Source: a virus. From it: DNA of 64,000 nucleotides. This document shows, one piece after another, positions 1-64,000 of this stretch. The stretch is taken from positions 30,224-94,223 of the IMG/VR virus record IMGVR_UViG_3300031949_000004, one strand, 5' to 3'. The first letter of the stretch is position 1. Each line of letters opens with the position of its first letter. The translations under genes and the position numbers were made by a program. Below the pieces are notes generated by a model that worked only from the letters and a program-made list of their open reading frames with translations, had not been told where the DNA came from and made no database searches.

Positions 1-29
1 GGCCCCACCCAGGTGAAATGGAGTGATAC

Positions 30-1286
30 ATGTCTTTGCCGGTTATACAGAACATGCCTTTGCCCGATGTTCAAGCTCATGTTCCGAGTGTGTCATTGCA
101 TCTCCTGGCTAAGAATGCCGAGAACGTGATTGGGCGATTGCTCGACAACATCGGTCCTTTCATCCAGGAGGCGAGGATCGTCTTGAATGACACCACCGAC
201 CACTCGCGCGCCGTGATCGAGCGGAAGCTGGGCACCCGGCAGACGGTATCTTTCGACATTCAGGAGATCACGTCGGGCAATCATCCAGAGCTGTACTTTC
301 AGGATGTCGCTGAGTCCTATCAGGTCGGGAAAGCCCTGGAGAACGAGCAATTTGAGGGACCGTTCATCGGTAAGCCTTTGCTCTGCGACTGGGCGGGGAT
401 TAGGAACCTCGGGTGGGCATCGAATTGTGAGTACAGGTTGTTTCTCGATGCTGATGACGTGGTGGAGGATCCGCACCATCTACCCGCTCTCGTGGCCCTG
501 CTCGATCGTCAGCGCATCGATCTAGCCGGAACCAAGTATGTCTTTGGGCGCAATTCAGCAGGCGTGGCCAATTCCGTGGCTTATCGTGAGCGGTTGGCCC
601 GGAACCTTCCCGCCATACGCTGGGAGGGGTGTACTCATGAGATCTTGGTAGGCGGTCAGCGCCGGGTGCTCATCGAGGATTGCTTCCAGGTTGTAGATCT
701 CAAGGATAACTGGGGCAAGGACATACGGGTGCCCGGTCGCTGCTTTAAGGTGCTCTATCGTGAAGCGCGATTGGTCGAATGGAAGGTCTTGCCCCGTCAC
801 CTTGTCTATCTCATTCAGGAATGCCCAGCGATGATGCCGCTTGCCTGGGTGTCCCGATCGCTTTTGCCTTGCTATATGGAGCGAAGCACCCAGGGTGAGG
901 AAGCGGCCTGGGTGTTGTCGATGGTTGGGGAGATGCACGAGCGGGCCGGCGAGCTGGCCGAGGCCGAGAGGTTGTTTGCCGAGGCCCTGCGGTACTTCAA
1001 TTCGGCCAAGGCGGCGTTTCGGCTATGTCGCGTGCGGTATCTTCGCGGCGACTGGGCCGGTTGTATCGAGGCTTTTGAGATGGGCTTGCGCTATCGATCG
1101 GCTGCCGAGGTGCTCGACATCGGTCCCATCTATGAGCATTCGAGCAAGCTTCTCGTGGCGCAGGCGCAGTTCGAGCTGGGCAGGAAGGATGAGGCTCGGC
1201 GAATCATCGACGAGGCTGTGGCGGCTTTCGGCGCGACGGTCACGCCGCTCGTTTTGGAATTGCAGACGGCCATTCACAAGGGATGA
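30..1286 (+). CDS. glycosyltransferase family 2-like protein with C-terminal TPR-like helical region
   Basis: 418-aa ORF. The N-terminus (VSLHLLAKNAENVIGRLLDN...LNDTTD) resembles GT2 nucleotide-sugar binding folds, with a DAD-like acidic motif. The C-terminus is Ala/Leu-rich with TPR-like helices. Confidence 0.45.
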   Translation: MSLPVIQNMPLPDVQAHVPSVSLHLLAKNAENVIGRLLDNIGPFIQEARIVLNDTTDHSRAVIERKLGTRQTVSFDIQEITSGNHPELYFQDVAESYQVGKALENEQFEGPFIGKPLLCDWAGIRNLGWASNCEYRLFLDADDVVEDPHHLPALVALLDRQRIDLAGTKYVFGRNSAGVANSVAYRERLARNLPAIRWEGCTHEILVGGQRRVLIEDCFQVVDLKDNWGKDIRVPGRCFKVLYREARLVEWKVLPRHLVYLIQECPAMMPLAWVSRSLLPCYMERSTQGEEAAWVLSMVGEMHERAGELAEAERLFAEALRYFNSAKAAFRLCRVRYLRGDWAGCIEAFEMGLRYRSAAEVLDIGPIYEHSSKLLVAQAQFELGRKDEARRIIDEAVAAFGATVTPLVLELQTAIHKG

Positions 1287-1669
1287 TCATGGGGGACGAA
1301 CAACCATCGGATCCGAATGTGTTGGAATTGCATTCGTTGTCTTCCGCCGCCGACTATGGGACCATGTTGCGCTTGGCCTCAACGATGGAGTTAACGAGAG
1401 ACTTCGAGGGGTTTTCCGACTTGTGGGATTACCTGAAATCGAAGGGCTTCGAGCCGTTGTTCGTCGAAAAGATTGCCAAGCCTTACTGGAGGGTTGCCTG
1501 TCGTGTTGTCGAGAGAACTCCTTATCGTCATATCATCACCGAGAAAGCATGTCTTTCGGAGCGACGTTTGATGGGTCATTTCTTGCGCTTGGTTTGTCAG
1601 ATGTTCGAGCATTTCTCACGACGGGCGACCGCGAGGTCGGGCTCGGTATCGCACCCACTAGATGAATGA
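1283..1669 (+). CDS. hypothetical protein
   Basis: 128-aa ORF. Its start overlaps the upstream stop by ATGA. No recognisable motif. Confidence 0.35.
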   Translation: MIMGDEQPSDPNVLELHSLSSAADYGTMLRLASTMELTRDFEGFSDLWDYLKSKGFEPLFVEKIAKPYWRVACRVVERTPYRHIITEKACLSERRLMGHFLRLVCQMFEHFSRRATARSGSVSHPLDE

Positions 1670-1731
1670 AAGCCACCACAACAGGAGGACGTGATCATCC
1701 GGGCTCTCTCGGACGCGAAGGGGGAAACACG

Positions 1732-2697
1732 ATGAGCGAATTTCACGTTGAAGTAGCGCGAGTGACGAACGTCCAGAAGCACCCGAACGCCGACACGCTA
1801 TCAGTCGCCGAGGTGAACGGTTACCCGGTGATTTTCCGCACTGGCGACTACGCCGAAGGTGATCTAGCCGTCCACGTCCCGATTGATGCCATCGTGCCCG
1901 ACGTTCCAGCGTGGGCGTTTCTTGATGGCCACCGGCGCATCAGGGCCAAGCGACTGCGCGGCGTGTTCTCGATGGGGCTGCTTTCCAAGGCGTTGCCAGA
2001 GTGGACGTTTGGGCTAGACGTTCAGGCGGAACTCGGGATCGAGAAATGGGAGCCGGTATCACCGGCGATGATTGGGGGCGACGATGCGCCGGACGCTGGC
2101 GTGTTGCCGGTATACACGGACATCGAAGGCTACCGCCGGCACAAGGGCGTCCTCGTGGACGGTGAGGAAGTCGTCATCACCGAGAAGATTCACGGGGCAA
2201 ACGCGCGCTTCTGCTCTCACGATGGCACGCTGATAGTCGGCTCGCACAAGCGGATCAAGAAGGTCTACGGAACCGACCACCCGTCGATGTGGGCAAAGGT
2301 TGCGCTCGACTTGGATCTCGACGAGAAGCTGGCCGAGGTGCCCGACGTTGCAATCTACGGCGAGATCTACGGGCAGGTTCAGGATCTCAAGTACGGCAAG
2401 ATGGGGACCGATCTGGTGTTGTTCGACGCGATGGATTTGCGAACGCGGCGCTACCTCGATTGCGATGAGTTCTTGGCAGTGGCCGAACGTTTCGGACTTC
2501 CGACGGTTCCGCAGCTCTACCGGGGGCCATGGAGTGCAGAGCTTCTCGCGCTTGCGGAAGGTCGCTCTACGGTTTCCGGTGCCGACAACATCCGTGAGGG
2601 GTTCGTGGTCAAGCCGGTTCGCGAACGATGCGAGCACATGGGGCGGGTGATTCTCAAGATGCTGGGTGAAGGCTACCTTTTGCGAAAGGGCGCGTGA
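1732..2697 (+). CDS. ATP-dependent RNA ligase, DraRnl/Rnl2-like, with N-terminal tRNA-binding OB (Myf/CsaA-type) domain
   Basis: The N-terminal EVARVTNVQKHPNADTLSVAEV matches the tRNA-binding OB-fold signature (HPNAD). The nucleotidyltransferase motif I is EKIHGAN (KxHGxN, as in T4 Rnl2 KIHGTN). Size about 320-343 aa, like DraRnl. GGGGG RBS upstream of ATG 1732. Confidence 0.7.
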   Translation: MSEFHVEVARVTNVQKHPNADTLSVAEVNGYPVIFRTGDYAEGDLAVHVPIDAIVPDVPAWAFLDGHRRIRAKRLRGVFSMGLLSKALPEWTFGLDVQAELGIEKWEPVSPAMIGGDDAPDAGVLPVYTDIEGYRRHKGVLVDGEEVVITEKIHGANARFCSHDGTLIVGSHKRIKKVYGTDHPSMWAKVALDLDLDEKLAEVPDVAIYGEIYGQVQDLKYGKMGTDLVLFDAMDLRTRRYLDCDEFLAVAERFGLPTVPQLYRGPWSAELLALAEGRSTVSGADNIREGFVVKPVRERCEHMGRVILKMLGEGYLLRKGA

Positions 2698-3263
2698 TGA
2701 GGGCTGTCACGACCAAACGCCAGAATTACCAGCTCTGGCAATCCAGAGCAGCCTTCGGCAACAAGCTGCGGGCCTGGCGCACCATCGAGGCATGGCGCGC
2801 CAGCGGGTTTGGCGGGCGCGTGGTGTTGCGTGCCCTGCTCTCTGTCGGTGGTGGTCCCTGTCGCTACAATCTTGAGCCCGACGAGGTCGAGCGTGTCGCC
2901 GATTGCTGGCTCGCGGAGGGCATGCATCGTGAGGCGATTATGGTCAACGAGGCCGCGCCCGATCAGGCAGCGATTCTCCAAGGTGAGTATCTCAACGATG
3001 TTGTCGGCTTCTATTGGAACACCTTCCATTACAGCCGGGTGGCGGCGCACATGCGGATTGCTCTCGGCAAGGAAATGTGTCTGGCTAACGGCCTGATGTC
3101 GGATTTGCTGTTGCGTGGGGCCATGACCCCGTCTTCCTACGAAGACTGGCGGGTATTGCTTGACCGGTATCCAGGACACGTGTTGGAGGTGTCCATTTAC
3201 AATCATTGTGTTGGCGATGTGCCAGGTCGCAATGCTCTCGTGTGGGAGGTGAGGAGGTATTAG
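2694..3263 (+). CDS. hypothetical protein
   Basis: 189-aa ORF overlapping the ligase stop (ATGA). Confidence 0.35.
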   Translation: MMRAVTTKRQNYQLWQSRAAFGNKLRAWRTIEAWRASGFGGRVVLRALLSVGGGPCRYNLEPDEVERVADCWLAEGMHREAIMVNEAAPDQAAILQGEYLNDVVGFYWNTFHYSRVAAHMRIALGKEMCLANGLMSDLLLRGAMTPSSYEDWRVLLDRYPGHVLEVSIYNHCVGDVPGRNALVWEVRRY

Positions 3264-3265
3264 TC

Positions 3266-3721
3266 ATGCTTGTCCAGCGTACGGTTTCCTACGATCCGAA
3301 ATGTCGACGGTTCAAGCACGTCTTTGGACGGTCGTTTTACTGTCGCCGGTTGGGCAATGGCGTCTACAGGTTCAAGAGAGTCGATGGGAAGTTGCCCGAG
3401 GTCGTAACGGGGTTTGTTCAGATAGCTGCGCCATGGTGCGAGGAGAAGGTCGACGGGCTCGTGGCGATCTGTTCGACGCACGGCGGACACATGGACAACT
3501 GTCCTTCGGATAGCGAGAATTGCAAGATCGAACGGCGAGTGGTCGGCATGAATCGTTGGTACGCGGTCATGCGGCTTGAAACCGGTTCGCGCGGCGCCAG
3601 GAATTATTTTGATGTGGTTTTGTTGCAAAAGCCGCCGTTGCGCAAGTTTGCCAGTAAGGATCCGCCCGTGGTTCCGGCCGACGGCGCCGGTTTTCACGTT
3701 ATGGTTTTTTCCGAATCATAG
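3266..3721 (+). CDS. hypothetical protein
   Basis: ORF in a compact operon. The start is uncertain (3206 or 3266). Confidence 0.3.
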   Translation: MLVQRTVSYDPKCRRFKHVFGRSFYCRRLGNGVYRFKRVDGKLPEVVTGFVQIAAPWCEEKVDGLVAICSTHGGHMDNCPSDSENCKIERRVVGMNRWYAVMRLETGSRGARNYFDVVLLQKPPLRKFASKDPPVVPADGAGFHVMVFSES

Positions 3722-3745
3722 TCACTGGGAGACAAGGAGAACAGG

Positions 3746-4699
3746 ATGGCAAGACACATCGTACAAGCTGCGGAAGAGATGCTCGACAAGCGGTACCCCG
3801 TCCTCGATCATGGGTTTGTGATCTTGGTCGACTACATGGGGAGCGATGCCGCCATCGCGGAGGCCGCGCGCCAGTCGCTTGCGGGTGAGAACACGCGCAA
3901 GGTATCCGACGATCGCGCGCTCATTCGTTACCTTGTGAGTCACTATCACACATCGCCAATGGAGATGGTGGAGTTCAAGTTCCATTGCGCGATGCCTATC
4001 TTCGTGGCCCGGCAGTGGATCCGTCATCGTACTGCCAATGTGAATGAGCAATCGGGGCGTTACGGTGAGATGCCCGAACTGACCTATGTGCCCGAGGCCG
4101 AGCAGATCGCCTACCAGAGCCCCGTGAACAAGCAGGGACGCTCGACGATCGCAAGTGAGGTGGTGGCGGTCAATCTTCAGAACAAGCTGCGCGAGAATGC
4201 GAGGGATACCTTCAGGCGCTACCACGATTTCTTGGGTCGGTCGCGGCCTGACGAACAGGGATCTTTTCCAGACGGGAGCTACGCCAAGGTCCAGGAGAAC
4301 GGCGGTATTTCGCGCGAGGTGGCGCGTATCAACCTGCCACTCTCGACCTACACGCAATGGTACTGGAAGCTGGATTTGCACAACCTGCTGCACTTCCTCT
4401 TCTTGCGTCTCGACGAGCATGCGCAGTGGGAGATCCGCCAGTACGCCAAGGTCATGGCCGAGATGGTGAAGGCCGTCTGTCCCATGGCCTGGGAAGCGTT
4501 CGTGGACTACCGGCAGAAGGCAATCAGGGTGTCGTTGCCCGAGCTGGAGGCTTTGGCGGTGCTCGTCAGCCAGTTCCATGCTGGTAAGTCTTCGTCGCTC
4601 GAAGGCCACGAGACGCGCTTGAACAAACGCGAGCTGGAGGAGTTTCGGACCAAGCTTGGTCCGTCGGGCTTGGGTCTCGGTTTCCTGAACACGTTCTAG
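3746..4699 (+). CDS. thyX: flavin-dependent thymidylate synthase ThyX
   Basis: ThyX signature RHRTANVNEQSGRY (RHR-x7-S). Conserved block HYHTSPMEMVEFKFHCAMPIFVARQWIRHR. AGGAG RBS upstream. Confidence 0.9.
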   Translation: MARHIVQAAEEMLDKRYPVLDHGFVILVDYMGSDAAIAEAARQSLAGENTRKVSDDRALIRYLVSHYHTSPMEMVEFKFHCAMPIFVARQWIRHRTANVNEQSGRYGEMPELTYVPEAEQIAYQSPVNKQGRSTIASEVVAVNLQNKLRENARDTFRRYHDFLGRSRPDEQGSFPDGSYAKVQENGGISREVARINLPLSTYTQWYWKLDLHNLLHFLFLRLDEHAQWEIRQYAKVMAEMVKAVCPMAWEAFVDYRQKAIRVSLPELEALAVLVSQFHAGKSSSLEGHETRLNKRELEEFRTKLGPSGLGLGFLNTF

Positions 4700-4706
4700 G
4701 TGTAGC

Positions 4707-4967
4707 ATGAGCGACGAGAGCGATGGTCGGACGCCGCCAAATGGAGTTTCGGTTGTGGTTCCCACACCCGAAGCACCCGTACGGCGTCCGGCCACGCTCG
4801 ACGAGGCATTCGAGTTGGCCGGCAAGGATCTGCACGGCTTGTTGATGCACTACGCCACGGGGCTTGATGGGCCGGCGATCAAGCTCTCGGAGGTCGAGAC
4901 GATCATGCGTGAGCTGGAGTCCGACGTTCGGCGTCTGGTTCTAGCTTCACGGGAGACAGTAAAGTGA
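4707..4967 (+). CDS. hypothetical protein
   Basis: 86-aa ORF in an operon with thyX. Confidence 0.35.
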   Translation: MSDESDGRTPPNGVSVVVPTPEAPVRRPATLDEAFELAGKDLHGLLMHYATGLDGPAIKLSEVETIMRELESDVRRLVLASRETVK

Positions 4968-5212
4968 AGCCCCTGAGAGACGAGAACAACTGCTTGGATT
5001 GCTTGGACGAGTCGTTTCGGGGGCGTGAGCTGTGCGGCCGTCAGCACGATCTCATTGCGGTGGCGTCGTTGTTTGTCTCGGGCTTCGTGGTGCCAACGGA
5101 TCTTCGTCTGAAGGAGATCGCCATGCCTTTCCTGGACGCGCTCGACCTTGCCGGGGAGGCGTTCACCGATGATATTTTGGCATCGCTTGCCTTGTCGGAA
5201 GCGGAGCTTTGA
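4964..5212 (+). CDS. hypothetical protein
   Basis: 82-aa ORF with an ATGA overlap. Confidence 0.35.
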   Translation: MKPLRDENNCLDCLDESFRGRELCGRQHDLIAVASLFVSGFVVPTDLRLKEIAMPFLDALDLAGEAFTDDILASLALSEAEL

Positions 5213-5724
5213 TGGCCGACTTCGACGAGCAGCTCATGAAGATGCTTCGAGCCGAGTTCGTGCGGCCGGAGAACCCCGTGCCGCTGGCGCCCGCGCTGGC
5301 GAAGATTTCCGAGATCCATCGTGAGTGCCTGGCGGTCTTCGGTTTCTTTCATTGGGTGGGCGTTGACAGCGCCAACATTTCGTTGGGCGTGAACGTACGT
5401 GCCCCGGAGGGTGAGAAGCTATACGGCAAGGGCATGGATCTGATCGCGGTTGCGAAGATGCAACCCCGGCCGATGGTGATACGGGTCGCGCCAGTTCCGG
5501 AGAATGTGGATCTGGAGGCATTTGGACGGGATTGGAAGGAAGCCGTTGTGGCTTGGAACGCGGCGGAGGTTGCTGACAAGGTCGTGTTGATCAGGCAGGC
5601 GGAGGTCTACGAGGATTTCCCCGATTTCTTCTTGTCGGTCATGCGGGAAGGTGTGGTTTTCCCGGCGATGATCGATTACTTGGCGATGTTGTACAGCATG
5701 CAACACCAGGGTCCGAGAAACTAG
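5209..5724 (+). CDS. hypothetical protein
   Basis: 171-aa ORF with an ATGA overlap. Confidence 0.4.
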   Translation: MMADFDEQLMKMLRAEFVRPENPVPLAPALAKISEIHRECLAVFGFFHWVGVDSANISLGVNVRAPEGEKLYGKGMDLIAVAKMQPRPMVIRVAPVPENVDLEAFGRDWKEAVVAWNAAEVADKVVLIRQAEVYEDFPDFFLSVMREGVVFPAMIDYLAMLYSMQHQGPRN

Positions 5725-5732
5725 GAGTGAGT

Positions 5733-6890
5733 ATGGCAAAGATCGTGTTCTGGCTTGGTTCTGCCTGTGAAGTTTGGGATCCTCGTACTGCGCTCGGGAC
5801 GGGGATCGGTGGTTCGGAGACCGCAGCGATCTACATGTCGCGGGAGTTGGCGAAGCTCGGACACGAGGTTGTCGTGTATGCCGACGTCCCGATGCAAGAT
5901 TTCGGGCAAGGCGTCGTCTGGTTGCCGTATCGTCAGGCGTTGGTGAATCTGCAAGACGGCAAGAAGATCGCGTGCGACCTGTTCGTGTCGTCACGCTCGG
6001 CCGAGGCCCGCCACCAGCTTTCGCCGCTCTGTCGCCGGGCGTGGTTGTGGTTGCACGATCTGCACTGCGGCCCCGATTGGGAGAACCTCATTGGCACGAC
6101 CTACGATCGTGTCTTGTGCTTGTCTGACTGGGCCAGGAATAAGTTCATCGATACCTATCCGGGGGTCGACGAGCGGCGCGTGATCTTGACTCGGAACGGT
6201 GTGGATCTGGTGCGGTTCCAGGAGCACGACGATCTACGTCCGGGGAGGCAGCATGGTCGGTTACGCGCGGGCTTGGTGCCGCTCAAGGTGATCTATTCGT
6301 CGTCGCCTGATCGTGGTCTCGACCGTTTGCTCGGGTTGTGGCCGCAGATCTGCGAGCTGGCGCTTAAGGGGCCAGGTGGAATGCCAGTCGTCCTCGGGCG
6401 GCGACAGTTCCAGCTTCCTGAGCTGCACGTGTACTATGGTTTCGACAACTGGCGAAAACTCGCGGCTCGCCGGGATAACGGTTACATCGAGCAAAAACGT
6501 ATTGCCTCGCTCGAAGCCAAGCTCGCCACGACGGCGGGAGTCTTCGTTCACGGTCGGGTGGGGCAGGTGGAGCTGGCGCGGGCGTTCTTGAACTCGCACC
6601 TGTGGCTCTATCCCACGGACTTTCCGGAGATCTCTTGTATCACGGCCATGGAAGCTCAGATGGCCGGGTGTAAGATCGTGGCGACCAGGTTCGCCGCGCT
6701 CCCGGAGACGGCGCCCAATGCCTGGTTTGTGGATCCTCCCGCCCATACGGCCGAGTATGCGCGCAGGTTTCTGGAGGCCACATGGGAGGCGCTCATCGAC
6801 GATATCGACGTCGTCGTTGGCGCGAGCTTGTGGAGCTGGACCAAGGTTGCGGAGCAATGGCATTCGTGGATCCAGGAAGATCTGGCCTGA
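5733..6890 (+). CDS. glycosyltransferase family 1/4 (GT-B fold)
   Basis: The N-terminus GIGGSETAAIYMSRELAKLGHEVVVY is typical of GT4 (glycosyl transferase group 1). The C-terminal E-x7-E-like region is present. AGGAG RBS upstream. Confidence 0.65.
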   Translation: MAKIVFWLGSACEVWDPRTALGTGIGGSETAAIYMSRELAKLGHEVVVYADVPMQDFGQGVVWLPYRQALVNLQDGKKIACDLFVSSRSAEARHQLSPLCRRAWLWLHDLHCGPDWENLIGTTYDRVLCLSDWARNKFIDTYPGVDERRVILTRNGVDLVRFQEHDDLRPGRQHGRLRAGLVPLKVIYSSSPDRGLDRLLGLWPQICELALKGPGGMPVVLGRRQFQLPELHVYYGFDNWRKLAARRDNGYIEQKRIASLEAKLATTAGVFVHGRVGQVELARAFLNSHLWLYPTDFPEISCITAMEAQMAGCKIVATRFAALPETAPNAWFVDPPAHTAEYARRFLEATWEALIDDIDVVVGASLWSWTKVAEQWHSWIQEDLA

Positions 6891-6904
6891 AGGAGAGTTG
6901 AAGG

Positions 6905-7195
6905 ATGCGAAACACCACCATCGAGGAAGCGTTTAAGAGGTTCCATGCTGAGAATCCGTGGATCCTCGATCGTCTGCTGGCGATGACCGAGAAGCTCTAT
7001 CGCGAGAACCGCAAGCGGTACGGTATTGGTATGTTATGGGAGGTGTTACGCTGGCATGTGGCGATCGGAGAAATCAAGACTGATTCGGATTTCAAGCTCA
7101 ACAACAATTTCCGTAGTCGCTATGTTAGGCTTATCATCAGGCAACACCCAGAATACGAGCAGATGTTCGAGACCAGGGTGTTGCGAGCTGAGTAG
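6905..7195 (+). CDS. hypothetical protein
   Basis: 96-aa ORF. Confidence 0.35.
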   Translation: MRNTTIEEAFKRFHAENPWILDRLLAMTEKLYRENRKRYGIGMLWEVLRWHVAIGEIKTDSDFKLNNNFRSRYVRLIIRQHPEYEQMFETRVLRAE

Positions 7196-7206
7196 AACTA
7201 AAAGGA

Positions 7207-7809
7207 ATGGTGGTCAACATGAGTTGTCGTCACGATCTTGCTAACGGAACCTGTTCTCGGTGCTACCCGTCTACAGGGCGTGTAGATCCTGGTCCCGAGG
7301 GGGATTATGAGGACAACCCGGAGGGGCCGGGAGCGGTGACCAGGGAGCAATATCTTCGCGAAGGGTCAAAGCATCTCGCAACAAACAACATGACGATCTC
7401 GGCGAATGGCATAGCTATCGGTGAGAACGCTTGTGCCAGCGAGGGTGAGATTGCCTTTGCGCGCGCCGGTCGGCAGATTACCATTCGCGGCAGCAGCGTT
7501 TTGCTCGACGGTAAGCCACTGTCGGGTTGGGATGAGATTGCTTCCGGGCTCCGGGAGGTGTTCGGCGATCCAGGCGAGTTTTTGATGGAAACATCTGAAT
7601 GCTCACTCAAGATCGACATGGAGGGGCGGGTGGTCATCGGGGGTGTCGAGGTAGGAAGGGATCCAACGATGTGCATGCGGGCCTCTGCCTTTATCATGCG
7701 CGCGTTTGGGGCGGCGCTTCGTGATTCGACGGTCAGATGTGGCGGGCCACATGCGAGAGCCGAAGGGGAAAGAAACGTGAAGTCGCTTCTGCTGGTGCGC
7801 GAGGAATAG
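7207..7809 (+). CDS. hypothetical protein
   Basis: 200-aa ORF. Confidence 0.35.
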   Translation: MVVNMSCRHDLANGTCSRCYPSTGRVDPGPEGDYEDNPEGPGAVTREQYLREGSKHLATNNMTISANGIAIGENACASEGEIAFARAGRQITIRGSSVLLDGKPLSGWDEIASGLREVFGDPGEFLMETSECSLKIDMEGRVVIGGVEVGRDPTMCMRASAFIMRAFGAALRDSTVRCGGPHARAEGERNVKSLLLVREE

Positions 7810-7812
7810 ATC

Positions 7813-8025
7813 GTGGTTGTGACGAGCAAGCAATTGCGCGAGTTTAACGGCGTGAAGCTCGGTGAGGAGATCTGCTTGCATCGTCCGGAGGGTGATCTGG
7901 TCGTCAAGGTGCGCCGGGTGGGGCCTGCCGGGATCTTGGTTCGAGGTTTCGCTTCTGTTTTTCGTTGGGAAGATGAAGGTGGGCAGGGCATGCACTGGAA
8001 TCGTATCGTCAGGAGGAGATCATGA
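7813..8025 (+). CDS. hypothetical protein
   Basis: 70-aa ORF. Confidence 0.3.
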   Translation: MVVTSKQLREFNGVKLGEEICLHRPEGDLVVKVRRVGPAGILVRGFASVFRWEDEGGQGMHWNRIVRRRS

Positions 8026-8285
8026 TCGAGAGCGATTTGGAATTCTACGAGACTGCCGAGGAGCTGCTGGTCCCCGAGAAGGATCTGCTTCGCGCGGCCG
8101 GGTACTTGCCCGCCGAGTGTGGGATGGACTTGACGGTGAGTTGCGTGCCGGCGCACTGTCGAAGGGACAAAGGACATTCAGGCGAGTGCTCGGTGCTGTC
8201 GGAAGATGACGTGCGAAGCGTCGATGGCGAGGCTCGGAAGATGTTGAACCAGCTTTTCCCAGGCGGTCTACCGTGTGCTTGGTGA
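8022..8285 (+). CDS. hypothetical protein
   Basis: 87-aa ORF with an ATGA overlap. Confidence 0.3.
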   Translation: MIESDLEFYETAEELLVPEKDLLRAAGYLPAECGMDLTVSCVPAHCRRDKGHSGECSVLSEDDVRSVDGEARKMLNQLFPGGLPCAW

Positions 8286-8289
8286 TGCC

Positions 8290-8454
8290 ATGAAGTGCTG
8301 TGGAACGTGTGCCTGGTGGGCTGGGTATGGCAAGATCAGCGGCAATCCGTATCGTTGCACGTTTCCGTTGCCAGCATCGGTGACGAAGACTGCGATGTTT
8401 CATGAGGAAGGCAAGACGTGTGAGTGCCACAAGCCGCGAGAGGAGGACAAGTAG
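8290..8454 (+). CDS. small cysteine-rich protein
   Basis: 54-aa ORF (MKCCGTCAWWAGYG...CECHKP) not in the supplied track. Its stop abuts the start of the next gene. Confidence 0.3.
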   Translation: MKCCGTCAWWAGYGKISGNPYRCTFPLPASVTKTAMFHEEGKTCECHKPREEDK

Positions 8455-9582
8455 ATGCTTCGCCTGGCCTTGAATCTTCTCGTTCTCAACGGCGAAGTCG
8501 TGTTGCCGCGCTGTCTGCGTTCGGTGGCCGGGGCCATTGATGAGCTGGTGGTCGTGGATTCGGGCTCGACCGATCGCACGCGTGAGGTTGTGACCGAGCT
8601 GGCGAGAGAGCTGAAGGTCGATCGTTTTCATTTCGAGCAACTGGATACCGCTTCCGACGATTTCTTCACCGACGCCCCGGAGTCCTGGAAGCGTTCGATG
8701 CCTGGACCGTTCACCGGCAGAAGAGTGCTCAAGGACTGGGCCAAGGCTCGTAATCTTGCCTTGGCCAACACCACGGCTGACTACGTGCTCAAGCTCGATG
8801 CCGACGACGAGCTGCGTTCGCCGCCGGAGAATTTGCGCAAGGCGTGCGTTCACTTGGATGCCGTGCCCGACAAGCACAAGCATTTCCTCTTCACACCTTA
8901 CGAGATCTACGAGGCTGGCAAGCTGACGTTCTTGTCCATGCAGTCGCGTTTGTGGCGGCGGGGGCCGCACACGCGTTGGGTGCAGCCCATCCATGAGTAC
9001 CTACGAGGTATGGTTGATGAGTGCTGTTTGCAGGTTGCCCAAGGGATCTGCGTGCGCGATTGGAAAGATTCGCCGGGTGAGGGTGTGCGCATCGCGCACC
9101 GGAACCTCAAGGTGTTGGTCTGGCATTGCGATAACCAGTCGCCCGCATGGCCGGGTCACGATGATGAAATCTGGACGTTCACGCTTGCCACCGAGGTGGT
9201 GCCGGTATTTCCAGCTTGGGGCCGAGAGCTTCTGACATCACTCCTCGATCGTCCATCGTTGCCCAGCAGCTCGATGCCCGCCGACTGCTACTACCACCTG
9301 GGGTGCGCTTACGAGGTCGAAGGCAACGACGAGATGGCCATGGCCTCCTATCTCGCGGCAGATCGTGTGGGGAGCAAGCACCTGCTGGCTTTGCTTGCGG
9401 CGATCGAGTTGCATCGTCGAGCTGGGAGTCGAGATTCGCTGGAGTGCCAAAAGCTCGTGGATAAGGTCTTGAGCATTGCAGGGAGCATGCCGGGAGATCC
9501 ACTTCCGTTCAATGTGAACCTGCAACCGCTCATTGTTTTGCGCGACGAGTTTTCTCGCAAGTCTCGCGAGGTGGTGCCATGA
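8455..9582 (+). CDS. glycosyltransferase family 2 with C-terminal TPR-like region
   Basis: VVVDSGSTDRTREV is a GT2 signature and the LKLDADDEL DxD-like motif is present. The C-terminus is helical and repeat-like. Confidence 0.6.
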   Translation: MLRLALNLLVLNGEVVLPRCLRSVAGAIDELVVVDSGSTDRTREVVTELARELKVDRFHFEQLDTASDDFFTDAPESWKRSMPGPFTGRRVLKDWAKARNLALANTTADYVLKLDADDELRSPPENLRKACVHLDAVPDKHKHFLFTPYEIYEAGKLTFLSMQSRLWRRGPHTRWVQPIHEYLRGMVDECCLQVAQGICVRDWKDSPGEGVRIAHRNLKVLVWHCDNQSPAWPGHDDEIWTFTLATEVVPVFPAWGRELLTSLLDRPSLPSSSMPADCYYHLGCAYEVEGNDEMAMASYLAADRVGSKHLLALLAAIELHRRAGSRDSLECQKLVDKVLSIAGSMPGDPLPFNVNLQPLIVLRDEFSRKSREVVP

Positions 9583-9803
9583 AATCGGAAAAACGGTCGG
9601 CGTGTTTGCGTCGGTACGGGCAGTTGGTCGAATCCTACTATCAACAAGGGCGACGGATGCCGATGCTCATGGACGAGTTCTGGGAGCTAGCTTTCCATGC
9701 TATCGGCCCCAGTGAAGTGGGTAGGCGGCCTGGCATCGTGAATGAGATTGCTGCGTCCTTGCTCTATACCGAGGCGGTTGTGTTGGAGGCTCAAGGGAAA
9801 TGA
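9579..9803 (+). CDS. hypothetical protein
   Basis: 74-aa ORF. Confidence 0.3.
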   Translation: MKSEKRSACLRRYGQLVESYYQQGRRMPMLMDEFWELAFHAIGPSEVGRRPGIVNEIAASLLYTEAVVLEAQGK

Positions 9804-10189
9804 GCCCCAGGGAAGTGGTTTTGTCGTGCTTTGGAGCCGTGATCTTGCTCGGGTTGTTCTATCAGGCGCGGCAGATCTACCGGTGGTGGTGCAAGGCGCA
9901 GGAGCGCAAGCGGGAGCTGGAGCGGCAAATGCGCAGGGACATAGATGAAATCATGCGACAAGTCGCCACGGAAAAGATTCCAGAGTCGTTTCGGCGAGAG
10001 ATGATGGCGTGTATTCCCGTTGAGCATGGCGGTTCGTTTCGGCAGGAGGGCAGTGATGGCACATCACAAGCACCAGCGAGCGGGCTGCCTTTTGTGCAAG
10101 CCGCAAAAGGACGAGCGGGTCGCCAAGAGCCTGAAAAACCAGTAAGCGTCCGGCGCCGGTTGCAAGGCACCGGGGAGGATGAACGGTGA
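9800..10189 (+). CDS. membrane protein with coiled-coil region
   Basis: N-terminal hydrophobic helix VVLSCFGAVILLGLFY followed by a charged coiled-coil-like segment. Confidence 0.35.
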   Translation: MSPREVVLSCFGAVILLGLFYQARQIYRWWCKAQERKRELERQMRRDIDEIMRQVATEKIPESFRREMMACIPVEHGGSFRQEGSDGTSQAPASGLPFVQAAKGRAGRQEPEKPVSVRRRLQGTGEDER

Positions 10190-10824
10190 CTCGCGGGGGT
10201 GCCAGGATCTCCTCTGGCAAGGACTCGAAGCAGGACTATCGAACGCCGGCCGATTTCATGGAGGCCGTGATCGAGCGATTTGGTCCCATCACGCTCGATC
10301 TGGCTGCCACGGCCGAGAACAAGCAATTACCTAACTACATTGCCCCTTGTACCGGTCCCGAGGGGCCGCTGCCGTTCGACCGCGAAGCCTTCGCCGTCGA
10401 TTCGTTCGATCAGAACTGGGCGAACTTGTTGACGAATCGGTTTCGCCGGGAGGGTTTCGTGGGACTCGGCTGGTTGAATTGCGAGTTCAACGATACTGCG
10501 CACTGGTCAACCAAGTGTGGCGACGAAAGTCGTCGGGGTGCCAATGCCTTGTTGCTCACGCCCGCAGGAGTAGGTACGGTCTGGTTTTCCGAGCTGATTT
10601 TGCCATATGCCGATGTGTACCTTCTTCAACCCAGGCTCGCGTTCATTCCGGGGCAGACCTACAACAAGGACTGCATGCTGTCTCATTTTGTTTCTCCCGA
10701 AACGCGCTCGTCCGGCAAGTTCGCGGTCAAGGGACTACCGCCTGACGCAACCAACCAGCGTTTCATCGAGATCTGGAATTGGAAAAAGCGGAAGACATTG
10801 CAACGGTGGGCAAGGGAGACGTGA
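10186..10824 (+). CDS. phage N-6-adenine DNA methyltransferase (Dam-like)
   Basis: DYRTPADFMEAVIERFGPITLDLAATAENKQLPNY matches the phage Dam MTase family N-terminus (YxTP...LDxAA). SAM/NPPF-like region WFSEL. Confidence 0.65.
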   Translation: MTRGGARISSGKDSKQDYRTPADFMEAVIERFGPITLDLAATAENKQLPNYIAPCTGPEGPLPFDREAFAVDSFDQNWANLLTNRFRREGFVGLGWLNCEFNDTAHWSTKCGDESRRGANALLLTPAGVGTVWFSELILPYADVYLLQPRLAFIPGQTYNKDCMLSHFVSPETRSSGKFAVKGLPPDATNQRFIEIWNWKKRKTLQRWARET

Positions 10825-10828
10825 GAAC

Positions 10829-11236
10829 ATGACCCTGGAGCTGGTTGCCCCCGATGTCGTTCCTGACGAAGAAGAGCGCGACGTTCGTCTTGACGAACGT
10901 TTGGAGAAGGTATCGATACTTGTGGAATGTCTCAAGGAAGATCTGGTCGACACCAGCAAGACTCTGCAAGCTTTGCTCGACTATTTCCAGATCGATCGCA
11001 TGGAGCTGGAGTATTTTAAGACGACTGGCCGATTGAGGACGTATCCACCAAAGTCGTTCGAGGTATATCAGGAGGTTGTGAAGGCCGATCTGCTCAAGGT
11101 GGCTGAAGGTGCGGAGTTGCTGAGCGTGAGAGAGCATCTCGCGCGGCGGGATGATGATGTTAATGAAGCCGTCAAGAAGCTCGATGAAGTGATTGCGGGG
11201 ATCGTAGAACTCAACCCTGAGTATGACAACTGCTAG
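10829..11236 (+). CDS. hypothetical protein
   Basis: 135-aa acidic ORF. Confidence 0.35.
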   Translation: MTLELVAPDVVPDEEERDVRLDERLEKVSILVECLKEDLVDTSKTLQALLDYFQIDRMELEYFKTTGRLRTYPPKSFEVYQEVVKADLLKVAEGAELLSVREHLARRDDDVNEAVKKLDEVIAGIVELNPEYDNC

Positions 11237-11238
11237 AC

Positions 11239-11979
11239 ATGTATGAGAACATGAGCATTTCTTTGGCTACCGGATGCATGGATCGCATCGGGGGGTTGCG
11301 TTGGGCTTTGCCTTCGTGGCTGGCCTTGCCCGAACTCGACGAGATCGTGATCGTGGATTGGAGTTCCAGGCGGCCGGTTTACGAGGAGCTGCATGACCTG
11401 TGCGATCCACGGGTGAAATTCATTCGAGTCGAGGGGCAGGCGCATTGGTGCGCGGCGAAGTGTCATAACGTCGAGGTGTCGGCCGCTAAGGGTGATGCCT
11501 TGCTGCGAATCGATGCCGACATTCGCGTGAGGCAAGGGTTCTTTGGTCCCCACCATTCTCTTGCTCGTGATCACATCTTCTGGAACTTCTGGTGGCGGCT
11601 GGCGCGCGATAACGAGGAGCTTCATCTGGCCGGGACGATCTACACACAGCGCAAGAACTTCTTGCTGGTCGGCGGGTATAACGAGAGGCTCACGTCCTAC
11701 GGTTACGAGGACGACGATCTGTATCAACGGATGCTTGTCGCCCGGTGCAGGCGTGGCTTCCTTCGTCGGGAAGATCTGGAGCACCTACCCCATGCTGATC
11801 AAACCCGTATGGCGGCCATCGCTCCTGAGTTTTGTTCTGATGGGGAGCCACTTTCCGGGATAGCACTCAACCGACAAATCGCTCAAGCTCGTCCCTGGAG
11901 CACCGTCGAAGATCGAATGACTGCATGGACAGTGGTGCGAGCGCGTCCCAATCTTTGGATCTACATAGAGGAAGGTTGA
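11239..11979 (+). CDS. glycosyltransferase-like protein
   Basis: IVIVDWSS and RIDADI (DxD-like) motifs suggest a GT-A fold. Confidence 0.45.
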   Translation: MYENMSISLATGCMDRIGGLRWALPSWLALPELDEIVIVDWSSRRPVYEELHDLCDPRVKFIRVEGQAHWCAAKCHNVEVSAAKGDALLRIDADIRVRQGFFGPHHSLARDHIFWNFWWRLARDNEELHLAGTIYTQRKNFLLVGGYNERLTSYGYEDDDLYQRMLVARCRRGFLRREDLEHLPHADQTRMAAIAPEFCSDGEPLSGIALNRQIAQARPWSTVEDRMTAWTVVRARPNLWIYIEEG

Positions 11980-11994
11980 AAGGAAACATACGCC

Positions 11995-12216
11995 ATGGCG
12001 CAGATGTCGGGCAACGAACCTTTCGAGATTGAGAACGCCGAGGTGCTTCAGGATACCGATAACGCGTTGCTTTGTAGGATCGACGGTATCGGCGGTCCCG
12101 AGGTGTGGCTTCCGCGCAAGCTGTTCTTGAGCGGCACGACGATTGAGTTCAAGGGCGACTTCGGCAACGTAGTCATTCCCAGGTGGCTCGCCGAGGACCG
12201 CAATCTCTGGCGTTAG
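11995..12216 (+). CDS. hypothetical protein
   Basis: 73-aa ORF. Confidence 0.3.
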   Translation: MAQMSGNEPFEIENAEVLQDTDNALLCRIDGIGGPEVWLPRKLFLSGTTIEFKGDFGNVVIPRWLAEDRNLWR

Positions 12217-12244
12217 CTTTACAAGGGAAAGGAAACAGCAGATC

Positions 12245-12415
12245 ATGAGAAGCTCGGAGCTGAAAGCGAAAATCGACGCCATGGAGCCGGAAACCAGGGC
12301 CACGTTCTTGAGACAACTGGACGAGCTGTTCGTTGAGGTCGAAGATTTTGGCGATTTTGGTTTCTCAGGTTCCGAGCTGCTGGTCACCGGGGGTGAGGAG
12401 AAGTCGCTGTCATGA
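12245..12415 (+). CDS. hypothetical small acidic protein
   Basis: 56-aa ORF ending in TGA that overlaps the next ATG. Confidence 0.25.
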   Translation: MRSSELKAKIDAMEPETRATFLRQLDELFVEVEDFGDFGFSGSELLVTGGEEKSLS

Positions 12416-12975
12416 AGAAGCTTGAGCTGTACGTGTCGACCGATGTCGAGGTCAACGGACCGATCCCTGGCCGTAACTCCATGCTGAGCTTCGCGTCTGC
12501 CGTGTTCCGGCTGGGAGAGCCCGAGCCGCTTGCGACCTTCGCGCGCAACCTCAAGCTCCTGCGAGGCTCGGCGGCAGATCCAGATACCATGGCTTTCTGG
12601 GCGAAGAACCCCAAGGCGTTCGAGGCGAGCCGTGCAGATCTCCTCGATGCCAGCGATGCCATGCCGAAATACCGGGAATGGTTAGAGAAGTTGCCTGGCA
12701 AGCCGGTATTCGTCGGGTATCCAGCCAGCTATGACTTCATGTTTGTGTACTGGTACTTGATGAGGTTCGCAGGCAAGAGTCCGTTCTCGTTTGCTGTCCT
12801 GGACATCAAGAGCTACGCGATGGCTGTACTGGGGACAACGTTCAAGGATACGTCCAAGCGGAAGATGCCAAAGGAATGGTTCGTATCACTTCCAAATGAC
12901 GATGCTATCGAGCAGGGAAAGCTGTTTCTCAACATCGTCGCTCACGGAAACGCTCGAAGGGTGTTGCCTCCATGA
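12412..12975 (+). CDS. 3'-5' exonuclease (DEDD-like / Rv2179c-type exoribonuclease)
   Basis: N-terminal STDVEVNGP (D-x-E acidic motif) and internal YPASYDFMFVYWY resemble the DnaQ-like 3'-5' exoribonuclease family. Confidence 0.45.
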   Translation: MKKLELYVSTDVEVNGPIPGRNSMLSFASAVFRLGEPEPLATFARNLKLLRGSAADPDTMAFWAKNPKAFEASRADLLDASDAMPKYREWLEKLPGKPVFVGYPASYDFMFVYWYLMRFAGKSPFSFAVLDIKSYAMAVLGTTFKDTSKRKMPKEWFVSLPNDDAIEQGKLFLNIVAHGNARRVLPP

Positions 12976-13163
12976 GCACCGAAGTTGTTGATTCGTCGGT
13001 TGTGACGGCGGTCTTGATACGACCGCCGCGTTTCCAGGGGCAGTGTCATTCGGCTTCCGACGGTGAATGCTATTGGGAGGACTGCCCACAGTTGCGCGAT
13101 GGCGAGCCCGCGAAGACCGGGCGTAGCTGTCCGCTTTATCCGTGGCATCATCAGGAGGATTGA
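12972..13163 (+). CDS. hypothetical protein
   Basis: 63-aa ORF. Confidence 0.25.
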   Translation: MSTEVVDSSVVTAVLIRPPRFQGQCHSASDGECYWEDCPQLRDGEPAKTGRSCPLYPWHHQED

Positions 13164-13933
13164 TGAAATTCGGTGTCATCATACCGTCACGGTTGGCCCT
13201 GCGGCCGGCAGGGCGTGTTCTAGGCGAGCATGGCCCCGAGTTGTGGCTCGATGGTGCCGTGGCGAGTGTTCTTGGGCAAAAGGGTTTCAACCAGAACGAC
13301 TGGAAGATCTACGTGGGTGTGGATCCTTCGGTTGTGGTGCCGGCTCGCTTTTATGATCGCGTAACGGTGGTCCAGGCGGCCCGTGCCGGGCAATCCGCCG
13401 CTGTGAATGCGGCGGCCGAGCTGGCGGTCTTACATGCCGACGTGATCATGCTTCTCGAAGACGACGACCGGTGGCGTCCCGAGAAGACCGAGGTGCAGCT
13501 CGGGCATCTCGGCGATGCCGCGTTCGTGAGCTGCTCGCAGAGTCTCTTCGACGCGGCTGGTAATGCCCTGGGGAACGTTATCCACTATCCCACGCCCTCG
13601 GGCTGGCTCATGACGGCCGCGTTGTGGAGCAAGTTGCGGGGCTTGGATACGAGTTACAGATGGCTCGTCGACATGGAGTGGCTGGGTCGGTTGAACCAGT
13701 TGCGGCGACGACGTGTGCATGTTACGTCGAATTGCATTCAGGATGGGCACGGGTTGCTCGAAGTCGGGCATTACGCAACCGTGGCCACTTATGAGAGCCC
13801 CTTGTTTCTGGTCGAGCGCACTGTGAATCCCCATGGGGGAATGATGGCGATACAGCAGAATTCTGCCGTTGAACGTGAAGCGCGCGAAGAAGAACTCCGG
13901 ATCCGAAAGACGTTCGGATACTTGCCTTGGTAA
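13163..13933 (+). CDS. glycosyltransferase family 2
   Basis: MKFGVIIPSR start preceded by an AGGAGGA RBS. LLEDDD DxD-like motif. Confidence 0.55.
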   Translation: MKFGVIIPSRLALRPAGRVLGEHGPELWLDGAVASVLGQKGFNQNDWKIYVGVDPSVVVPARFYDRVTVVQAARAGQSAAVNAAAELAVLHADVIMLLEDDDRWRPEKTEVQLGHLGDAAFVSCSQSLFDAAGNALGNVIHYPTPSGWLMTAALWSKLRGLDTSYRWLVDMEWLGRLNQLRRRRVHVTSNCIQDGHGLLEVGHYATVATYESPLFLVERTVNPHGGMMAIQQNSAVEREAREEELRIRKTFGYLPW

Positions 13934-13948
13934 CCTAAGAGGTGTGAC

Positions 13949-14296
13949 GTGAAGCAGTTAACGGAAAAGGAATGGAACGAAACGAATCGTGCCGTGTGTT
14001 TGCGCTTGGAATACTGTCCTCCATATCGTCCTCCAATTGCTTCGCTGGCTTTATTCGTGTTCGGTGCTGTTGTGGAGGATGAAGCGACCGATCACGATTC
14101 TAACTTGGTGGACATGGGGTTTGATGTCGAGGGTGTGCCTTTGGGTTTTTCGGTCTGGGAAGGCACCTGGGCGGAGGAGAAAGATCATGAGGGTGGGGTT
14201 GTCGATACCCATGCGGAAGGGGTCTTTCGCCGTCTAACGACCGAAGAAATGCATGATCTGGAAAGAGGTTTGCCTCTCTGGGTGAAGGCAACCTGA
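13949..14296 (+). CDS. hypothetical protein
   Basis: 115-aa ORF. Confidence 0.3.
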   Translation: MKQLTEKEWNETNRAVCLRLEYCPPYRPPIASLALFVFGAVVEDEATDHDSNLVDMGFDVEGVPLGFSVWEGTWAEEKDHEGGVVDTHAEGVFRRLTTEEMHDLERGLPLWVKAT

Positions 14297-14316
14297 AACC
14301 GTAGAAAGGTGGCGAT

Positions 14317-14817
14317 ATGGGACTTTTTTGCACGAATTGTCGAAATAACGTCCCGGAAGGCTCGAACCAGTGCCGGGTCTGCAACAATGGATTCGTGCAT
14401 CAGCTCAAGTGTTCGACCTGTGGTGGGGTCGTCGAGCGCGGTATGGCGGTTTGCTTGAATTGCTCGGGTCGAGAGCAGGAGGGGTTGTCCTTGCTTGGCG
14501 AACAGAACCGTGATCGAAGTTTGTCGAGATTCTTGCCCCCGTCGCGGGGCGATGTGTCTCGGTTGCGTTTCTTGGAACGGGGGGAGCATTTTTCGGACGC
14601 GGGGATCTTCGGCGCACTCTCCGACGTGACGGTACCGGAGGACGTGTCGGGCATGTTGGGCGAAATCTCCGAAGCTATCCAGGTCGTGCTGCGGCTGTCA
14701 ACGCGCCTGGCGGCATCCACGCCGGCTGACCGTACACGGGGAACCATTCGCGCGTGCCGGGAGCTGGCTTTGATACTGCAAGAGGAGCTTGAATGCCGGC
14801 GAGGATCGCGTCCTTGA
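14317..14817 (+). CDS. double zinc-ribbon protein
   Basis: CTNCRNNVPEGSNQCRVCNNG and CSTCGGVVERGMAVCLNCSG give two CxxC pairs. Confidence 0.4.
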   Translation: MGLFCTNCRNNVPEGSNQCRVCNNGFVHQLKCSTCGGVVERGMAVCLNCSGREQEGLSLLGEQNRDRSLSRFLPPSRGDVSRLRFLERGEHFSDAGIFGALSDVTVPEDVSGMLGEISEAIQVVLRLSTRLAASTPADRTRGTIRACRELALILQEELECRRGSRP

Positions 14818-15316
14818 AGCGGAAACCACGATGCTGAGCTTGAGAATGGTGGTGACCGATGAAGAATGTCGTGTCCAGGAGTTCGTGGGTGTTCGAAAAC
14901 CCGAGCTTGCTTTGCACGAGGGTGGCAAGGGACGCCGCACATGCGAAAAGCTGGCTAAAGGTGCTGCTTCCCTGACGATGCCTGCACATCGTCACGGCGA
15001 CCTGGTGGTCTTATCCGAGCTTGTCGGGACCGAATTTGACATTCCACCGAAGCGGTTTTTTGGCGATCACCGCCATCATCAAGTCATGAAAGCCAAGCGG
15101 TTTTTCTGTCTCTTCGCTCATGAAGCGTGTGGTGTGCCGTATCCGAGACTCAGCCAGTTCTTGCGGTTGTCGACGGACGGAGCCCGCAAGCTGGCGCTCG
15201 GGATTTGGGTCAGTATGGATGAGAGTAGTATTGTTGATGTGTGGCCGCGTTTGGTGGCAGCGTACAGGTCACGTCAGGGTCATCTCGCCATCGTGCAAGG
15301 AGAAACGAAAGAATGA
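14789..15316 (+). CDS. hypothetical protein
   Basis: 175-aa ORF. Confidence 0.3.
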   Translation: MNAGEDRVLEAETTMLSLRMVVTDEECRVQEFVGVRKPELALHEGGKGRRTCEKLAKGAASLTMPAHRHGDLVVLSELVGTEFDIPPKRFFGDHRHHQVMKAKRFFCLFAHEACGVPYPRLSQFLRLSTDGARKLALGIWVSMDESSIVDVWPRLVAAYRSRQGHLAIVQGETKE

Positions 15317-15507
15317 ACGGAAAGCACCGTGCAAGCTGGTTGTCGGAGATCATCTCGGAGATACAGAGGTACGCCAAACAGGCCAACAAGCGTGCGTGTC
15401 CGGAGGCACCACACGTCCAGCAAGCGTTGACCAAGCTGTTCGAGGCGCGGGATATTGCTCGGGGATGCGACGAGGCCGAGCCTGGCGATGAAACCTCGGC
15501 CGGCTAA
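15313..15507 (+). CDS. hypothetical protein
   Basis: 64-aa ORF with an ATGA overlap. Confidence 0.25.
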   Translation: MNGKHRASWLSEIISEIQRYAKQANKRACPEAPHVQQALTKLFEARDIARGCDEAEPGDETSAG

Positions 15508-15784
15508 GGTTGTAGGTGATAGGCCGCTGCGACGGTCGCACGGAAGGCATCTTGGGCGTTGTCGCCAAGGCGGCGGGTCACCACGCCCTTTTCCTTGATG
15601 GTACAGACGTTCTTCTTGTCAGCCTTCGAGAACGTCACTTCGGCCTGGCCACGTTCGGGGCCGGTGAGCCCTTCGAGTAGGAGCCAGATTCGATAGGCAT
15701 CTACGGCCTCGGGTATGAGATAGGGCCGGCGATCTGACGAGCCTGTGTCCGCGATTTCGGGTGTGGGATGGTCGCTCACCGCGT

Positions 15785-16630
15785 TCACTCCATGGTTTCG
15801 GATAGACCAACGAAATCGAGGGTGCGCACGGCGATCGTTCCGCAGGGTTTCGGGCGACCATAATCAGCGCCGCCCGTGTAGACGACGAGGTTGGGTGCGA
15901 TCTGAACGCGGCCCGCGCTGTGGGTGTGTCCGCAGAGCACCACGATTTGTTTTTCCGGATGGTCATTCGCGGCGGCGAGTAGCACCTTGCCCGTGGCTGC
16001 GCACGCGAAATGTGGCAGGAAAGCGTCGTCGCTGACCTTGCCCTTGTGCCAGCAGGCTGCGGCGAACGGCGGCACGTGTGTGGCCACCAAGACCCTTCGG
16101 GCTTTCGACAGGGCGGATTCAAGCTTTGGTTTCAGGCAAGCGGCAGCCTCATCGCCGAGTTCGTGGAGCTTGGCCAGGCGGACGGTGCGATGTTCGAGCC
16201 AGGACAGTTCGGCGATTTTGAGGTAGTCGTTGAGCATGACGTTGGAATGGACGTAGTCGCCCAGACGACCGTCGGCCCAGCCTTCGTGACCCACGAGCAG
16301 CGTATCGTTGCCGAGATCTACGGGCGAGCAGCTTGGTAGGTAGTGAAGCCAGCGACTTCTCCGGCATTGCTCGGCTGCCATCTGCCGTACATGCCTGATG
16401 CTGCCGTGATAGAAGTCGTGGTTGCCGAGTACGATGAAGGTCGGCAACCACAGACCGTCGTCGAGTTGGTCGAGATGTTCGTGCAGGGAAGTGGCCTCCG
16501 AGATGTCACCCGTGATCACGAGCCCGTCAGGTTTAGTAGCGCGAACCTGGTCGAAGAATTCTGGAAATGAATCGACGAAGTTGAGGTGTAGATCGGTTGC
16601 CCAGCAAAGTCGTTCGATGGCCTGTCGCAC
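15785..16630 (-). CDS. calcineurin-like metallophosphoesterase
   Basis: Motifs DLHLN, ITGDISE, LGNHDFY, ATHVPP and VLCGHTHS appear in order. Confidence 0.7.
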   Translation of the reverse strand: MRQAIERLCWATDLHLNFVDSFPEFFDQVRATKPDGLVITGDISEATSLHEHLDQLDDGLWLPTFIVLGNHDFYHGSIRHVRQMAAEQCRRSRWLHYLPSCSPVDLGNDTLLVGHEGWADGRLGDYVHSNVMLNDYLKIAELSWLEHRTVRLAKLHELGDEAAACLKPKLESALSKARRVLVATHVPPFAAACWHKGKVSDDAFLPHFACAATGKVLLAAANDHPEKQIVVLCGHTHSAGRVQIAPNLVVYTGGADYGRPKPCGTIAVRTLDFVGLSETME

Positions 16631-16646
16631 GTTTTCGAGGATAACG

Positions 16647-16700
16647 CGTTATGCTTGAGCGCGCAAGAAAATGCTTGCGGCGACAAGCATATGGTGTAGC
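16647..16700. promoter_or_regulatory. tandem inverted-repeat operator-like element in a divergent intergenic region
   Basis: ATGCTTGAGCGCGCAAG followed by the perfect palindrome ATGCTTG-CGGCGA-CAAGCAT. It lies between the minus-strand phosphoesterase gene and the plus-strand gene at 16740. Confidence 0.35.
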
Positions 16701-16739
16701 ATGGTTGGCCATGGTTTTCGCCAACGAACGAGGTAATCC

Positions 16740-16946
16740 GTGAGCACCAAGAACGAGCATGCGGTCGCGCTCGGGCGGCTCGGCGGCCGCAAGGGTGGAC
16801 TTGCGCGCAAGCGCGCCTTGACCAGCAAGCGCCGCAAGGAGATTGCTCGTTGGGCTGCACGAGTGCGCTGGGACAGGCGATCTAAGATGTCGAATATCGT
16901 CAAGGTGGTAGTCCGTGTCGATGGATCAGGCGACAAGAGCCGTTAA
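16740..16946 (+). CDS. small basic KGG-like protein
   Basis: GGRKGGLARKRALTSKRRKEIARWAARVRW basic repeat. Confidence 0.3.
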   Translation: MSTKNEHAVALGRLGGRKGGLARKRALTSKRRKEIARWAARVRWDRRSKMSNIVKVVVRVDGSGDKSR

Positions 16947-17398
16947 TGGTGAGACCTGCACCCGGCAGATCTCTGGACGAACTGGTGAAGGCTTCACCGA
17001 GATGTCTGTAACCCTGTTTTGTCCCGAGTGCTCTCGCATGCTTTTCACCAGGGGGTTCGAGCTTGATGGACATGGTTACATCTTCCTTCTTTGCTCGAAC
17101 CCCGTGTGCTGTTTCTGGCGGCCGTACTAAAGATCGTGATGCCCGACTATTTCGACATTCATTCCATTCGTGTTGCTTCGATCTTTCATGATCTGGGCGT
17201 GCAGCAGTGGCGTTTGGAGCAACGTATGTTGGGCATCGAGGTCAAGGTGCCGAAATCCGAATCGCAGGAGCCGGAGAATCAAGTCCCCGAAGTCGCGGAG
17301 GAAGGATGATGCATGTCTGTTACCACACCTGGTTACACATTCACTAAAACCATGCTTATCCGGTTGACAACCCCAAGTGATTCGAGAGGAGAACAACG

Positions 17399-17608
17399 AT
17401 GAGAACGCACGGACCTATCATTCGCAAGCTCGGGCATTTTTGGGCAAATGGCGCCTCGACAAAGGACGCTGCCGAGGAAACAGGCGTAACTATTGCGATT
17501 GCCCGCAAGTTCTTCAGGGCTTTCGGCGCCCACGACAAAGGTTGCCCATCGTCAACCGTCGAGGAAGTTATCCGACTGCATCTGAATAGGCATTACCGGC
17601 TCAGATAG
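17399..17608 (+). CDS. small helix-turn-helix protein
   Basis: ASTKDAAEETGVTIAIARKFF is HTH-like. TTGACA about 30 nt upstream and GAGGAG RBS. Confidence 0.35.
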   Translation: MRTHGPIIRKLGHFWANGASTKDAAEETGVTIAIARKFFRAFGAHDKGCPSSTVEEVIRLHLNRHYRLR

Positions 17609-17653
17609 GCTGAATGGTCGTCAACCGGATAGGCATGACTAAAACGATAGAGA

Positions 17654-18133
17654 ATGACAATGGTTGATATTTCTCCTGATATGGTTATCTTGATTCGCGC
17701 AGCTCAAGCGGGCGGGGCAACAAGATCTGGGAACGTCATTGTTCCTCCAGATCTACAAGACTGGGCTCGCGAAGTGTACCAGGTCTTCCTCGACAAGATC
17801 ATCGAAACTGGCATGGAGGCTGCGCGTGTCGACTACTGCAAGCCCAAAGCCGCGAACAAGCTTCGTGGCTCCCTGGCAGGTTTCGAGGCTTGCCGGGGCA
17901 AGTCGCTTCAGGAGATCGGCGCTCTGCTTGCCGAAGCTCGGGCGCAGGAGATCGCCGCCCGTGGTGGCGACAACGAACGCTACTGGGAGCTGGTCTGCCG
18001 GTCGCGGGAGATCGAATGGACGGCGAACGTGCTCAGCGCCATCTTGATGTCGTCGGGACAACCCACGATCGTTCCGCCCACCTGCCGGGGCGTGCTGCAC
18101 GCGCACCGGTTGCTCGGTGGGGTTTCGCCATGA
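17654..18133 (+). CDS. hypothetical protein
   Basis: 159-aa ORF. Confidence 0.35.
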   Translation: MTMVDISPDMVILIRAAQAGGATRSGNVIVPPDLQDWAREVYQVFLDKIIETGMEAARVDYCKPKAANKLRGSLAGFEACRGKSLQEIGALLAEARAQEIAARGGDNERYWELVCRSREIEWTANVLSAILMSSGQPTIVPPTCRGVLHAHRLLGGVSP

Positions 18134-18504
18134 CGCTTTCGGAGCTGCATCCCATCTGGCGGGAAGTCATGGCGTGCTTCGAGGCGCTTCGTCGTCTGGG
18201 CTTTTCCGCCGACGATCTCTTCATGTCGCGCAGTCCGGACGGTCGGATGGGCATGTATTTGCGGAGCGAGAACTACCTGCTCGTGGCGAATCTTCCGGGG
18301 GTGAACGCGTTCGCGTTCAAGGGGCGTCCCAATGCCGAGCTGGAGGTCGAGTGGCGCGAGGCTGCCTCGGCCTGGAACGCTGCGGCCGACAAGCCGGAGT
18401 CCGTGTTGCTATGGGAGGGTTCGTCGATCTACCAGCATGGGCCTGAGCTGCTTATGGATTTGCTGAGTCATGGGATTATGGTTCCCGCTGCGGCCGACGC
18501 GTGA
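18130..18504 (+). CDS. hypothetical protein
   Basis: 124-aa ORF with an ATGA overlap. The alternative frame call 17890..18504 was rejected. Confidence 0.35.
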   Translation: MTLSELHPIWREVMACFEALRRLGFSADDLFMSRSPDGRMGMYLRSENYLLVANLPGVNAFAFKGRPNAELEVEWREAASAWNAAADKPESVLLWEGSSIYQHGPELLMDLLSHGIMVPAAADA

Positions 18505-18581
18505 AAGGACTTGACAGCGAACGCGAAACTACGTCAGATCGTTAGCTAACTTGTCAGCGGTGCTGGAGAACTGGAGAACGG

Positions 18582-19727
18582 ATGAACTTCACGGGAAAGT
18601 ACGCGTCGTGCGAGGTCATGATCGATGATATCGATCAAAGCGCGGTCCAGCAGATCTACGGGTTCTTGAACTGCGAGGTGTTCGCCGGCTCCCAGATCCG
18701 AATCATGCCTGACGTGCATGCCGGCATCGGCTCGGTGATCGGCTTCACCGCCACGTTGGGGGAGAAGATCATCCCGAACGTGGTCGGGGTGGACATCGGC
18801 TGCGGCATCGCGAGCTACTGCCTGGGGCGAGGCATGCCGCTCGACTTCGATGCTCTGGACAAGCACGTTCGCAAGAGTGTGCCGAGCGGGTTTTCCGTTC
18901 ATGTCGCCCGGCCGAAGTTTCTCGGTCTGGCGGATGATCTGCTTTCGCAGGCGGCGCGCGTGGCCCACGAGACGGAGCAGGACGAGGCACGCGTGCTCCG
19001 GTCGCTCGGTACCCTGGGAGGCGGCAACCACTTCATCGAGTTGGGCAAGGACGAAAACCGGGATGCTTGGCTCACCATCCACACGGGCTCGCGCAACTTC
19101 GGGCTCAAGGTGGCCGAGTATCACCAGCGCAAGGCGAGCCGTATGCCTGGTAAGGGCGATGTGCTGGCATACCTCGAAGGCGAGGAGGCCGCGCTTTACT
19201 ACGAGCACATGAAGGTCGCCCAGGAGTACGCGAGGATGAACCGTGTGCTCATCGCCAGGGCGCTCATCTCCTTCTTCATGCCCGAGGCTTGGGACGCGTG
19301 GGAGAAGACGTGGGAGGAGAGGGAGCTGGATGTCGTGGAGAGCATCCACAACTACATCGACTTCGAGGATCGGATCATCCGCAAGGGCGCCATCTCCGCG
19401 CACGAGGGGCAGCGGGTGGTGATCCCCTGGAACATGCGCGATGGGCTCATCATCGGCCGGGGCAAGGGCAACGCTAACTGGAACTGGTCGGCGCCGCATG
19501 GGGCAGGGCGGGTCATGTCGCGGGGGGCGGCTCGCAAGAAGCTCGATGTCGCGGACTTTGCGAAAACCATGGAAGGGATCTGGACCTCGTGTGTGGGCAA
19601 GGCAACGCTCGACGAGGCACCCATGGTTTACAAGGATCCGAATACCATCGAGCAGGCCATCGGTGACACGGTTGATGTCGAGCTGACCGTCAAGCCGCTC
19701 TACAACTTCAAGGCGAGCGACCAGTGA
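18582..19727 (+). CDS. rtcB: RNA-splicing ligase RtcB
   Basis: Motifs MPDVHAGIGSVIGF, VGVDIGCGI, GGGNHFIEL and SAPHGAGR are RtcB metal-binding and His-GMP signatures. Confidence 0.85.
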   Translation: MNFTGKYASCEVMIDDIDQSAVQQIYGFLNCEVFAGSQIRIMPDVHAGIGSVIGFTATLGEKIIPNVVGVDIGCGIASYCLGRGMPLDFDALDKHVRKSVPSGFSVHVARPKFLGLADDLLSQAARVAHETEQDEARVLRSLGTLGGGNHFIELGKDENRDAWLTIHTGSRNFGLKVAEYHQRKASRMPGKGDVLAYLEGEEAALYYEHMKVAQEYARMNRVLIARALISFFMPEAWDAWEKTWEERELDVVESIHNYIDFEDRIIRKGAISAHEGQRVVIPWNMRDGLIIGRGKGNANWNWSAPHGAGRVMSRGAARKKLDVADFAKTMEGIWTSCVGKATLDEAPMVYKDPNTIEQAIGDTVDVELTVKPLYNFKASDQ

Positions 19728-20071
19728 CGGGTGAGATGTTGACACCCGAGGAAATTCTGAAGTGGCTCGATGAGGCACTGCAAGCCGATGTTTGTTTGCA
19801 GGTACAGATTGGTCCGCGCATGGTGATAACAGGATCCATTCATGTTTCAGCGCGTTCGGGATGCAAGCCGGAGATCTGTTCGACATATCCGACCGTGGGT
19901 GCTGGGATAGTGGATGTACTGGCCGCTCTGGATAAGCAGAGATGCGTGAAGCCCCTGCCCGAAGATGATGCCGAAAAGTGTCCTGAGTGTGGAGCCCCCG
20001 TTCGCGCGAAAGAGCTGAGTGAAGGTGGTGGTGTGGTTTGTACACGTTGTACCTGGTGGTTTTGTTACTAG
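19724..20071 (+). CDS. hypothetical protein with C-terminal zinc ribbon
   Basis: 115-aa ORF with CPECG...CTRC. Overlaps the rtcB stop. Confidence 0.35.
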   Translation: MTGEMLTPEEILKWLDEALQADVCLQVQIGPRMVITGSIHVSARSGCKPEICSTYPTVGAGIVDVLAALDKQRCVKPLPEDDAEKCPECGAPVRAKELSEGGGVVCTRCTWWFCY

Positions 20072-20079
20072 GAGATCGT

Positions 20080-20217
20080 CATGATTGACGGAAAAACCAT
20101 TGCCGATTTGCGTATCCGCTTGCTCACGATGAGGGTGGCGGAGGCCAAGAAGAAGGACATGCGCTCCGGGAAGTGCGACCTCAAGCCGCTCTACAACTTC
20201 AAGGCGAGCGATCAGTG
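20080..20217 (+). repeat. recombination junction / chimeric 45-aa ORF (5' copy of the gene at 21468 fused to a 3' copy of rtcB)
   Basis: 20080-20177 is about 85% identical to 21468-21565 (MIDGKTIADLRIRLLTMRV...). 20178-20217 duplicates the rtcB 3' end at 19687-19727 (KPLYNFKASDQ*). Confidence 0.6.
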
Positions 20218-21225
20218 AAGGATCTGAAAGAATTGTTCGGGCGTTGTGGAGCGGGGATTCTGATCCTGCTCGTGAAGGTGGGATTCAAGCTCATGGCTAC
20301 CTTGGTCAAGATGACCAAGGCTCTGAAGGTTGGAAAAGTCGGGCTCGCAACGGTTTCGTTCGCCAGTTACGCGTACATCTTCACCTGGAAGTTTGCGTTG
20401 GTGCTGATGGGATCGATTTTCATTCACGAGTGTGGGCATGTTTGGGCTATGCGGCGTTGCGGAATGCCGACGAAAGGGGTTTATTTTATTCCCTTTCTGG
20501 GGGCGGCAGCCGTAAGTAGCGAGGGCGCCTTCAAGACCCGAGCGACTGAGGTCTACGTGGCCTTATGGGGACCGGCGGTCGGGATGTTGCTGGCCGTGCT
20601 GGTTGGCTTCTGCTACTTCCTTCATCCCGATCCTGTGCTGGCAGCCGTGGCAAGTTGGATGGCGATGATCAACCTGTTCAACCTGTTGCCGATCAGCCCG
20701 CTTGACGGCGGGCGCGTCCTCAAGTCTCTCATGTTCTCCGTGAACCGGTTCCTCGGTTTGACTTGGTTGGCAGCGGGGATCTTGGTGGCATGCGTGTTGG
20801 CGACCAAAGCCAACCTTGGTCTCTTCACATTCCTGGCAGTCATCGGCTTCTTTGAGTTTGCAGGCGAGCTGTGGCGAAAATCCGAACGGATGCGTCGGTG
20901 GATTGCCAAGAAACGCGACGAACACGAGGAGAATCACAAACGCGCCATCTTCATTCTGAAATTTCCATGGGTGAGTCGGGAGGCGACTCCCGCTATATGG
21001 AAAATGGAACAACAAAATGCTAAAAACGCCGAGAAAGGCATGATTTGGTGCGACCGTAAGCTCGCTACCATGTCCGGCAACCAAGATGTTCCTTCACTGT
21101 CTGTGTTTGAGTTCGCAGTGACAGTGTTTTCGTTCTTAGGATTGGTTGTCATCCTGTGGGCATTGATGGTGTCCATGAAACACGTTCCCGGAGCCGAGGT
21201 TGCCTTGAAGTTGTTGGAAGGATGA
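20215..21225 (+). CDS. membrane metalloprotease, M50/site-2 protease-like
   Basis: HExxH as FIHECGHVWAMRRCG inside a hydrophobic helix, with multiple TM segments and a downstream LNLLPISPLDGGRV (LDG motif). The GTG start overlaps the upstream TGA. Confidence 0.5.
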   Translation: MKDLKELFGRCGAGILILLVKVGFKLMATLVKMTKALKVGKVGLATVSFASYAYIFTWKFALVLMGSIFIHECGHVWAMRRCGMPTKGVYFIPFLGAAAVSSEGAFKTRATEVYVALWGPAVGMLLAVLVGFCYFLHPDPVLAAVASWMAMINLFNLLPISPLDGGRVLKSLMFSVNRFLGLTWLAAGILVACVLATKANLGLFTFLAVIGFFEFAGELWRKSERMRRWIAKKRDEHEENHKRAIFILKFPWVSREATPAIWKMEQQNAKNAEKGMIWCDRKLATMSGNQDVPSLSVFEFAVTVFSFLGLVVILWALMVSMKHVPGAEVALKLLEG

Positions 21226-21467
21226 GACAGTTGTAACGGAATCGAGAGATGGTGTTGATGTCACGATGCAATTGTGACGCGTTTTGTGACGAGCCTGTAT
21301 GCCCGGTTCATGGGCGACTACGCAGTGATACGGATGATGAGGTTGTCATGCGTAACGGGAAAACGTGTTGTTGGTACCATGCTACAGGAGGAGCGCATGA
21401 CAACTCCTGCGGTGGTGACGATGCTGCACTATCGGAACGGGGTATCATTCACTAAGGAGTGTTAACC

Positions 21468-21893
21468 ATGATTGACGGCAAGACCATTGCAGATCTCCGG
21501 ATCCGCTTGCTCACGATGCGGGTGACGGAGTCCAAGAAGAAGGACATGCGCGCCGGGACGCGTGACCTCTTCGTCGAGGCGCTGTTCCCCGCGACATCGA
21601 ATCGCGTGTTCTACGAGATCTTCTCGCCCGTGATCGGCGAGCTTCTGGCCATGGCCGATGGTTTCGGCAAGCTCCAGCGCGTGCGCGAGTTCTGCCGTGA
21701 TCTGCAAAACGGCGGCAAGGGCTTCGAGCACGGGCAGGGACTCGACCCGCGCCGGGCGTTCGATGCCCTGTGCTCGGACATCGAACGGATCTTCCAACAG
21801 TTCGAGGAGCTGGAAACCATTGCGAAGGAAACTACCATCGCTCGCGTCGACGATGATGCCCCTTCGCCGGTTGCAAAGGATCGGCAGCCATGA
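21468..21893 (+). CDS. hypothetical protein
   Basis: 141-aa ORF. Its 5' 100 nt is duplicated at 20080. Confidence 0.4.
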   Translation: MIDGKTIADLRIRLLTMRVTESKKKDMRAGTRDLFVEALFPATSNRVFYEIFSPVIGELLAMADGFGKLQRVREFCRDLQNGGKGFEHGQGLDPRRAFDALCSDIERIFQQFEELETIAKETTIARVDDDAPSPVAKDRQP

Positions 21894-22081
21894 GGCCCGT
21901 CCCAAAATCCATCAACGAGAAAATCGTGCGAGGTTTTCTTGCACAAGAGATCTCCGCGCAGGAAGCCATCATCGACAAGGTTCCGGTCTTCGGGAAACGT
22001 TATTGCGATGCGGTCGACAAGATCGAAGACCTGGAAGATGTTATGGAAGCTTTGAGCGAGACGCCGCGCCGAGTGAGGTGA
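21890..22081 (+). CDS. hypothetical protein
   Basis: 63-aa ORF. Confidence 0.25.
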   Translation: MRPVPKSINEKIVRGFLAQEISAQEAIIDKVPVFGKRYCDAVDKIEDLEDVMEALSETPRRVR

Positions 22082-22085
22082 ATTC

Positions 22086-22721
22086 ATGGGCATGTTGAAC
22101 GACTGTCGTGACGATGGGGAGCGTGTGATCTATGCCGATGAGTACGGGGCCATGGAGGGGCGTCCCGAAGCGGTGCGAGAGAAGCACGCCATGACCTGCG
22201 TCGAGATCTACCGGAGCGAGATGCAGAGTCTCGCGCACATGCCGCTTGTCGAGCGGCAAGCCATGGCCAAGCAAGCCGTAGATCGCGAGCGTGAGATGCG
22301 GCTCGGGTTGTTCCGGTCGCAAATGGGCCGGGGACGGCCGCCCAAGGTTTCCAGGGGACCAAAGCTTTCCGAGGAGGCCCTGGCCAAAGGTCCGAAGGTT
22401 GTGCCGCCAGATGAATGGGTGCCCGATGGTCTACCCCAGAATGTCGCGAGCTTGCGCGAGAGCATCCTTGCGTGGGCGTGCAAGGCCGACAAGATCAATG
22501 CTGATGACTTCCACGCTCCCCAGAATGTGGTAGCTCGCAGGCTGGCCGCGCTGGCGTGCGTGTTCGTGGTGAAAAACCGGCGCTTGGCTGCGGAGATTTT
22601 GGATCTCTCGCGTTCGTCGGTAGGGGCCATGTGTACCCGCGCACATCCCGAGGACATCGTAGTGGCGAGTGAATTTGCCGCAGGGCTCAAGGCAATCTGG
22701 GCGAAATCGACAGATCCTTGA
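22086..22721 (+). CDS. hypothetical protein
   Basis: 211-aa ORF. Confidence 0.35.
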   Translation: MGMLNDCRDDGERVIYADEYGAMEGRPEAVREKHAMTCVEIYRSEMQSLAHMPLVERQAMAKQAVDREREMRLGLFRSQMGRGRPPKVSRGPKLSEEALAKGPKVVPPDEWVPDGLPQNVASLRESILAWACKADKINADDFHAPQNVVARRLAALACVFVVKNRRLAAEILDLSRSSVGAMCTRAHPEDIVVASEFAAGLKAIWAKSTDP

Positions 22722-23140
22722 TTTTGCTAGCTAACGATGCCAGTGTGGCGAACATGCCCACGAAACGCAAGATTTTGAAACGTTCTCATTCGCGGCGGCT
22801 CGGGGAGCCGTCGCTCCGGTTGACCCTGGGGCAAACGATCCACGAATTGCGCGAGCGGAAGGGTTTGTCGTTGCGGGCCCTGGCTAAGCTGGTCGGCGTG
22901 TCCGCACCATTTTTGTGCGATGTCGAGAAAGATCGTCGAAAGGTCAGATCGCTCGATGCGTTGGCCAAGGCGCTCGATGTGTCGCCCGAGAAGCTGTGTG
23001 TGCTCGACAACCGGGTCACAGCCGATCTGAAAGCCTGGATCGAGAAGAACCCCGAGGTGCTCGCCGTGTTGCGCCAGATGTACACGCAAGGCTACCAGGA
23101 CGTGCCCTTTCTCATGAAAAGGCGGCGAGGTGTCAGATGA
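22718..23140 (+). CDS. XRE-family helix-turn-helix transcriptional regulator
   Basis: TIHELRERKGLSLRALAKLVGVSAPFLCDVEKDRR is a canonical HTH_XRE. Confidence 0.55.
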   Translation: MILLANDASVANMPTKRKILKRSHSRRLGEPSLRLTLGQTIHELRERKGLSLRALAKLVGVSAPFLCDVEKDRRKVRSLDALAKALDVSPEKLCVLDNRVTADLKAWIEKNPEVLAVLRQMYTQGYQDVPFLMKRRRGVR

Positions 23141-23388
23141 AAAAAGTGGAGCTGTTGGTACAGGCGTCCGGGTACATTATCGTCGAAGTGCCCGACGACG
23201 CGTGGGGCAAGTTAGAGCCTTTGCCGATGCCGCTTCCTTTGGATCGCCTACCGGCGGGCGTTGTGTGTGAACCGGGAGACTTGGTCAACAATCTGGAGTT
23301 CACGGTCTTGGATTACAACGTTTTCGACGATCCGGATGACGATGATGATGGCGACGGTGAAGGTGACGAGGAGGCAAGCGAGACATGA
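23138..23388 (+). CDS. hypothetical acidic protein
   Basis: C-terminal poly-Asp/Glu tract DDPDDDDDGDGEGDEE. Confidence 0.3.
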
Positions 23389-24044
23389 AGAAGAGCGCGC
23401 GAGCCGCAAAGCCGGCTCCCAAAGCCGAGGCGTCCAGGCCCATACCGCCCGTTGCCGATATCGAGGCGATCCGTGCTCGGTACCAGCAGCATCTCGATGA
23501 CTGTGCCTGGGCGGCTGTGTGCGGCGCCGGCATGCTGGAGAACATGGTCCAGATACGCAGCGTCTACGTCAAGAACCTCATCGCCGAGGCTCCGTGGATC
23601 TGCGATTTCGCGGACAAGCCCTTGGCCAAGCGAGATCTCTTGCTCGAACAAGGTCTTGAGCATGCCGTGCGGATGTTTGGCGCGGCAGAGCTGGCGGCCA
23701 ATAACTTGCACGAAAATCTGAGGATTTTTCGTGTCTACATCGATCAGCTCGATAAGGCGTACAGAGAGATCGAAGCTGCCAATGGCATTTCAGCCTTCAA
23801 GGCGATTCGACAAACCGCGCGTCAGTTTGATCGAGAACGGCATCCCAGCAAGGCCGATCTGTGGGAATACGTTCTCAAGTATTGGGAGACTATCAATCCG
23901 ACGGTGGTTCGGATAGCGAGGTGGAGGTTGTGGCCAGACGACAAGGAAGAGTCGTTCATGTTCGACGAAAAGGAGCAGGTCTGGCGGCACGCGGTGTCCG
24001 GTTCGGAGATCCGAATTGGTTCGTCGTTCGCCATAGCGAAGTAG
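23385..24044 (+). CDS. hypothetical protein
   Basis: 219-aa ORF. Confidence 0.35.
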   Translation: MKKSARAAKPAPKAEASRPIPPVADIEAIRARYQQHLDDCAWAAVCGAGMLENMVQIRSVYVKNLIAEAPWICDFADKPLAKRDLLLEQGLEHAVRMFGAAELAANNLHENLRIFRVYIDQLDKAYREIEAANGISAFKAIRQTARQFDRERHPSKADLWEYVLKYWETINPTVVRIARWRLWPDDKEESFMFDEKEQVWRHAVSGSEIRIGSSFAIAK

Positions 24045-24061
24045 GGCGCGGGGGCAAACGG

Positions 24062-24388
24062 ATGGTCAAGTACGAGCTGCACCTGTACACGGGCGAGCAT
24101 TGGTTGGAGACGAGGATCCGACCGGGCAAGGGCAATGCGCCCGGAAGGATCATCGCCATCACCTGGGCAGCGGAGGTGGCTCCTCGGATGATCGGAGAAG
24201 GTGTGACCCAGGCGGTCTTGCGAGTCGTGACCGCGAATCACAACAAGCCGATCTGGAATCTCACGGACTTCATCAAGGCGGCCGGGGAGATTTGCACGTG
24301 CTCCCAGCGGCTTCGTGCGTGTGGTGTTCACAGCAGCGAGTGTCCGATTGGAAGCCTTTCAGCCTATGACATCTGGAGCCAGCGATGA
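24062..24388 (+). CDS. hypothetical protein
   Basis: 108-aa ORF with a GGGGG RBS. Confidence 0.3.
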   Translation: MVKYELHLYTGEHWLETRIRPGKGNAPGRIIAITWAAEVAPRMIGEGVTQAVLRVVTANHNKPIWNLTDFIKAAGEICTCSQRLRACGVHSSECPIGSLSAYDIWSQR

Positions 24389-24603
24389 AGGTCACGTTCA
24401 CCATCACGGCCGAGGGCACGATCACTGCCGAGATACCGGACGACCGTTTCACCGAGTTCATGACGTTCGTCGAAGATCATGAGGCGCGCGGTCCCCTGGA
24501 TCCGAGCGACCTGCCGGACTTTTGTGGGATCGACATGGCCGACTTGCCGAATCAGATGAAGTGGGAAATTGACGACATCTGGTGGAAAGACCAAGGAAAA
24601 TGA
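24385..24603 (+). CDS. hypothetical protein
   Basis: 72-aa ORF. Confidence 0.3.
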   Translation: MKVTFTITAEGTITAEIPDDRFTEFMTFVEDHEARGPLDPSDLPDFCGIDMADLPNQMKWEIDDIWWKDQGK

Positions 24604-25754
24604 GCGAGCTGGTAGCCATCACCGACCTGCACCTGGGCGACAGGGATCCCGAAAACGGCTCCGTGCTCACCTCGCCCAAGGTGCGGCAGACCTTTGCTAA
24701 CGTGCTCGGCGAGCTGGTGGGGTGGACCATCGACACCCTCGTCATCACCGGAGATCTGTTCGAGGTGTGCGTGCCTTCGCGTACAGTGAAGCAAGATCTC
24801 CTGCATGAGACAACTTGCTTCGGGCTCTACAACAGCACGGTTGAGGACGCGGGAGCGTTCTTCGCCGAGCTGGGTAAGGTTATCGACATCAACCAGCTTG
24901 TCTGGGTACCGGGCAACCACGACTTTGTCTTGTATCGCCGTATCTGCGGCAACGGCAGCCTGGTTCGTCCGCGTAAGCTGCGCGAGGACGCGATCTGGCG
25001 GCAAGATGCCGAGCTGGCAAGGCTCTTTGGCTCCGAGATCTCGAATATCGTCGCCTCGTTCCCGAATTACGTTCGTGAATGCTCGGCTGGCTGGCCTTTG
25101 GCGATCTTCACGCACGGCCATCTTTTCGACAACCAGGTGCTCAAGCCCACTGCCGGCTTTCTCAAAGCCCTGGGCCTTACTTTGGAGACAGGGCACCTAT
25201 GGGATCCAATCCCGGAGAACATCGACACGGATGGCGGCTCGTGGACCAAGAAGCTGGTCGAGCTGACGAACCATCGCGTGTTCGAGATCTGGCCGCAGAA
25301 CTTGAACCTGGTCGCGGAGGCTGTCTACGACTACGTGCTACGCAGGAACACGAGGGTCTTTTGCGCCGACAGGCCCGAAAAGCCCATGGTAAGGCTCATC
25401 AAGCAGGCATTCGAGAAGATCAATCCGTCGAGTAGTCTCCGAGGACGTCTCGGTTGGTATCTGGACAACACCTTAGTCGACATCGCTCCGGTTGTGCCGC
25501 TTGGAGGCGACAAACTGCTACTTGGGAGCGACAAACCACCCTTGCATTCGTTCTTCGTGTGTGGGCACACGCATGATCCGGGCGCCTGGTTGCATGAATC
25601 GTTTGATGGTTTGACCTTCGAGATCTATGATCTGGGCGGCTGGACCATGGATGCTGCTAAGAATCGCGACAACGTGCCGCACACGCATGCGATCGTGTGG
25701 AACCACTTTCCAGGTGCGCCGTATTGTTATGCGCTCAATGTGGGGAAGCCGTGA
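24600..25754 (+). CDS. calcineurin-like metallophosphoesterase
   Basis: ITDLHLGDRD, ITGDLFE, VWVPGNHDF, FTHGHLFD and VCGHTHDPG appear in order. Confidence 0.6.
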   Translation: MSELVAITDLHLGDRDPENGSVLTSPKVRQTFANVLGELVGWTIDTLVITGDLFEVCVPSRTVKQDLLHETTCFGLYNSTVEDAGAFFAELGKVIDINQLVWVPGNHDFVLYRRICGNGSLVRPRKLREDAIWRQDAELARLFGSEISNIVASFPNYVRECSAGWPLAIFTHGHLFDNQVLKPTAGFLKALGLTLETGHLWDPIPENIDTDGGSWTKKLVELTNHRVFEIWPQNLNLVAEAVYDYVLRRNTRVFCADRPEKPMVRLIKQAFEKINPSSSLRGRLGWYLDNTLVDIAPVVPLGGDKLLLGSDKPPLHSFFVCGHTHDPGAWLHESFDGLTFEIYDLGGWTMDAAKNRDNVPHTHAIVWNHFPGAPYCYALNVGKP

Positions 25755-26068
25755 CGAAGTTGTTCGATACCGTTGCCATTGCCCTCAAGCGCAAGCGTCT
25801 GGTGCCAGCCACCAAACGCATCCAGCACGCGAACGGGCAAGTCACCTTCGTCTGGCACGTCGACGACAACGATGATCGTTTTGTGTCGATGACGGATTCG
25901 GCGAAGAGCGAGAGCGTCTTGCTGATTACGAGGGATTGCATGTCGGTGGAGGCGAAGATCTCCCGCGACCGGGTATACATTATCGACAAGGTTGTTTCAG
26001 ATCTGAACAAGCTTGGGGGCGGAGATGGGCGGGTGCTCAAGGCTGGCGCGAGCGAAAGGAGATCTTGA
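25751..26068 (+). CDS. hypothetical protein
   Basis: ORF with a GTG start. Confidence 0.25.
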   Translation: MTKLFDTVAIALKRKRLVPATKRIQHANGQVTFVWHVDDNDDRFVSMTDSAKSESVLLITRDCMSVEAKISRDRVYIIDKVVSDLNKLGGGDGRVLKAGASERRS

Positions 26069-26382
26069 TGTTCCTGGTGCGCGCGTTCCTGGAATTTGAC
26101 GTGTTCCTCCTGGTTTTCTTGACCTGGGAGGTTGCCGTGCCGATCTTACGTGGACGGCCCCGGTTTCCCATCTGTCGATGGATCGGGCGCCGGCTGCTGC
26201 GTCTGGCTCCCAAGTCCACGACCACCGAGACCTTGCTTGAATCTTCGACACGTCGCATGCGCGAGGCGAAGGTGCGTCTGGACGCCGCGAAGACTGATCT
26301 GCTTGCTGCCGAAACAGAGCAAAAAGCTCTGGAGATGGAAGAGGCGACGAACGAACTGAGAGAAAAAGGAGGAGACCGATGA
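26068..26382 (+). CDS. small membrane/coiled-coil protein
   Basis: N-terminal hydrophobic segment and an AKVRLDAAKTDLLAAETEQKALEMEE coiled coil. Confidence 0.3.
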   Translation: MFLVRAFLEFDVFLLVFLTWEVAVPILRGRPRFPICRWIGRRLLRLAPKSTTTETLLESSTRRMREAKVRLDAAKTDLLAAETEQKALEMEEATNELREKGGDR

Positions 26383-27626
26383 GTCACGAGACCACCCCCC
26401 GCAAGACGAGTTCTGGTTGGACCGTTACCAAAGTGATCGCCCTAGTCGCCGTGCTTGCCACGGCAATTGTTCTCGTTTCCATGATCCGAGGCGTCTTCGA
26501 GACGGTCGATGCCGGCGAGATCGTCGTTAAGCAAGGCTTCTTCTCGGGCGAGCTGACGTTCTGGAAGGATCCTGGCCCGAAGCTCCAGATGTGGGGCAAA
26601 TGTACCCACTACAAGAAGTCGTCGCAATACTGGTTTTCCAGCCGAAACGATCAGGGTACGCAGGTCGACCAGTCCATCCAGCTTCGCTTCAACGACGGTG
26701 GTCACGGCAAGCTTTCGGGCAGCGTGCGCTACAACCTGCCGTCCGACGATACCAGTATGAAGCTTCTGCACGAGCGATACGGCTCCCAGGAGGCCATCGA
26801 CCAGTCGCTCATTCGCACGACCTTCGAAAAAGCGGTCTACATGTCCGGCTCGCTCATGTCGAGCACGGAGTCTTTCGCGGCGAGGCGCAACGAGCTTCTG
26901 GGGCTCATCGAAGATCAGGCCGAGCGGGGCGTCTACAAGTCGTCCTCGTCTTGCGAGCGGCAGATGGATCCCGTCACCAAGTCCGAGAAGACCGTGTGCG
27001 TGGTCAAGCTGGAGCACGATGACAAGGGTCAGATTGCACGCGTAGAAGCCTCCCCGCTCGCCGCCTACCACATCACCTTGACCAACTTCTCGATCAACGA
27101 GCTGTCCTACGACAAGGAAGTGAGCAATCAGATTCAGGCGCAGCAGTCCGCCATCGCGGCCATCCAGACTTCGGCCGCGCAAGCTCGGCAAGCCGAGCAG
27201 GGCGCCATCACGGCGGCCGAGAACGGCAAGGCGCTGGCGGCGACGGCGAAGTGGAAACAGGAGGTCATCAAGGCCGAGAAGGTGACCGAGGCCGAGCAGC
27301 AAAAGGAAGTGGCGAGGTTGGCCAAGGAAGCCGCCGAGTACAAGAAAGCCGAGCAGATCTTGTTGGGCGAGGGCGAAGCTGCACGTAAGAAGGCTGTCAT
27401 GATCGCCGATGGCGCACTTGAAAAGAAGCTGGCCGCGCTCATCGAGATTAACGGCAAGTACGCCGAGGCGTTCGGCAAGCAGTCGCTCGTGCCCGAGATT
27501 GTCATGGGCAGCAGCGGTGGCGGAAACGCTGCCTCGAATGCGGTTTCGCTGGTGGACATGATGACGGTCAACACGGCCAAGCAGCTCGGGCTTTCGTTGC
27601 GCGTTCCTGGAGTGCCGGGCAAGTAG
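26379..27626 (+). CDS. membrane-anchored SPFH/band-7-like protein with Ala/Glu/Lys-rich coiled-coil tail
   Basis: N-terminal TM helix VIALVAVLATAIVLVSMI, then a beta-rich domain, then an A/E/K-rich helical region of about 120 aa (QAEQGAITAAENGKALAATAKWKQEVIKAEKVTEAEQQKEVARLAKEAAEYKKAEQ). Confidence 0.4.
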   Translation: MSHETTPRKTSSGWTVTKVIALVAVLATAIVLVSMIRGVFETVDAGEIVVKQGFFSGELTFWKDPGPKLQMWGKCTHYKKSSQYWFSSRNDQGTQVDQSIQLRFNDGGHGKLSGSVRYNLPSDDTSMKLLHERYGSQEAIDQSLIRTTFEKAVYMSGSLMSSTESFAARRNELLGLIEDQAERGVYKSSSSCERQMDPVTKSEKTVCVVKLEHDDKGQIARVEASPLAAYHITLTNFSINELSYDKEVSNQIQAQQSAIAAIQTSAAQARQAEQGAITAAENGKALAATAKWKQEVIKAEKVTEAEQQKEVARLAKEAAEYKKAEQILLGEGEAARKKAVMIADGALEKKLAALIEINGKYAEAFGKQSLVPEIVMGSSGGGNAASNAVSLVDMMTVNTAKQLGLSLRVPGVPGK

Positions 27627-27639
27627 CGAAGGGGTTGCC

Positions 27640-36911: not shown

Positions 36912-38840
36912 ATGACGCAGAAGCTTACCACCAACACGCTGGTGCCCGAACCCAAGCAAGGTTCGCGGGAGGCGCCCGCCCTGGAGCTGCCGAAGGTTGG
37001 CGAGTGGTTCTGGGTCGCGGAGGAAGACGAAGACGAAGACGGTGAAGAAGGCAGGAAACCGTGGCTCGGGTGTGTCGTTCATCAGGGCTCGAACTACGTC
37101 GAGCTACATGGTCCCGCCGGCCGGAACAGTATTCACACGACCCGCATACATGTCGACGGAATCGACAAATGGCTCAAGCGCGAGCTAGATCCAAACAACA
37201 TCATCACGCGTAAGGTCGACGAGCAACGGGGCATCATCGCGGGGTTGACGGACGAGCTGCGCCAGCTCATGTGCAAGCTGGCGCTCGGGCTCCGGGCGGC
37301 CGACAGCGAGACCCGAGCCATCGCCGTATCGATCGGTGGTAGCGCGGAGGACTACAAGAAGGCGCTCATCAAGGCCAAGGATAAGACGGCTCCGGAAATC
37401 TTGAAGAAGATCAGCGAAGCCTCCGAGATGATGGCTTGCTGGATGCAGGCGCCGATGATCCCTCTCAAGGCTGACACTTCGGCTTTGCAAGACCAGATCG
37501 ATCTCATCAAGAAGCGCATCTTCGGAGTCGAGCTTTACGCTGGGCTCATCGAGCAGGTGACCGTCGTGCAAGAAGGCGCACCGGCAGCGGCCAACGAGCC
37601 GCTCTGGCTCTTCCAGCGCCGGCACTACATGGACGAGGAGTGCCTCATCGACTACGACGCGGGCGGCATGACCTTCGAGAAGCTTGAGGATTTCGACAAG
37701 TGGCTCCTGCGGCCCCGGAACCTGGCGCGCATCCTACCGCATCCCCGCTGTCTGGTAGCGTTCCAGGTTCGGCGCAAGGAGAAAGAGGAACGTTACTGTC
37801 GGAGGGATCTGTCGCTCCAGGACTTCATCAAGATGGTCTTCGGCTACGGACACAAAGCTGACGAGTTGACCTACCTCTACATGCGCAACGGCGACCAGAT
37901 CTACCGGCTGGAGACCGGTATCGAGTTCGGCGAGCGGCTCTTCCCCGATGCCGCGCATAGTGTGCTCGTGACCGGGAAGATCTACGCCATCAAGGACTTC
38001 AGTAACATCGAGCGATTGGCCACCGAGGGCGAGTACCTCGACACCAAGCGCCGGGAAGCCGAAGAAGAGCGGGAGATCAAGAAGCTTTCCAAGGAAGATC
38101 GCTGGCACTTCAACAGCAAGATCAGGTATCCGACTTCCAAATGGATCCTTTGGGATCACAGCACCGTCTACTACGACGACATCACAGCGTACGTCGGCGG
38201 CCAGCTCGAAGCCCACAACCGCCTCGTGCTCGTACTCCAGGGGCTCCTCGACCGGTCGGAGGTCTTCCATCCCCACCCAGCCTACAAGCTGTGGGTTCAG
38301 GCTGACTTCATGCGCGCGATCAAGCTCGTGTACGACGATTCTCGCGCCCTGGTCGCGGGTGACGCTCCCAACTTCGCCGCTTACCAATCGACGCTTAACT
38401 CGTCTTTGCACAAGGGCAGCAACACCGTGGGTCAGGATGATTTCTGGCAACGTGTCGAGGCCAAGCGACAGAACGAGCGTGAGTCGCGCAATGCCTGGCG
38501 CCGGCATGGGGAGTCCAGGGTCGATTGGATACGCTACGAGCCCGAGGGCAACCCCGGTCCCGGTCTCTTTGCCGTGGTGCAAGAGTTCTCGTTCGCGCGG
38601 GGCTGTACGTACACCTGGCAGCGCAAGCGCATGCGGCGCCGTCGCTACTGGTCGGACGAAAAAGGCATCACCGGTTGCCGTCTCGTCGTGCCCACAAACG
38701 AGCTGCTCAACCTCGACGCCTACACCAAGGGCGACTACCATAAGTTCTACGATGATCCTCGCACGCGCGCCGACTACCTGCCGTGGGCGCAGTTGCTCTT
38801 GCCCGCCGAGGAGTGGTGCGCGAACAAGGGAAAGAAGTGA
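36912..38840 (+). CDS. large hypothetical protein (about 642 aa)
   Basis: Long ORF with an acidic tract (EEDEDEDGEEG) near the N-terminus. No recognisable catalytic motif. Confidence 0.45.
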   Translation: MTQKLTTNTLVPEPKQGSREAPALELPKVGEWFWVAEEDEDEDGEEGRKPWLGCVVHQGSNYVELHGPAGRNSIHTTRIHVDGIDKWLKRELDPNNIITRKVDEQRGIIAGLTDELRQLMCKLALGLRAADSETRAIAVSIGGSAEDYKKALIKAKDKTAPEILKKISEASEMMACWMQAPMIPLKADTSALQDQIDLIKKRIFGVELYAGLIEQVTVVQEGAPAAANEPLWLFQRRHYMDEECLIDYDAGGMTFEKLEDFDKWLLRPRNLARILPHPRCLVAFQVRRKEKEERYCRRDLSLQDFIKMVFGYGHKADELTYLYMRNGDQIYRLETGIEFGERLFPDAAHSVLVTGKIYAIKDFSNIERLATEGEYLDTKRREAEEEREIKKLSKEDRWHFNSKIRYPTSKWILWDHSTVYYDDITAYVGGQLEAHNRLVLVLQGLLDRSEVFHPHPAYKLWVQADFMRAIKLVYDDSRALVAGDAPNFAAYQSTLNSSLHKGSNTVGQDDFWQRVEAKRQNERESRNAWRRHGESRVDWIRYEPEGNPGPGLFAVVQEFSFARGCTYTWQRKRMRRRRYWSDEKGITGCRLVVPTNELLNLDAYTKGDYHKFYDDPRTRADYLPWAQLLLPAEEWCANKGKK

Positions 38841-38867
38841 GGCGACGGTGGTGCTGGGGATTAACAC

Positions 38868-39194
38868 ATGTCGATGAGCGAGAAATGTGGTTTCTGCGGC
38901 GAGGTTCACGGGGACGAGTGTCCCGAGTTCCCCAAACCTTCCGCGCCGTCCACCATGCCAAACGGCGCGGAGCATCTCGCCGACTATGCCAACAAGCCGC
39001 GCGTTTGGACGTGCAAGTGCAAGGCAAGCATCACGGCCACATCCTCGCAGGCGGCGGACGCTGATTGGCTCCTGCATGAGAAGAACGGTGTGCTCTGGGC
39101 GGACTGTCCTTTGTGCGGCTTGTCCGATCGTCAAGCCCTGAGTGCCGAGATCGAAGGTTGGAAGCGCCGGGGAAACCCGCGCGGCAACAACTAA
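38868..39194 (+). CDS. zinc-finger protein
   Basis: CGFCGEVHGDECPEF...CKC...CPLCG. Confidence 0.3.
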   Translation: MSMSEKCGFCGEVHGDECPEFPKPSAPSTMPNGAEHLADYANKPRVWTCKCKASITATSSQAADADWLLHEKNGVLWADCPLCGLSDRQALSAEIEGWKRRGNPRGNN

Positions 39195-39205
39195 GGAAAT
39201 GCGCC

Positions 39206-39514
39206 ATGCCGAAACCACGAGAACATGAGCTGAAATCCCATCCTGAATCGTTCGAGGCTGTCATGGACGGGCGCAAGACGCACGAGTTCCGCAAGGACGA
39301 TCGTGGGTACCGGACCGGCGATCTGCTTGTCCTGCGCGAGTGGGATCCTGCGCAGTCTCGTCTAGGAACGGGCGATGTGCCGCACTACACGGGCCGGCAG
39401 GTGGTCTGTCACGTTACGTACATCTCGCACGGCCCGGAGTTCGGTATTCCCGAGGGCTACGTGATCATGAGCGTGATGCCCGTGTCGTGGCGCAAACCCG
39501 TGGGCAATTCGTGA
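39206..39514 (+). CDS. ASCH/DUF3850-like (PUA-fold) RNA-binding protein
   Basis: EHELKSHPESFEAVMDGRKTHEFRKDDRGYRTGDLLVLRE is a DUF3850 signature common in phages. Confidence 0.5.
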   Translation: MPKPREHELKSHPESFEAVMDGRKTHEFRKDDRGYRTGDLLVLREWDPAQSRLGTGDVPHYTGRQVVCHVTYISHGPEFGIPEGYVIMSVMPVSWRKPVGNS

Positions 39515-39537
39515 GCTGAGAACACCTGGAGGGCACC

Positions 39538-39816
39538 ATGGCACGGAAGTTCGTCACCTATCGCGGTTTGCGCATGATCTCGGGTTGGCCCGCGAAGATC
39601 CGCGCGGCCCAGCGCAAGACCACTTACAACATCGGCAAGGTCAAACAGCAACGCATTCGCTACGGCAGCGAACCCGATTTCCCTCCAGGGTTCGCCGATG
39701 GTCCTTGTCACGACTGCTTCGTGACTAAAGGAGAGTATCACGTTCCCGGCTGTGATGTCGAACGGTGTCCGTATTGCGGGCGTCAGGCCATTAGTTGTGG
39801 TCGTGACTCAGATTGA
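39538..39816 (+). CDS. hypothetical zinc-binding protein
   Basis: CHDC...[10 protein letters not shown]. Confidence 0.3.
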
Positions 39817-39855
39817 TGCGTGGTATCGCTTGAACAAACACAAGGAGAAGCAACG

Positions 39856-40302
39856 ATGAAATATGCACAAGCTCTGGCTGATGGTTTGACCGCCACCGGT
39901 ATTCCAGATCACCAGATGCTGATTGCTCGCATCAAGGCAGAGTTGGCGATGATTTCGGTCGAGGTGTCCCTGTTGCTGCCAAATTGGATCCGGATTTGTT
40001 GGCATGAGCGAACGCTTGTTATTAACAACGCTATGGGGAGAACGTTCGGCATTGCGCGCATGGAAACTACGCTGGGCAAGGGCTGGCCTATGACCATCGT
40101 CTGGGCGAAGAATCAATCTTTCGCTGTGTCAGCCGTAAACACCGAGGGGGAATTCAGCGAGGCGCTCCAGGAGATCTTGTCCGAGAAAAGCACGGCAAGG
40201 ATCATCGCCTACGTTGCAGCGATCCCCGGTGCGATACTGACGGAGCGGGAAATAGCTCTCGCCGAAAAGTCGGTCCAGCACCCCGAGCTGTTCAAGCCCT
40301 AG
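39856..40302 (+). CDS. hypothetical protein
   Basis: 149-aa ORF. Confidence 0.3.
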   Translation: MKYAQALADGLTATGIPDHQMLIARIKAELAMISVEVSLLLPNWIRICWHERTLVINNAMGRTFGIARMETTLGKGWPMTIVWAKNQSFAVSAVNTEGEFSEALQEILSEKSTARIIAYVAAIPGAILTEREIALAEKSVQHPELFKP

Positions 40303-40318
40303 CCCATGAAGACATCTG

Positions 40319-40606
40319 ATGTCCTGGCTGCTTTGTTCCTGTGGCAACCACATCAAGGACATGTCGCTCCCTCAAGAGGGAAAGGCACACATCGTCACTG
40401 ACGACGATCTGGACGGCAATACTAATTACGTTTACAACACCGATCTGGACGGCAATACTAATTACGTTTACAACACCGTTGACATAAACGTGCCCAGGAG
40501 ACGTATGTATGTCTGTCGTGAGTGTGGTCGGTTGCTCGTCGAAACCGCGCCCGGCTCCCAGATGTACATCTATTTCGTTCCCGAGACCGATCGCCTGGAG
40601 ATCTAG
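40319..40606 (+). CDS. hypothetical protein containing an in-frame 36-nt tandem duplication
   Basis: DLDGNTNYVYNT encoded twice by a perfect 36-nt tandem repeat at 40400-40471. C-terminal CRECG zinc motif. Confidence 0.35.
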   Translation: MSWLLCSCGNHIKDMSLPQEGKAHIVTDDDLDGNTNYVYNTDLDGNTNYVYNTVDINVPRRRMYVCRECGRLLVETAPGSQMYIYFVPETDRLEI

Positions 40607-41071
40607 CGACACTACGAGCAGTCGGCGGTCAAGATCTATTGGTCGCTGGACCTCCGCTTTTGACACGGCCTTGCTCCGGTGCCATGCTGAACCAAGCGTC
40701 GCCGAGACCCACCCCGAGGCGGCAGCAAGGAGTTGTCCTACCGTGAGGCTCGTCGAGCTGGATCCACATTTTCTCGTGCGCAAGCCCGCGACCGGTGCGG
40801 ACATGCGCCACGTCCTCGAACGCACCACCGATCTGTCCGTGGCTGACGGCGTGCGCTTTCTGTGTCCCAAATGCTGGAAGGACAATGGCGGTTCCGAGGG
40901 CACCCATTCAATCCTGATCCCTTTTGCTGGCAAGGCCCTCCACGAACGCGGCTGGCAGGTCTCGGGCACGTCGTTCTCCGATCTCACGCTCCGGCCGTCC
41001 ATCGCAATCTACACCGAGAAAGGGGGCTGCGGTTTTCATGGCTTCATCACGAATGGCGAGGTGATCTCGCT

Positions 41072-41734
41072 ATGATGAACGTCACGTGGAAGTGCATTCC
41101 CGGACAGTTTGATTTCGACGACATCTACCAGGAGATGGTTGATCGCGCACCGGTGCAAGGCGCGCATTTCGTGGAGATCGGGGTGCTGTTCGGCCGCTCG
41201 ACGTTGTTCCTGGCCGAGGCAATCAGGCGATCTGGTAAGCAGATCCGTTTTGATGCCGTGGACAGGGCGATCTGGGATGCGAAGTCGCTCCTTGCCACGT
41301 TCGATCGCTACTTGGAGCAGCAAGTTCCGGTTTCCGATCGCCTGCCGGGTCTGCGGCAGATCTTGGAGGAAACCCCCAGCATCGGCGAGATCGTTCCCCG
41401 CTTCCTGGCAATGGCAGGCTTGTCCGAGTATGCGAACTTCGTGATCGCGACCGGACAAGCGCGGGCTGAGACCTATTTCGACCGAAGCCTCGACTTCGTC
41501 TTCATCGACACCGAGCACACCTACAAGGACACCACCGAGCTGCTTTCCCTTTACGTGCCCAAGCTCAAGCCCAACGGCTTTCTGGCGGGACACGACCACA
41601 CCGACCATTGCCCCGAGGTCGCGAGGGCCGTAAAGGATGTCCTTGGACAAGCTCCCATGATCCGGCGCAGCTCTTTTCTTTGCGACATGTCGACCTTTCG
41701 AGAGGCAAAAGCCGCCGGCAAGGACAATGGTTAG
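41072..41734 (+). CDS. class I SAM-dependent methyltransferase (TylF/MycF-like)
   Basis: HFVEIGVLFGRSTLFLAEA (motif I GxG-like) and FVFIDTEHTYKDT...GFLAGHD. Confidence 0.5.
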   Translation: MMNVTWKCIPGQFDFDDIYQEMVDRAPVQGAHFVEIGVLFGRSTLFLAEAIRRSGKQIRFDAVDRAIWDAKSLLATFDRYLEQQVPVSDRLPGLRQILEETPSIGEIVPRFLAMAGLSEYANFVIATGQARAETYFDRSLDFVFIDTEHTYKDTTELLSLYVPKLKPNGFLAGHDHTDHCPEVARAVKDVLGQAPMIRRSSFLCDMSTFREAKAAGKDNG

Positions 41735-42498
41735 CCGGCGGCCATGGCCCAGCGAGCGTTTCCTTCTTTGAACCGTGCCAGGCACTCCGTGAAGCGCGGC
41801 CCTGCCTCCCACACGCGGCAATCAAATAGCTCGCGAGCGAACTCCAGCAGCTCGTAGCTGAGACCATGGGCAGCCGCGACCGCGCTTCGAGCTTCATCGG
41901 TCAGCAGGTCGCCGTCAGCTTGAGTGTGGCAGACATTTCTCGGCACGTAGAACAGATCTTGCCATCCGAGGGCATCTTGAAAGAACAGCATGGATTCATC
42001 GAAGCGATCGACGAGTCCGACAATAGCAAATTCGTTCAAGAGCAGGTGTTTGCCATGCTCTAGTAAATCTCGGTTTATCGTCGCCGCTTTCATCTCGCCA
42101 GTCAACCATCTTAGTTGGTGGTTGTCCAAGTGTCCGTAGTATGGATGTCTTATCCACTGAATGAACGACAGGTGTTCGTCTTTCAGACAGTTGAAGAATG
42201 GATGAGCTTCACAGTGCTTTATGTAGAGATACAGGGACAACGCGGCGTCTAATGGATCGCGCAGCATCGTGACGTATCGACATGGCTTGGTGAAGTGTCG
42301 GTGGAACCCGTAGCTGAAGTGACCACCGACGTATCGGTAGCCGTCACGACGCCGCTGTGAAATCTCGCCGAAGTTTTCCTCCGTGTGCTCGCAGGTGCCG
42401 CCTATGACGAGGGCTTTCCCAGGTGGATAGTGCCGCAAGGCAATCTCGTGGATCGTGGTTCCCGCAGTCTTGGGAATGTGAAGGAAGAGATCGATCAT
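41731..42498 (-). CDS. sulfotransferase-family protein
   Basis: N-terminal LHIPKTAGTTIHE is the 5'-PSB PKTGTT motif. Confidence 0.45.
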   Translation of the reverse strand: MIDLFLHIPKTAGTTIHEIALRHYPPGKALVIGGTCEHTEENFGEISQRRRDGYRYVGGHFSYGFHRHFTKPCRYVTMLRDPLDAALSLYLYIKHCEAHPFFNCLKDEHLSFIQWIRHPYYGHLDNHQLRWLTGEMKAATINRDLLEHGKHLLLNEFAIVGLVDRFDESMLFFQDALGWQDLFYVPRNVCHTQADGDLLTDEARSAVAAAHGLSYELLEFARELFDCRVWEAGPRFTECLARFKEGNARWAMAAG

Positions 42499-42598
42499 CT
42501 CATTTGATGATGCGCCTCGGGCGGGGCTTGGTCTAGCAACATGCTGCCGGTCGAGGTACGATGGCCTCCAGGTGCAAGACTAACGGACCAAAGTTTGT

Positions 42599-43033
42599 GT
42601 GATGAGTCATCCCATTCGCATCCTGTTCCTCGACGACGACCAAAGACATCTGGCTGTCGATCGGTACTTCGACGGCCGGCGAGACTTCGTCATCGATCAC
42701 GTGTTTCTCGCGCGGCAGGCTATCGAACACCTCGGCACGCGGCGATATTTTCTGGTTTGCCTCGATCACGACCTTCCCAAGAGTCACGAGCGCCTCATCG
42801 GTGTGCCCTACGAGTCCGGGCAGGTCGTGGCCGACTACATAGGGTCCATGCCCCGGAAGATGTTGCCCGCGTGGGTGCATGTCCACTCTCACAACGAGGC
42901 CGGCCGCGAACGCATGGCTGCCGTAATCTTGCAGGAGGCACCCCAGGTCAAGGTCACGGTCGCCCGGTTTGCGCCGGCCCTGGCTTACTGGGATCGGGTT
43001 GCGCACTTCGCTCAGAAATGGAGTCAAGCATGA
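42599..43033 (+). CDS. stand-alone receiver (CheY-like) domain protein
   Basis: ILFLDDD, LVCLDHDLP and a conserved K region. No output domain. Confidence 0.4.
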   Translation: MMSHPIRILFLDDDQRHLAVDRYFDGRRDFVIDHVFLARQAIEHLGTRRYFLVCLDHDLPKSHERLIGVPYESGQVVADYIGSMPRKMLPAWVHVHSHNEAGRERMAAVILQEAPQVKVTVARFAPALAYWDRVAHFAQKWSQA

Positions 43034-43419
43034 CCGGAAAACACGATGTTGCTGGCAACGAAATCCCGTTGGTGTTTCCCACACCCAAGCAGATGCAATG
43101 GTCATCCGAGGCATTCGTGGAAGCCTTGAATCTATCGACGTTATCAGACTTCATCAACGGTTACCCCTCCGTTCCCGATGAACCCGGTCTCTATGCCGTA
43201 GTAGCGCCTGATGGAGTTACGGCAAAAGTTGTTGAACCATCCATGGGAGCACACGAAATTCGTCGTATAATCCTGCTTGATGTTGTCAGGCGGCTAATGC
43301 GAAGTTTCTATCGAGACTGTATTGAACGAAACATGTCTTTCGATCAGATCACCGAGAAAGCTTTTCCCCAGCTTTTGGTGTTGAAGAAACAGTATCGCCT
43401 GGAGAAGTTGGGAGGTTGA
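43030..43419 (+). CDS. hypothetical protein
   Basis: 129-aa ORF with an ATGA overlap. Confidence 0.3.
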   Translation: MTGKHDVAGNEIPLVFPTPKQMQWSSEAFVEALNLSTLSDFINGYPSVPDEPGLYAVVAPDGVTAKVVEPSMGAHEIRRIILLDVVRRLMRSFYRDCIERNMSFDQITEKAFPQLLVLKKQYRLEKLGG

Positions 43420-43429
43420 ACTATGATGC

Positions 43430-43957
43430 GTGTTGTCGGCTACAGTCGCTCCCAAACAGGGAGGATTAACTTTGAGGTGTAGTAAAGAACAGGCAACGAT
43501 AGCGATTGGCATCTCTTTCCTTGGGGGTGTCTTGTTCGGCCTTGTCGGTCTTCTCGCCGGACCAGTGTGCCTTGTCGTCATGTGGTTCTTCCAGAAGAAT
43601 ACAACCACGTCGAAGTACGACGTTCCGGAAATCTGGGGACATGCACAAGATCGACCATGCAACTGCCGCTCCTTGCCATGTGTGTGGACGAAGGTAATGT
43701 CGGACGGTTCGTGGTTGAATGTGGAGTCTTGTCCTCGCTGCGGGTGTTACATGGTGAAGAGGTTTGACTATCACTGTGTCAATGTTTCGGTTCGTTGTGA
43801 GATCTGTACGAACTGTGGTCGGTACGCGAGGCCGGTTCTCGCTCGTGATGAGTGTGTCGAGCCCTCGACTGTCGGGGGTTGTTTTGCTGGAGCCGTTCTT
43901 CACGAACACGTTTCGCCTCTTCCAGGGAAACTAACAAAAGTTGTGGGTGAATCATGA
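43430..43957 (+). CDS. membrane protein with Cys-rich C-terminal domain
   Basis: TM helix ISFLGGVLFGLVGLLAGPVCLVVMWFF, then several CxxC motifs. Confidence 0.3.
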   Translation: MLSATVAPKQGGLTLRCSKEQATIAIGISFLGGVLFGLVGLLAGPVCLVVMWFFQKNTTTSKYDVPEIWGHAQDRPCNCRSLPCVWTKVMSDGSWLNVESCPRCGCYMVKRFDYHCVNVSVRCEICTNCGRYARPVLARDECVEPSTVGGCFAGAVLHEHVSPLPGKLTKVVGES

Positions 43958-44412
43958 CCATTGTAGAGGGTTTCGAGTTCTACTTCCCGAAACAGGCGAA
44001 TCCTGTCATCAAGACCGTCACACTGATTTGGTCTGCCACGGTGCGAAGGTACGGACAGGCGGAGTCCGTGCTAATGGCGGAGTTCGTGGATGACTGGGGA
44101 GTGCGCGAAAAGTGGTCAGTGAATGAGCTGGAGGATTCCCTGGCCAAGGGGTTCATCGTACCCAACGAGAACGGCGTACCGCCCAAGGCCAGGAAGCGGT
44201 TGCAAAGTCTCGCGGTCGGCAGTCTGGAAACGCACATAGATCCAAAGAATATGGTGGCAATCAAGGCTCTGGGGCGCAAGGTTTTCGCTGGCGTGACGAG
44301 CTGGACGCACAAGCTGGTTGGACTGGTCGATGTCGATGGTAAGCTCGTGCGCAAGCAGACGATCGTTGACGAAGCCACAGAGATTTTGCGACAGGGCGGT
44401 TTCGTCACATGA
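43954..44412 (+). CDS. hypothetical protein
   Basis: 152-aa ORF. Confidence 0.35.
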   Translation: MTIVEGFEFYFPKQANPVIKTVTLIWSATVRRYGQAESVLMAEFVDDWGVREKWSVNELEDSLAKGFIVPNENGVPPKARKRLQSLAVGSLETHIDPKNMVAIKALGRKVFAGVTSWTHKLVGLVDVDGKLVRKQTIVDEATEILRQGGFVT

Positions 44413-45047
44413 TGACGGTCGTTGGCTACAGGGATCTACGTCCGCTCGACTGGCTGTCGGGCAAACGCATGCCCCTTCCACCCGGCGAGGGGCACATCTG
44501 CGACCGTTGCGGCGCCGAGCACGCCATCGTCTACGAGGTCGAGGACGACACGACGGGGAAGGTGTATGCTGTGGGCTCGGGCTGTGCGAAGCAGCAGTTC
44601 GGGTTCGAGCCCGACAAGACTGAAGAAGCCAAGCGGTTCATCAAGGCTGTGAAGAAGCAGATTGCGGCCGATCTTCACGCCAAGCGGTACGCGGCTATCA
44701 CCGAGCAAGCCCGGCAGATCGTGGACCAGGTCGTGGGGCTTGTAGTCCCCACGATCACGCGCGAGACGAGCACGAACAAGTACACCGGTCGGGATGAGAT
44801 CTGGTGGGCTTGCCAGGACAACCGACACCTGCAACTTGGCTACGAAGCGGAGGAAGCGGCGCGGGGCATGGTGGTATCAGGCTGGTTTCGCAACCGCGTG
44901 GAGGAGCTGGTGCCGGGCGAATGGAAGGACGTTGTCATCGGTAATAATCCGGACAACCCGAGAAGCCATGCGGTTGCAATGTTTCACCTATGCGCCGCGC
45001 GGGCTATGAAGACGCTCTACGAGATGAAGCGCACGACGTTCTACTAG
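44409..45047 (+). CDS. hypothetical protein
   Basis: 212-aa ORF with CDRCG...GSGCAKQ. Confidence 0.35.
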   Translation: MMTVVGYRDLRPLDWLSGKRMPLPPGEGHICDRCGAEHAIVYEVEDDTTGKVYAVGSGCAKQQFGFEPDKTEEAKRFIKAVKKQIAADLHAKRYAAITEQARQIVDQVVGLVVPTITRETSTNKYTGRDEIWWACQDNRHLQLGYEAEEAARGMVVSGWFRNRVEELVPGEWKDVVIGNNPDNPRSHAVAMFHLCAARAMKTLYEMKRTTFY

Positions 45048-46003
45048 GGATCCATCGTGCCGCCGATGGCACCGCAGAGGATTTTGCGGGTGTCGGTTTC
45101 GTTGGCGACCTCGATGCACAGCCAGTCTCCGATCTGCATCCTTCGAGCCTCGAAGGGCGCCCGCCCTTCATGGAAACGCTCTGCTGACACATTCATTTCC
45201 ACACCGATAACCCGAAGCGAGAGCAATCGCAAACCCTCGCTGACAAGCGGGTGGATCATGAGGAGATCTGGTGTGAAAGGTACTTGTGTTTGTATGGTCA
45301 CCTTGGCGGCGCCGTGCGGTTCTACATGAATGACGCCGAGACCTATGACGGTTCTCTTGGTTGGTGAACGGCTATGGCGAAAGTTTCCATGATTGTCGTT
45401 GACCAACTTGCCCTTCAAGGTTGCCCGGAATTCAAGTGGCAGGTCGACTTCGGTCCGAAGGTTGCAAACTGACAGTGTTGCGACCATACCGCGCATCATA
45501 ATGTCGCAGCTCAGGTCTTGTGGTGGCAACTTTTCATCGAAGAAAAATGCGTGAACAGCACTAGAGGATATGAGTTGTGAATTCCTGCCTACTTTGATGT
45601 CTGTGAACAAGAAATCGCGACTGACTTGTTCCGGCACGGCGATGTTGACGAGGCGAAACGGCCCCTTTTCGCTGATGACCTGGATGTTGGCGCAACCGTT
45701 GGCGGGGATCTGAACACCCTTGACGACGATCTCCTCGTCGGTCTCCAGCTCCAAAAGCTTCGCGACAGGTATATCGGCAATGTCGCCGTCGAGAAGGTAG
45801 GCGTCAGCCTGGTCGATGCACCAGTTTCGCTCCTTGGCCAGCTCGGCGGGACGGGCGCCCAGCTCCCGGAGCTTTTGCAAGCACGTTTGGTAGGACCAAT
45901 TGGTGACGGTTTGAAGACGACGAGCACGCGTGGTCAAGTTCATGGGGACTCTCCTGTCATGGACCAGCCGTCCCTCGCGCCAGATGGTCGTTGGAGGTTC
46001 CAT
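45044..46003 (-). CDS. hypothetical protein
   Basis: 319-aa ORF. The start may be the internal Met near 45943. Confidence 0.35.
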   Translation of the reverse strand: MEPPTTIWREGRLVHDRRVPMNLTTRARRLQTVTNWSYQTCLQKLRELGARPAELAKERNWCIDQADAYLLDGDIADIPVAKLLELETDEEIVVKGVQIPANGCANIQVISEKGPFRLVNIAVPEQVSRDFLFTDIKVGRNSQLISSSAVHAFFFDEKLPPQDLSCDIMMRGMVATLSVCNLRTEVDLPLEFRATLKGKLVNDNHGNFRHSRSPTKRTVIGLGVIHVEPHGAAKVTIQTQVPFTPDLLMIHPLVSEGLRLLSLRVIGVEMNVSAERFHEGRAPFEARRMQIGDWLCIEVANETDTRKILCGAIGGTMDP

Positions 46004-46156
46004 GGACCAGCAGCAGTCTTCAATCTACGAGTCTTGCGGGGGCAATCCGCTTCTCTACTCCGTCCTGCGAGAGACGGGCAGAGATTGAAGGCGCGACAAG
46101 GACGCCAAGGCAAACCGTATCACTCGCACCGCACAATGACAAGATCAGATCTGACC

Positions 46157-46429
46157 TCAGTACACGTTCTTCCGATCGCCTGCGCGCATGACCATCACAA
46201 CGAGATCTTGGTCGAGAATGTCGACAACGATCTTGTAGCTGCCCACTCTGTAGCGCCAGTAGCTCCCCAGCCGTGACCCTTTCAACGCTTTCCCGAGTGT
46301 CCTTGGGTCGTCAAGTGGCAACACTCTTTCCATCAGGTAGGCAACCAGACGTCGCGCCACCTGCTGATCTATCGCATCCAGGTTGCGAACCACTTCCGCA
46401 GAATACAGGAGTCTCCAGGGGCGAGGCAT
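46157..46429 (-). CDS. type II toxin, RelE/ParE family
   Basis: LKGSRLGSYWRYRVGSYKIVVDILDQDLVVMVMRAGDRKNVY matches the RelE/ParE core (YR(Y)RVGDYRI...HRK.VY). Confidence 0.6.
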   Translation of the reverse strand: MPRPWRLLYSAEVVRNLDAIDQQVARRLVAYLMERVLPLDDPRTLGKALKGSRLGSYWRYRVGSYKIVVDILDQDLVVMVMRAGDRKNVY

Positions 46430-46433
46430 GTCG

Positions 46434-46652
46434 TTACCCGAGACCGTAGCGAGCCATCACCTCTTCGTGGGTGAAAACCTGTCCGCCGGCTAGCACCTCC
46501 TCTTTGCTCTTGTCCGCCAGGAACACGTCTTCCATCTCATCGAAGTTCTCGACGAGCGCCTGACGCACGTAGAAAGACTTGGTTCGTCCTGTCTTCTTTG
46601 CTAGTGCACCAAGCCGTTTTTCCATGTCACGGGGCAATCGTACTGCCAACAT
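46434..46652 (-). CDS. ribbon-helix-helix antitoxin (ParD/CopG-like)
   Basis: MLAVRLPRDMEKRLGALAKKTGRTKSFYVRQAL is an RHH beta-strand plus helices. Lies 4 nt upstream of the toxin. Confidence 0.55.
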   Translation of the reverse strand: MLAVRLPRDMEKRLGALAKKTGRTKSFYVRQALVENFDEMEDVFLADKSKEEVLAGGQVFTHEEVMARYGLG

Positions 46653-46708
46653 GTGTCACCTCTGTATGACAAGTATAACACGTTTTGCCCGAGAACTTGT
46701 GCTTGATA

Positions 46709-46765
46709 GAGCCGCCACCCGGAATCGAACCGAGCAAGTATGTCGCCTGCAACACCTTAGCGGCT
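46709..46765 (-). other. tRNA-like fragment (acceptor stem plus T-arm, no D-arm)
   Basis: The reverse complement reads GCCGCTA...CTCGGTTCGATTCCGGGTGGCGGC and folds to a 7-bp acceptor plus T-arm minihelix of about 55 nt. Possibly a truncated tRNA or attachment-site remnant. Confidence 0.25.
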
Positions 46766-46842
46766 TGGTCTCCCCGGCGGGACTCGAACCCGCAAGCTCC
46801 CGTTTAGGAAACGAGCGCCAGTTCCATTCTGGCTTCGAGGAG
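46766..46842 (-). tRNA. tRNA-Arg(CCT), CCA encoded
   Basis: Hand-folded. Acceptor CTCCTCG/CGGGGAG, anticodon stem CTCGT/ACGGG, loop TTCCTAA, T-arm GCGGG-TTCGAGT-CCCGC. Confidence 0.55.
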
Positions 46843-46901
46843 AAAGCCCGGCGAGGTGGCCGGGGAAGTTGATCAAAGCGGCGGTGACAGCGAGGCGCCC
46901 G

Positions 46902-47426
46902 CTACGGCTGTAGCGGTGCCCGCCAGTAGTTGGCCCATTCGGGCGGTGCCTTGCGGTCGAGAGGCACCAGGATGTGCGGCAGGTTGTGAGGCTTCTTGGG
47001 CACCGCGCGAAGCCTCATGCCGGCCTCGGCGAGGGTTTTGTCCGCCTTGTTCCGGTTGCAGTCCACGCAGCAGGCGGCGACGTTCTCCCAGGTCGTTCGG
47101 CCGCCCTTGGAGCGAGGCACGACGTGGTCGAGCGTCAGCTCTTCGGTGACGAACCTGCTGCCGCAATACTGGCAGGTGAAGTTGTCGCGGGCGTAAATGT
47201 TGATGCGCGAGAACTTGATCCTCATGCGCTCGCGCTTGAAGCTGCGCACGAGCTTCACGACCGAGGGCATGGGCCAGGTCTGGCTGGCGCTTCGGATCGT
47301 CTTGTCGGCGCTGTACTCGACGACCTCAGACTTGCCAAGCAGGACGTCGCAGAACGCCCGCTGCCAGGAGTCGACCCTGAGAGGTTGCATGCCGACATCG
47401 AGAACCAGAACTGCTGCGGTTGACAT
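46902..47426 (-). CDS. HNH endonuclease
   Basis: CQYCG...LDHVVPRSKGG...WENVAACCVDCNRNK is a classical HNH. Confidence 0.7.
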   Translation of the reverse strand: MSTAAVLVLDVGMQPLRVDSWQRAFCDVLLGKSEVVEYSADKTIRSASQTWPMPSVVKLVRSFKRERMRIKFSRINIYARDNFTCQYCGSRFVTEELTLDHVVPRSKGGRTTWENVAACCVDCNRNKADKTLAEAGMRLRAVPKKPHNLPHILVPLDRKAPPEWANYWRAPLQP

Positions 47427-47479
47427 GATGACTGTTTCCTTGTGTTGCGGCGGTCAATGTTGCGGGGTTGTTTTCATGT

Positions 47480-47569
47480 GGTGCCGAAAGGGGGAGTCGA
47501 ACCCCCAGCGCCCGTGAGGGCACACGGGTTTGAGCCGTGCGTGTCTACCAGTTCCAACCATTTCGGCAT
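47480..47569 (-). tRNA. tRNA-Leu(CAA), CCA encoded
   Basis: Acceptor GCCGAAA/TTTCGGC, anticodon stem CACGG/CCGTG, loop CTCAAAC, long variable arm. Confidence 0.6.
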
Positions 47570-47577
47570 AGTGTTAC

Positions 47578-48040
47578 TTAGGGAAGCATCGTAATACCTT
47601 TTTCAACTTCTGCATGACAGTTTTTGCACACCAATACACATTTCTTCCACTCAATCACAATTGCCTCCCACGATCTTGACCACAGGTTTGACGTGCCTAG
47701 CTGAAATAGTTTGGTGTTCCTGTCCCTGTGATGAAAGTCCAAAGCTCCTGAATACTTGTTGTAGCCACATAGAAGACAACACCCTCCCGACATTTCTATG
47801 AGTCTGCATCTTCGTTCTTTTCCACGTTCTACGGTTCTCTCTGCATACCGCCTGCGATCTTCAATGGGGAGTTGGTGATAGTCTCGCATTCTCCTTGATG
47901 GTCGAGACGGATCGTCGACTTTGGTGTTATGGGCGCCGAATGGCGAGCAAAGTAGACAAAATTTTCGCGTTTGAAGGAACCTGATCTTGCCGTCGAGTCG
48001 AATGCTCCAGGGTATTCGGGCACCACATTTCCTACACAGT
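47578..48040 (-). CDS. HNH endonuclease-like protein
   Basis: CLLCGYNKYSGALDFHHRDRNTK...CKNCHAEVE is an HNH/zinc motif. The N-terminal part of the called ORF (to 48150) is a tRNA translation (SNPS), so the true start is downstream. Confidence 0.45.
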
Positions 48041-48046
48041 CTCTTT

Positions 48047-48122
48047 GCCCGCACGGAAGGATTTGAACCCTCAACCCGTTGGTTCATTACGCCTAACTGC
48101 TCTGCCAATTGAGCTACGTGCG
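48047..48122 (-). tRNA. tRNA, isotype undetermined (irregular anticodon arm)
   Basis: Canonical acceptor CCGCACG/CGTGCGG, D-arm GCTC-AATTGGCA-GAGC and T-arm. The anticodon region has 3-4 extra nt and could not be folded canonically. Confidence 0.4.
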
Positions 48123-48202
48123 GATACCGGCGTCGCCTGTCAATGAGCACACATCATTTTACCACTAAGCTAAGACACTGTAACATTAGGCTATTGTTGG
48201 TA

Positions 48203-48340
48203 GGGGCAGAAGGGTTTGAACCTCCATCCCGGTTTCCCGGACCTGCTTTTGGACGATGCCCCTTTGGTGGGGAGGGGTAGATTGACCTACCATCCCTTGG
48301 GCCGAAACCCGCTGGTGTCTTACGTTAGACGACCTCCCCT
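48203..48340 (-). other. two tRNA-like elements, not resolvable by hand
   Basis: T-arm motifs (GGTTCAAACCC) and acceptor-like ends with CCA (tggtagggg, tggtgggg) are present. D and anticodon regions are non-canonical. Confidence 0.25.
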
Positions 48341-48346
48341 CATTTG

Positions 48347-48750
48347 TCAGCGGTAGAGCGGTAGCTCCGACACCACCTTTCTGACCGGGCGACGGTCGTT
48401 CACGAGGGCGATCCCTATAGCGGTTGCCTGGCCCGTGTACGGGGGATCTACCTCTTCGATGAGGGTGTGGTCCACCTTGGCCTCCGCGAGCCTGCGCGCG
48501 AGCGTACGAAGCCGGGGCTCGTCGGCGGCTTGCAGGAGAACCACGTGGGTCTCCGGCGGATGCGGCGCCTGGGCGCCGGCTGCATGGGCAATCTGCGCGG
48601 CGGCGAAGCCCCTTGGGAGATCGGCACGCGCGATGATGTAGGCCGTGGGGGGGAGGGCGGGACCGGTGTTAATGGATCGAGCGACGCATGTTCCCAGGAT
48701 ACACACGTTTGAGATCTCGTCAAGGGGCTTGACAGAAAAGCCGGTCATGG
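48347..48750 (-). CDS. peptidyl-tRNA hydrolase, PTH2 family
   Basis: YIIARADLPRGFAAAQIAHAAG matches the PTH2 core (vvRxDLxMxxGKiaAQcxHAa). The ORF's N-terminal extension is spurious. Confidence 0.5.
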
Positions 48751-48964
48751 CATCATAGGATCTCGCGCTGGGAACTGGCTCAGCAATGAACGGCTCGGCT
48801 AACTGGATTGCCCGAGCCGTTCGCTTTTTCAGCGCCCTGCTCGATAGGCCCGAGCTTTCAAGGCGTGGGCATGTCGGCACAGGTCGCATCGGCAACCGCA
48901 CTGCCCGCGATATGGTCCCCAACGTTTAACCTCTGGAATCATGGCTGCCATTTTACCACGCTTG

Positions 48965-49038
48965 TACTCGGGATGGGATTCGGACCCACAACAACAACGT
49001 TCTGAACGTTGGGCCTCTTCCAGTTGGGCTACCCGAGC
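48965..49038 (-). tRNA. class-I (short variable arm) tRNA with anticodon CAG (Leu codon CUG)
   Basis: Acceptor GCTCGGG/CCCGAGT, anticodon stem CAACG/CGTTG, loop TTCAGAA, 5-nt variable loop. Confidence 0.45.
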
Positions 49039-49044
49039 ATGTTG

Positions 49045-49125
49045 TGGAGGAGAAAGGAATCGAACCTTCACGTCTTTCGACACCGGGGCTTAAAGCCGGC
49101 GCGGCTGCCATTTCGCCACTCCCCC
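49045..49125 (-). tRNA. tRNA-Leu(TAA)
   Basis: Acceptor GGGGGAG/CTCCTCC, loop TTTAAGC, 13-nt variable arm hairpin. Confidence 0.5.
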
Positions 49126-49135
49126 AAGACAATTG

Positions 49136-49219
49136 TGCGAACAGCGGGGATCGAACCCGCAGTGCTCTTACGAGCCCGGCACCTCAAGCCGGTGCGTCTT
49201 CCAGTTGCGCCATGTTCGC
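49136..49219 (-). tRNA. tRNA-Leu(GAG)
   Basis: Acceptor GCGAACA/TGTTCGC, anticodon stem CCGGC/GCCGG, loop TTGAGGT, long variable arm. Confidence 0.6.
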
Positions 49220-49224
49220 ATGAG

Positions 49225-49299
49225 TGGGGACACCGGGACTCGAACCCGGAGCTTCTTGTTCCTAAGACAAGCGCCTCGTTCCAGTTGGGCTATGTCCCC
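49225..49299 (-). tRNA. class-I (short variable arm) tRNA with anticodon TAG (Leu codon CUA)
   Basis: Acceptor GGGGACA/TGTCCCC, anticodon stem CTTGT/ACAAG, loop CTTAGGA. The D-arm is nearly identical to the CAG tRNA at 48965. Confidence 0.45.
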
Positions 49300-49300
49300 G

Positions 49301-49374
49301 TAGTCCGCGAGGGAGTCGAACCCCCAACCCGTCGCTTATAGAGCAACTGCTCTACCCATTGAGCTACCGGACCA
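49301..49374 (-). tRNA. tRNA, Ile(TAT)-like anticodon
   Basis: D-arm GCTC-AATGGGTA-GAGC, anticodon stem GTTGC/GCGAC, loop TCTATAA (C at position 33). Confidence 0.4.
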
Positions 49375-49386
49375 TTGTTGTCTCTG

Positions 49387-49458
49387 CGGTGCCACCGAGA
49401 GTTGAACTCGGGCTTCTGCCTTGACAGGGCAACGTCAGTTCCGCTTGACCATGGCACC
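49387..49458 (-). tRNA. tRNA-Asp(GTC)
   Basis: Acceptor GGTGCCA/TGGCACC, loop CTGTCAA. Confidence 0.6.
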
Positions 49459-49806
49459 ATGTTGACACTTCCTCGAACAATAAAACCGCCTTGTTCCGAT
49501 TCGTATACCCCATCTGTATTTATATCCTGCTAATACAAAACTTTCAGCACAGAATGCACAACACAGGGTTACCACTGTTCCTCGTTTGATGTTGTGTTTG
49601 CTTACATGTTGACCTTTCATCGTCTTCTCAAGGTTAGAGAATTGGTTGTCCTGCTTGTTTTCGTTTTTGTGGTGAACCTCTTCCCTCAAGCGCATTACTT
49701 CGCCGGTGTTCTGCCACCACACGAGATGGTGTTCATAGCACTGGTTTTTCGCGTAGATTTTCCCAGGGTATCCAGGAGGGGCGATGACCTTCTTGTAGGT
49801 AGACAT
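49435..49806 (-). CDS. HNH endonuclease
   Basis: EEVHHKNENKQDNQFSNL (HH...N...DNxxNL) plus CCAFC...CSRKCQH zinc ligands. The 3' end overlaps tRNA-Asp by about 24 nt. Confidence 0.55.
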   Translation of the reverse strand: MSTYKKVIAPPGYPGKIYAKNQCYEHHLVWWQNTGEVMRLREEVHHKNENKQDNQFSNLEKTMKGQHVSKHNIKRGTVVTLCCAFCAESFVLAGYKYRWGIRIGTRRFYCSRKCQHGAMVKRN

Positions 49807-49848
49807 TGCCAACACCTTACCATTTGATCGGGCGATGAAGTCCAAAAT

Positions 49849-49922
49849 TGGTTGGAGGTAAGGGACTTGAACCCCTCTCTTCGGCGTGTAGGACCGAGGC
49901 ACAACCTCTATACCAACCTCCA
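49849..49922 (-). tRNA. tRNA-Val(TAC), CCA encoded
   Basis: Acceptor TGGAGGT/ACCTCCA, anticodon stem TCGGT/GCCGA, loop CCTACAC. Confidence 0.45.
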
Positions 49923-49926
49923 GTAG

Positions 49927-50000
49927 TGCGCGCAGCAGGAGTTGAACCTGCGGCCTTCGCCATGTCGAGGCGGTGCTCTTCCAGGCTGAGCTATGCGCGC
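49927..50000 (-). tRNA. tRNA-Val(GAC)
   Basis: Acceptor GCGCGCA/TGCGCGC, D-arm GCTC-AGCCTGGAA-GAGC, loop TCGACAT. Confidence 0.55.
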
Positions 50001-50004
50001 GTGA

Positions 50005-50256
50005 TCAGGAACGTACGGACTTGCGCCCGGCGAGTTCTCGGGATGAAGCTTCGATGGAGCTGCGCACATCCTCGGGCAGCTCGCTCATGTCGATCCTTCT
50101 GCCCTTGAGCTTTCCCGTGGCCAGCTTGCCGATGACACCGAGGAACTCGTCGCGATCTTTCGGGGCGAGCGTGCTCAAGAACATCTTGGCCTGGGTCGAC
50201 ATCTGGATAGCCATGGTCTTCGGCCTGCTTGTCGACTTTCGCCTTTTTTTGGGCAT
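50005..50256 (-). CDS. small basic hypothetical protein
   Basis: N-terminal PKKRRKSTSRPK. Confidence 0.3.
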   Translation of the reverse strand: MPKKRRKSTSRPKTMAIQMSTQAKMFLSTLAPKDRDEFLGVIGKLATGKLKGRRIDMSELPEDVRSSIEASSRELAGRKSVRS

Positions 50257-50259
50257 CCG

Positions 50260-50616
50260 TCAGCTCAAGTAGGACACGACCTCGTAGCGGTTCGAGGGCA
50301 TCTTGTGCCAGGTCAGCACCCAGGAGAATCGCTGACGCTCGGAGTCCCGGTGCTTATAGACCGTGCTCATCCGCCCCTCGCGCCCGCACAGAATGAATGC
50401 CTCTTCCTGGGGATCCTCGGCCGAGAACCCGTGCTCGTGCATGAACTCCATGATGGGGCTCACGGGGATCGCCTCGAAGTAGGTGTTGTGCGTGAGCTTC
50501 GAGAGGAAGTCGTTCACGGCGTCCTTGTCGTGCTTGAGGGTCTTCCGGGTGGCAGCCATGGGGTGGCCGCGCTCCCCTAGACCGAGATCATTCGGGCGAT
50601 CACGAAAGCTTGGCAT
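50260..50616 (-). CDS. hypothetical protein
   Basis: 118-aa ORF adjacent to the small basic ORF inside the tRNA array. Confidence 0.3.
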   Translation of the reverse strand: MPSFRDRPNDLGLGERGHPMAATRKTLKHDKDAVNDFLSKLTHNTYFEAIPVSPIMEFMHEHGFSAEDPQEEAFILCGREGRMSTVYKHRDSERQRFSWVLTWHKMPSNRYEVVSYLS

Positions 50617-50746
50617 GCCTTTATCCTGCTCCTGATCTTGGCGACCGTCAACCCGTTACGAATGCGCTGCGTTGTGGCGCCAGCGGGTGCCGCCCCCGCC
50701 AATCCTGGCTTATGAAACCTGGTCGAGCTGCTAGGCTCTGGCGCCG

Positions 50747-50823
50747 TGGTGTCCCCGCCCGGAGTTGAACCGGGAACTCAGGTTTCGTAAACCTGTGTGA
50801 TATCCAGTTTCACGCACGAGGAC
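50747..50823 (-). tRNA. tRNA-Arg(ACG), CCA encoded
   Basis: Anticodon stem CAGGT/ACCTG, loop TTACGAA. Confidence 0.65.
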
Positions 50824-50824
50824 A

Positions 50825-50901
50825 TGGTACCCGCGAGAGGACTCGAACCCCCACAGACTCGATCCGAAGTCGAGTGCCCTTTTCCATTAGGCGACGCGGG
50901 C
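50825..50901 (-). tRNA. tRNA-Arg(TCG), CCA encoded
   Basis: Anticodon stem CTCGA/TCGAG, loop CTTCGGA. Confidence 0.65.
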
Positions 50902-50909
50902 ATGTTGTG

Positions 50910-50983
50910 TGATCCCAGGGGGACTCGAACCCCGCATTCCCGGCTTGAAGGGCCGGTGTCCTGACCGATTGGACGATGGGACC
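50910..50983 (-). tRNA. tRNA-Glu(TTC)
   Basis: Anticodon stem CCGGC/GCCGG, loop CCTTCAA. Confidence 0.6.
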
Positions 50984-50986
50984 GGG

Positions 50987-51065
50987 TGGTGATCTCGGGG
51001 GGATTTGAACCCCACATTCCCGCCGTGAGAGGGCGGTGTCCTGAGCCGGGTTAGACGACGAGATC
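50987..51065 (-). tRNA. tRNA-Glu(CTC), CCA encoded
   Basis: Anticodon stem CCGCC/GGCGG, loop CTCTCAC. Confidence 0.6.
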
Positions 51066-51073
51066 GTGTGTAG

Positions 51074-51148
51074 TGTCCTCGGCCGGAATCGAACCGGCAA
51101 CCTCGACGTTCGGAGCGTCGTACTCTGATCCATTTGAGCTACGAGGAC
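51074..51148 (-). tRNA. tRNA-Arg(CCG)
   Basis: Anticodon stem CGACG/CGTCG, loop CTCCGAA. Confidence 0.65.
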
Positions 51149-51149
51149 G

Positions 51150-51317
51150 TTTGGTAGCTTCGGTGTAAAAGTCCAAGCCTCCCCACCTTCGTCGCATGTG
51201 ATGCTTCATCCATTCGATGAAGTGTCGGTAACAACGACCGCAGTATGCAACCGCGAACTCTCGAAACAGGTGTCCGGTTGCTGGGTGATAAGGCCCACCA
51301 CAAGCAAAGCAACGCAT
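51150..51317 (-). CDS. small zinc-binding hypothetical protein
   Basis: MRCFACGG...YCGRCYRH. The called ORF extends further 3' into a tRNA. Confidence 0.2.
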
Positions 51318-51330
51318 GATTTCCTTTCCG

Positions 51331-51404
51331 TGCGCCCGGCAGGAGTTGAACCCGCAACCTTCCGTGTAGAAGACGATTGCTCTTGTCCATTGAGCTACGA
51401 GCGC
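51331..51404 (-). tRNA. tRNA-Arg(TCT)
   Basis: Loop CTTCTAC. Confidence 0.55.
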
Positions 51405-51543
51405 ATGTTGATGAATTGGAGCCCGCCGGCAGGATTACCCCACCCCGAAGGTATTCTAGTAGTGACCCCGCGCGAGGTCAGGAACATGGCTTATTAGGCC
51501 ATCGATAGCCTTCCAGTGGTCTGACGACCACAACGGACATAAG

Positions 51544-51615
51544 CTCCGGGAACTGGGATCGAACCAGTGACTTCACGCTTAACAGGCGTGCCGCTTTCCT
51601 CTCGCGTACCCCGGA
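51544..51615 (-). tRNA. tRNA-Asn(GTT)
   Basis: Anticodon stem CACGC/GCGTG, loop CTGTTAA. Confidence 0.65.
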
Positions 51616-51635
51616 ATATCTATTGAAACAACTTG

Positions 51636-51709
51636 AGCTGGTGAGAGGAATTGAACCCCCAACCAACGCATTACAAATGCGCTGCTCTACCTATTGAGCT
51701 ACACCAGCG
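51636..51709 (-). tRNA. tRNA-Thr(TGT)
   Basis: Anticodon stem GCGCA/TGCGT, loop TTTGTAA. Confidence 0.65.
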
Positions 51710-51711
51710 TA

Positions 51712-51803
51712 GCGGGGACCGGATTTGAACCGGTGAAACCTGGCTTATGAGGCCAGTGGGTTTCGATCTGACGTGAGCCAGACCTCCATACTTCCCTACC
51801 CCG
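51712..51803 (-). tRNA. tRNA-Met(CAT)-like with atypical 5' region (about 23 extra nt in the D region)
   Basis: Anticodon stem CTGGC/GCCAG, loop CTCATAA, T-arm ACCGG-TTCAAAT-CCGGT, acceptor 3' strand present. The segment between the acceptor and the anticodon arm is too long. Confidence 0.3.
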
Positions 51804-51806
51804 CAG

Positions 51807-51878
51807 AGCCCACGCGGGGAATCGAACCCCGTTCTCCGGCTTACGAAACCGGCACATCACCATCTATGCTTCGTGGGC
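51807..51878 (-). tRNA. tRNA-Thr(CGT)
   Basis: Acceptor GCCCACG/CGTGGGC, loop TTCGTAA. Confidence 0.6.
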
Positions 51879-51957
51879 GCGTATCCGGTTCTCGCACAAT
51901 CCAGTGCAGCGTTGTGCCTGACGCTGGAGAGCTGAAGAGGGTCGAGAACCGTGTGGT

Positions 51958-52032
51958 TGGAGCGACGTACAGGAGTTGAACCTGCGCAATGCTGCTTGGA
52001 AGGCAGCCGCCTTACCGTTCGGCCAACGTCGC
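51958..52032 (-). tRNA. tRNA-Gly(TCC), CCA encoded
   Basis: Anticodon stem GCTGC/GCAGC, loop CTTCCAA. Confidence 0.65.
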
Positions 52033-52038
52033 ATGTTG

Positions 52039-52110
52039 AGCGGATGATGGGACTCGGACCCACGTCGTCCACCTTGGCAAGGTGGTGCCTGGCCTCTAGG
52101 CTACATCCGC
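52039..52110 (-). tRNA. tRNA-Gly(GCC)
   Basis: Anticodon stem CCACC/GGTGG, loop TTGCCAA. Confidence 0.65.
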
Positions 52111-52117
52111 GTGCTTG

Positions 52118-52189
52118 AGGTTCCATCCCGGATCGAACGGGAGATGCTTGATTTGCAGTCAAGTGCCTTACCAACTTGGCTATGGAACC
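52118..52189 (-). tRNA. tRNA-Cys(GCA)
   Basis: Anticodon stem CTTGA/TCAAG, loop CTGCAAA. Confidence 0.65.
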
Positions 52190-52198
52190 AGATCGAAG

Positions 52199-52284
52199 AG
52201 GAGAACGGTGGTCACGATCCACACAACCTTTCGACTGCCCTTGGTTTAGCAAACCAGGACGCCCCCAAGGGCGCTTCGCTCTCC
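52199..52284 (-). tRNA. tRNA-Ser(GCT)
   Basis: Loop TTGCTAA, long variable arm, non-canonical T-loop ATCGTGA. Confidence 0.5.
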
Positions 52285-52432
52285 AGGGGACCGGAATACA
52301 GGGCTGCTTTGGCTTCGATGAAGCATTGGTGCCCCAACCGGTCCTAGAGGAAGGCGGTGGTCTTGATCCACATGCCCGAGGGCACCATCGGTGTTCGAGG
52401 CCGTGCGTGCGTCCCTACACGTTCACCTTCCG

Positions 52433-52526
52433 TGGAGGAGAGTGGAGGTATCGAACCTCAAACCCGAATCAACGAGTTCGCTCCGGCTTCCAACCGGGCC
52501 TGACTCCCATAGTCAGCTCGCTCTCC
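52433..52526 (-). tRNA. tRNA-Ser(GGA), CCA encoded
   Basis: Loop TTGGAAG, long variable arm, T-arm GGAGG-TTCGATA-CCTCC. Confidence 0.5.
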
Positions 52527-52815
52527 ATGGTGGCCCCGTTCGACATGCAGGCCGGGGCCGGCGCCTGGTTACCCTACCGCGCGGGCACGATGCGGAAGCG
52601 GGGTTGCTTCTTCACGGTGCCGGGCTTGCCGTACTGCTGACCTTGCAGCATGTACTGGGCAACCTTGTCGGCCGCCGCTGGGTAGGTGGTGAACGTGCCG
52701 CCGATGGGATACCAGCGACCGTCCACGAGTTGCTCTACTTGGTACATGTGTCACCTCCGATGATGTATCGGAGGGCGCTACAAAAAGTCCGTGGCCATGT
52801 CCCTTTCCTTTCGCT

Positions 52816-53259
52816 CTAGGTGATGTTCCAGCGATCCCAATGCTCGTACCAGGCCGGCATCAGCAGCTCGTCAAAGTCGCCGTGCTCGTGGTTGAGCAAC
52901 TGCTTGGCCCGGCGACGGATTTTCCTGTGCGCCATCTTGCGGTAGTACCGGGCGATGCGAAGGTTGCAGCCGTAGTGCCGCCGCCAGGGGTGGAAGTGTG
53001 GCGACAGCAAAGGAACGACAATCTGGCCTTCGAGCGTGTCGACCACGCTCCTGGCGTCCCCATTCTGGTAGTAGGCGATCCTTCCGGGGCGGCCAAGCTG
53101 CTCGCTCTCGTAGGTCGCGATGAAGATCTCCGGAGTCAGCCGTCTAGCCTGTTCCAAGATCATCGTGTTTCGTTCGTACCAGGCATCGGAATGTGTGAAC
53201 GCAAATTTCTTGGCCGTGCCGGGCAAGGACGGCAAGTGTCTGAGTCGGAATGTGCGTGC
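52816..53259 (-). CDS. hypothetical protein within the tRNA array
   Basis: ORF starting at MARTFRL. The upstream extension of the called ORF is unsupported. Confidence 0.3.
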   Translation of the reverse strand, partial: ARTFRLRHLPSLPGTAKKFAFTHSDAWYERNTMILEQARRLTPEIFIATYESEQLGRPGRIAYYQNGDARSVVDTLEGQIVVPLLSPHFHPWRRHYGCNLRIARYYRKMAHRKIRRRAKQLLNHEHGDFDELLMPAWYEHWDRWNIT

Positions 53260-53461
53260 CATGTGAAGCCTCCTTATTGAGCTGACTTCATGTGGCACCT
53301 CCTTTCGGAACGATGGTTTCGAGCAATCAAGCACTGTACCTTAGTTTCGGTTTGAGAGGAAGACGGGAGTAACGATCTCCAAGCCCGAGAGGTCTTCGAC
53401 CCGAGGCTCCATCCGCTTTCAAGACGGTGCTCGGCGCCATGCCGAGTTCATCTTCCAGGTG

Positions 53462-53532
53462 CGGGTCGTGAAGGAATCGAACCCTCGTAAGCAGGTTTGG
53501 AGGCTGCCGTCCTACCGCTAGACGAACGACCC
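53462..53532 (-). tRNA. tRNA-Trp(CCA)
   Basis: Loop CTCCAAA as in E. coli tRNA-Trp. The anticodon stem has one extra nt. Confidence 0.5.
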
Positions 53533-53638
53533 AGAAATTGTGGGCAAAACCTGGCGAGTTGTTGGCGCGCGGGTATCTAATCCGCGTGTAGCCCGTATTC
53601 GAGCGAATCTTGGGATCCTCCGCCCGCTTTTGCCCTAG

Positions 53639-53710
53639 TGGAACCACGGCGAGTTGAACGCCGATTCCGAGACTGCCAGCCTCGTGTCCTCCCAGTTGGA
53701 CGATGGCCCC
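53639..53710 (-). tRNA. tRNA-Ala(GGC)
   Basis: G3:U70 present, loop CTGGCAG. Confidence 0.6.
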
Positions 53711-53858
53711 TAACGCCGGTGCTCTTCCGCTGAGCTACAAGCCATCACTACGCGACCGATCGTCGGGACATGTCCCGACGCCAATGATCGTCTTCCGTAT
53801 GCGAGCGATCTTGGACGGTGAAAGCAAGGCGGGGATCGAACCTCCGACCTCCGGCTGG

Positions 53859-53930
53859 TGGAACCACGGCGAGTTGAACGCCGATCTCGACGTTGCGAAC
53901 GTCGTGTCCTCCCAATTGGACGATGGCCCC
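53859..53930 (-). tRNA. tRNA-Ala(CGC)
   Basis: About 85% identical to the GGC copy, loop TTCGCAA, G3:U70 present. Confidence 0.6.
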
Positions 53931-54078
53931 TAACTTGGCGGTTGTTTTACCGACTGAACTACCGGCAATCCTGCTTCATGGCTAGCAACATGAACCAGGG
54001 CTCTTGCGAGCTTCCGTATGCGTGCGCATCTGGGGGTCTTGCCGAGGAGGGTTTGAACTCTCCGATTCCCGCCAATAG

Positions 54079-54151
54079 TGGATCTCACCGGAGTCGAACC
54101 GGCCGCCTCCTGGTTGCAAACCAGGCGCTCTCCCAGATGAGCTAGAGACCC
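54079..54151 (-). tRNA. tRNA-Ala(TGC)
   Basis: Anticodon stem CCTGG/CCAGG, loop TTTGCAA, G3:U70 present. Confidence 0.6.
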
Positions 54152-54717
54152 CGAAGAACCTTGCAATCAAAAACTTCAACCGCGAGATCTTGTAATCGTG
54201 CCGATCGCAACCTTCCCAACAACCTAGTATCGACAAAGGCTATTCGCTTTCGCTTGTCTCCACTTTTCTTGACATCGGCAAAACGAGCTATAACGTCATG
54301 GAGCCCATGTCCACCATCCTTGGTGTACTCAATCAAGGTTGAATGATCGGCAAAGTCCACGTACCTGCCACCCACCTTTTCTTTGTGGAAAACCGTGTGG
54401 TATTTGCGTTCAAGTATTGCCTTGATTTCAAGTTCGTCTTTGCGATACGCAAGATTGAGTTTTTCAGGTATCTCGGGATGTGTTGCATGCAATCTTGTTG
54501 CATTGTCGCCAAAGACCTTTGGCAGACATTTGTCACACCATTTGCGATGCGGTTCAATCGGTAAGCGGCATCCAGAACACCATTCCTTGCGTTTGATCCG
54601 TTTGGGGTGTTTGCGGTTGTTGTAGGATGCAGCATGCGACTGACAGCAGAACTTGCCTGTGGATCCGTGTGGAACCACAAAGATTGTCTGGCATTCTAAA
54701 CATGTACTTTGCATGTT
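54142..54717 (-). CDS. endonuclease-like protein with N-terminal zinc finger (possible homing endonuclease)
   Basis: CLECQ...CCQSH...CSGC...CDKC zinc ligands. C-terminal GGRYVDFADHSTLIEYTKDG resembles a PD-(D/E)xK motif. The 5' extension of the called ORF is a tRNA-Pro translation. Confidence 0.4.
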   Translation of the reverse strand, partial: NMQSTCLECQTIFVVPHGSTGKFCCQSHAASYNNRKHPKRIKRKEWCSGCRLPIEPHRKWCDKCLPKVFGDNATRLHATHPEIPEKLNLAYRKDELEIKAILERKYHTVFHKEKVGGRYVDFADHSTLIEYTKDGGHGLHDVIARFADVKKSGDKRKRIAFVDTRLLGRLRSARLQDLAVEVFDCKVLRGL

Positions 54718-54718
54718 G

Positions 54719-54792
54719 TCGGAGTGATCGGATTTGAACCGATGACCCCCTGGTCCCAGGCCAGGTGCGCTACCAAGCTGCGCCACACTCCG
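54719..54792 (-). tRNA. tRNA-Pro(TGG)
   Basis: Loop CCTGGGA. Confidence 0.65.
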
Positions 54793-54835
54793 ATGTTATA
54801 CTGACAAGGGTAACTATGCAACCATGTAGGATTAG

Positions 54836-54906
54836 GGTGACCGATGGGAGTCGAACCCACGATAGCTGGTTCACAGCCAGCCGCCTTACCACTTGGCTAC
54901 GGCCAC
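54836..54906 (-). tRNA. tRNA-His(GTG)
   Basis: Loop CTGTGAA and C73 discriminator. No encoded G-1 (position -1 is C). Confidence 0.6.
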
Positions 54907-54908
54907 GG

Positions 54909-54980
54909 TCCCCATGTCTGGAATCGAACCAGCATCGGTCGCTTATCGAGCGGCTGCACGAACCATTGTGCTACATGGGG
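54909..54980 (-). tRNA. tRNA-Ile(GAT)
   Basis: Loop TCGATAA. Confidence 0.55.
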
Positions 54981-54994
54981 ATGAATCACTTCGG

Positions 54995-64000: not shown

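Follow-up and report, generated by a model that had tools for sequence, protein, structure and literature searches.

Two processes from the literature are relevant to the locus described here. One is illegitimate (non-homologous) recombination, the prevailing hypothesis on how phage mosaics arise, and the other is homeologous recombination between diverged phage sequences, of the lambda Red type (Martinsohn, Radman & Petit 2008, PMC2327257).

The mosaic joints described in tailed phages are mostly found at gene boundaries, with redundant pieces lost. The joint reported here, which lies in a 64-kb window from a large uncultured phage (the whole stretch of viral DNA that was analysed), shares with them a novel junction of unrelated sequences with at most a few bases in common, the presence of the parental orders in related phages, a nearest relative that varies by gene, and accessory genes of atypical composition at the seam. 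It differs in falling within two genes, with the two duplicated stubs kept as an in-frame fusion ORF, so that the event can be reconstructed base by base.

Two other kinds of gene arrangement are useful for comparison. Phage 'morons' are small accessory genes inserted between conserved genes, and translationally coupled gene pairs have overlapping stop and start codons, as ATGA or GTGA.

Direct repeats around the rtcB/X interval

The interval carries the following features, numbered by position in the window.

18582-19727, plus strand: rtcB (RNA 3'-phosphate/5'-OH ligase), 381 aa, full length; Pfam RtcB, PHROG 1075
19690-19730, plus strand: repeat A, the native rtcB 3' end (last 12 codons, stop and 3 nt beyond)
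19724-20071, plus strand: Zn-ribbon ORF, 115 aa, starting at a GTG that overlaps the rtcB stop or at an ATG at 19736
20080-20182, plus strand: repeat B', a diverged duplicate of gene X codons 1-34, 87% identical to 21467-21569
20081-20218, plus strand: chimeric mini-ORF, 45 codons, X codons 1-34 joined in frame to the last 11 rtcB codons and stop
20181-20182, plus strand: crossover point, a 2-nt overlap (TC) common to B' and A'
20181-20221, plus strand: repeat A', a duplicate of the rtcB 3' end, identical to 19690-19730 at 39/41 positions
20215-21225, plus strand: M50 (site-2 protease family) membrane metallopeptidase, 336 aa, intact; Pfam PF02163, 1.3e-16
21249-21455, plus strand: Cys-rich ORF, 68 aa, GC3 0.46; putatively coding, uncertain
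21467-21569, plus strand: repeat B, the 5' end of full-length gene X
21468-21893, plus strand: gene X, 141 aa, function unassigned, predicted to be all-helical

The rtcB product matches PF01139 (7e-58) over residues 37-377 and PHROG 1075 (1e-121), as expected for a full-length member of the family. Matches in cultured phages are distant and confined to rtcB. Gene X has no Pfam, PHROG, NCBIfam or PADLOC match, its AlphaFold model (pLDDT 56) is too poor for a fold search, and a sequence search of the PDB gave no meaningful match. Its first 19 residues are invariant among its five known homologs.

A direct-repeat search of the region and of the whole window revealed two repeat pairs around the rtcB/X interval, B'/B (103 nt, offset 1387) and A/A' (41 nt, offset 491). 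When the query region was masked and compared with the rest of the window, blastn returned E values of 5e-32 and 1.5e-13 for the two pairs and 0.47 for the next best match. They are the sole long direct repeats in the 64 kb besides tRNA paralogs, a CRISPR-like array and one 36-nt tandem duplication. Their order along the window is A...B'A'...B.

The sequences that meet at the crossover have no more than a few nucleotides in common there, which is characteristic of mosaic joints made by illegitimate recombination. Both also have native, uninterrupted copies: the rtcB end and the X start within the window, and the rtcB|X and rtcB|M50 adjacencies in the relatives L006, L011 and L013. Repeat A' keeps a GAT codon that is common to the same three relatives. 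The duplicated X start and rtcB tail, joined at 20181-20182, are confirmed as real.

A preliminary description of this DNA had proposed a scar of illegitimate or homing-type recombination, and the repeats and the 2-nt overlap bear out illegitimate recombination, at a tiny microhomology. Its duplications and their similarity hold, whereas its positions were off by 1-3 nt. It placed the crossover at GACC, but the overlap of the repeats is TC only. To line up the GACC at 20177-20180 with rtcB 19685-19688, a shift of 1 nt is needed (GACCGTC in rtcB versus GACCTC in the mini-ORF), and the longer microhomology is therefore imperfect (GACC-TC against GACCGTC).

Other features of the seam were also examined. 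The possibility that the rtcB tail is a conserved linker or boundary sequence serving as a hotspot was ruled out, because it is no more conserved than the gene body (third-position identity of 0.69-0.73 over the last 13-25 codons versus 0.72 over the whole gene). Rfam reported no structured RNA and no intron in the seam, no promoter was found there, and the only terminator-like sites are weak and fewer than expected by chance. Pfam, PHROGs, NCBIfam and PADLOC identified no defence-system domain at the seam and no endonuclease, integrase or transposase in 19.7-21.5 kb. A homing endonuclease, intron or intein cassette was rejected on the basis that the ORFs of this segment carry no LAGLIDADG, GIY-YIG, HNH or similar domain and that Rfam found no intron. 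A transposon or IS insertion was likewise rejected, as there is no transposase, the repeat search found no terminal inverted repeats bounding the segment, and the interleaved direct repeats measure 41 and 103 nt.

The joint in the available assemblies

The joint sequence is 100% identical in the ENA MEGAHIT contig k141_1554128 (140.7 kb), where the mini-ORF is annotated as a gene, and the mini-ORF protein is also recorded from a JGI source with contigs of up to 194 kb. In SRR9005073, a Logan k=31 contig starts at 20182, the first unique 31-mer past a 31-nt exact repeat, as expected if both copies of the rtcB tail are present in the reads. Judging from the bases at the joint, an assembly-graph artefact can be excluded because a microhomology of 2-4 nt cannot create a de Bruijn-graph join.

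The scar is known from one genome, in three assemblies that possibly all derive from one sample or read set. Such a shared origin, together with the break of the Logan contig at the repeat, would be compatible with an artefact, either a chimeric read or two co-occurring strains wrongly assembled into one sequence. We regard such an artefact as extremely unlikely. With so few shared bases a de Bruijn graph needs reads that contain the joint, the joint recurs in the k=141 MEGAHIT contig and its product in the JGI source, and no match to the X copy of the mini-ORF is known elsewhere. Moreover, a break at a 31-nt exact repeat is normal behaviour for a Logan contig.

Gene order in related phages

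In L006-L010, gene X lies directly after rtcB (rtcB 8865-9998, X 10001-10387), which is the uninterrupted junction that the preliminary description had predicted. The two genes are probably adjacent in the P0003 contig as well. That description had also allowed that the similarity might reflect a conserved paralogous N-terminal domain. This is not seen, as the mini-ORF is absent from every relative examined. It has a single occurrence and no orthologs. The rtcB-to-X interval is different in each relative examined. The nearest relative switches from gene to gene and also within rtcB, which is indicative of pervasive mosaicism. IMG/VR searches with single proteins and with an alignment yielded no further relatives, JGI metagenomes returned only the contig already known, and degenerate DNA pattern scans of viral and genome collections found no close relatives.

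The M50 peptidase has the motifs HECGH at residue 71 and NLLPISPLDG at residue 156 as well as several hydrophobic segments, and thus combines HExxH, NxxPxxxxDG and a polytopic membrane protein as members of family M50 do. Structure-database searches matched PDB 3b4r (6e-10) and SpoIVFB (1e-3). The protein is 75% identical to its counterpart in L011 and 79% identical to that in L013. In L011 and in L013/L014 the rtcB and M50 genes directly adjoin, with the rtcB stop overlapping the M50 start (GTGA in L011, ATGA in L013/L014), and window positions 20181-20251 align with this native junction. Because rtcB directly precedes M50 in these relatives, the rtcB tail of the mini-ORF is, by this comparison, the sequence natively found just upstream of M50, and the peptidase gene did not arrive as a foreign insert. 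The rtcB|M50 arrangement looks like the older gene order, since a g104-like gene and a Band_7 gene lie downstream of rtcB in L011, L013 and the outgroup L016.

These gene orders bear on the proposal, made in the preliminary description, that homing-type or illegitimate recombination placed a mobile cassette of M50 and small ORFs between neighbouring rtcB and X genes, with duplications bracketing the insert. The rtcB|X adjacency of L006-type relatives fits such an event, and so does the reduced GC content at 20-22 kb. However, M50 directly follows rtcB with a conserved stop/start overlap in two relatives, in what is apparently the older order, and the duplicated pieces do not flank the supposed insert but lie interleaved in its middle. 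The order A...B'A'...B indicates the joint of an unequal crossover or of a tandem duplication, not an insertion with flanking duplications. Nor did the homing-type component find support, as the segment encodes none of the mobility enzymes sought and is not bounded by terminal inverted repeats. We consider insertion of a cassette to be very unlikely.

Small ORFs beside the mini-ORF and M50

The Zn-ribbon ORF occupies the exact gap between the rtcB stop and the X-type start, and its GC3 of 0.53 is low. Its N-terminus is an orphan, and its C-terminus carries the conserved motif CPxCGAPxRAKELxEGGGVxCTxCxWWFCY. There are 50 homologs of residues ~75-115, with the domain C-terminal in all of them, and the best one sits in an unrelated gene context. 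The ORF is absent from all relatives and is not annotated in the ENA contig. It is an accessory gene.

The Cys-rich ORF has no homologs, is not annotated in the ENA contig and is absent from the relatives. It takes the space that is held in L011 and L013 by the g104-like gene, Band_7 and sometimes a methyltransferase. Both ORFs resemble morons in being small, low in GC3, missing from relatives and placed exactly between conserved genes. Unlike morons, neither has a detected promoter or terminator of its own, and the coding status of the Cys-rich ORF is uncertain. The GC content at 20-22 kb is below that of the surroundings.

Divergence of the two gene X starts

The product of the mini-ORF is MIDGKTIADLRIRLLTMRVAEAKKKDMRSGKCDL joined to KPLYNFKASDQ and the stop. 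Its X portion differs from the start of full-length X at 13/102 nt, and pS for this pair is 0.30, versus 0.31 between the X genes of the window and L006. Over codons 1-19 there are 7 nt changes and 0 amino-acid changes (P about 5e-5 if neutral). These silent changes and the lineage-level pS indicate that most of the divergence arose inside a working X gene in another lineage. The substitutions S22A and R32C are on the mini-ORF branch, at positions that are conserved in homologs.

A tandem duplication within one genome has to be weighed here. By slippage, or by unequal sister exchange in concatemers, the segment from the rtcB tail to X codon 34 could have been duplicated head to tail, after which the first cargo was replaced by the Zn-ribbon ORF and diverged. 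The order A...B'A'...B is exactly that of a tandem-duplication joint. In addition, the X copy of the mini-ORF is nearest to the X gene of the window itself (13 differences, versus 19 to L006 and 28 to L011), and both contain a KKKDMRxG stretch.

However, the units between the repeats are unlike in length (349 versus 1245 nt) and lack the whole-length homology that a tandem duplication would leave. Between 19731-20079 and 20222-21466, blastn matches do not exceed 10 nt and tblastx gave one weak, out-of-register match, so there is no convincing homology. Tandem duplication would thus require a second and precise replacement event. Furthermore, the synonymous divergence of the two copies equals that between lineages, and purifying selection on codons 1-19 is unexpected for a redundant fragment drifting in place. 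Overall, we judge a tandem duplication to be unlikely.

Proposed origin of the chimeric ORF

Our preferred model is that the mini-ORF is the joint of one unequal, non-homologous crossover with 2-nt microhomology between two related but distinct phage genomes, and we think it is probably correct. Two parents are preferred over an in-genome tandem duplication because pS between the X copies is near the between-lineage value and because the cassettes lack homology.

Parent A would have had the order rtcB, Zn-ribbon gene, X, which corresponds to an rtcB|X adjacency of the L006 type plus one small accessory gene between the two. Parent B would have had rtcB, M50 and further genes before X, as in L011 and L013. 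If both genomes co-infected one cell, the crossover may have exited parent A after X codon 34 and resumed in parent B within rtcB, 11 codons short of its end. With this direction of events, the recombinant would retain one complete rtcB, the Zn-ribbon and M50 genes, one complete X, and between them a 45-codon fusion of the X 5' end to the rtcB 3' end.

The left end of the exchanged patch possibly lies inside rtcB near nt 90-180, where a homologous or homeologous crossover may have occurred. Sliding identity shows that the first ~90 nt of rtcB are nearest to L011/L013 and that nt ~180-450 are nearest to L006, which is suggestive of a breakpoint within the gene (p about 0.01, uncorrected). This putative left crossover would resemble homeologous recombination in that the sequences are about 80-90% identical, whereas no similarity flanks the right joint, where X codon 34 meets the rtcB tail.

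Some observations count against the two-parent model, among them the occurrence of the scar in a single genome and the merely suggestive breakpoint in rtcB. The full-length X of the window is nearest to the L006 X, and hence parent B was not simply L011-like. In addition, the exact order rtcB, Zn-ribbon, X was found in no genome among JGI metagenomes, IMG/VR, viral and genome pattern scans and the unrelated context of the best Zn-ribbon homolog.

Possible function of the chimeric ORF

The TGA stop of the mini-ORF overlaps the GTG start of M50 (GTGA). Through the in-frame join, the mini-ORF uses the same TGA as the native rtcB|M50 junction. The mini-ORF is preceded by its own AGGAG ribosome-binding site. 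Predicted SD strengths are -8.5 kcal/mol for X, -7.3 for the mini-ORF and -4.3 for M50, versus -2.8 for M50 in L011 and L013. Because the stop/start overlap is kept and the M50 site is weak, the mini-ORF may now drive M50 translation, with ribosomes handed on from its strong site. Such a hand-over would still be possible because the in-frame join keeps the TGA/GTG overlap. The arrangement resembles coupled gene pairs in that the rtcB stop and M50 start overlap in L011 and L013 and the mini-ORF recreates this overlap before an M50 gene with a weak SD. It differs in that an accidental chimera of 45 codons takes the place of a full upstream gene, and coupling is proposed here from sequence features.

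The strong SD, the reading frame and the overlapping stop would also fit a reading of the mini-ORF as a selected small gene, acting either as an upstream ORF for M50 translation or as a 45-aa peptide that modulates X or its partner. Consistent with this idea, the 19 N-terminal residues are unchanged despite the 7 nt changes, and the crossover falls just past the predicted first helix of X (residues 4-25, low-confidence model). However, the ORF occurs once and has no orthologs, the synonymous-only pattern equally fits divergence before the fusion, and S22A and R32C alter conserved positions. The frame itself is weak evidence for selection because one join in three would be in frame by chance. 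We therefore view a selected small gene as possible but doubtful. Co-option of the recombination product, either as the M50 upstream ORF or as a micro-protein whose X-type N-terminal helix tunes or interferes with the interaction partner of X, seems improbable to us. If true, it would document how a recombination joint can directly give rise to a new small gene.

Significance for phage mosaicism

The joints behind phage mosaicism seldom survive, and mosaicism is usually deduced from patchy similarity. In this case the two stubs persist and relatives show both parental gene orders, so that one illegitimate-recombination event can be traced to the base, with its microhomology of 2 nt, its outcome in frame and the putative translational-coupling signal that was kept. 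This is a clean but ordinary case of phage mosaicism that reveals no new mechanism or system, and its value is as a teaching or benchmark example. It also marks the rtcB-X interval as a variable slot in an uncultured, tRNA-rich, CRISPR-bearing group of phages.

Genome setting

Judging from its gene content, the source of the window looks like a large uncultured phage. The sequence has a G+C content of 58%, and other genes in it code for RtcB, Band_7, a metallophosphoesterase, and a vault-like protein. An identical sequence is carried by a 140.7-kb MEGAHIT contig in ENA, and the window proteins are also recorded from a JGI source with contigs of up to 194 kb. Cultured phages that were searched include no close relative, and yielded only distant matches to rtcB. 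The RtcB RNA ligase coexists in this genome with 38 tRNA genes in one array (46.7-55.6 kb).

46766-55566, minus strand: tRNA array, 38 genes whose anticodons between them cover 19 of 20 amino acids

A fusion ORF joins the start of X to the end of rtcB

18582-19727: rtcB, whose end forms the A, A' repeat pair
21468-21893: gene X, 141 aa, function unknown, whose start forms the B', B repeat pair

The preliminary description noted that the X start and the rtcB end are duplicated, and two significant direct-repeat pairs confirm this. Positions 20080-20182 (B') match 21467-21569 (B) over 103 nt at 87% (E 5e-32), and 19690-19730 (A) match 20181-20221 (A') over 41 nt (39/41, E 1.5e-13). Both pairs are real and far beyond chance. 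The window has no further such repeats except tRNA paralogs, a CRISPR-like array, and one exact 36-nt tandem duplication (40405-40476, two copies of CGATCTGGACGGCAATACTAATTACGTTTACAACAC).

The internal copies B' and A' abut with a 2-nt overlap (TC, 20181-20182). The result is an in-frame ORF of 45 codons (the mini-ORF, 20081-20218) composed of X codons 1-34 followed by the last 11 rtcB codons and a stop. A crossover at GACC had been proposed; GACC fits rtcB only with a 1-nt offset (GACC-TC versus GACCGTC).

The joint must exist in the sequencing reads, because an assembly graph cannot bridge a 2-4 nt overlap. It recurs in a k=141 MEGAHIT contig, and the JGI source contains the mini-ORF protein as well; these assemblies may share one sample. 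In addition, a Logan k=31 contig from SRR9005073 begins at 20182, the first unique 31-mer past the 31-nt exact repeat at 20181-20211, as expected if that read set holds both tail copies.

Gene orders in relatives

Among 5.8 billion proteins, only four X homologs were identified (81, 81, 64, and 51% identity). RtcB relatives were traced to contigs (88, 83, 82, 72, and 66% identity), and their gene orders were read by local tblastn.

Gene orders in the window and in contigs of relatives (RtcB identity in parentheses; g, gene number)
Window: rtcB - Zn-ribbon ORF - mini-ORF - M50 - Cys-rich ORF - X - g63 - g211 - HTH ... g105 - g104 - Band_7
L006-L010 (88%): rtcB - X - g104-like - Band_7 - g211 - HTH
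L011 (83%): rtcB - M50 - 102 aa - Band_7 - methyltransferase - X - g63 - ... - g211 - HTH
L013/L014 (82%): rtcB - M50 (frameshifted) - g104-like - Band_7 - X - g63 - ... - g211 - HTH
L016 (66%): rtcB - g104-like - Band_7

Thus, both adjacencies joined in the mini-ORF occur natively elsewhere. The uninterrupted rtcB-X junction predicted for relatives is present in L006 ('...GATCAGTAACCATGATTGAC'), and rtcB abuts M50 in L011 (GTGA) and L013 (ATGA), its stop codon overlapping the start of M50. The L011 junction aligns base for base with window positions 20181-20251, which retain a GAT codon common to L006, L011, and L013. This makes the rtcB tail of the mini-ORF the normal upstream flank of M50 rather than a target duplication, which argues against a duplication bracketing an inserted M50 cassette. 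The original observation stands, and its interpretation is only partly supported.

In each of the four relatives (L006, L011, L013, and L016), a g104-like gene and Band_7 (SPFH) form a pair a short distance downstream of rtcB: next to rtcB itself in L016, behind M50 in L011/L013, and behind X in L006. In the window, Band_7 (26379-27626) and g105, g104 (25751-26382) are about 6 kb further downstream, behind the metallophosphoesterase gene. This displacement is a second rearrangement in the rtcB neighbourhood.

Some phage-type rtcB genes host inteins, as indicated by the Pfam domains HNH_3 and intein-splicing in P0027, an RtcB homolog of 590 aa from a JGI metagenome; the window rtcB has none.

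A probable unequal crossover between two lineages

The order A ... B'A' ... B would be the product of an unequal crossover between two molecules each bearing A...B. The left molecule would supply rtcB, the Zn-ribbon gene, and X codons 1-34, and the right molecule would supply the last 11 rtcB codons, M50, the Cys-rich segment, X, and all downstream sequence. Three results from sequence comparison speak for two distinct parental lineages rather than a duplication inside a single genome. First, the cargos of the two sides (349 versus 1245 nt) share no homology. Second, the two 5' copies of X have 13 differences in 102 nt, and their synonymous divergence of 0.30 is at the level seen between lineages (0.31 for window X versus L006 X). 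Third, codons 1-19, whose residues are the same in all X homologs, carry seven nucleotide changes and no amino acid changes (P about 5e-5 under neutrality), as expected if the copy diverged within a working X gene before fusion. When polarised with L006 and L011, most synonymous changes fall on the mini-ORF branch and are G/C to A/T. The exact order rtcB - Zn-ribbon - X of the putative left parent was not found in any collection searched.

The region is mosaic in general. The genes that precede rtcB resemble L011 most, as do g211 and the HTH gene; for rtcB, X, g108, g72, and g105 the nearest relative is L006. A switch is also seen inside rtcB, whose first ~90 nt match L011/L013 best and whose nt 180-450 match L006 best, which weakly suggests a left-hand homologous or homeologous crossover in this gene (p about 0.01, uncorrected).

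Cargo genes and expression of M50

19944-20071: C-terminus of the Zn-ribbon ORF, motif CPxCGAPxRAKELxEGGGVxCTxCxWWFCY

The Zn-ribbon ORF has a low GC3 (0.53), and the gene calls of the ENA contig omit it. Its last ~40 residues form a recurrent Zn-ribbon module with 50 homologs and 14 invariant columns, so this is probably a real accessory gene. The module is always C-terminal and is joined to many unrelated N-termini in small metagenomic proteins; in Pfam it gave no match above threshold, and zf-FPG_IleRS is a sub-threshold hit. The Cys-rich ORF (GC3 0.46) is a candidate gene, and a search for its homologs found none. X is tentatively predicted to be all-helical, with the crossover perhaps falling in the linker after its first helix.

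The M50 peptidase is of the site-2-protease type and intact; it has the motifs HECGH and NLLPISPLDG and matches PDB 3b4r. The L013 copy (11146-12127; L014 10652-11633) is split by a frameshift into 224 aa and then 104 aa in another frame, and so some members of the group seem able to do without M50 or to be losing it. In the window, M50 has a GTG start and a weak Shine-Dalgarno sequence (-4.3 kcal/mol; -2.8 in L011 and L013), and a well-spaced AGGAG precedes the mini-ORF (-7.3 kcal/mol). The in-frame fusion lets the mini-ORF stop at the TGA that natively overlaps the start of M50, and thus termination-reinitiation coupling to M50 could be preserved. A join is expected to be in frame by chance in 1 in 3 cases, so such coupling offers a plausible reason for survival of the recombinant rather than evidence of selection.

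Palindromes and a CRISPR-like array

A perfect palindrome, GTTAGCTAAC, is located at 18541-18550 in the gap upstream of rtcB, and a one-mismatch copy, GCTAGCTAAC, at 22726-22735 lies just upstream of the HTH-domain gene (22754-23140). The window has four matches at ≤1 mismatch versus 0.6 expected. The palindrome may act as an operator at the borders of the block from rtcB to g211.

57254-59880: CRISPR-like array, ~29-30 copies of the ~36-nt repeat GTCGAAAGCTTCGAGTGCCTTCGGAACTCTTGTCAC, mostly 70-74 nt apart
59860-61764, minus strand: Cas12-type ORF, 634 aa (Pfam Cas12f1-like_TNB, 3.4e-9), adjoining the array

The array includes one exact spacer duplication (58717-58790 = 58791-58864) and a 115-nt block present twice (57392-57506 versus 57869-57983, 93%). 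Together with the adjoining ORF, it resembles a compact type V CRISPR-Cas system carried by a phage.

Mechanism

Searches for a homing endonuclease, integrase, transposase, or terminal inverted repeats found none, nor was there any match to an Rfam family, promoter, or defence system. Homing-type recombination, one of the two routes proposed in the preliminary description, is thus left without an enzyme of these kinds. The rtcB 3' end is ruled out as a linker promoting cassette exchange, because it is not unusually conserved at synonymous sites.

The joint is what the illegitimate-recombination route to phage mosaicism typically yields, and at the opposite end a homeologous crossover was probably involved too; the two processes have been discussed (PMC2327257). 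Unlike the usual products of illegitimate recombination, this joint lies inside two genes and both stubs are kept as a fusion ORF. What is unusual is the preservation of the joint, not the mechanism.

Follow-up and report, generated by a model that had tools for sequence, protein, structure and literature searches.

Does a tRNA with a leucine anticodon but a short variable arm still deliver leucine? The question arises from a viral DNA of 64,000 nucleotides (the window, by which we mean this whole stretch), where a preliminary description had placed two paralogous class I (short variable arm) tRNAs at 48965-49038 and 49225-49299 and had read their anticodons as CAG and TAG, decoding CUG and CUA. 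As it held bacterial tRNA-Leu to be always class II, i.e. with a long variable arm, it proposed that the two tRNAs could be charged with another amino acid and reassign CUG/CUA, or could be specialised decoders.

Two short-armed tRNA genes and their array

Both are genuine tRNA genes with a class I fold. Rfam RF00005 recovers them at the same coordinates, with scores well placed relative to the gathering score of 29, which both exceed (Table 1), the score of Leu(CAG) lying in the lower third among the array tRNAs. ARAGORN also calls the two genes, as tRNA-Leu(cag), 48964-49038(-), and tRNA-Leu(tag), 49224-49299(-). Covariance-model alignment of the 7-nt anticodon loops (UUCAGAA and CUUAGGA) puts CAG and UAG at positions 34-36, confirming the anticodons first read. 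The variable loops are indeed 5 nt each, UUGUU in Leu(CAG) and AAGCU in Leu(UAG). Acceptor stems are 7 bp long and D-stems 3 bp (G10-C25, C11-G24, C12-G23, with C13/A22 mismatched) in both genes, and the D-loop reads A14 A15 C U G18 G19 A A (C) G A, making 11-12 nt (11 nt in Leu(CAG)). Leu(UAG) has A73, G1-C72, G37 and a canonical T-loop, UUCGAGU. Leu(CAG) has A73, G1.U72 and A37, and its T-loop is UCCGAAU, where C55 replaces U55 and results in a non-canonical G18:55 contact. CUN-reading tRNAs usually carry an m1G37-capable G37, whereas Leu(CAG) has A37. CCA is encoded by neither gene. By thermodynamic folding alone, the MFE fold is a cloverleaf for Leu(CAG) and an alternative fold for Leu(UAG), which, beside the covariance-model score, was taken to carry no information. 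The latter gene starts 2 nt past the discriminator base (49301) of tRNA-Ile(UAU), which ARAGORN ends at 49300. Degenerate tRNA-like remnants are found 600 nt away from the short Leu genes.

The D-arm had been described as near-identical in the two tRNAs. The 12-mer GCCCAACTGGAA is present exactly in both, once each, and nowhere else in the window; with one mismatch, it also occurs in the D-arm of the class II Leu(GAG), whose D-arm (Table 1) almost equals that of both class I Leu tRNAs. When up to one mismatch is allowed, 5 matches are observed in the window versus 0.46 expected.

Table 1. Location of the tRNA array, its Leu genes and other genes of interest in the window
Feature	Coordinates	Strand	Basis
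ATP-dependent RNA ligase, TIGR02306-type	1732..2697	+	PHROG 968 E=9e-37
RtcB RNA (tRNA-repair) ligase	18582..19727	+	PHROG 1075 E=1e-121
tRNA array, 38 genes, 4.3 per kb	46766..55566	-	ARAGORN; 37 Rfam RF00005 matches
HNH (homing-type) endonuclease, inside array	46902..47426	-	PHROG 16726 E=1e-37; Pfam HNH_5/HNH
tRNA-Leu(CAA), class II, variable arm 16 nt	47482..47567	-	ARAGORN, covariance model
ORF between Leu(CAG) and next tRNA	48347..48922	-	weak PTH2 similarity
tRNA-Leu(CAG), class I	48965..49038	-	ARAGORN; Rfam RF00005 48.2 bits
tRNA-Leu(UAA), class II, variable arm 13 nt	49045..49125	-	ARAGORN, covariance model
tRNA-Leu(GAG), class II, variable arm 15 nt	49136..49219	-	covariance model; D-arm GCGCAACUGGAAGACGC
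tRNA-Leu(UAG), class I	49225..49299	-	ARAGORN; Rfam RF00005 60.9 bits

The array comprises 38 genes in 8.8 kb on one strand, and thus corresponds to the published definition of an array unit or L-array (at least 20 tRNA genes at 2 or more per kb; PMC4758250). Its tRNAs serve 18 amino acids; Met and Tyr tRNAs were not found in it by ARAGORN or Rfam. The three class II Leu tRNAs that had been reported next to the short-armed pair are there, with the arms listed in Table 1. The Leu set of the array is non-redundant, CAA, UAA and GAG being represented by class II genes and CAG and UAG by class I genes only. The hallmark of type I tRNA-Leu, 5-nt loops alongside class II Leu tRNAs, is therefore seen within one array. 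The context is that of a mobile array with a homing endonuclease: an HNH gene is present, the contig is phage-like, and part of the array is syntenic with another viral contig (see below). The ORF next to Leu(CAG) resembles peptidyl-tRNA hydrolase PTH2 only below threshold (PF01981 E=4e-4, 20.9 bits, cut-off 23). A RelE/ParE toxin gene flanks the array.

What kind of element carries this array? Besides the two RNA ligases (Table 1; the start of the ATP-dependent enzyme at 1732 was inferred via an identical database protein of 321 aa), a thymidylate synthase is encoded upstream of the array. A contig of 194,181 bp encodes an RtcB identical to that of the window, and an RtcB that is 59% identical, named "uncultured Caudovirales phage", lies on a 188-kb contig. 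Relatives (40-49%) of the SPFH protein of the window are found on IMG/VR contigs of 118-185 kb, and a 191-kb IMG/VR contig is syntenic over part of the array (Leu-CAA, Ile-AAU, ... three Leu, Ile-UAU, Asp, Val), some of its tRNAs being nearly identical to those of the window. The array region had no megablast match to INPHARED phages or PLSDB plasmids, and the Leu(UAG) tRNA none to phages by blastn; exact matches to the MVP-like and HNH proteins of the window are not on record. No LeuRS gene was seen among the part of the ORFs of the window that was covered. Most probably, the window comes from a large phage genome, an element of about 194 kb; with no virion gene seen in the window, this assignment falls short of proof.

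Identity elements and the meaning of CUG and CUA

The aminoacylation determinants, which the preliminary description had singled out for checking, were read position by position. A73 is present in both short Leu tRNAs. [quoted passage not shown] A73, U8:A14, A15:U48 and G18G19 are identity elements in E. coli and Aquifex (PMC6614811). By a manual count, 16 of the 20 D-region positions are identical to those of the class II Leu(GAG), and the layout of the D-arm of both (3-bp stem, 11-12-nt loop) marks it as being of the bacterial tRNA-Leu type. The element that neither gene has is the long class II variable arm, both having 5-nt loops.

Elements of other amino acids were looked for in the two genes. 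The 3:70 acceptor pairs are G-C and U-A, and there is thus no G3:U70 alanine element in either; neither has an enlarged (8-nt) anticodon loop or G-1 with C73; and direct reading of the sequence found no serine or histidine elements. The Ala, His and Ser identities were rejected for both tRNAs since the corresponding elements are missing. These absences argue against reassignment, for which there are real precedents: in the mitochondria of yeast and Ashbya, CUN codons have been reassigned through class I NAG tRNAs, and CUG has been reassigned in yeasts (PMC7609411, PMC11342251). The yeast mt-tRNAThr(UAG) and the Ashbya mt-tRNAAla(UAG) do share the class I form and the CAG/UAG anticodon type with the pair of the window, but their body is not that of a canonical tRNA-Leu, while the tRNASer(CAG) of the CUG clade has a tRNA-Ser body under its CAG anticodon. 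Reassigning NAG tRNAs carry elements of their new amino acid (G3:U70; a His-derived body and 8-nt loop; a Ser-type arm), and the pair of the window carries none of them. Animal mitochondrial tRNA-Leu is likewise class I with A73; however, it has degenerate D/T-loop interactions and a dedicated mitochondrial LeuRS, whereas the pair of the window has a canonical bacterial elbow.

Is a long arm needed for leucine charging? SerRS and bacterial TyrRS use the long arm, and LeuRS has no strict need for it. Larkin et al. are said to have found in 2002 that the arm is dispensable for E. coli LeuRS. For the LeuRS of Streptomyces coelicolor, the arm is no identity element, and charging does without the stem of the long loop (PMC6614811).

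The bodies of the tRNAs were also scored with a home-made position-weight isotype classifier, built on array tRNAs with the anticodon masked and with Leu trained on class II only. This crude, body-only classifier (78% leave-one-out accuracy) left Leu(CAG) tied between Arg, Leu and Ile. At the same accuracy it placed Leu(UAG) outside Leu, best as His, a placement that would count in favour of reassignment, yet this tRNA is without G-1 and C73. Among the matches listed for the family described below, it assigned 124 of 281 short Leu tRNAs to class II Leu, the largest class, which is again to be read at 78% accuracy.

The meaning of CUG and CUA in the genes of the element was assessed from the alignment columns that lie under Leu codons, comparing RtcB with 114 homologues of less than 65% identity and the RNA ligase with 112 homologues of less than 70% identity; such a test reports what the genes of the element expect, not which tRNA delivers it. 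In RtcB, CUG-145 is aligned with Leu in 114/114 homologues and CUG-195 in 109/114. In the RNA ligase, Leu is found in 112/112 homologues at CUG-97, in 109 of the 112 at CUG-222 and in 104 at CUG-189, and, for CUA, in 112/112 at CUA-45 and 77/112 at CUA-67. The columns of the other CUG/CUA codons of both ligases are variable, and so are those of some CUC, CUU and UUG codons. Because CUG and CUA codons align with invariant Leu columns, the genes of the element use the standard code for both, contrary to what reassignment requires. Comparison of codon usage, also suggested at the outset, showed that CUG makes up 29% and CUA 4% of the 722 Leu codons in 19 ORFs, both with their standard meaning; with CUG at 29%, its reassignment would be very costly.

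A family of short-armed tRNA-Leu in phages and bacterial arrays

A D-arm motif, TAGCCCAACTGGAA(N)GAGGC, was scanned against IMG/VR contigs and bacterial genomes, and matched 63 IMG/VR contigs and at least 120 bacterial genome loci. Among the matches listed, the genome loci belong to Cyanobacteria (many Nostoc, Calothrix, Acaryochloris), Actinomycetota and Bacteroidota, and further to Planctomycetota, Myxococcota, Verrucomicrobiota, Acidobacteriota and others. At 77 of 113 genome loci among the matches listed, 10 or more tRNAs lie within 8 kb; these are therefore arrays. The listed matches also include 154 motif-bearing tRNAs called by ARAGORN, all with a Leu anticodon save four frameshift-like Trp/Leu calls, and almost all with a variable loop of 6 nt or less. 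UAG is the anticodon in 50 of these listed tRNAs, CAA in 38, UAA in 32, CAG in 15, GAG in 14 and AAG in 1.

A covariation set was then assembled from the listed matches by motif position alone, without tRNA prediction, yielding 155 unique 77-mers. The acceptor, anticodon and T stems are paired in 92% of cells across these sequences, versus 39-47% in a control where the partner was slid by 1-2 columns. Standard pair types number 4-6 per position, and compensatory change is therefore abundant. A Leu triplet occupies the anticodon columns of 143 of the 155 sequences. Pseudogene status was rejected from this family-wide covariation.

Within the listed matches, 281 unique short Leu tRNAs have A73 in 99% and U48 in 99% of cases, as against 45% and 54%, respectively, for 1,340 other class I tRNAs of the same loci. 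The values hold for the short Leu tRNAs that lack the exact search motif (n=161 among the matches listed; A73 98%, U48 98%). A single scaffold that serves UUR as well as CUN anticodons while A73 and U48 stay fixed is predicted by leucine identity and not by reassignment.

Loss of the long arm in the retrieved loci is specific to Leu: among the matches listed, a short variable loop is found in 353/399 Leu tRNAs, 0/153 Ser tRNAs and 3/79 Tyr tRNAs. This restriction fits the use that the synthetases make of the arm, since SerRS and bacterial TyrRS rely on it and LeuRS does not strictly do so. Initial counts had put class I at 77-94% of Leu tRNAs in the retrieved loci, but they carry an ascertainment bias, the search motif itself being the D-arm of class I Leu tRNAs. 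As a control, IMG/VR was scanned with a generic non-Leu D-arm, TAGCTCARYYGGTAGAGC, and 600 tRNAs were obtained from 120 loci. Once duplicates are set aside, class I makes up 11 of 52 Leu tRNAs (21%) in this sample, 10 of these 11 having both A73 and U48, and 0 of 35 Ser tRNAs. Short-armed tRNA-Leu thus amounts to about one fifth of the Leu tRNAs in unselected viral contigs, contrary to a 2023 review in which tRNA-Leu is long-armed in all organisms but animal mitochondria (PMC9976931).

A bacterial precedent exists in the type I tRNALeu(CAA) of S. coelicolor, whose variable loop is 5 nt long (Fan et al. 2019, PMC6614811). It is leucylated by the single ScoLeuRS and by human mitochondrial LeuRS but not by E. 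coli LeuRS, and U8:A14 is an identity element in S. coelicolor (PMC6614811). Like the pair of the window, this tRNA has U8:A14, A73 and G18G19. Its gene differs in being stand-alone, essential and chromosomal, with anticodon CAA, whereas those of the window have CAG/UAG and lie in a mobile array, and its variable loop, ACAGC, ends in C48 where the pair has U48; the likeness is drawn from its published description. Almost all bacterial tRNALeu are type II according to the same study (Fan et al. 2019, PMC6614811), and the initial premise that bacterial tRNA-Leu is always class II is incorrect, as this type I tRNA and the class I Leu tRNAs of arrays and viruses demonstrate.

Among the closest parallels are published tRNA arrays (PMC4758250; Santamaria-Gomez et al. 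2021, PMC8421152): as here, dozens of tRNAs lie on one strand at more than 2 per kb, an HNH homing endonuclease accompanies them and the context is mobile. An HNH gene flanks the Anabaena trn operon too (PMC8421152). Class I Leu tRNAs of this family, with the D-arm seen in the window, recur in the arrays of Anabaena, Acaryochloris and Nostoc; unlike those arrays, that of the window is carried by a phage-like contig, about 194 kb long, which also has RNA-repair genes. Closer examination of the Anabaena, the Acaryochloris and two Nostoc arrays showed every tRNA-Leu to be short-armed: the Leu genes of the Acaryochloris marina and Nostoc arrays are class I only, and the trn operon of Anabaena PCC 7120 (pCC7120delta) has four Leu genes, all class I. 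In that operon, 23/26 tRNAs were detected, aminoacylated in vivo and on polysomes, and 3/26 are pseudogenes (PMC8421152); the Leu(GAG), its T-stem being broken, is a likely pseudogene. Since the operon has four class I Leu genes and no more than three genes in it are silent, at least one class I tRNA-Leu must be charged in Anabaena; this is our own deduction and is not stated in PMC8421152.

In Streptomyces phages (TunaTartare, Faust and others), 75-nt genes are already annotated as tRNA-Leu. TunaTartare (NC_070784; Stanwilliamsviridae) has 75-nt Leu(gag) and Leu(caa) beside an 85-nt Leu(tag), and its cluster resembles that of the window in the mix of class I and class II Leu, in tRNA-Ile(UAU), in HNH/endonuclease VII and in RNA ligases. 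Its Leu(GAG) and the Leu(CAG) of the window have an identical acceptor stem (GCUCGGG/CCCGAGU, G1.U72) and T-stem, but differ in anticodon and anticodon stem. Beyond the tRNAs, there is no detectable DNA similarity between these cultured Streptomyces phages of the Stanwilliamsviridae and the window.

By their sequences, both genes belong to a broadly distributed and scarcely discussed lineage of type I tRNA-Leu of phages and mobile arrays. A literature search, which is not exhaustive proof, turned up no paper that draws attention to array or phage tRNA-Leu being class I, and the missing long arm goes unmentioned in the available part of PMC4758250 and of the PMC8421152 main text.

Function and alternative readings

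Together, these results make it likely that both genes encode leucine-accepting elongator tRNAs, of type I/class I, that have lost the long variable arm. Leu(CAG) would read CUG as leucine, and Leu(UAG) would read CUA and probably other CUN codons. The earlier notion of specialised decoders would then be tenable only in the sense of phage-supplied isoacceptors. The 38-tRNA array, together with RtcB and the RNA ligase, may sustain the translation of the element when host tRNAs are limiting, damaged or cleaved. The preserved identity set suggests charging by the host LeuRS, which would read A73 and the tertiary core (U8:A14, A15:U48, G18G19/T-loop) and not the anticodon; in several bacteria the extra arm appears not to be read by LeuRS. 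Both genes are presumably expressed and their products leucylated. As E. coli LeuRS rejects the S. coelicolor type I tRNALeu, acceptance hinges on the LeuRS of the host, and LeuRS compatibility could limit where mobile tRNA-Leu arrays work.

Why would the arm be lost? One proposal, which refines rather than replaces the leucine reading and which we regard as plausible but on balance unlikely, is adaptive escape, a counter-defence trait: arm loss would hide mobile tRNA-Leu from host effectors that recognise the long arm, leaving it a poor substrate for such toxins or nucleases but still open to leucylation. Only Leu could make this change, since LeuRS can do without the arm on which SerRS and bacterial TyrRS depend. 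The Leu-specific loss in the retrieved loci (Ser 0/153, Tyr 3/79 among the matches listed) is consistent with this. So is the contrast between cellular tRNALeu, "almost all" type II (PMC6614811), and phage and mobile arrays, where class I Leu is common (21% in the unbiased viral sample). RNA-repair ligases such as those of the element are typical of counter-defence against tRNA damage. Effectors of the right kind may exist as well among nucleotidyltransferase toxins: MenT3 targets tRNA-Ser, MenT1 acts on a tRNA-Leu, and AbiEii, known from abortive infection, seems to favour class II tRNAs (bioRxiv 10.64898/2026.01.19.700257). On the other hand, the window and TunaTartare retain class II Leu beside class I; neutral loss under an arm-indifferent LeuRS, or selection for compactness, gives the same pattern; and a type I tRNALeu is also an essential chromosomal gene in Streptomyces (PMC6614811). 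If escape were the cause, mobile arrays would hold "stealth" isoacceptors in reserve, and host range would depend in part on compatibility with the host LeuRS. Leu-specific arm loss in any case offers a testable link to defence systems targeting class II tRNAs.

Less probable still is that the two genes have no role in translation, being decaying copies, i.e. pseudogenes, or else decoys on which tRNA-targeting enzymes of the host are spent, and stay uncharged in that host. The failure of E. coli LeuRS to charge type I tRNALeu (PMC6614811) would be in keeping with this, as would the unusual C55, G1.U72 and A37 of Leu(CAG), the tRNA-like remnants nearby, and the occurrence of pseudogenes in arrays, the broken Leu(GAG) of Anabaena included (3/26; PMC8421152). 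Against it, both genes have intact stems and good covariance-model scores, and they are the sole CAG and UAG isoacceptors of a non-redundant Leu set. The covariation of the family, its 99% A73/U48 and the Leu anticodons in 143/155 of the D-arm-retrieved sequences, all among the matches listed, point the same way, and the tRNAs of the Anabaena operon are charged and on polysomes (PMC8421152).

Reassignment of CUG and CUA through charging with another amino acid, as first proposed, is contradicted by the invariant Leu columns, the leucine identity elements and the anticodons of the relatives, and we consider it very improbable. Most other synthetases require their own anticodon, which also counts against it. 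The unusual tRNAs of the window are no evidence of a change of code, and annotation as tRNA-Leu is appropriate.

Architecture and position 37 of tRNA-Leu(CAG)

When the class I tRNA-Leu(CAG) of the window (48965-49038, minus strand) was compared with tRNA-Leu(GAG) of Streptomyces phage TunaTartare (2501-2575 of the fetched locus, L184), the acceptor stems and the T stems were found to be identical and the D-arms near-identical, whereas the anticodon stems are unrelated. The two tRNAs thus look like a conserved "top half" on which one anticodon arm has been swapped for another.

Bacterial tRNA-Leu decoding CUN normally carries m1G37. In the Leu(CAG) of the window, G36 is followed by A37, and this tRNA is therefore unable to carry that modification. 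Among the short Leu tRNAs of the viral and genomic loci retrieved with the class I Leu D-arm motif (L001-L183), A37 is found in 36 of 39 members with anticodon CAG and in 62 of 77 with UAG. Of the 155 class I Leu tRNAs with the motif in these loci, 83 have an acceptor stem closed by a G1.U72 wobble (or A1-U72). In an unbiased viral control, i.e. loci from an IMG/VR scan with a generic non-Leu D-arm (L192-L311), the same U72 closure was observed in 13/40 class II Leu tRNAs versus 41/544 non-Leu tRNAs. U72 seems to be a general trait of tRNA-Leu in phages and arrays.

Position 55 of tRNA is near-universally U. Leu(CAG), Gly(GCC) (52038-52110) and Phe(GAA) (55239-55311) of the window have C55 instead, in T-loops reading UCCGAAU or UCCGAGU, as do several tRNAs (4399-4473, 2636-2717 and 4785-4858) of L014, a related 191-kb IMG/VR contig with a syntenic tRNA block. 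C55 would abolish the pseudouridine-55 site in the tRNAs that carry it.

Class I tRNA-Leu in Actinomycetota

In several Actinomycetota, a motif-bearing class I tRNA-Leu, mostly with anticodon UAA, is the sole tRNA within the 2-8 kb fetched (L066, L089, L117, L126, L139 and L158, from Thermoleophilia, Micrococcales and Actinomadura genomes). Their occurrence as lone tRNAs suggests that type I tRNA-Leu exist as stand-alone chromosomal genes beyond Streptomyces.

Composition of the array and tRNA-like elements

None of the 38 genes of the array (46766-55566) encodes tRNA-Met, tRNA-fMet or tRNA-Tyr; the other 18 amino acids are represented, several by three to five isoacceptors. Bacterial tRNA-Ile anticodons are normally GAU and lysidine-modified CAU, and the AAU and UAU found here are both unusual. 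The anticodon stem of the tRNA called Ile(AAU) pairs poorly, its anticodon arm has 3 extra nucleotides according to Rfam, and its loop, GUAAUGA, is kept in L014 (2723-2798). The tRNA-Ile(UAU) of L014 (4562-4653) has a 24-nt insertion in its variable region.

Two degenerate tRNA-like elements sit between the PTH2-like ORF and tRNA-Ile(AAU). In element 1 the acceptor, D and T arms are good, whereas a GGGU-UUCG-GCCC hairpin replaces the anticodon arm. Elsewhere, the array of Nostoc punctiforme NIES-2108 (L162) includes a tRNA of 71 nt (953-1024) whose anticodon, CUA, reads amber; ARAGORN labels it Pyl.

Protein genes accompanying the array

The RNA ligase, RtcB and the PTH2-like ORF form an RNA-repair/translation-rescue set alongside the array. 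The genes for the major-vault-domain and SPFH/Band 7 proteins are neighbours on this phage-like contig.

Features of the window
Feature	Position	Strand	Remarks
ATP-dependent RNA ligase	1732-2697		
RtcB	18582-19727		
SPFH/Band 7 protein	26379-27626		PHROG 11908, E=1e-48
Transposase-like ORF	28593-29609	+	
Major-vault-protein shoulder and repeat domains	30615-33323		902 aa; Pfam E=5e-19
RelE/ParE-family toxin	46157-46429	-	immediately adjoins array
tRNA-Ile(AAU)	48048-48123	-	
tRNA-like element 2	about 48195-48257	-	acceptor stem and T-arm only
tRNA-like element 1	48268-48339	-	Rfam 29.6 bits, just at threshold
PTH2-like ORF	48347-48922		inside array; match to PTH2 (peptidyl-tRNA hydrolase) below threshold, E=4e-4
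tRNA-Ile(UAU)	49300-49373	-	
Protein with Cas12f/TnpB-type C-terminal domain	59860-61764	-	634 aa
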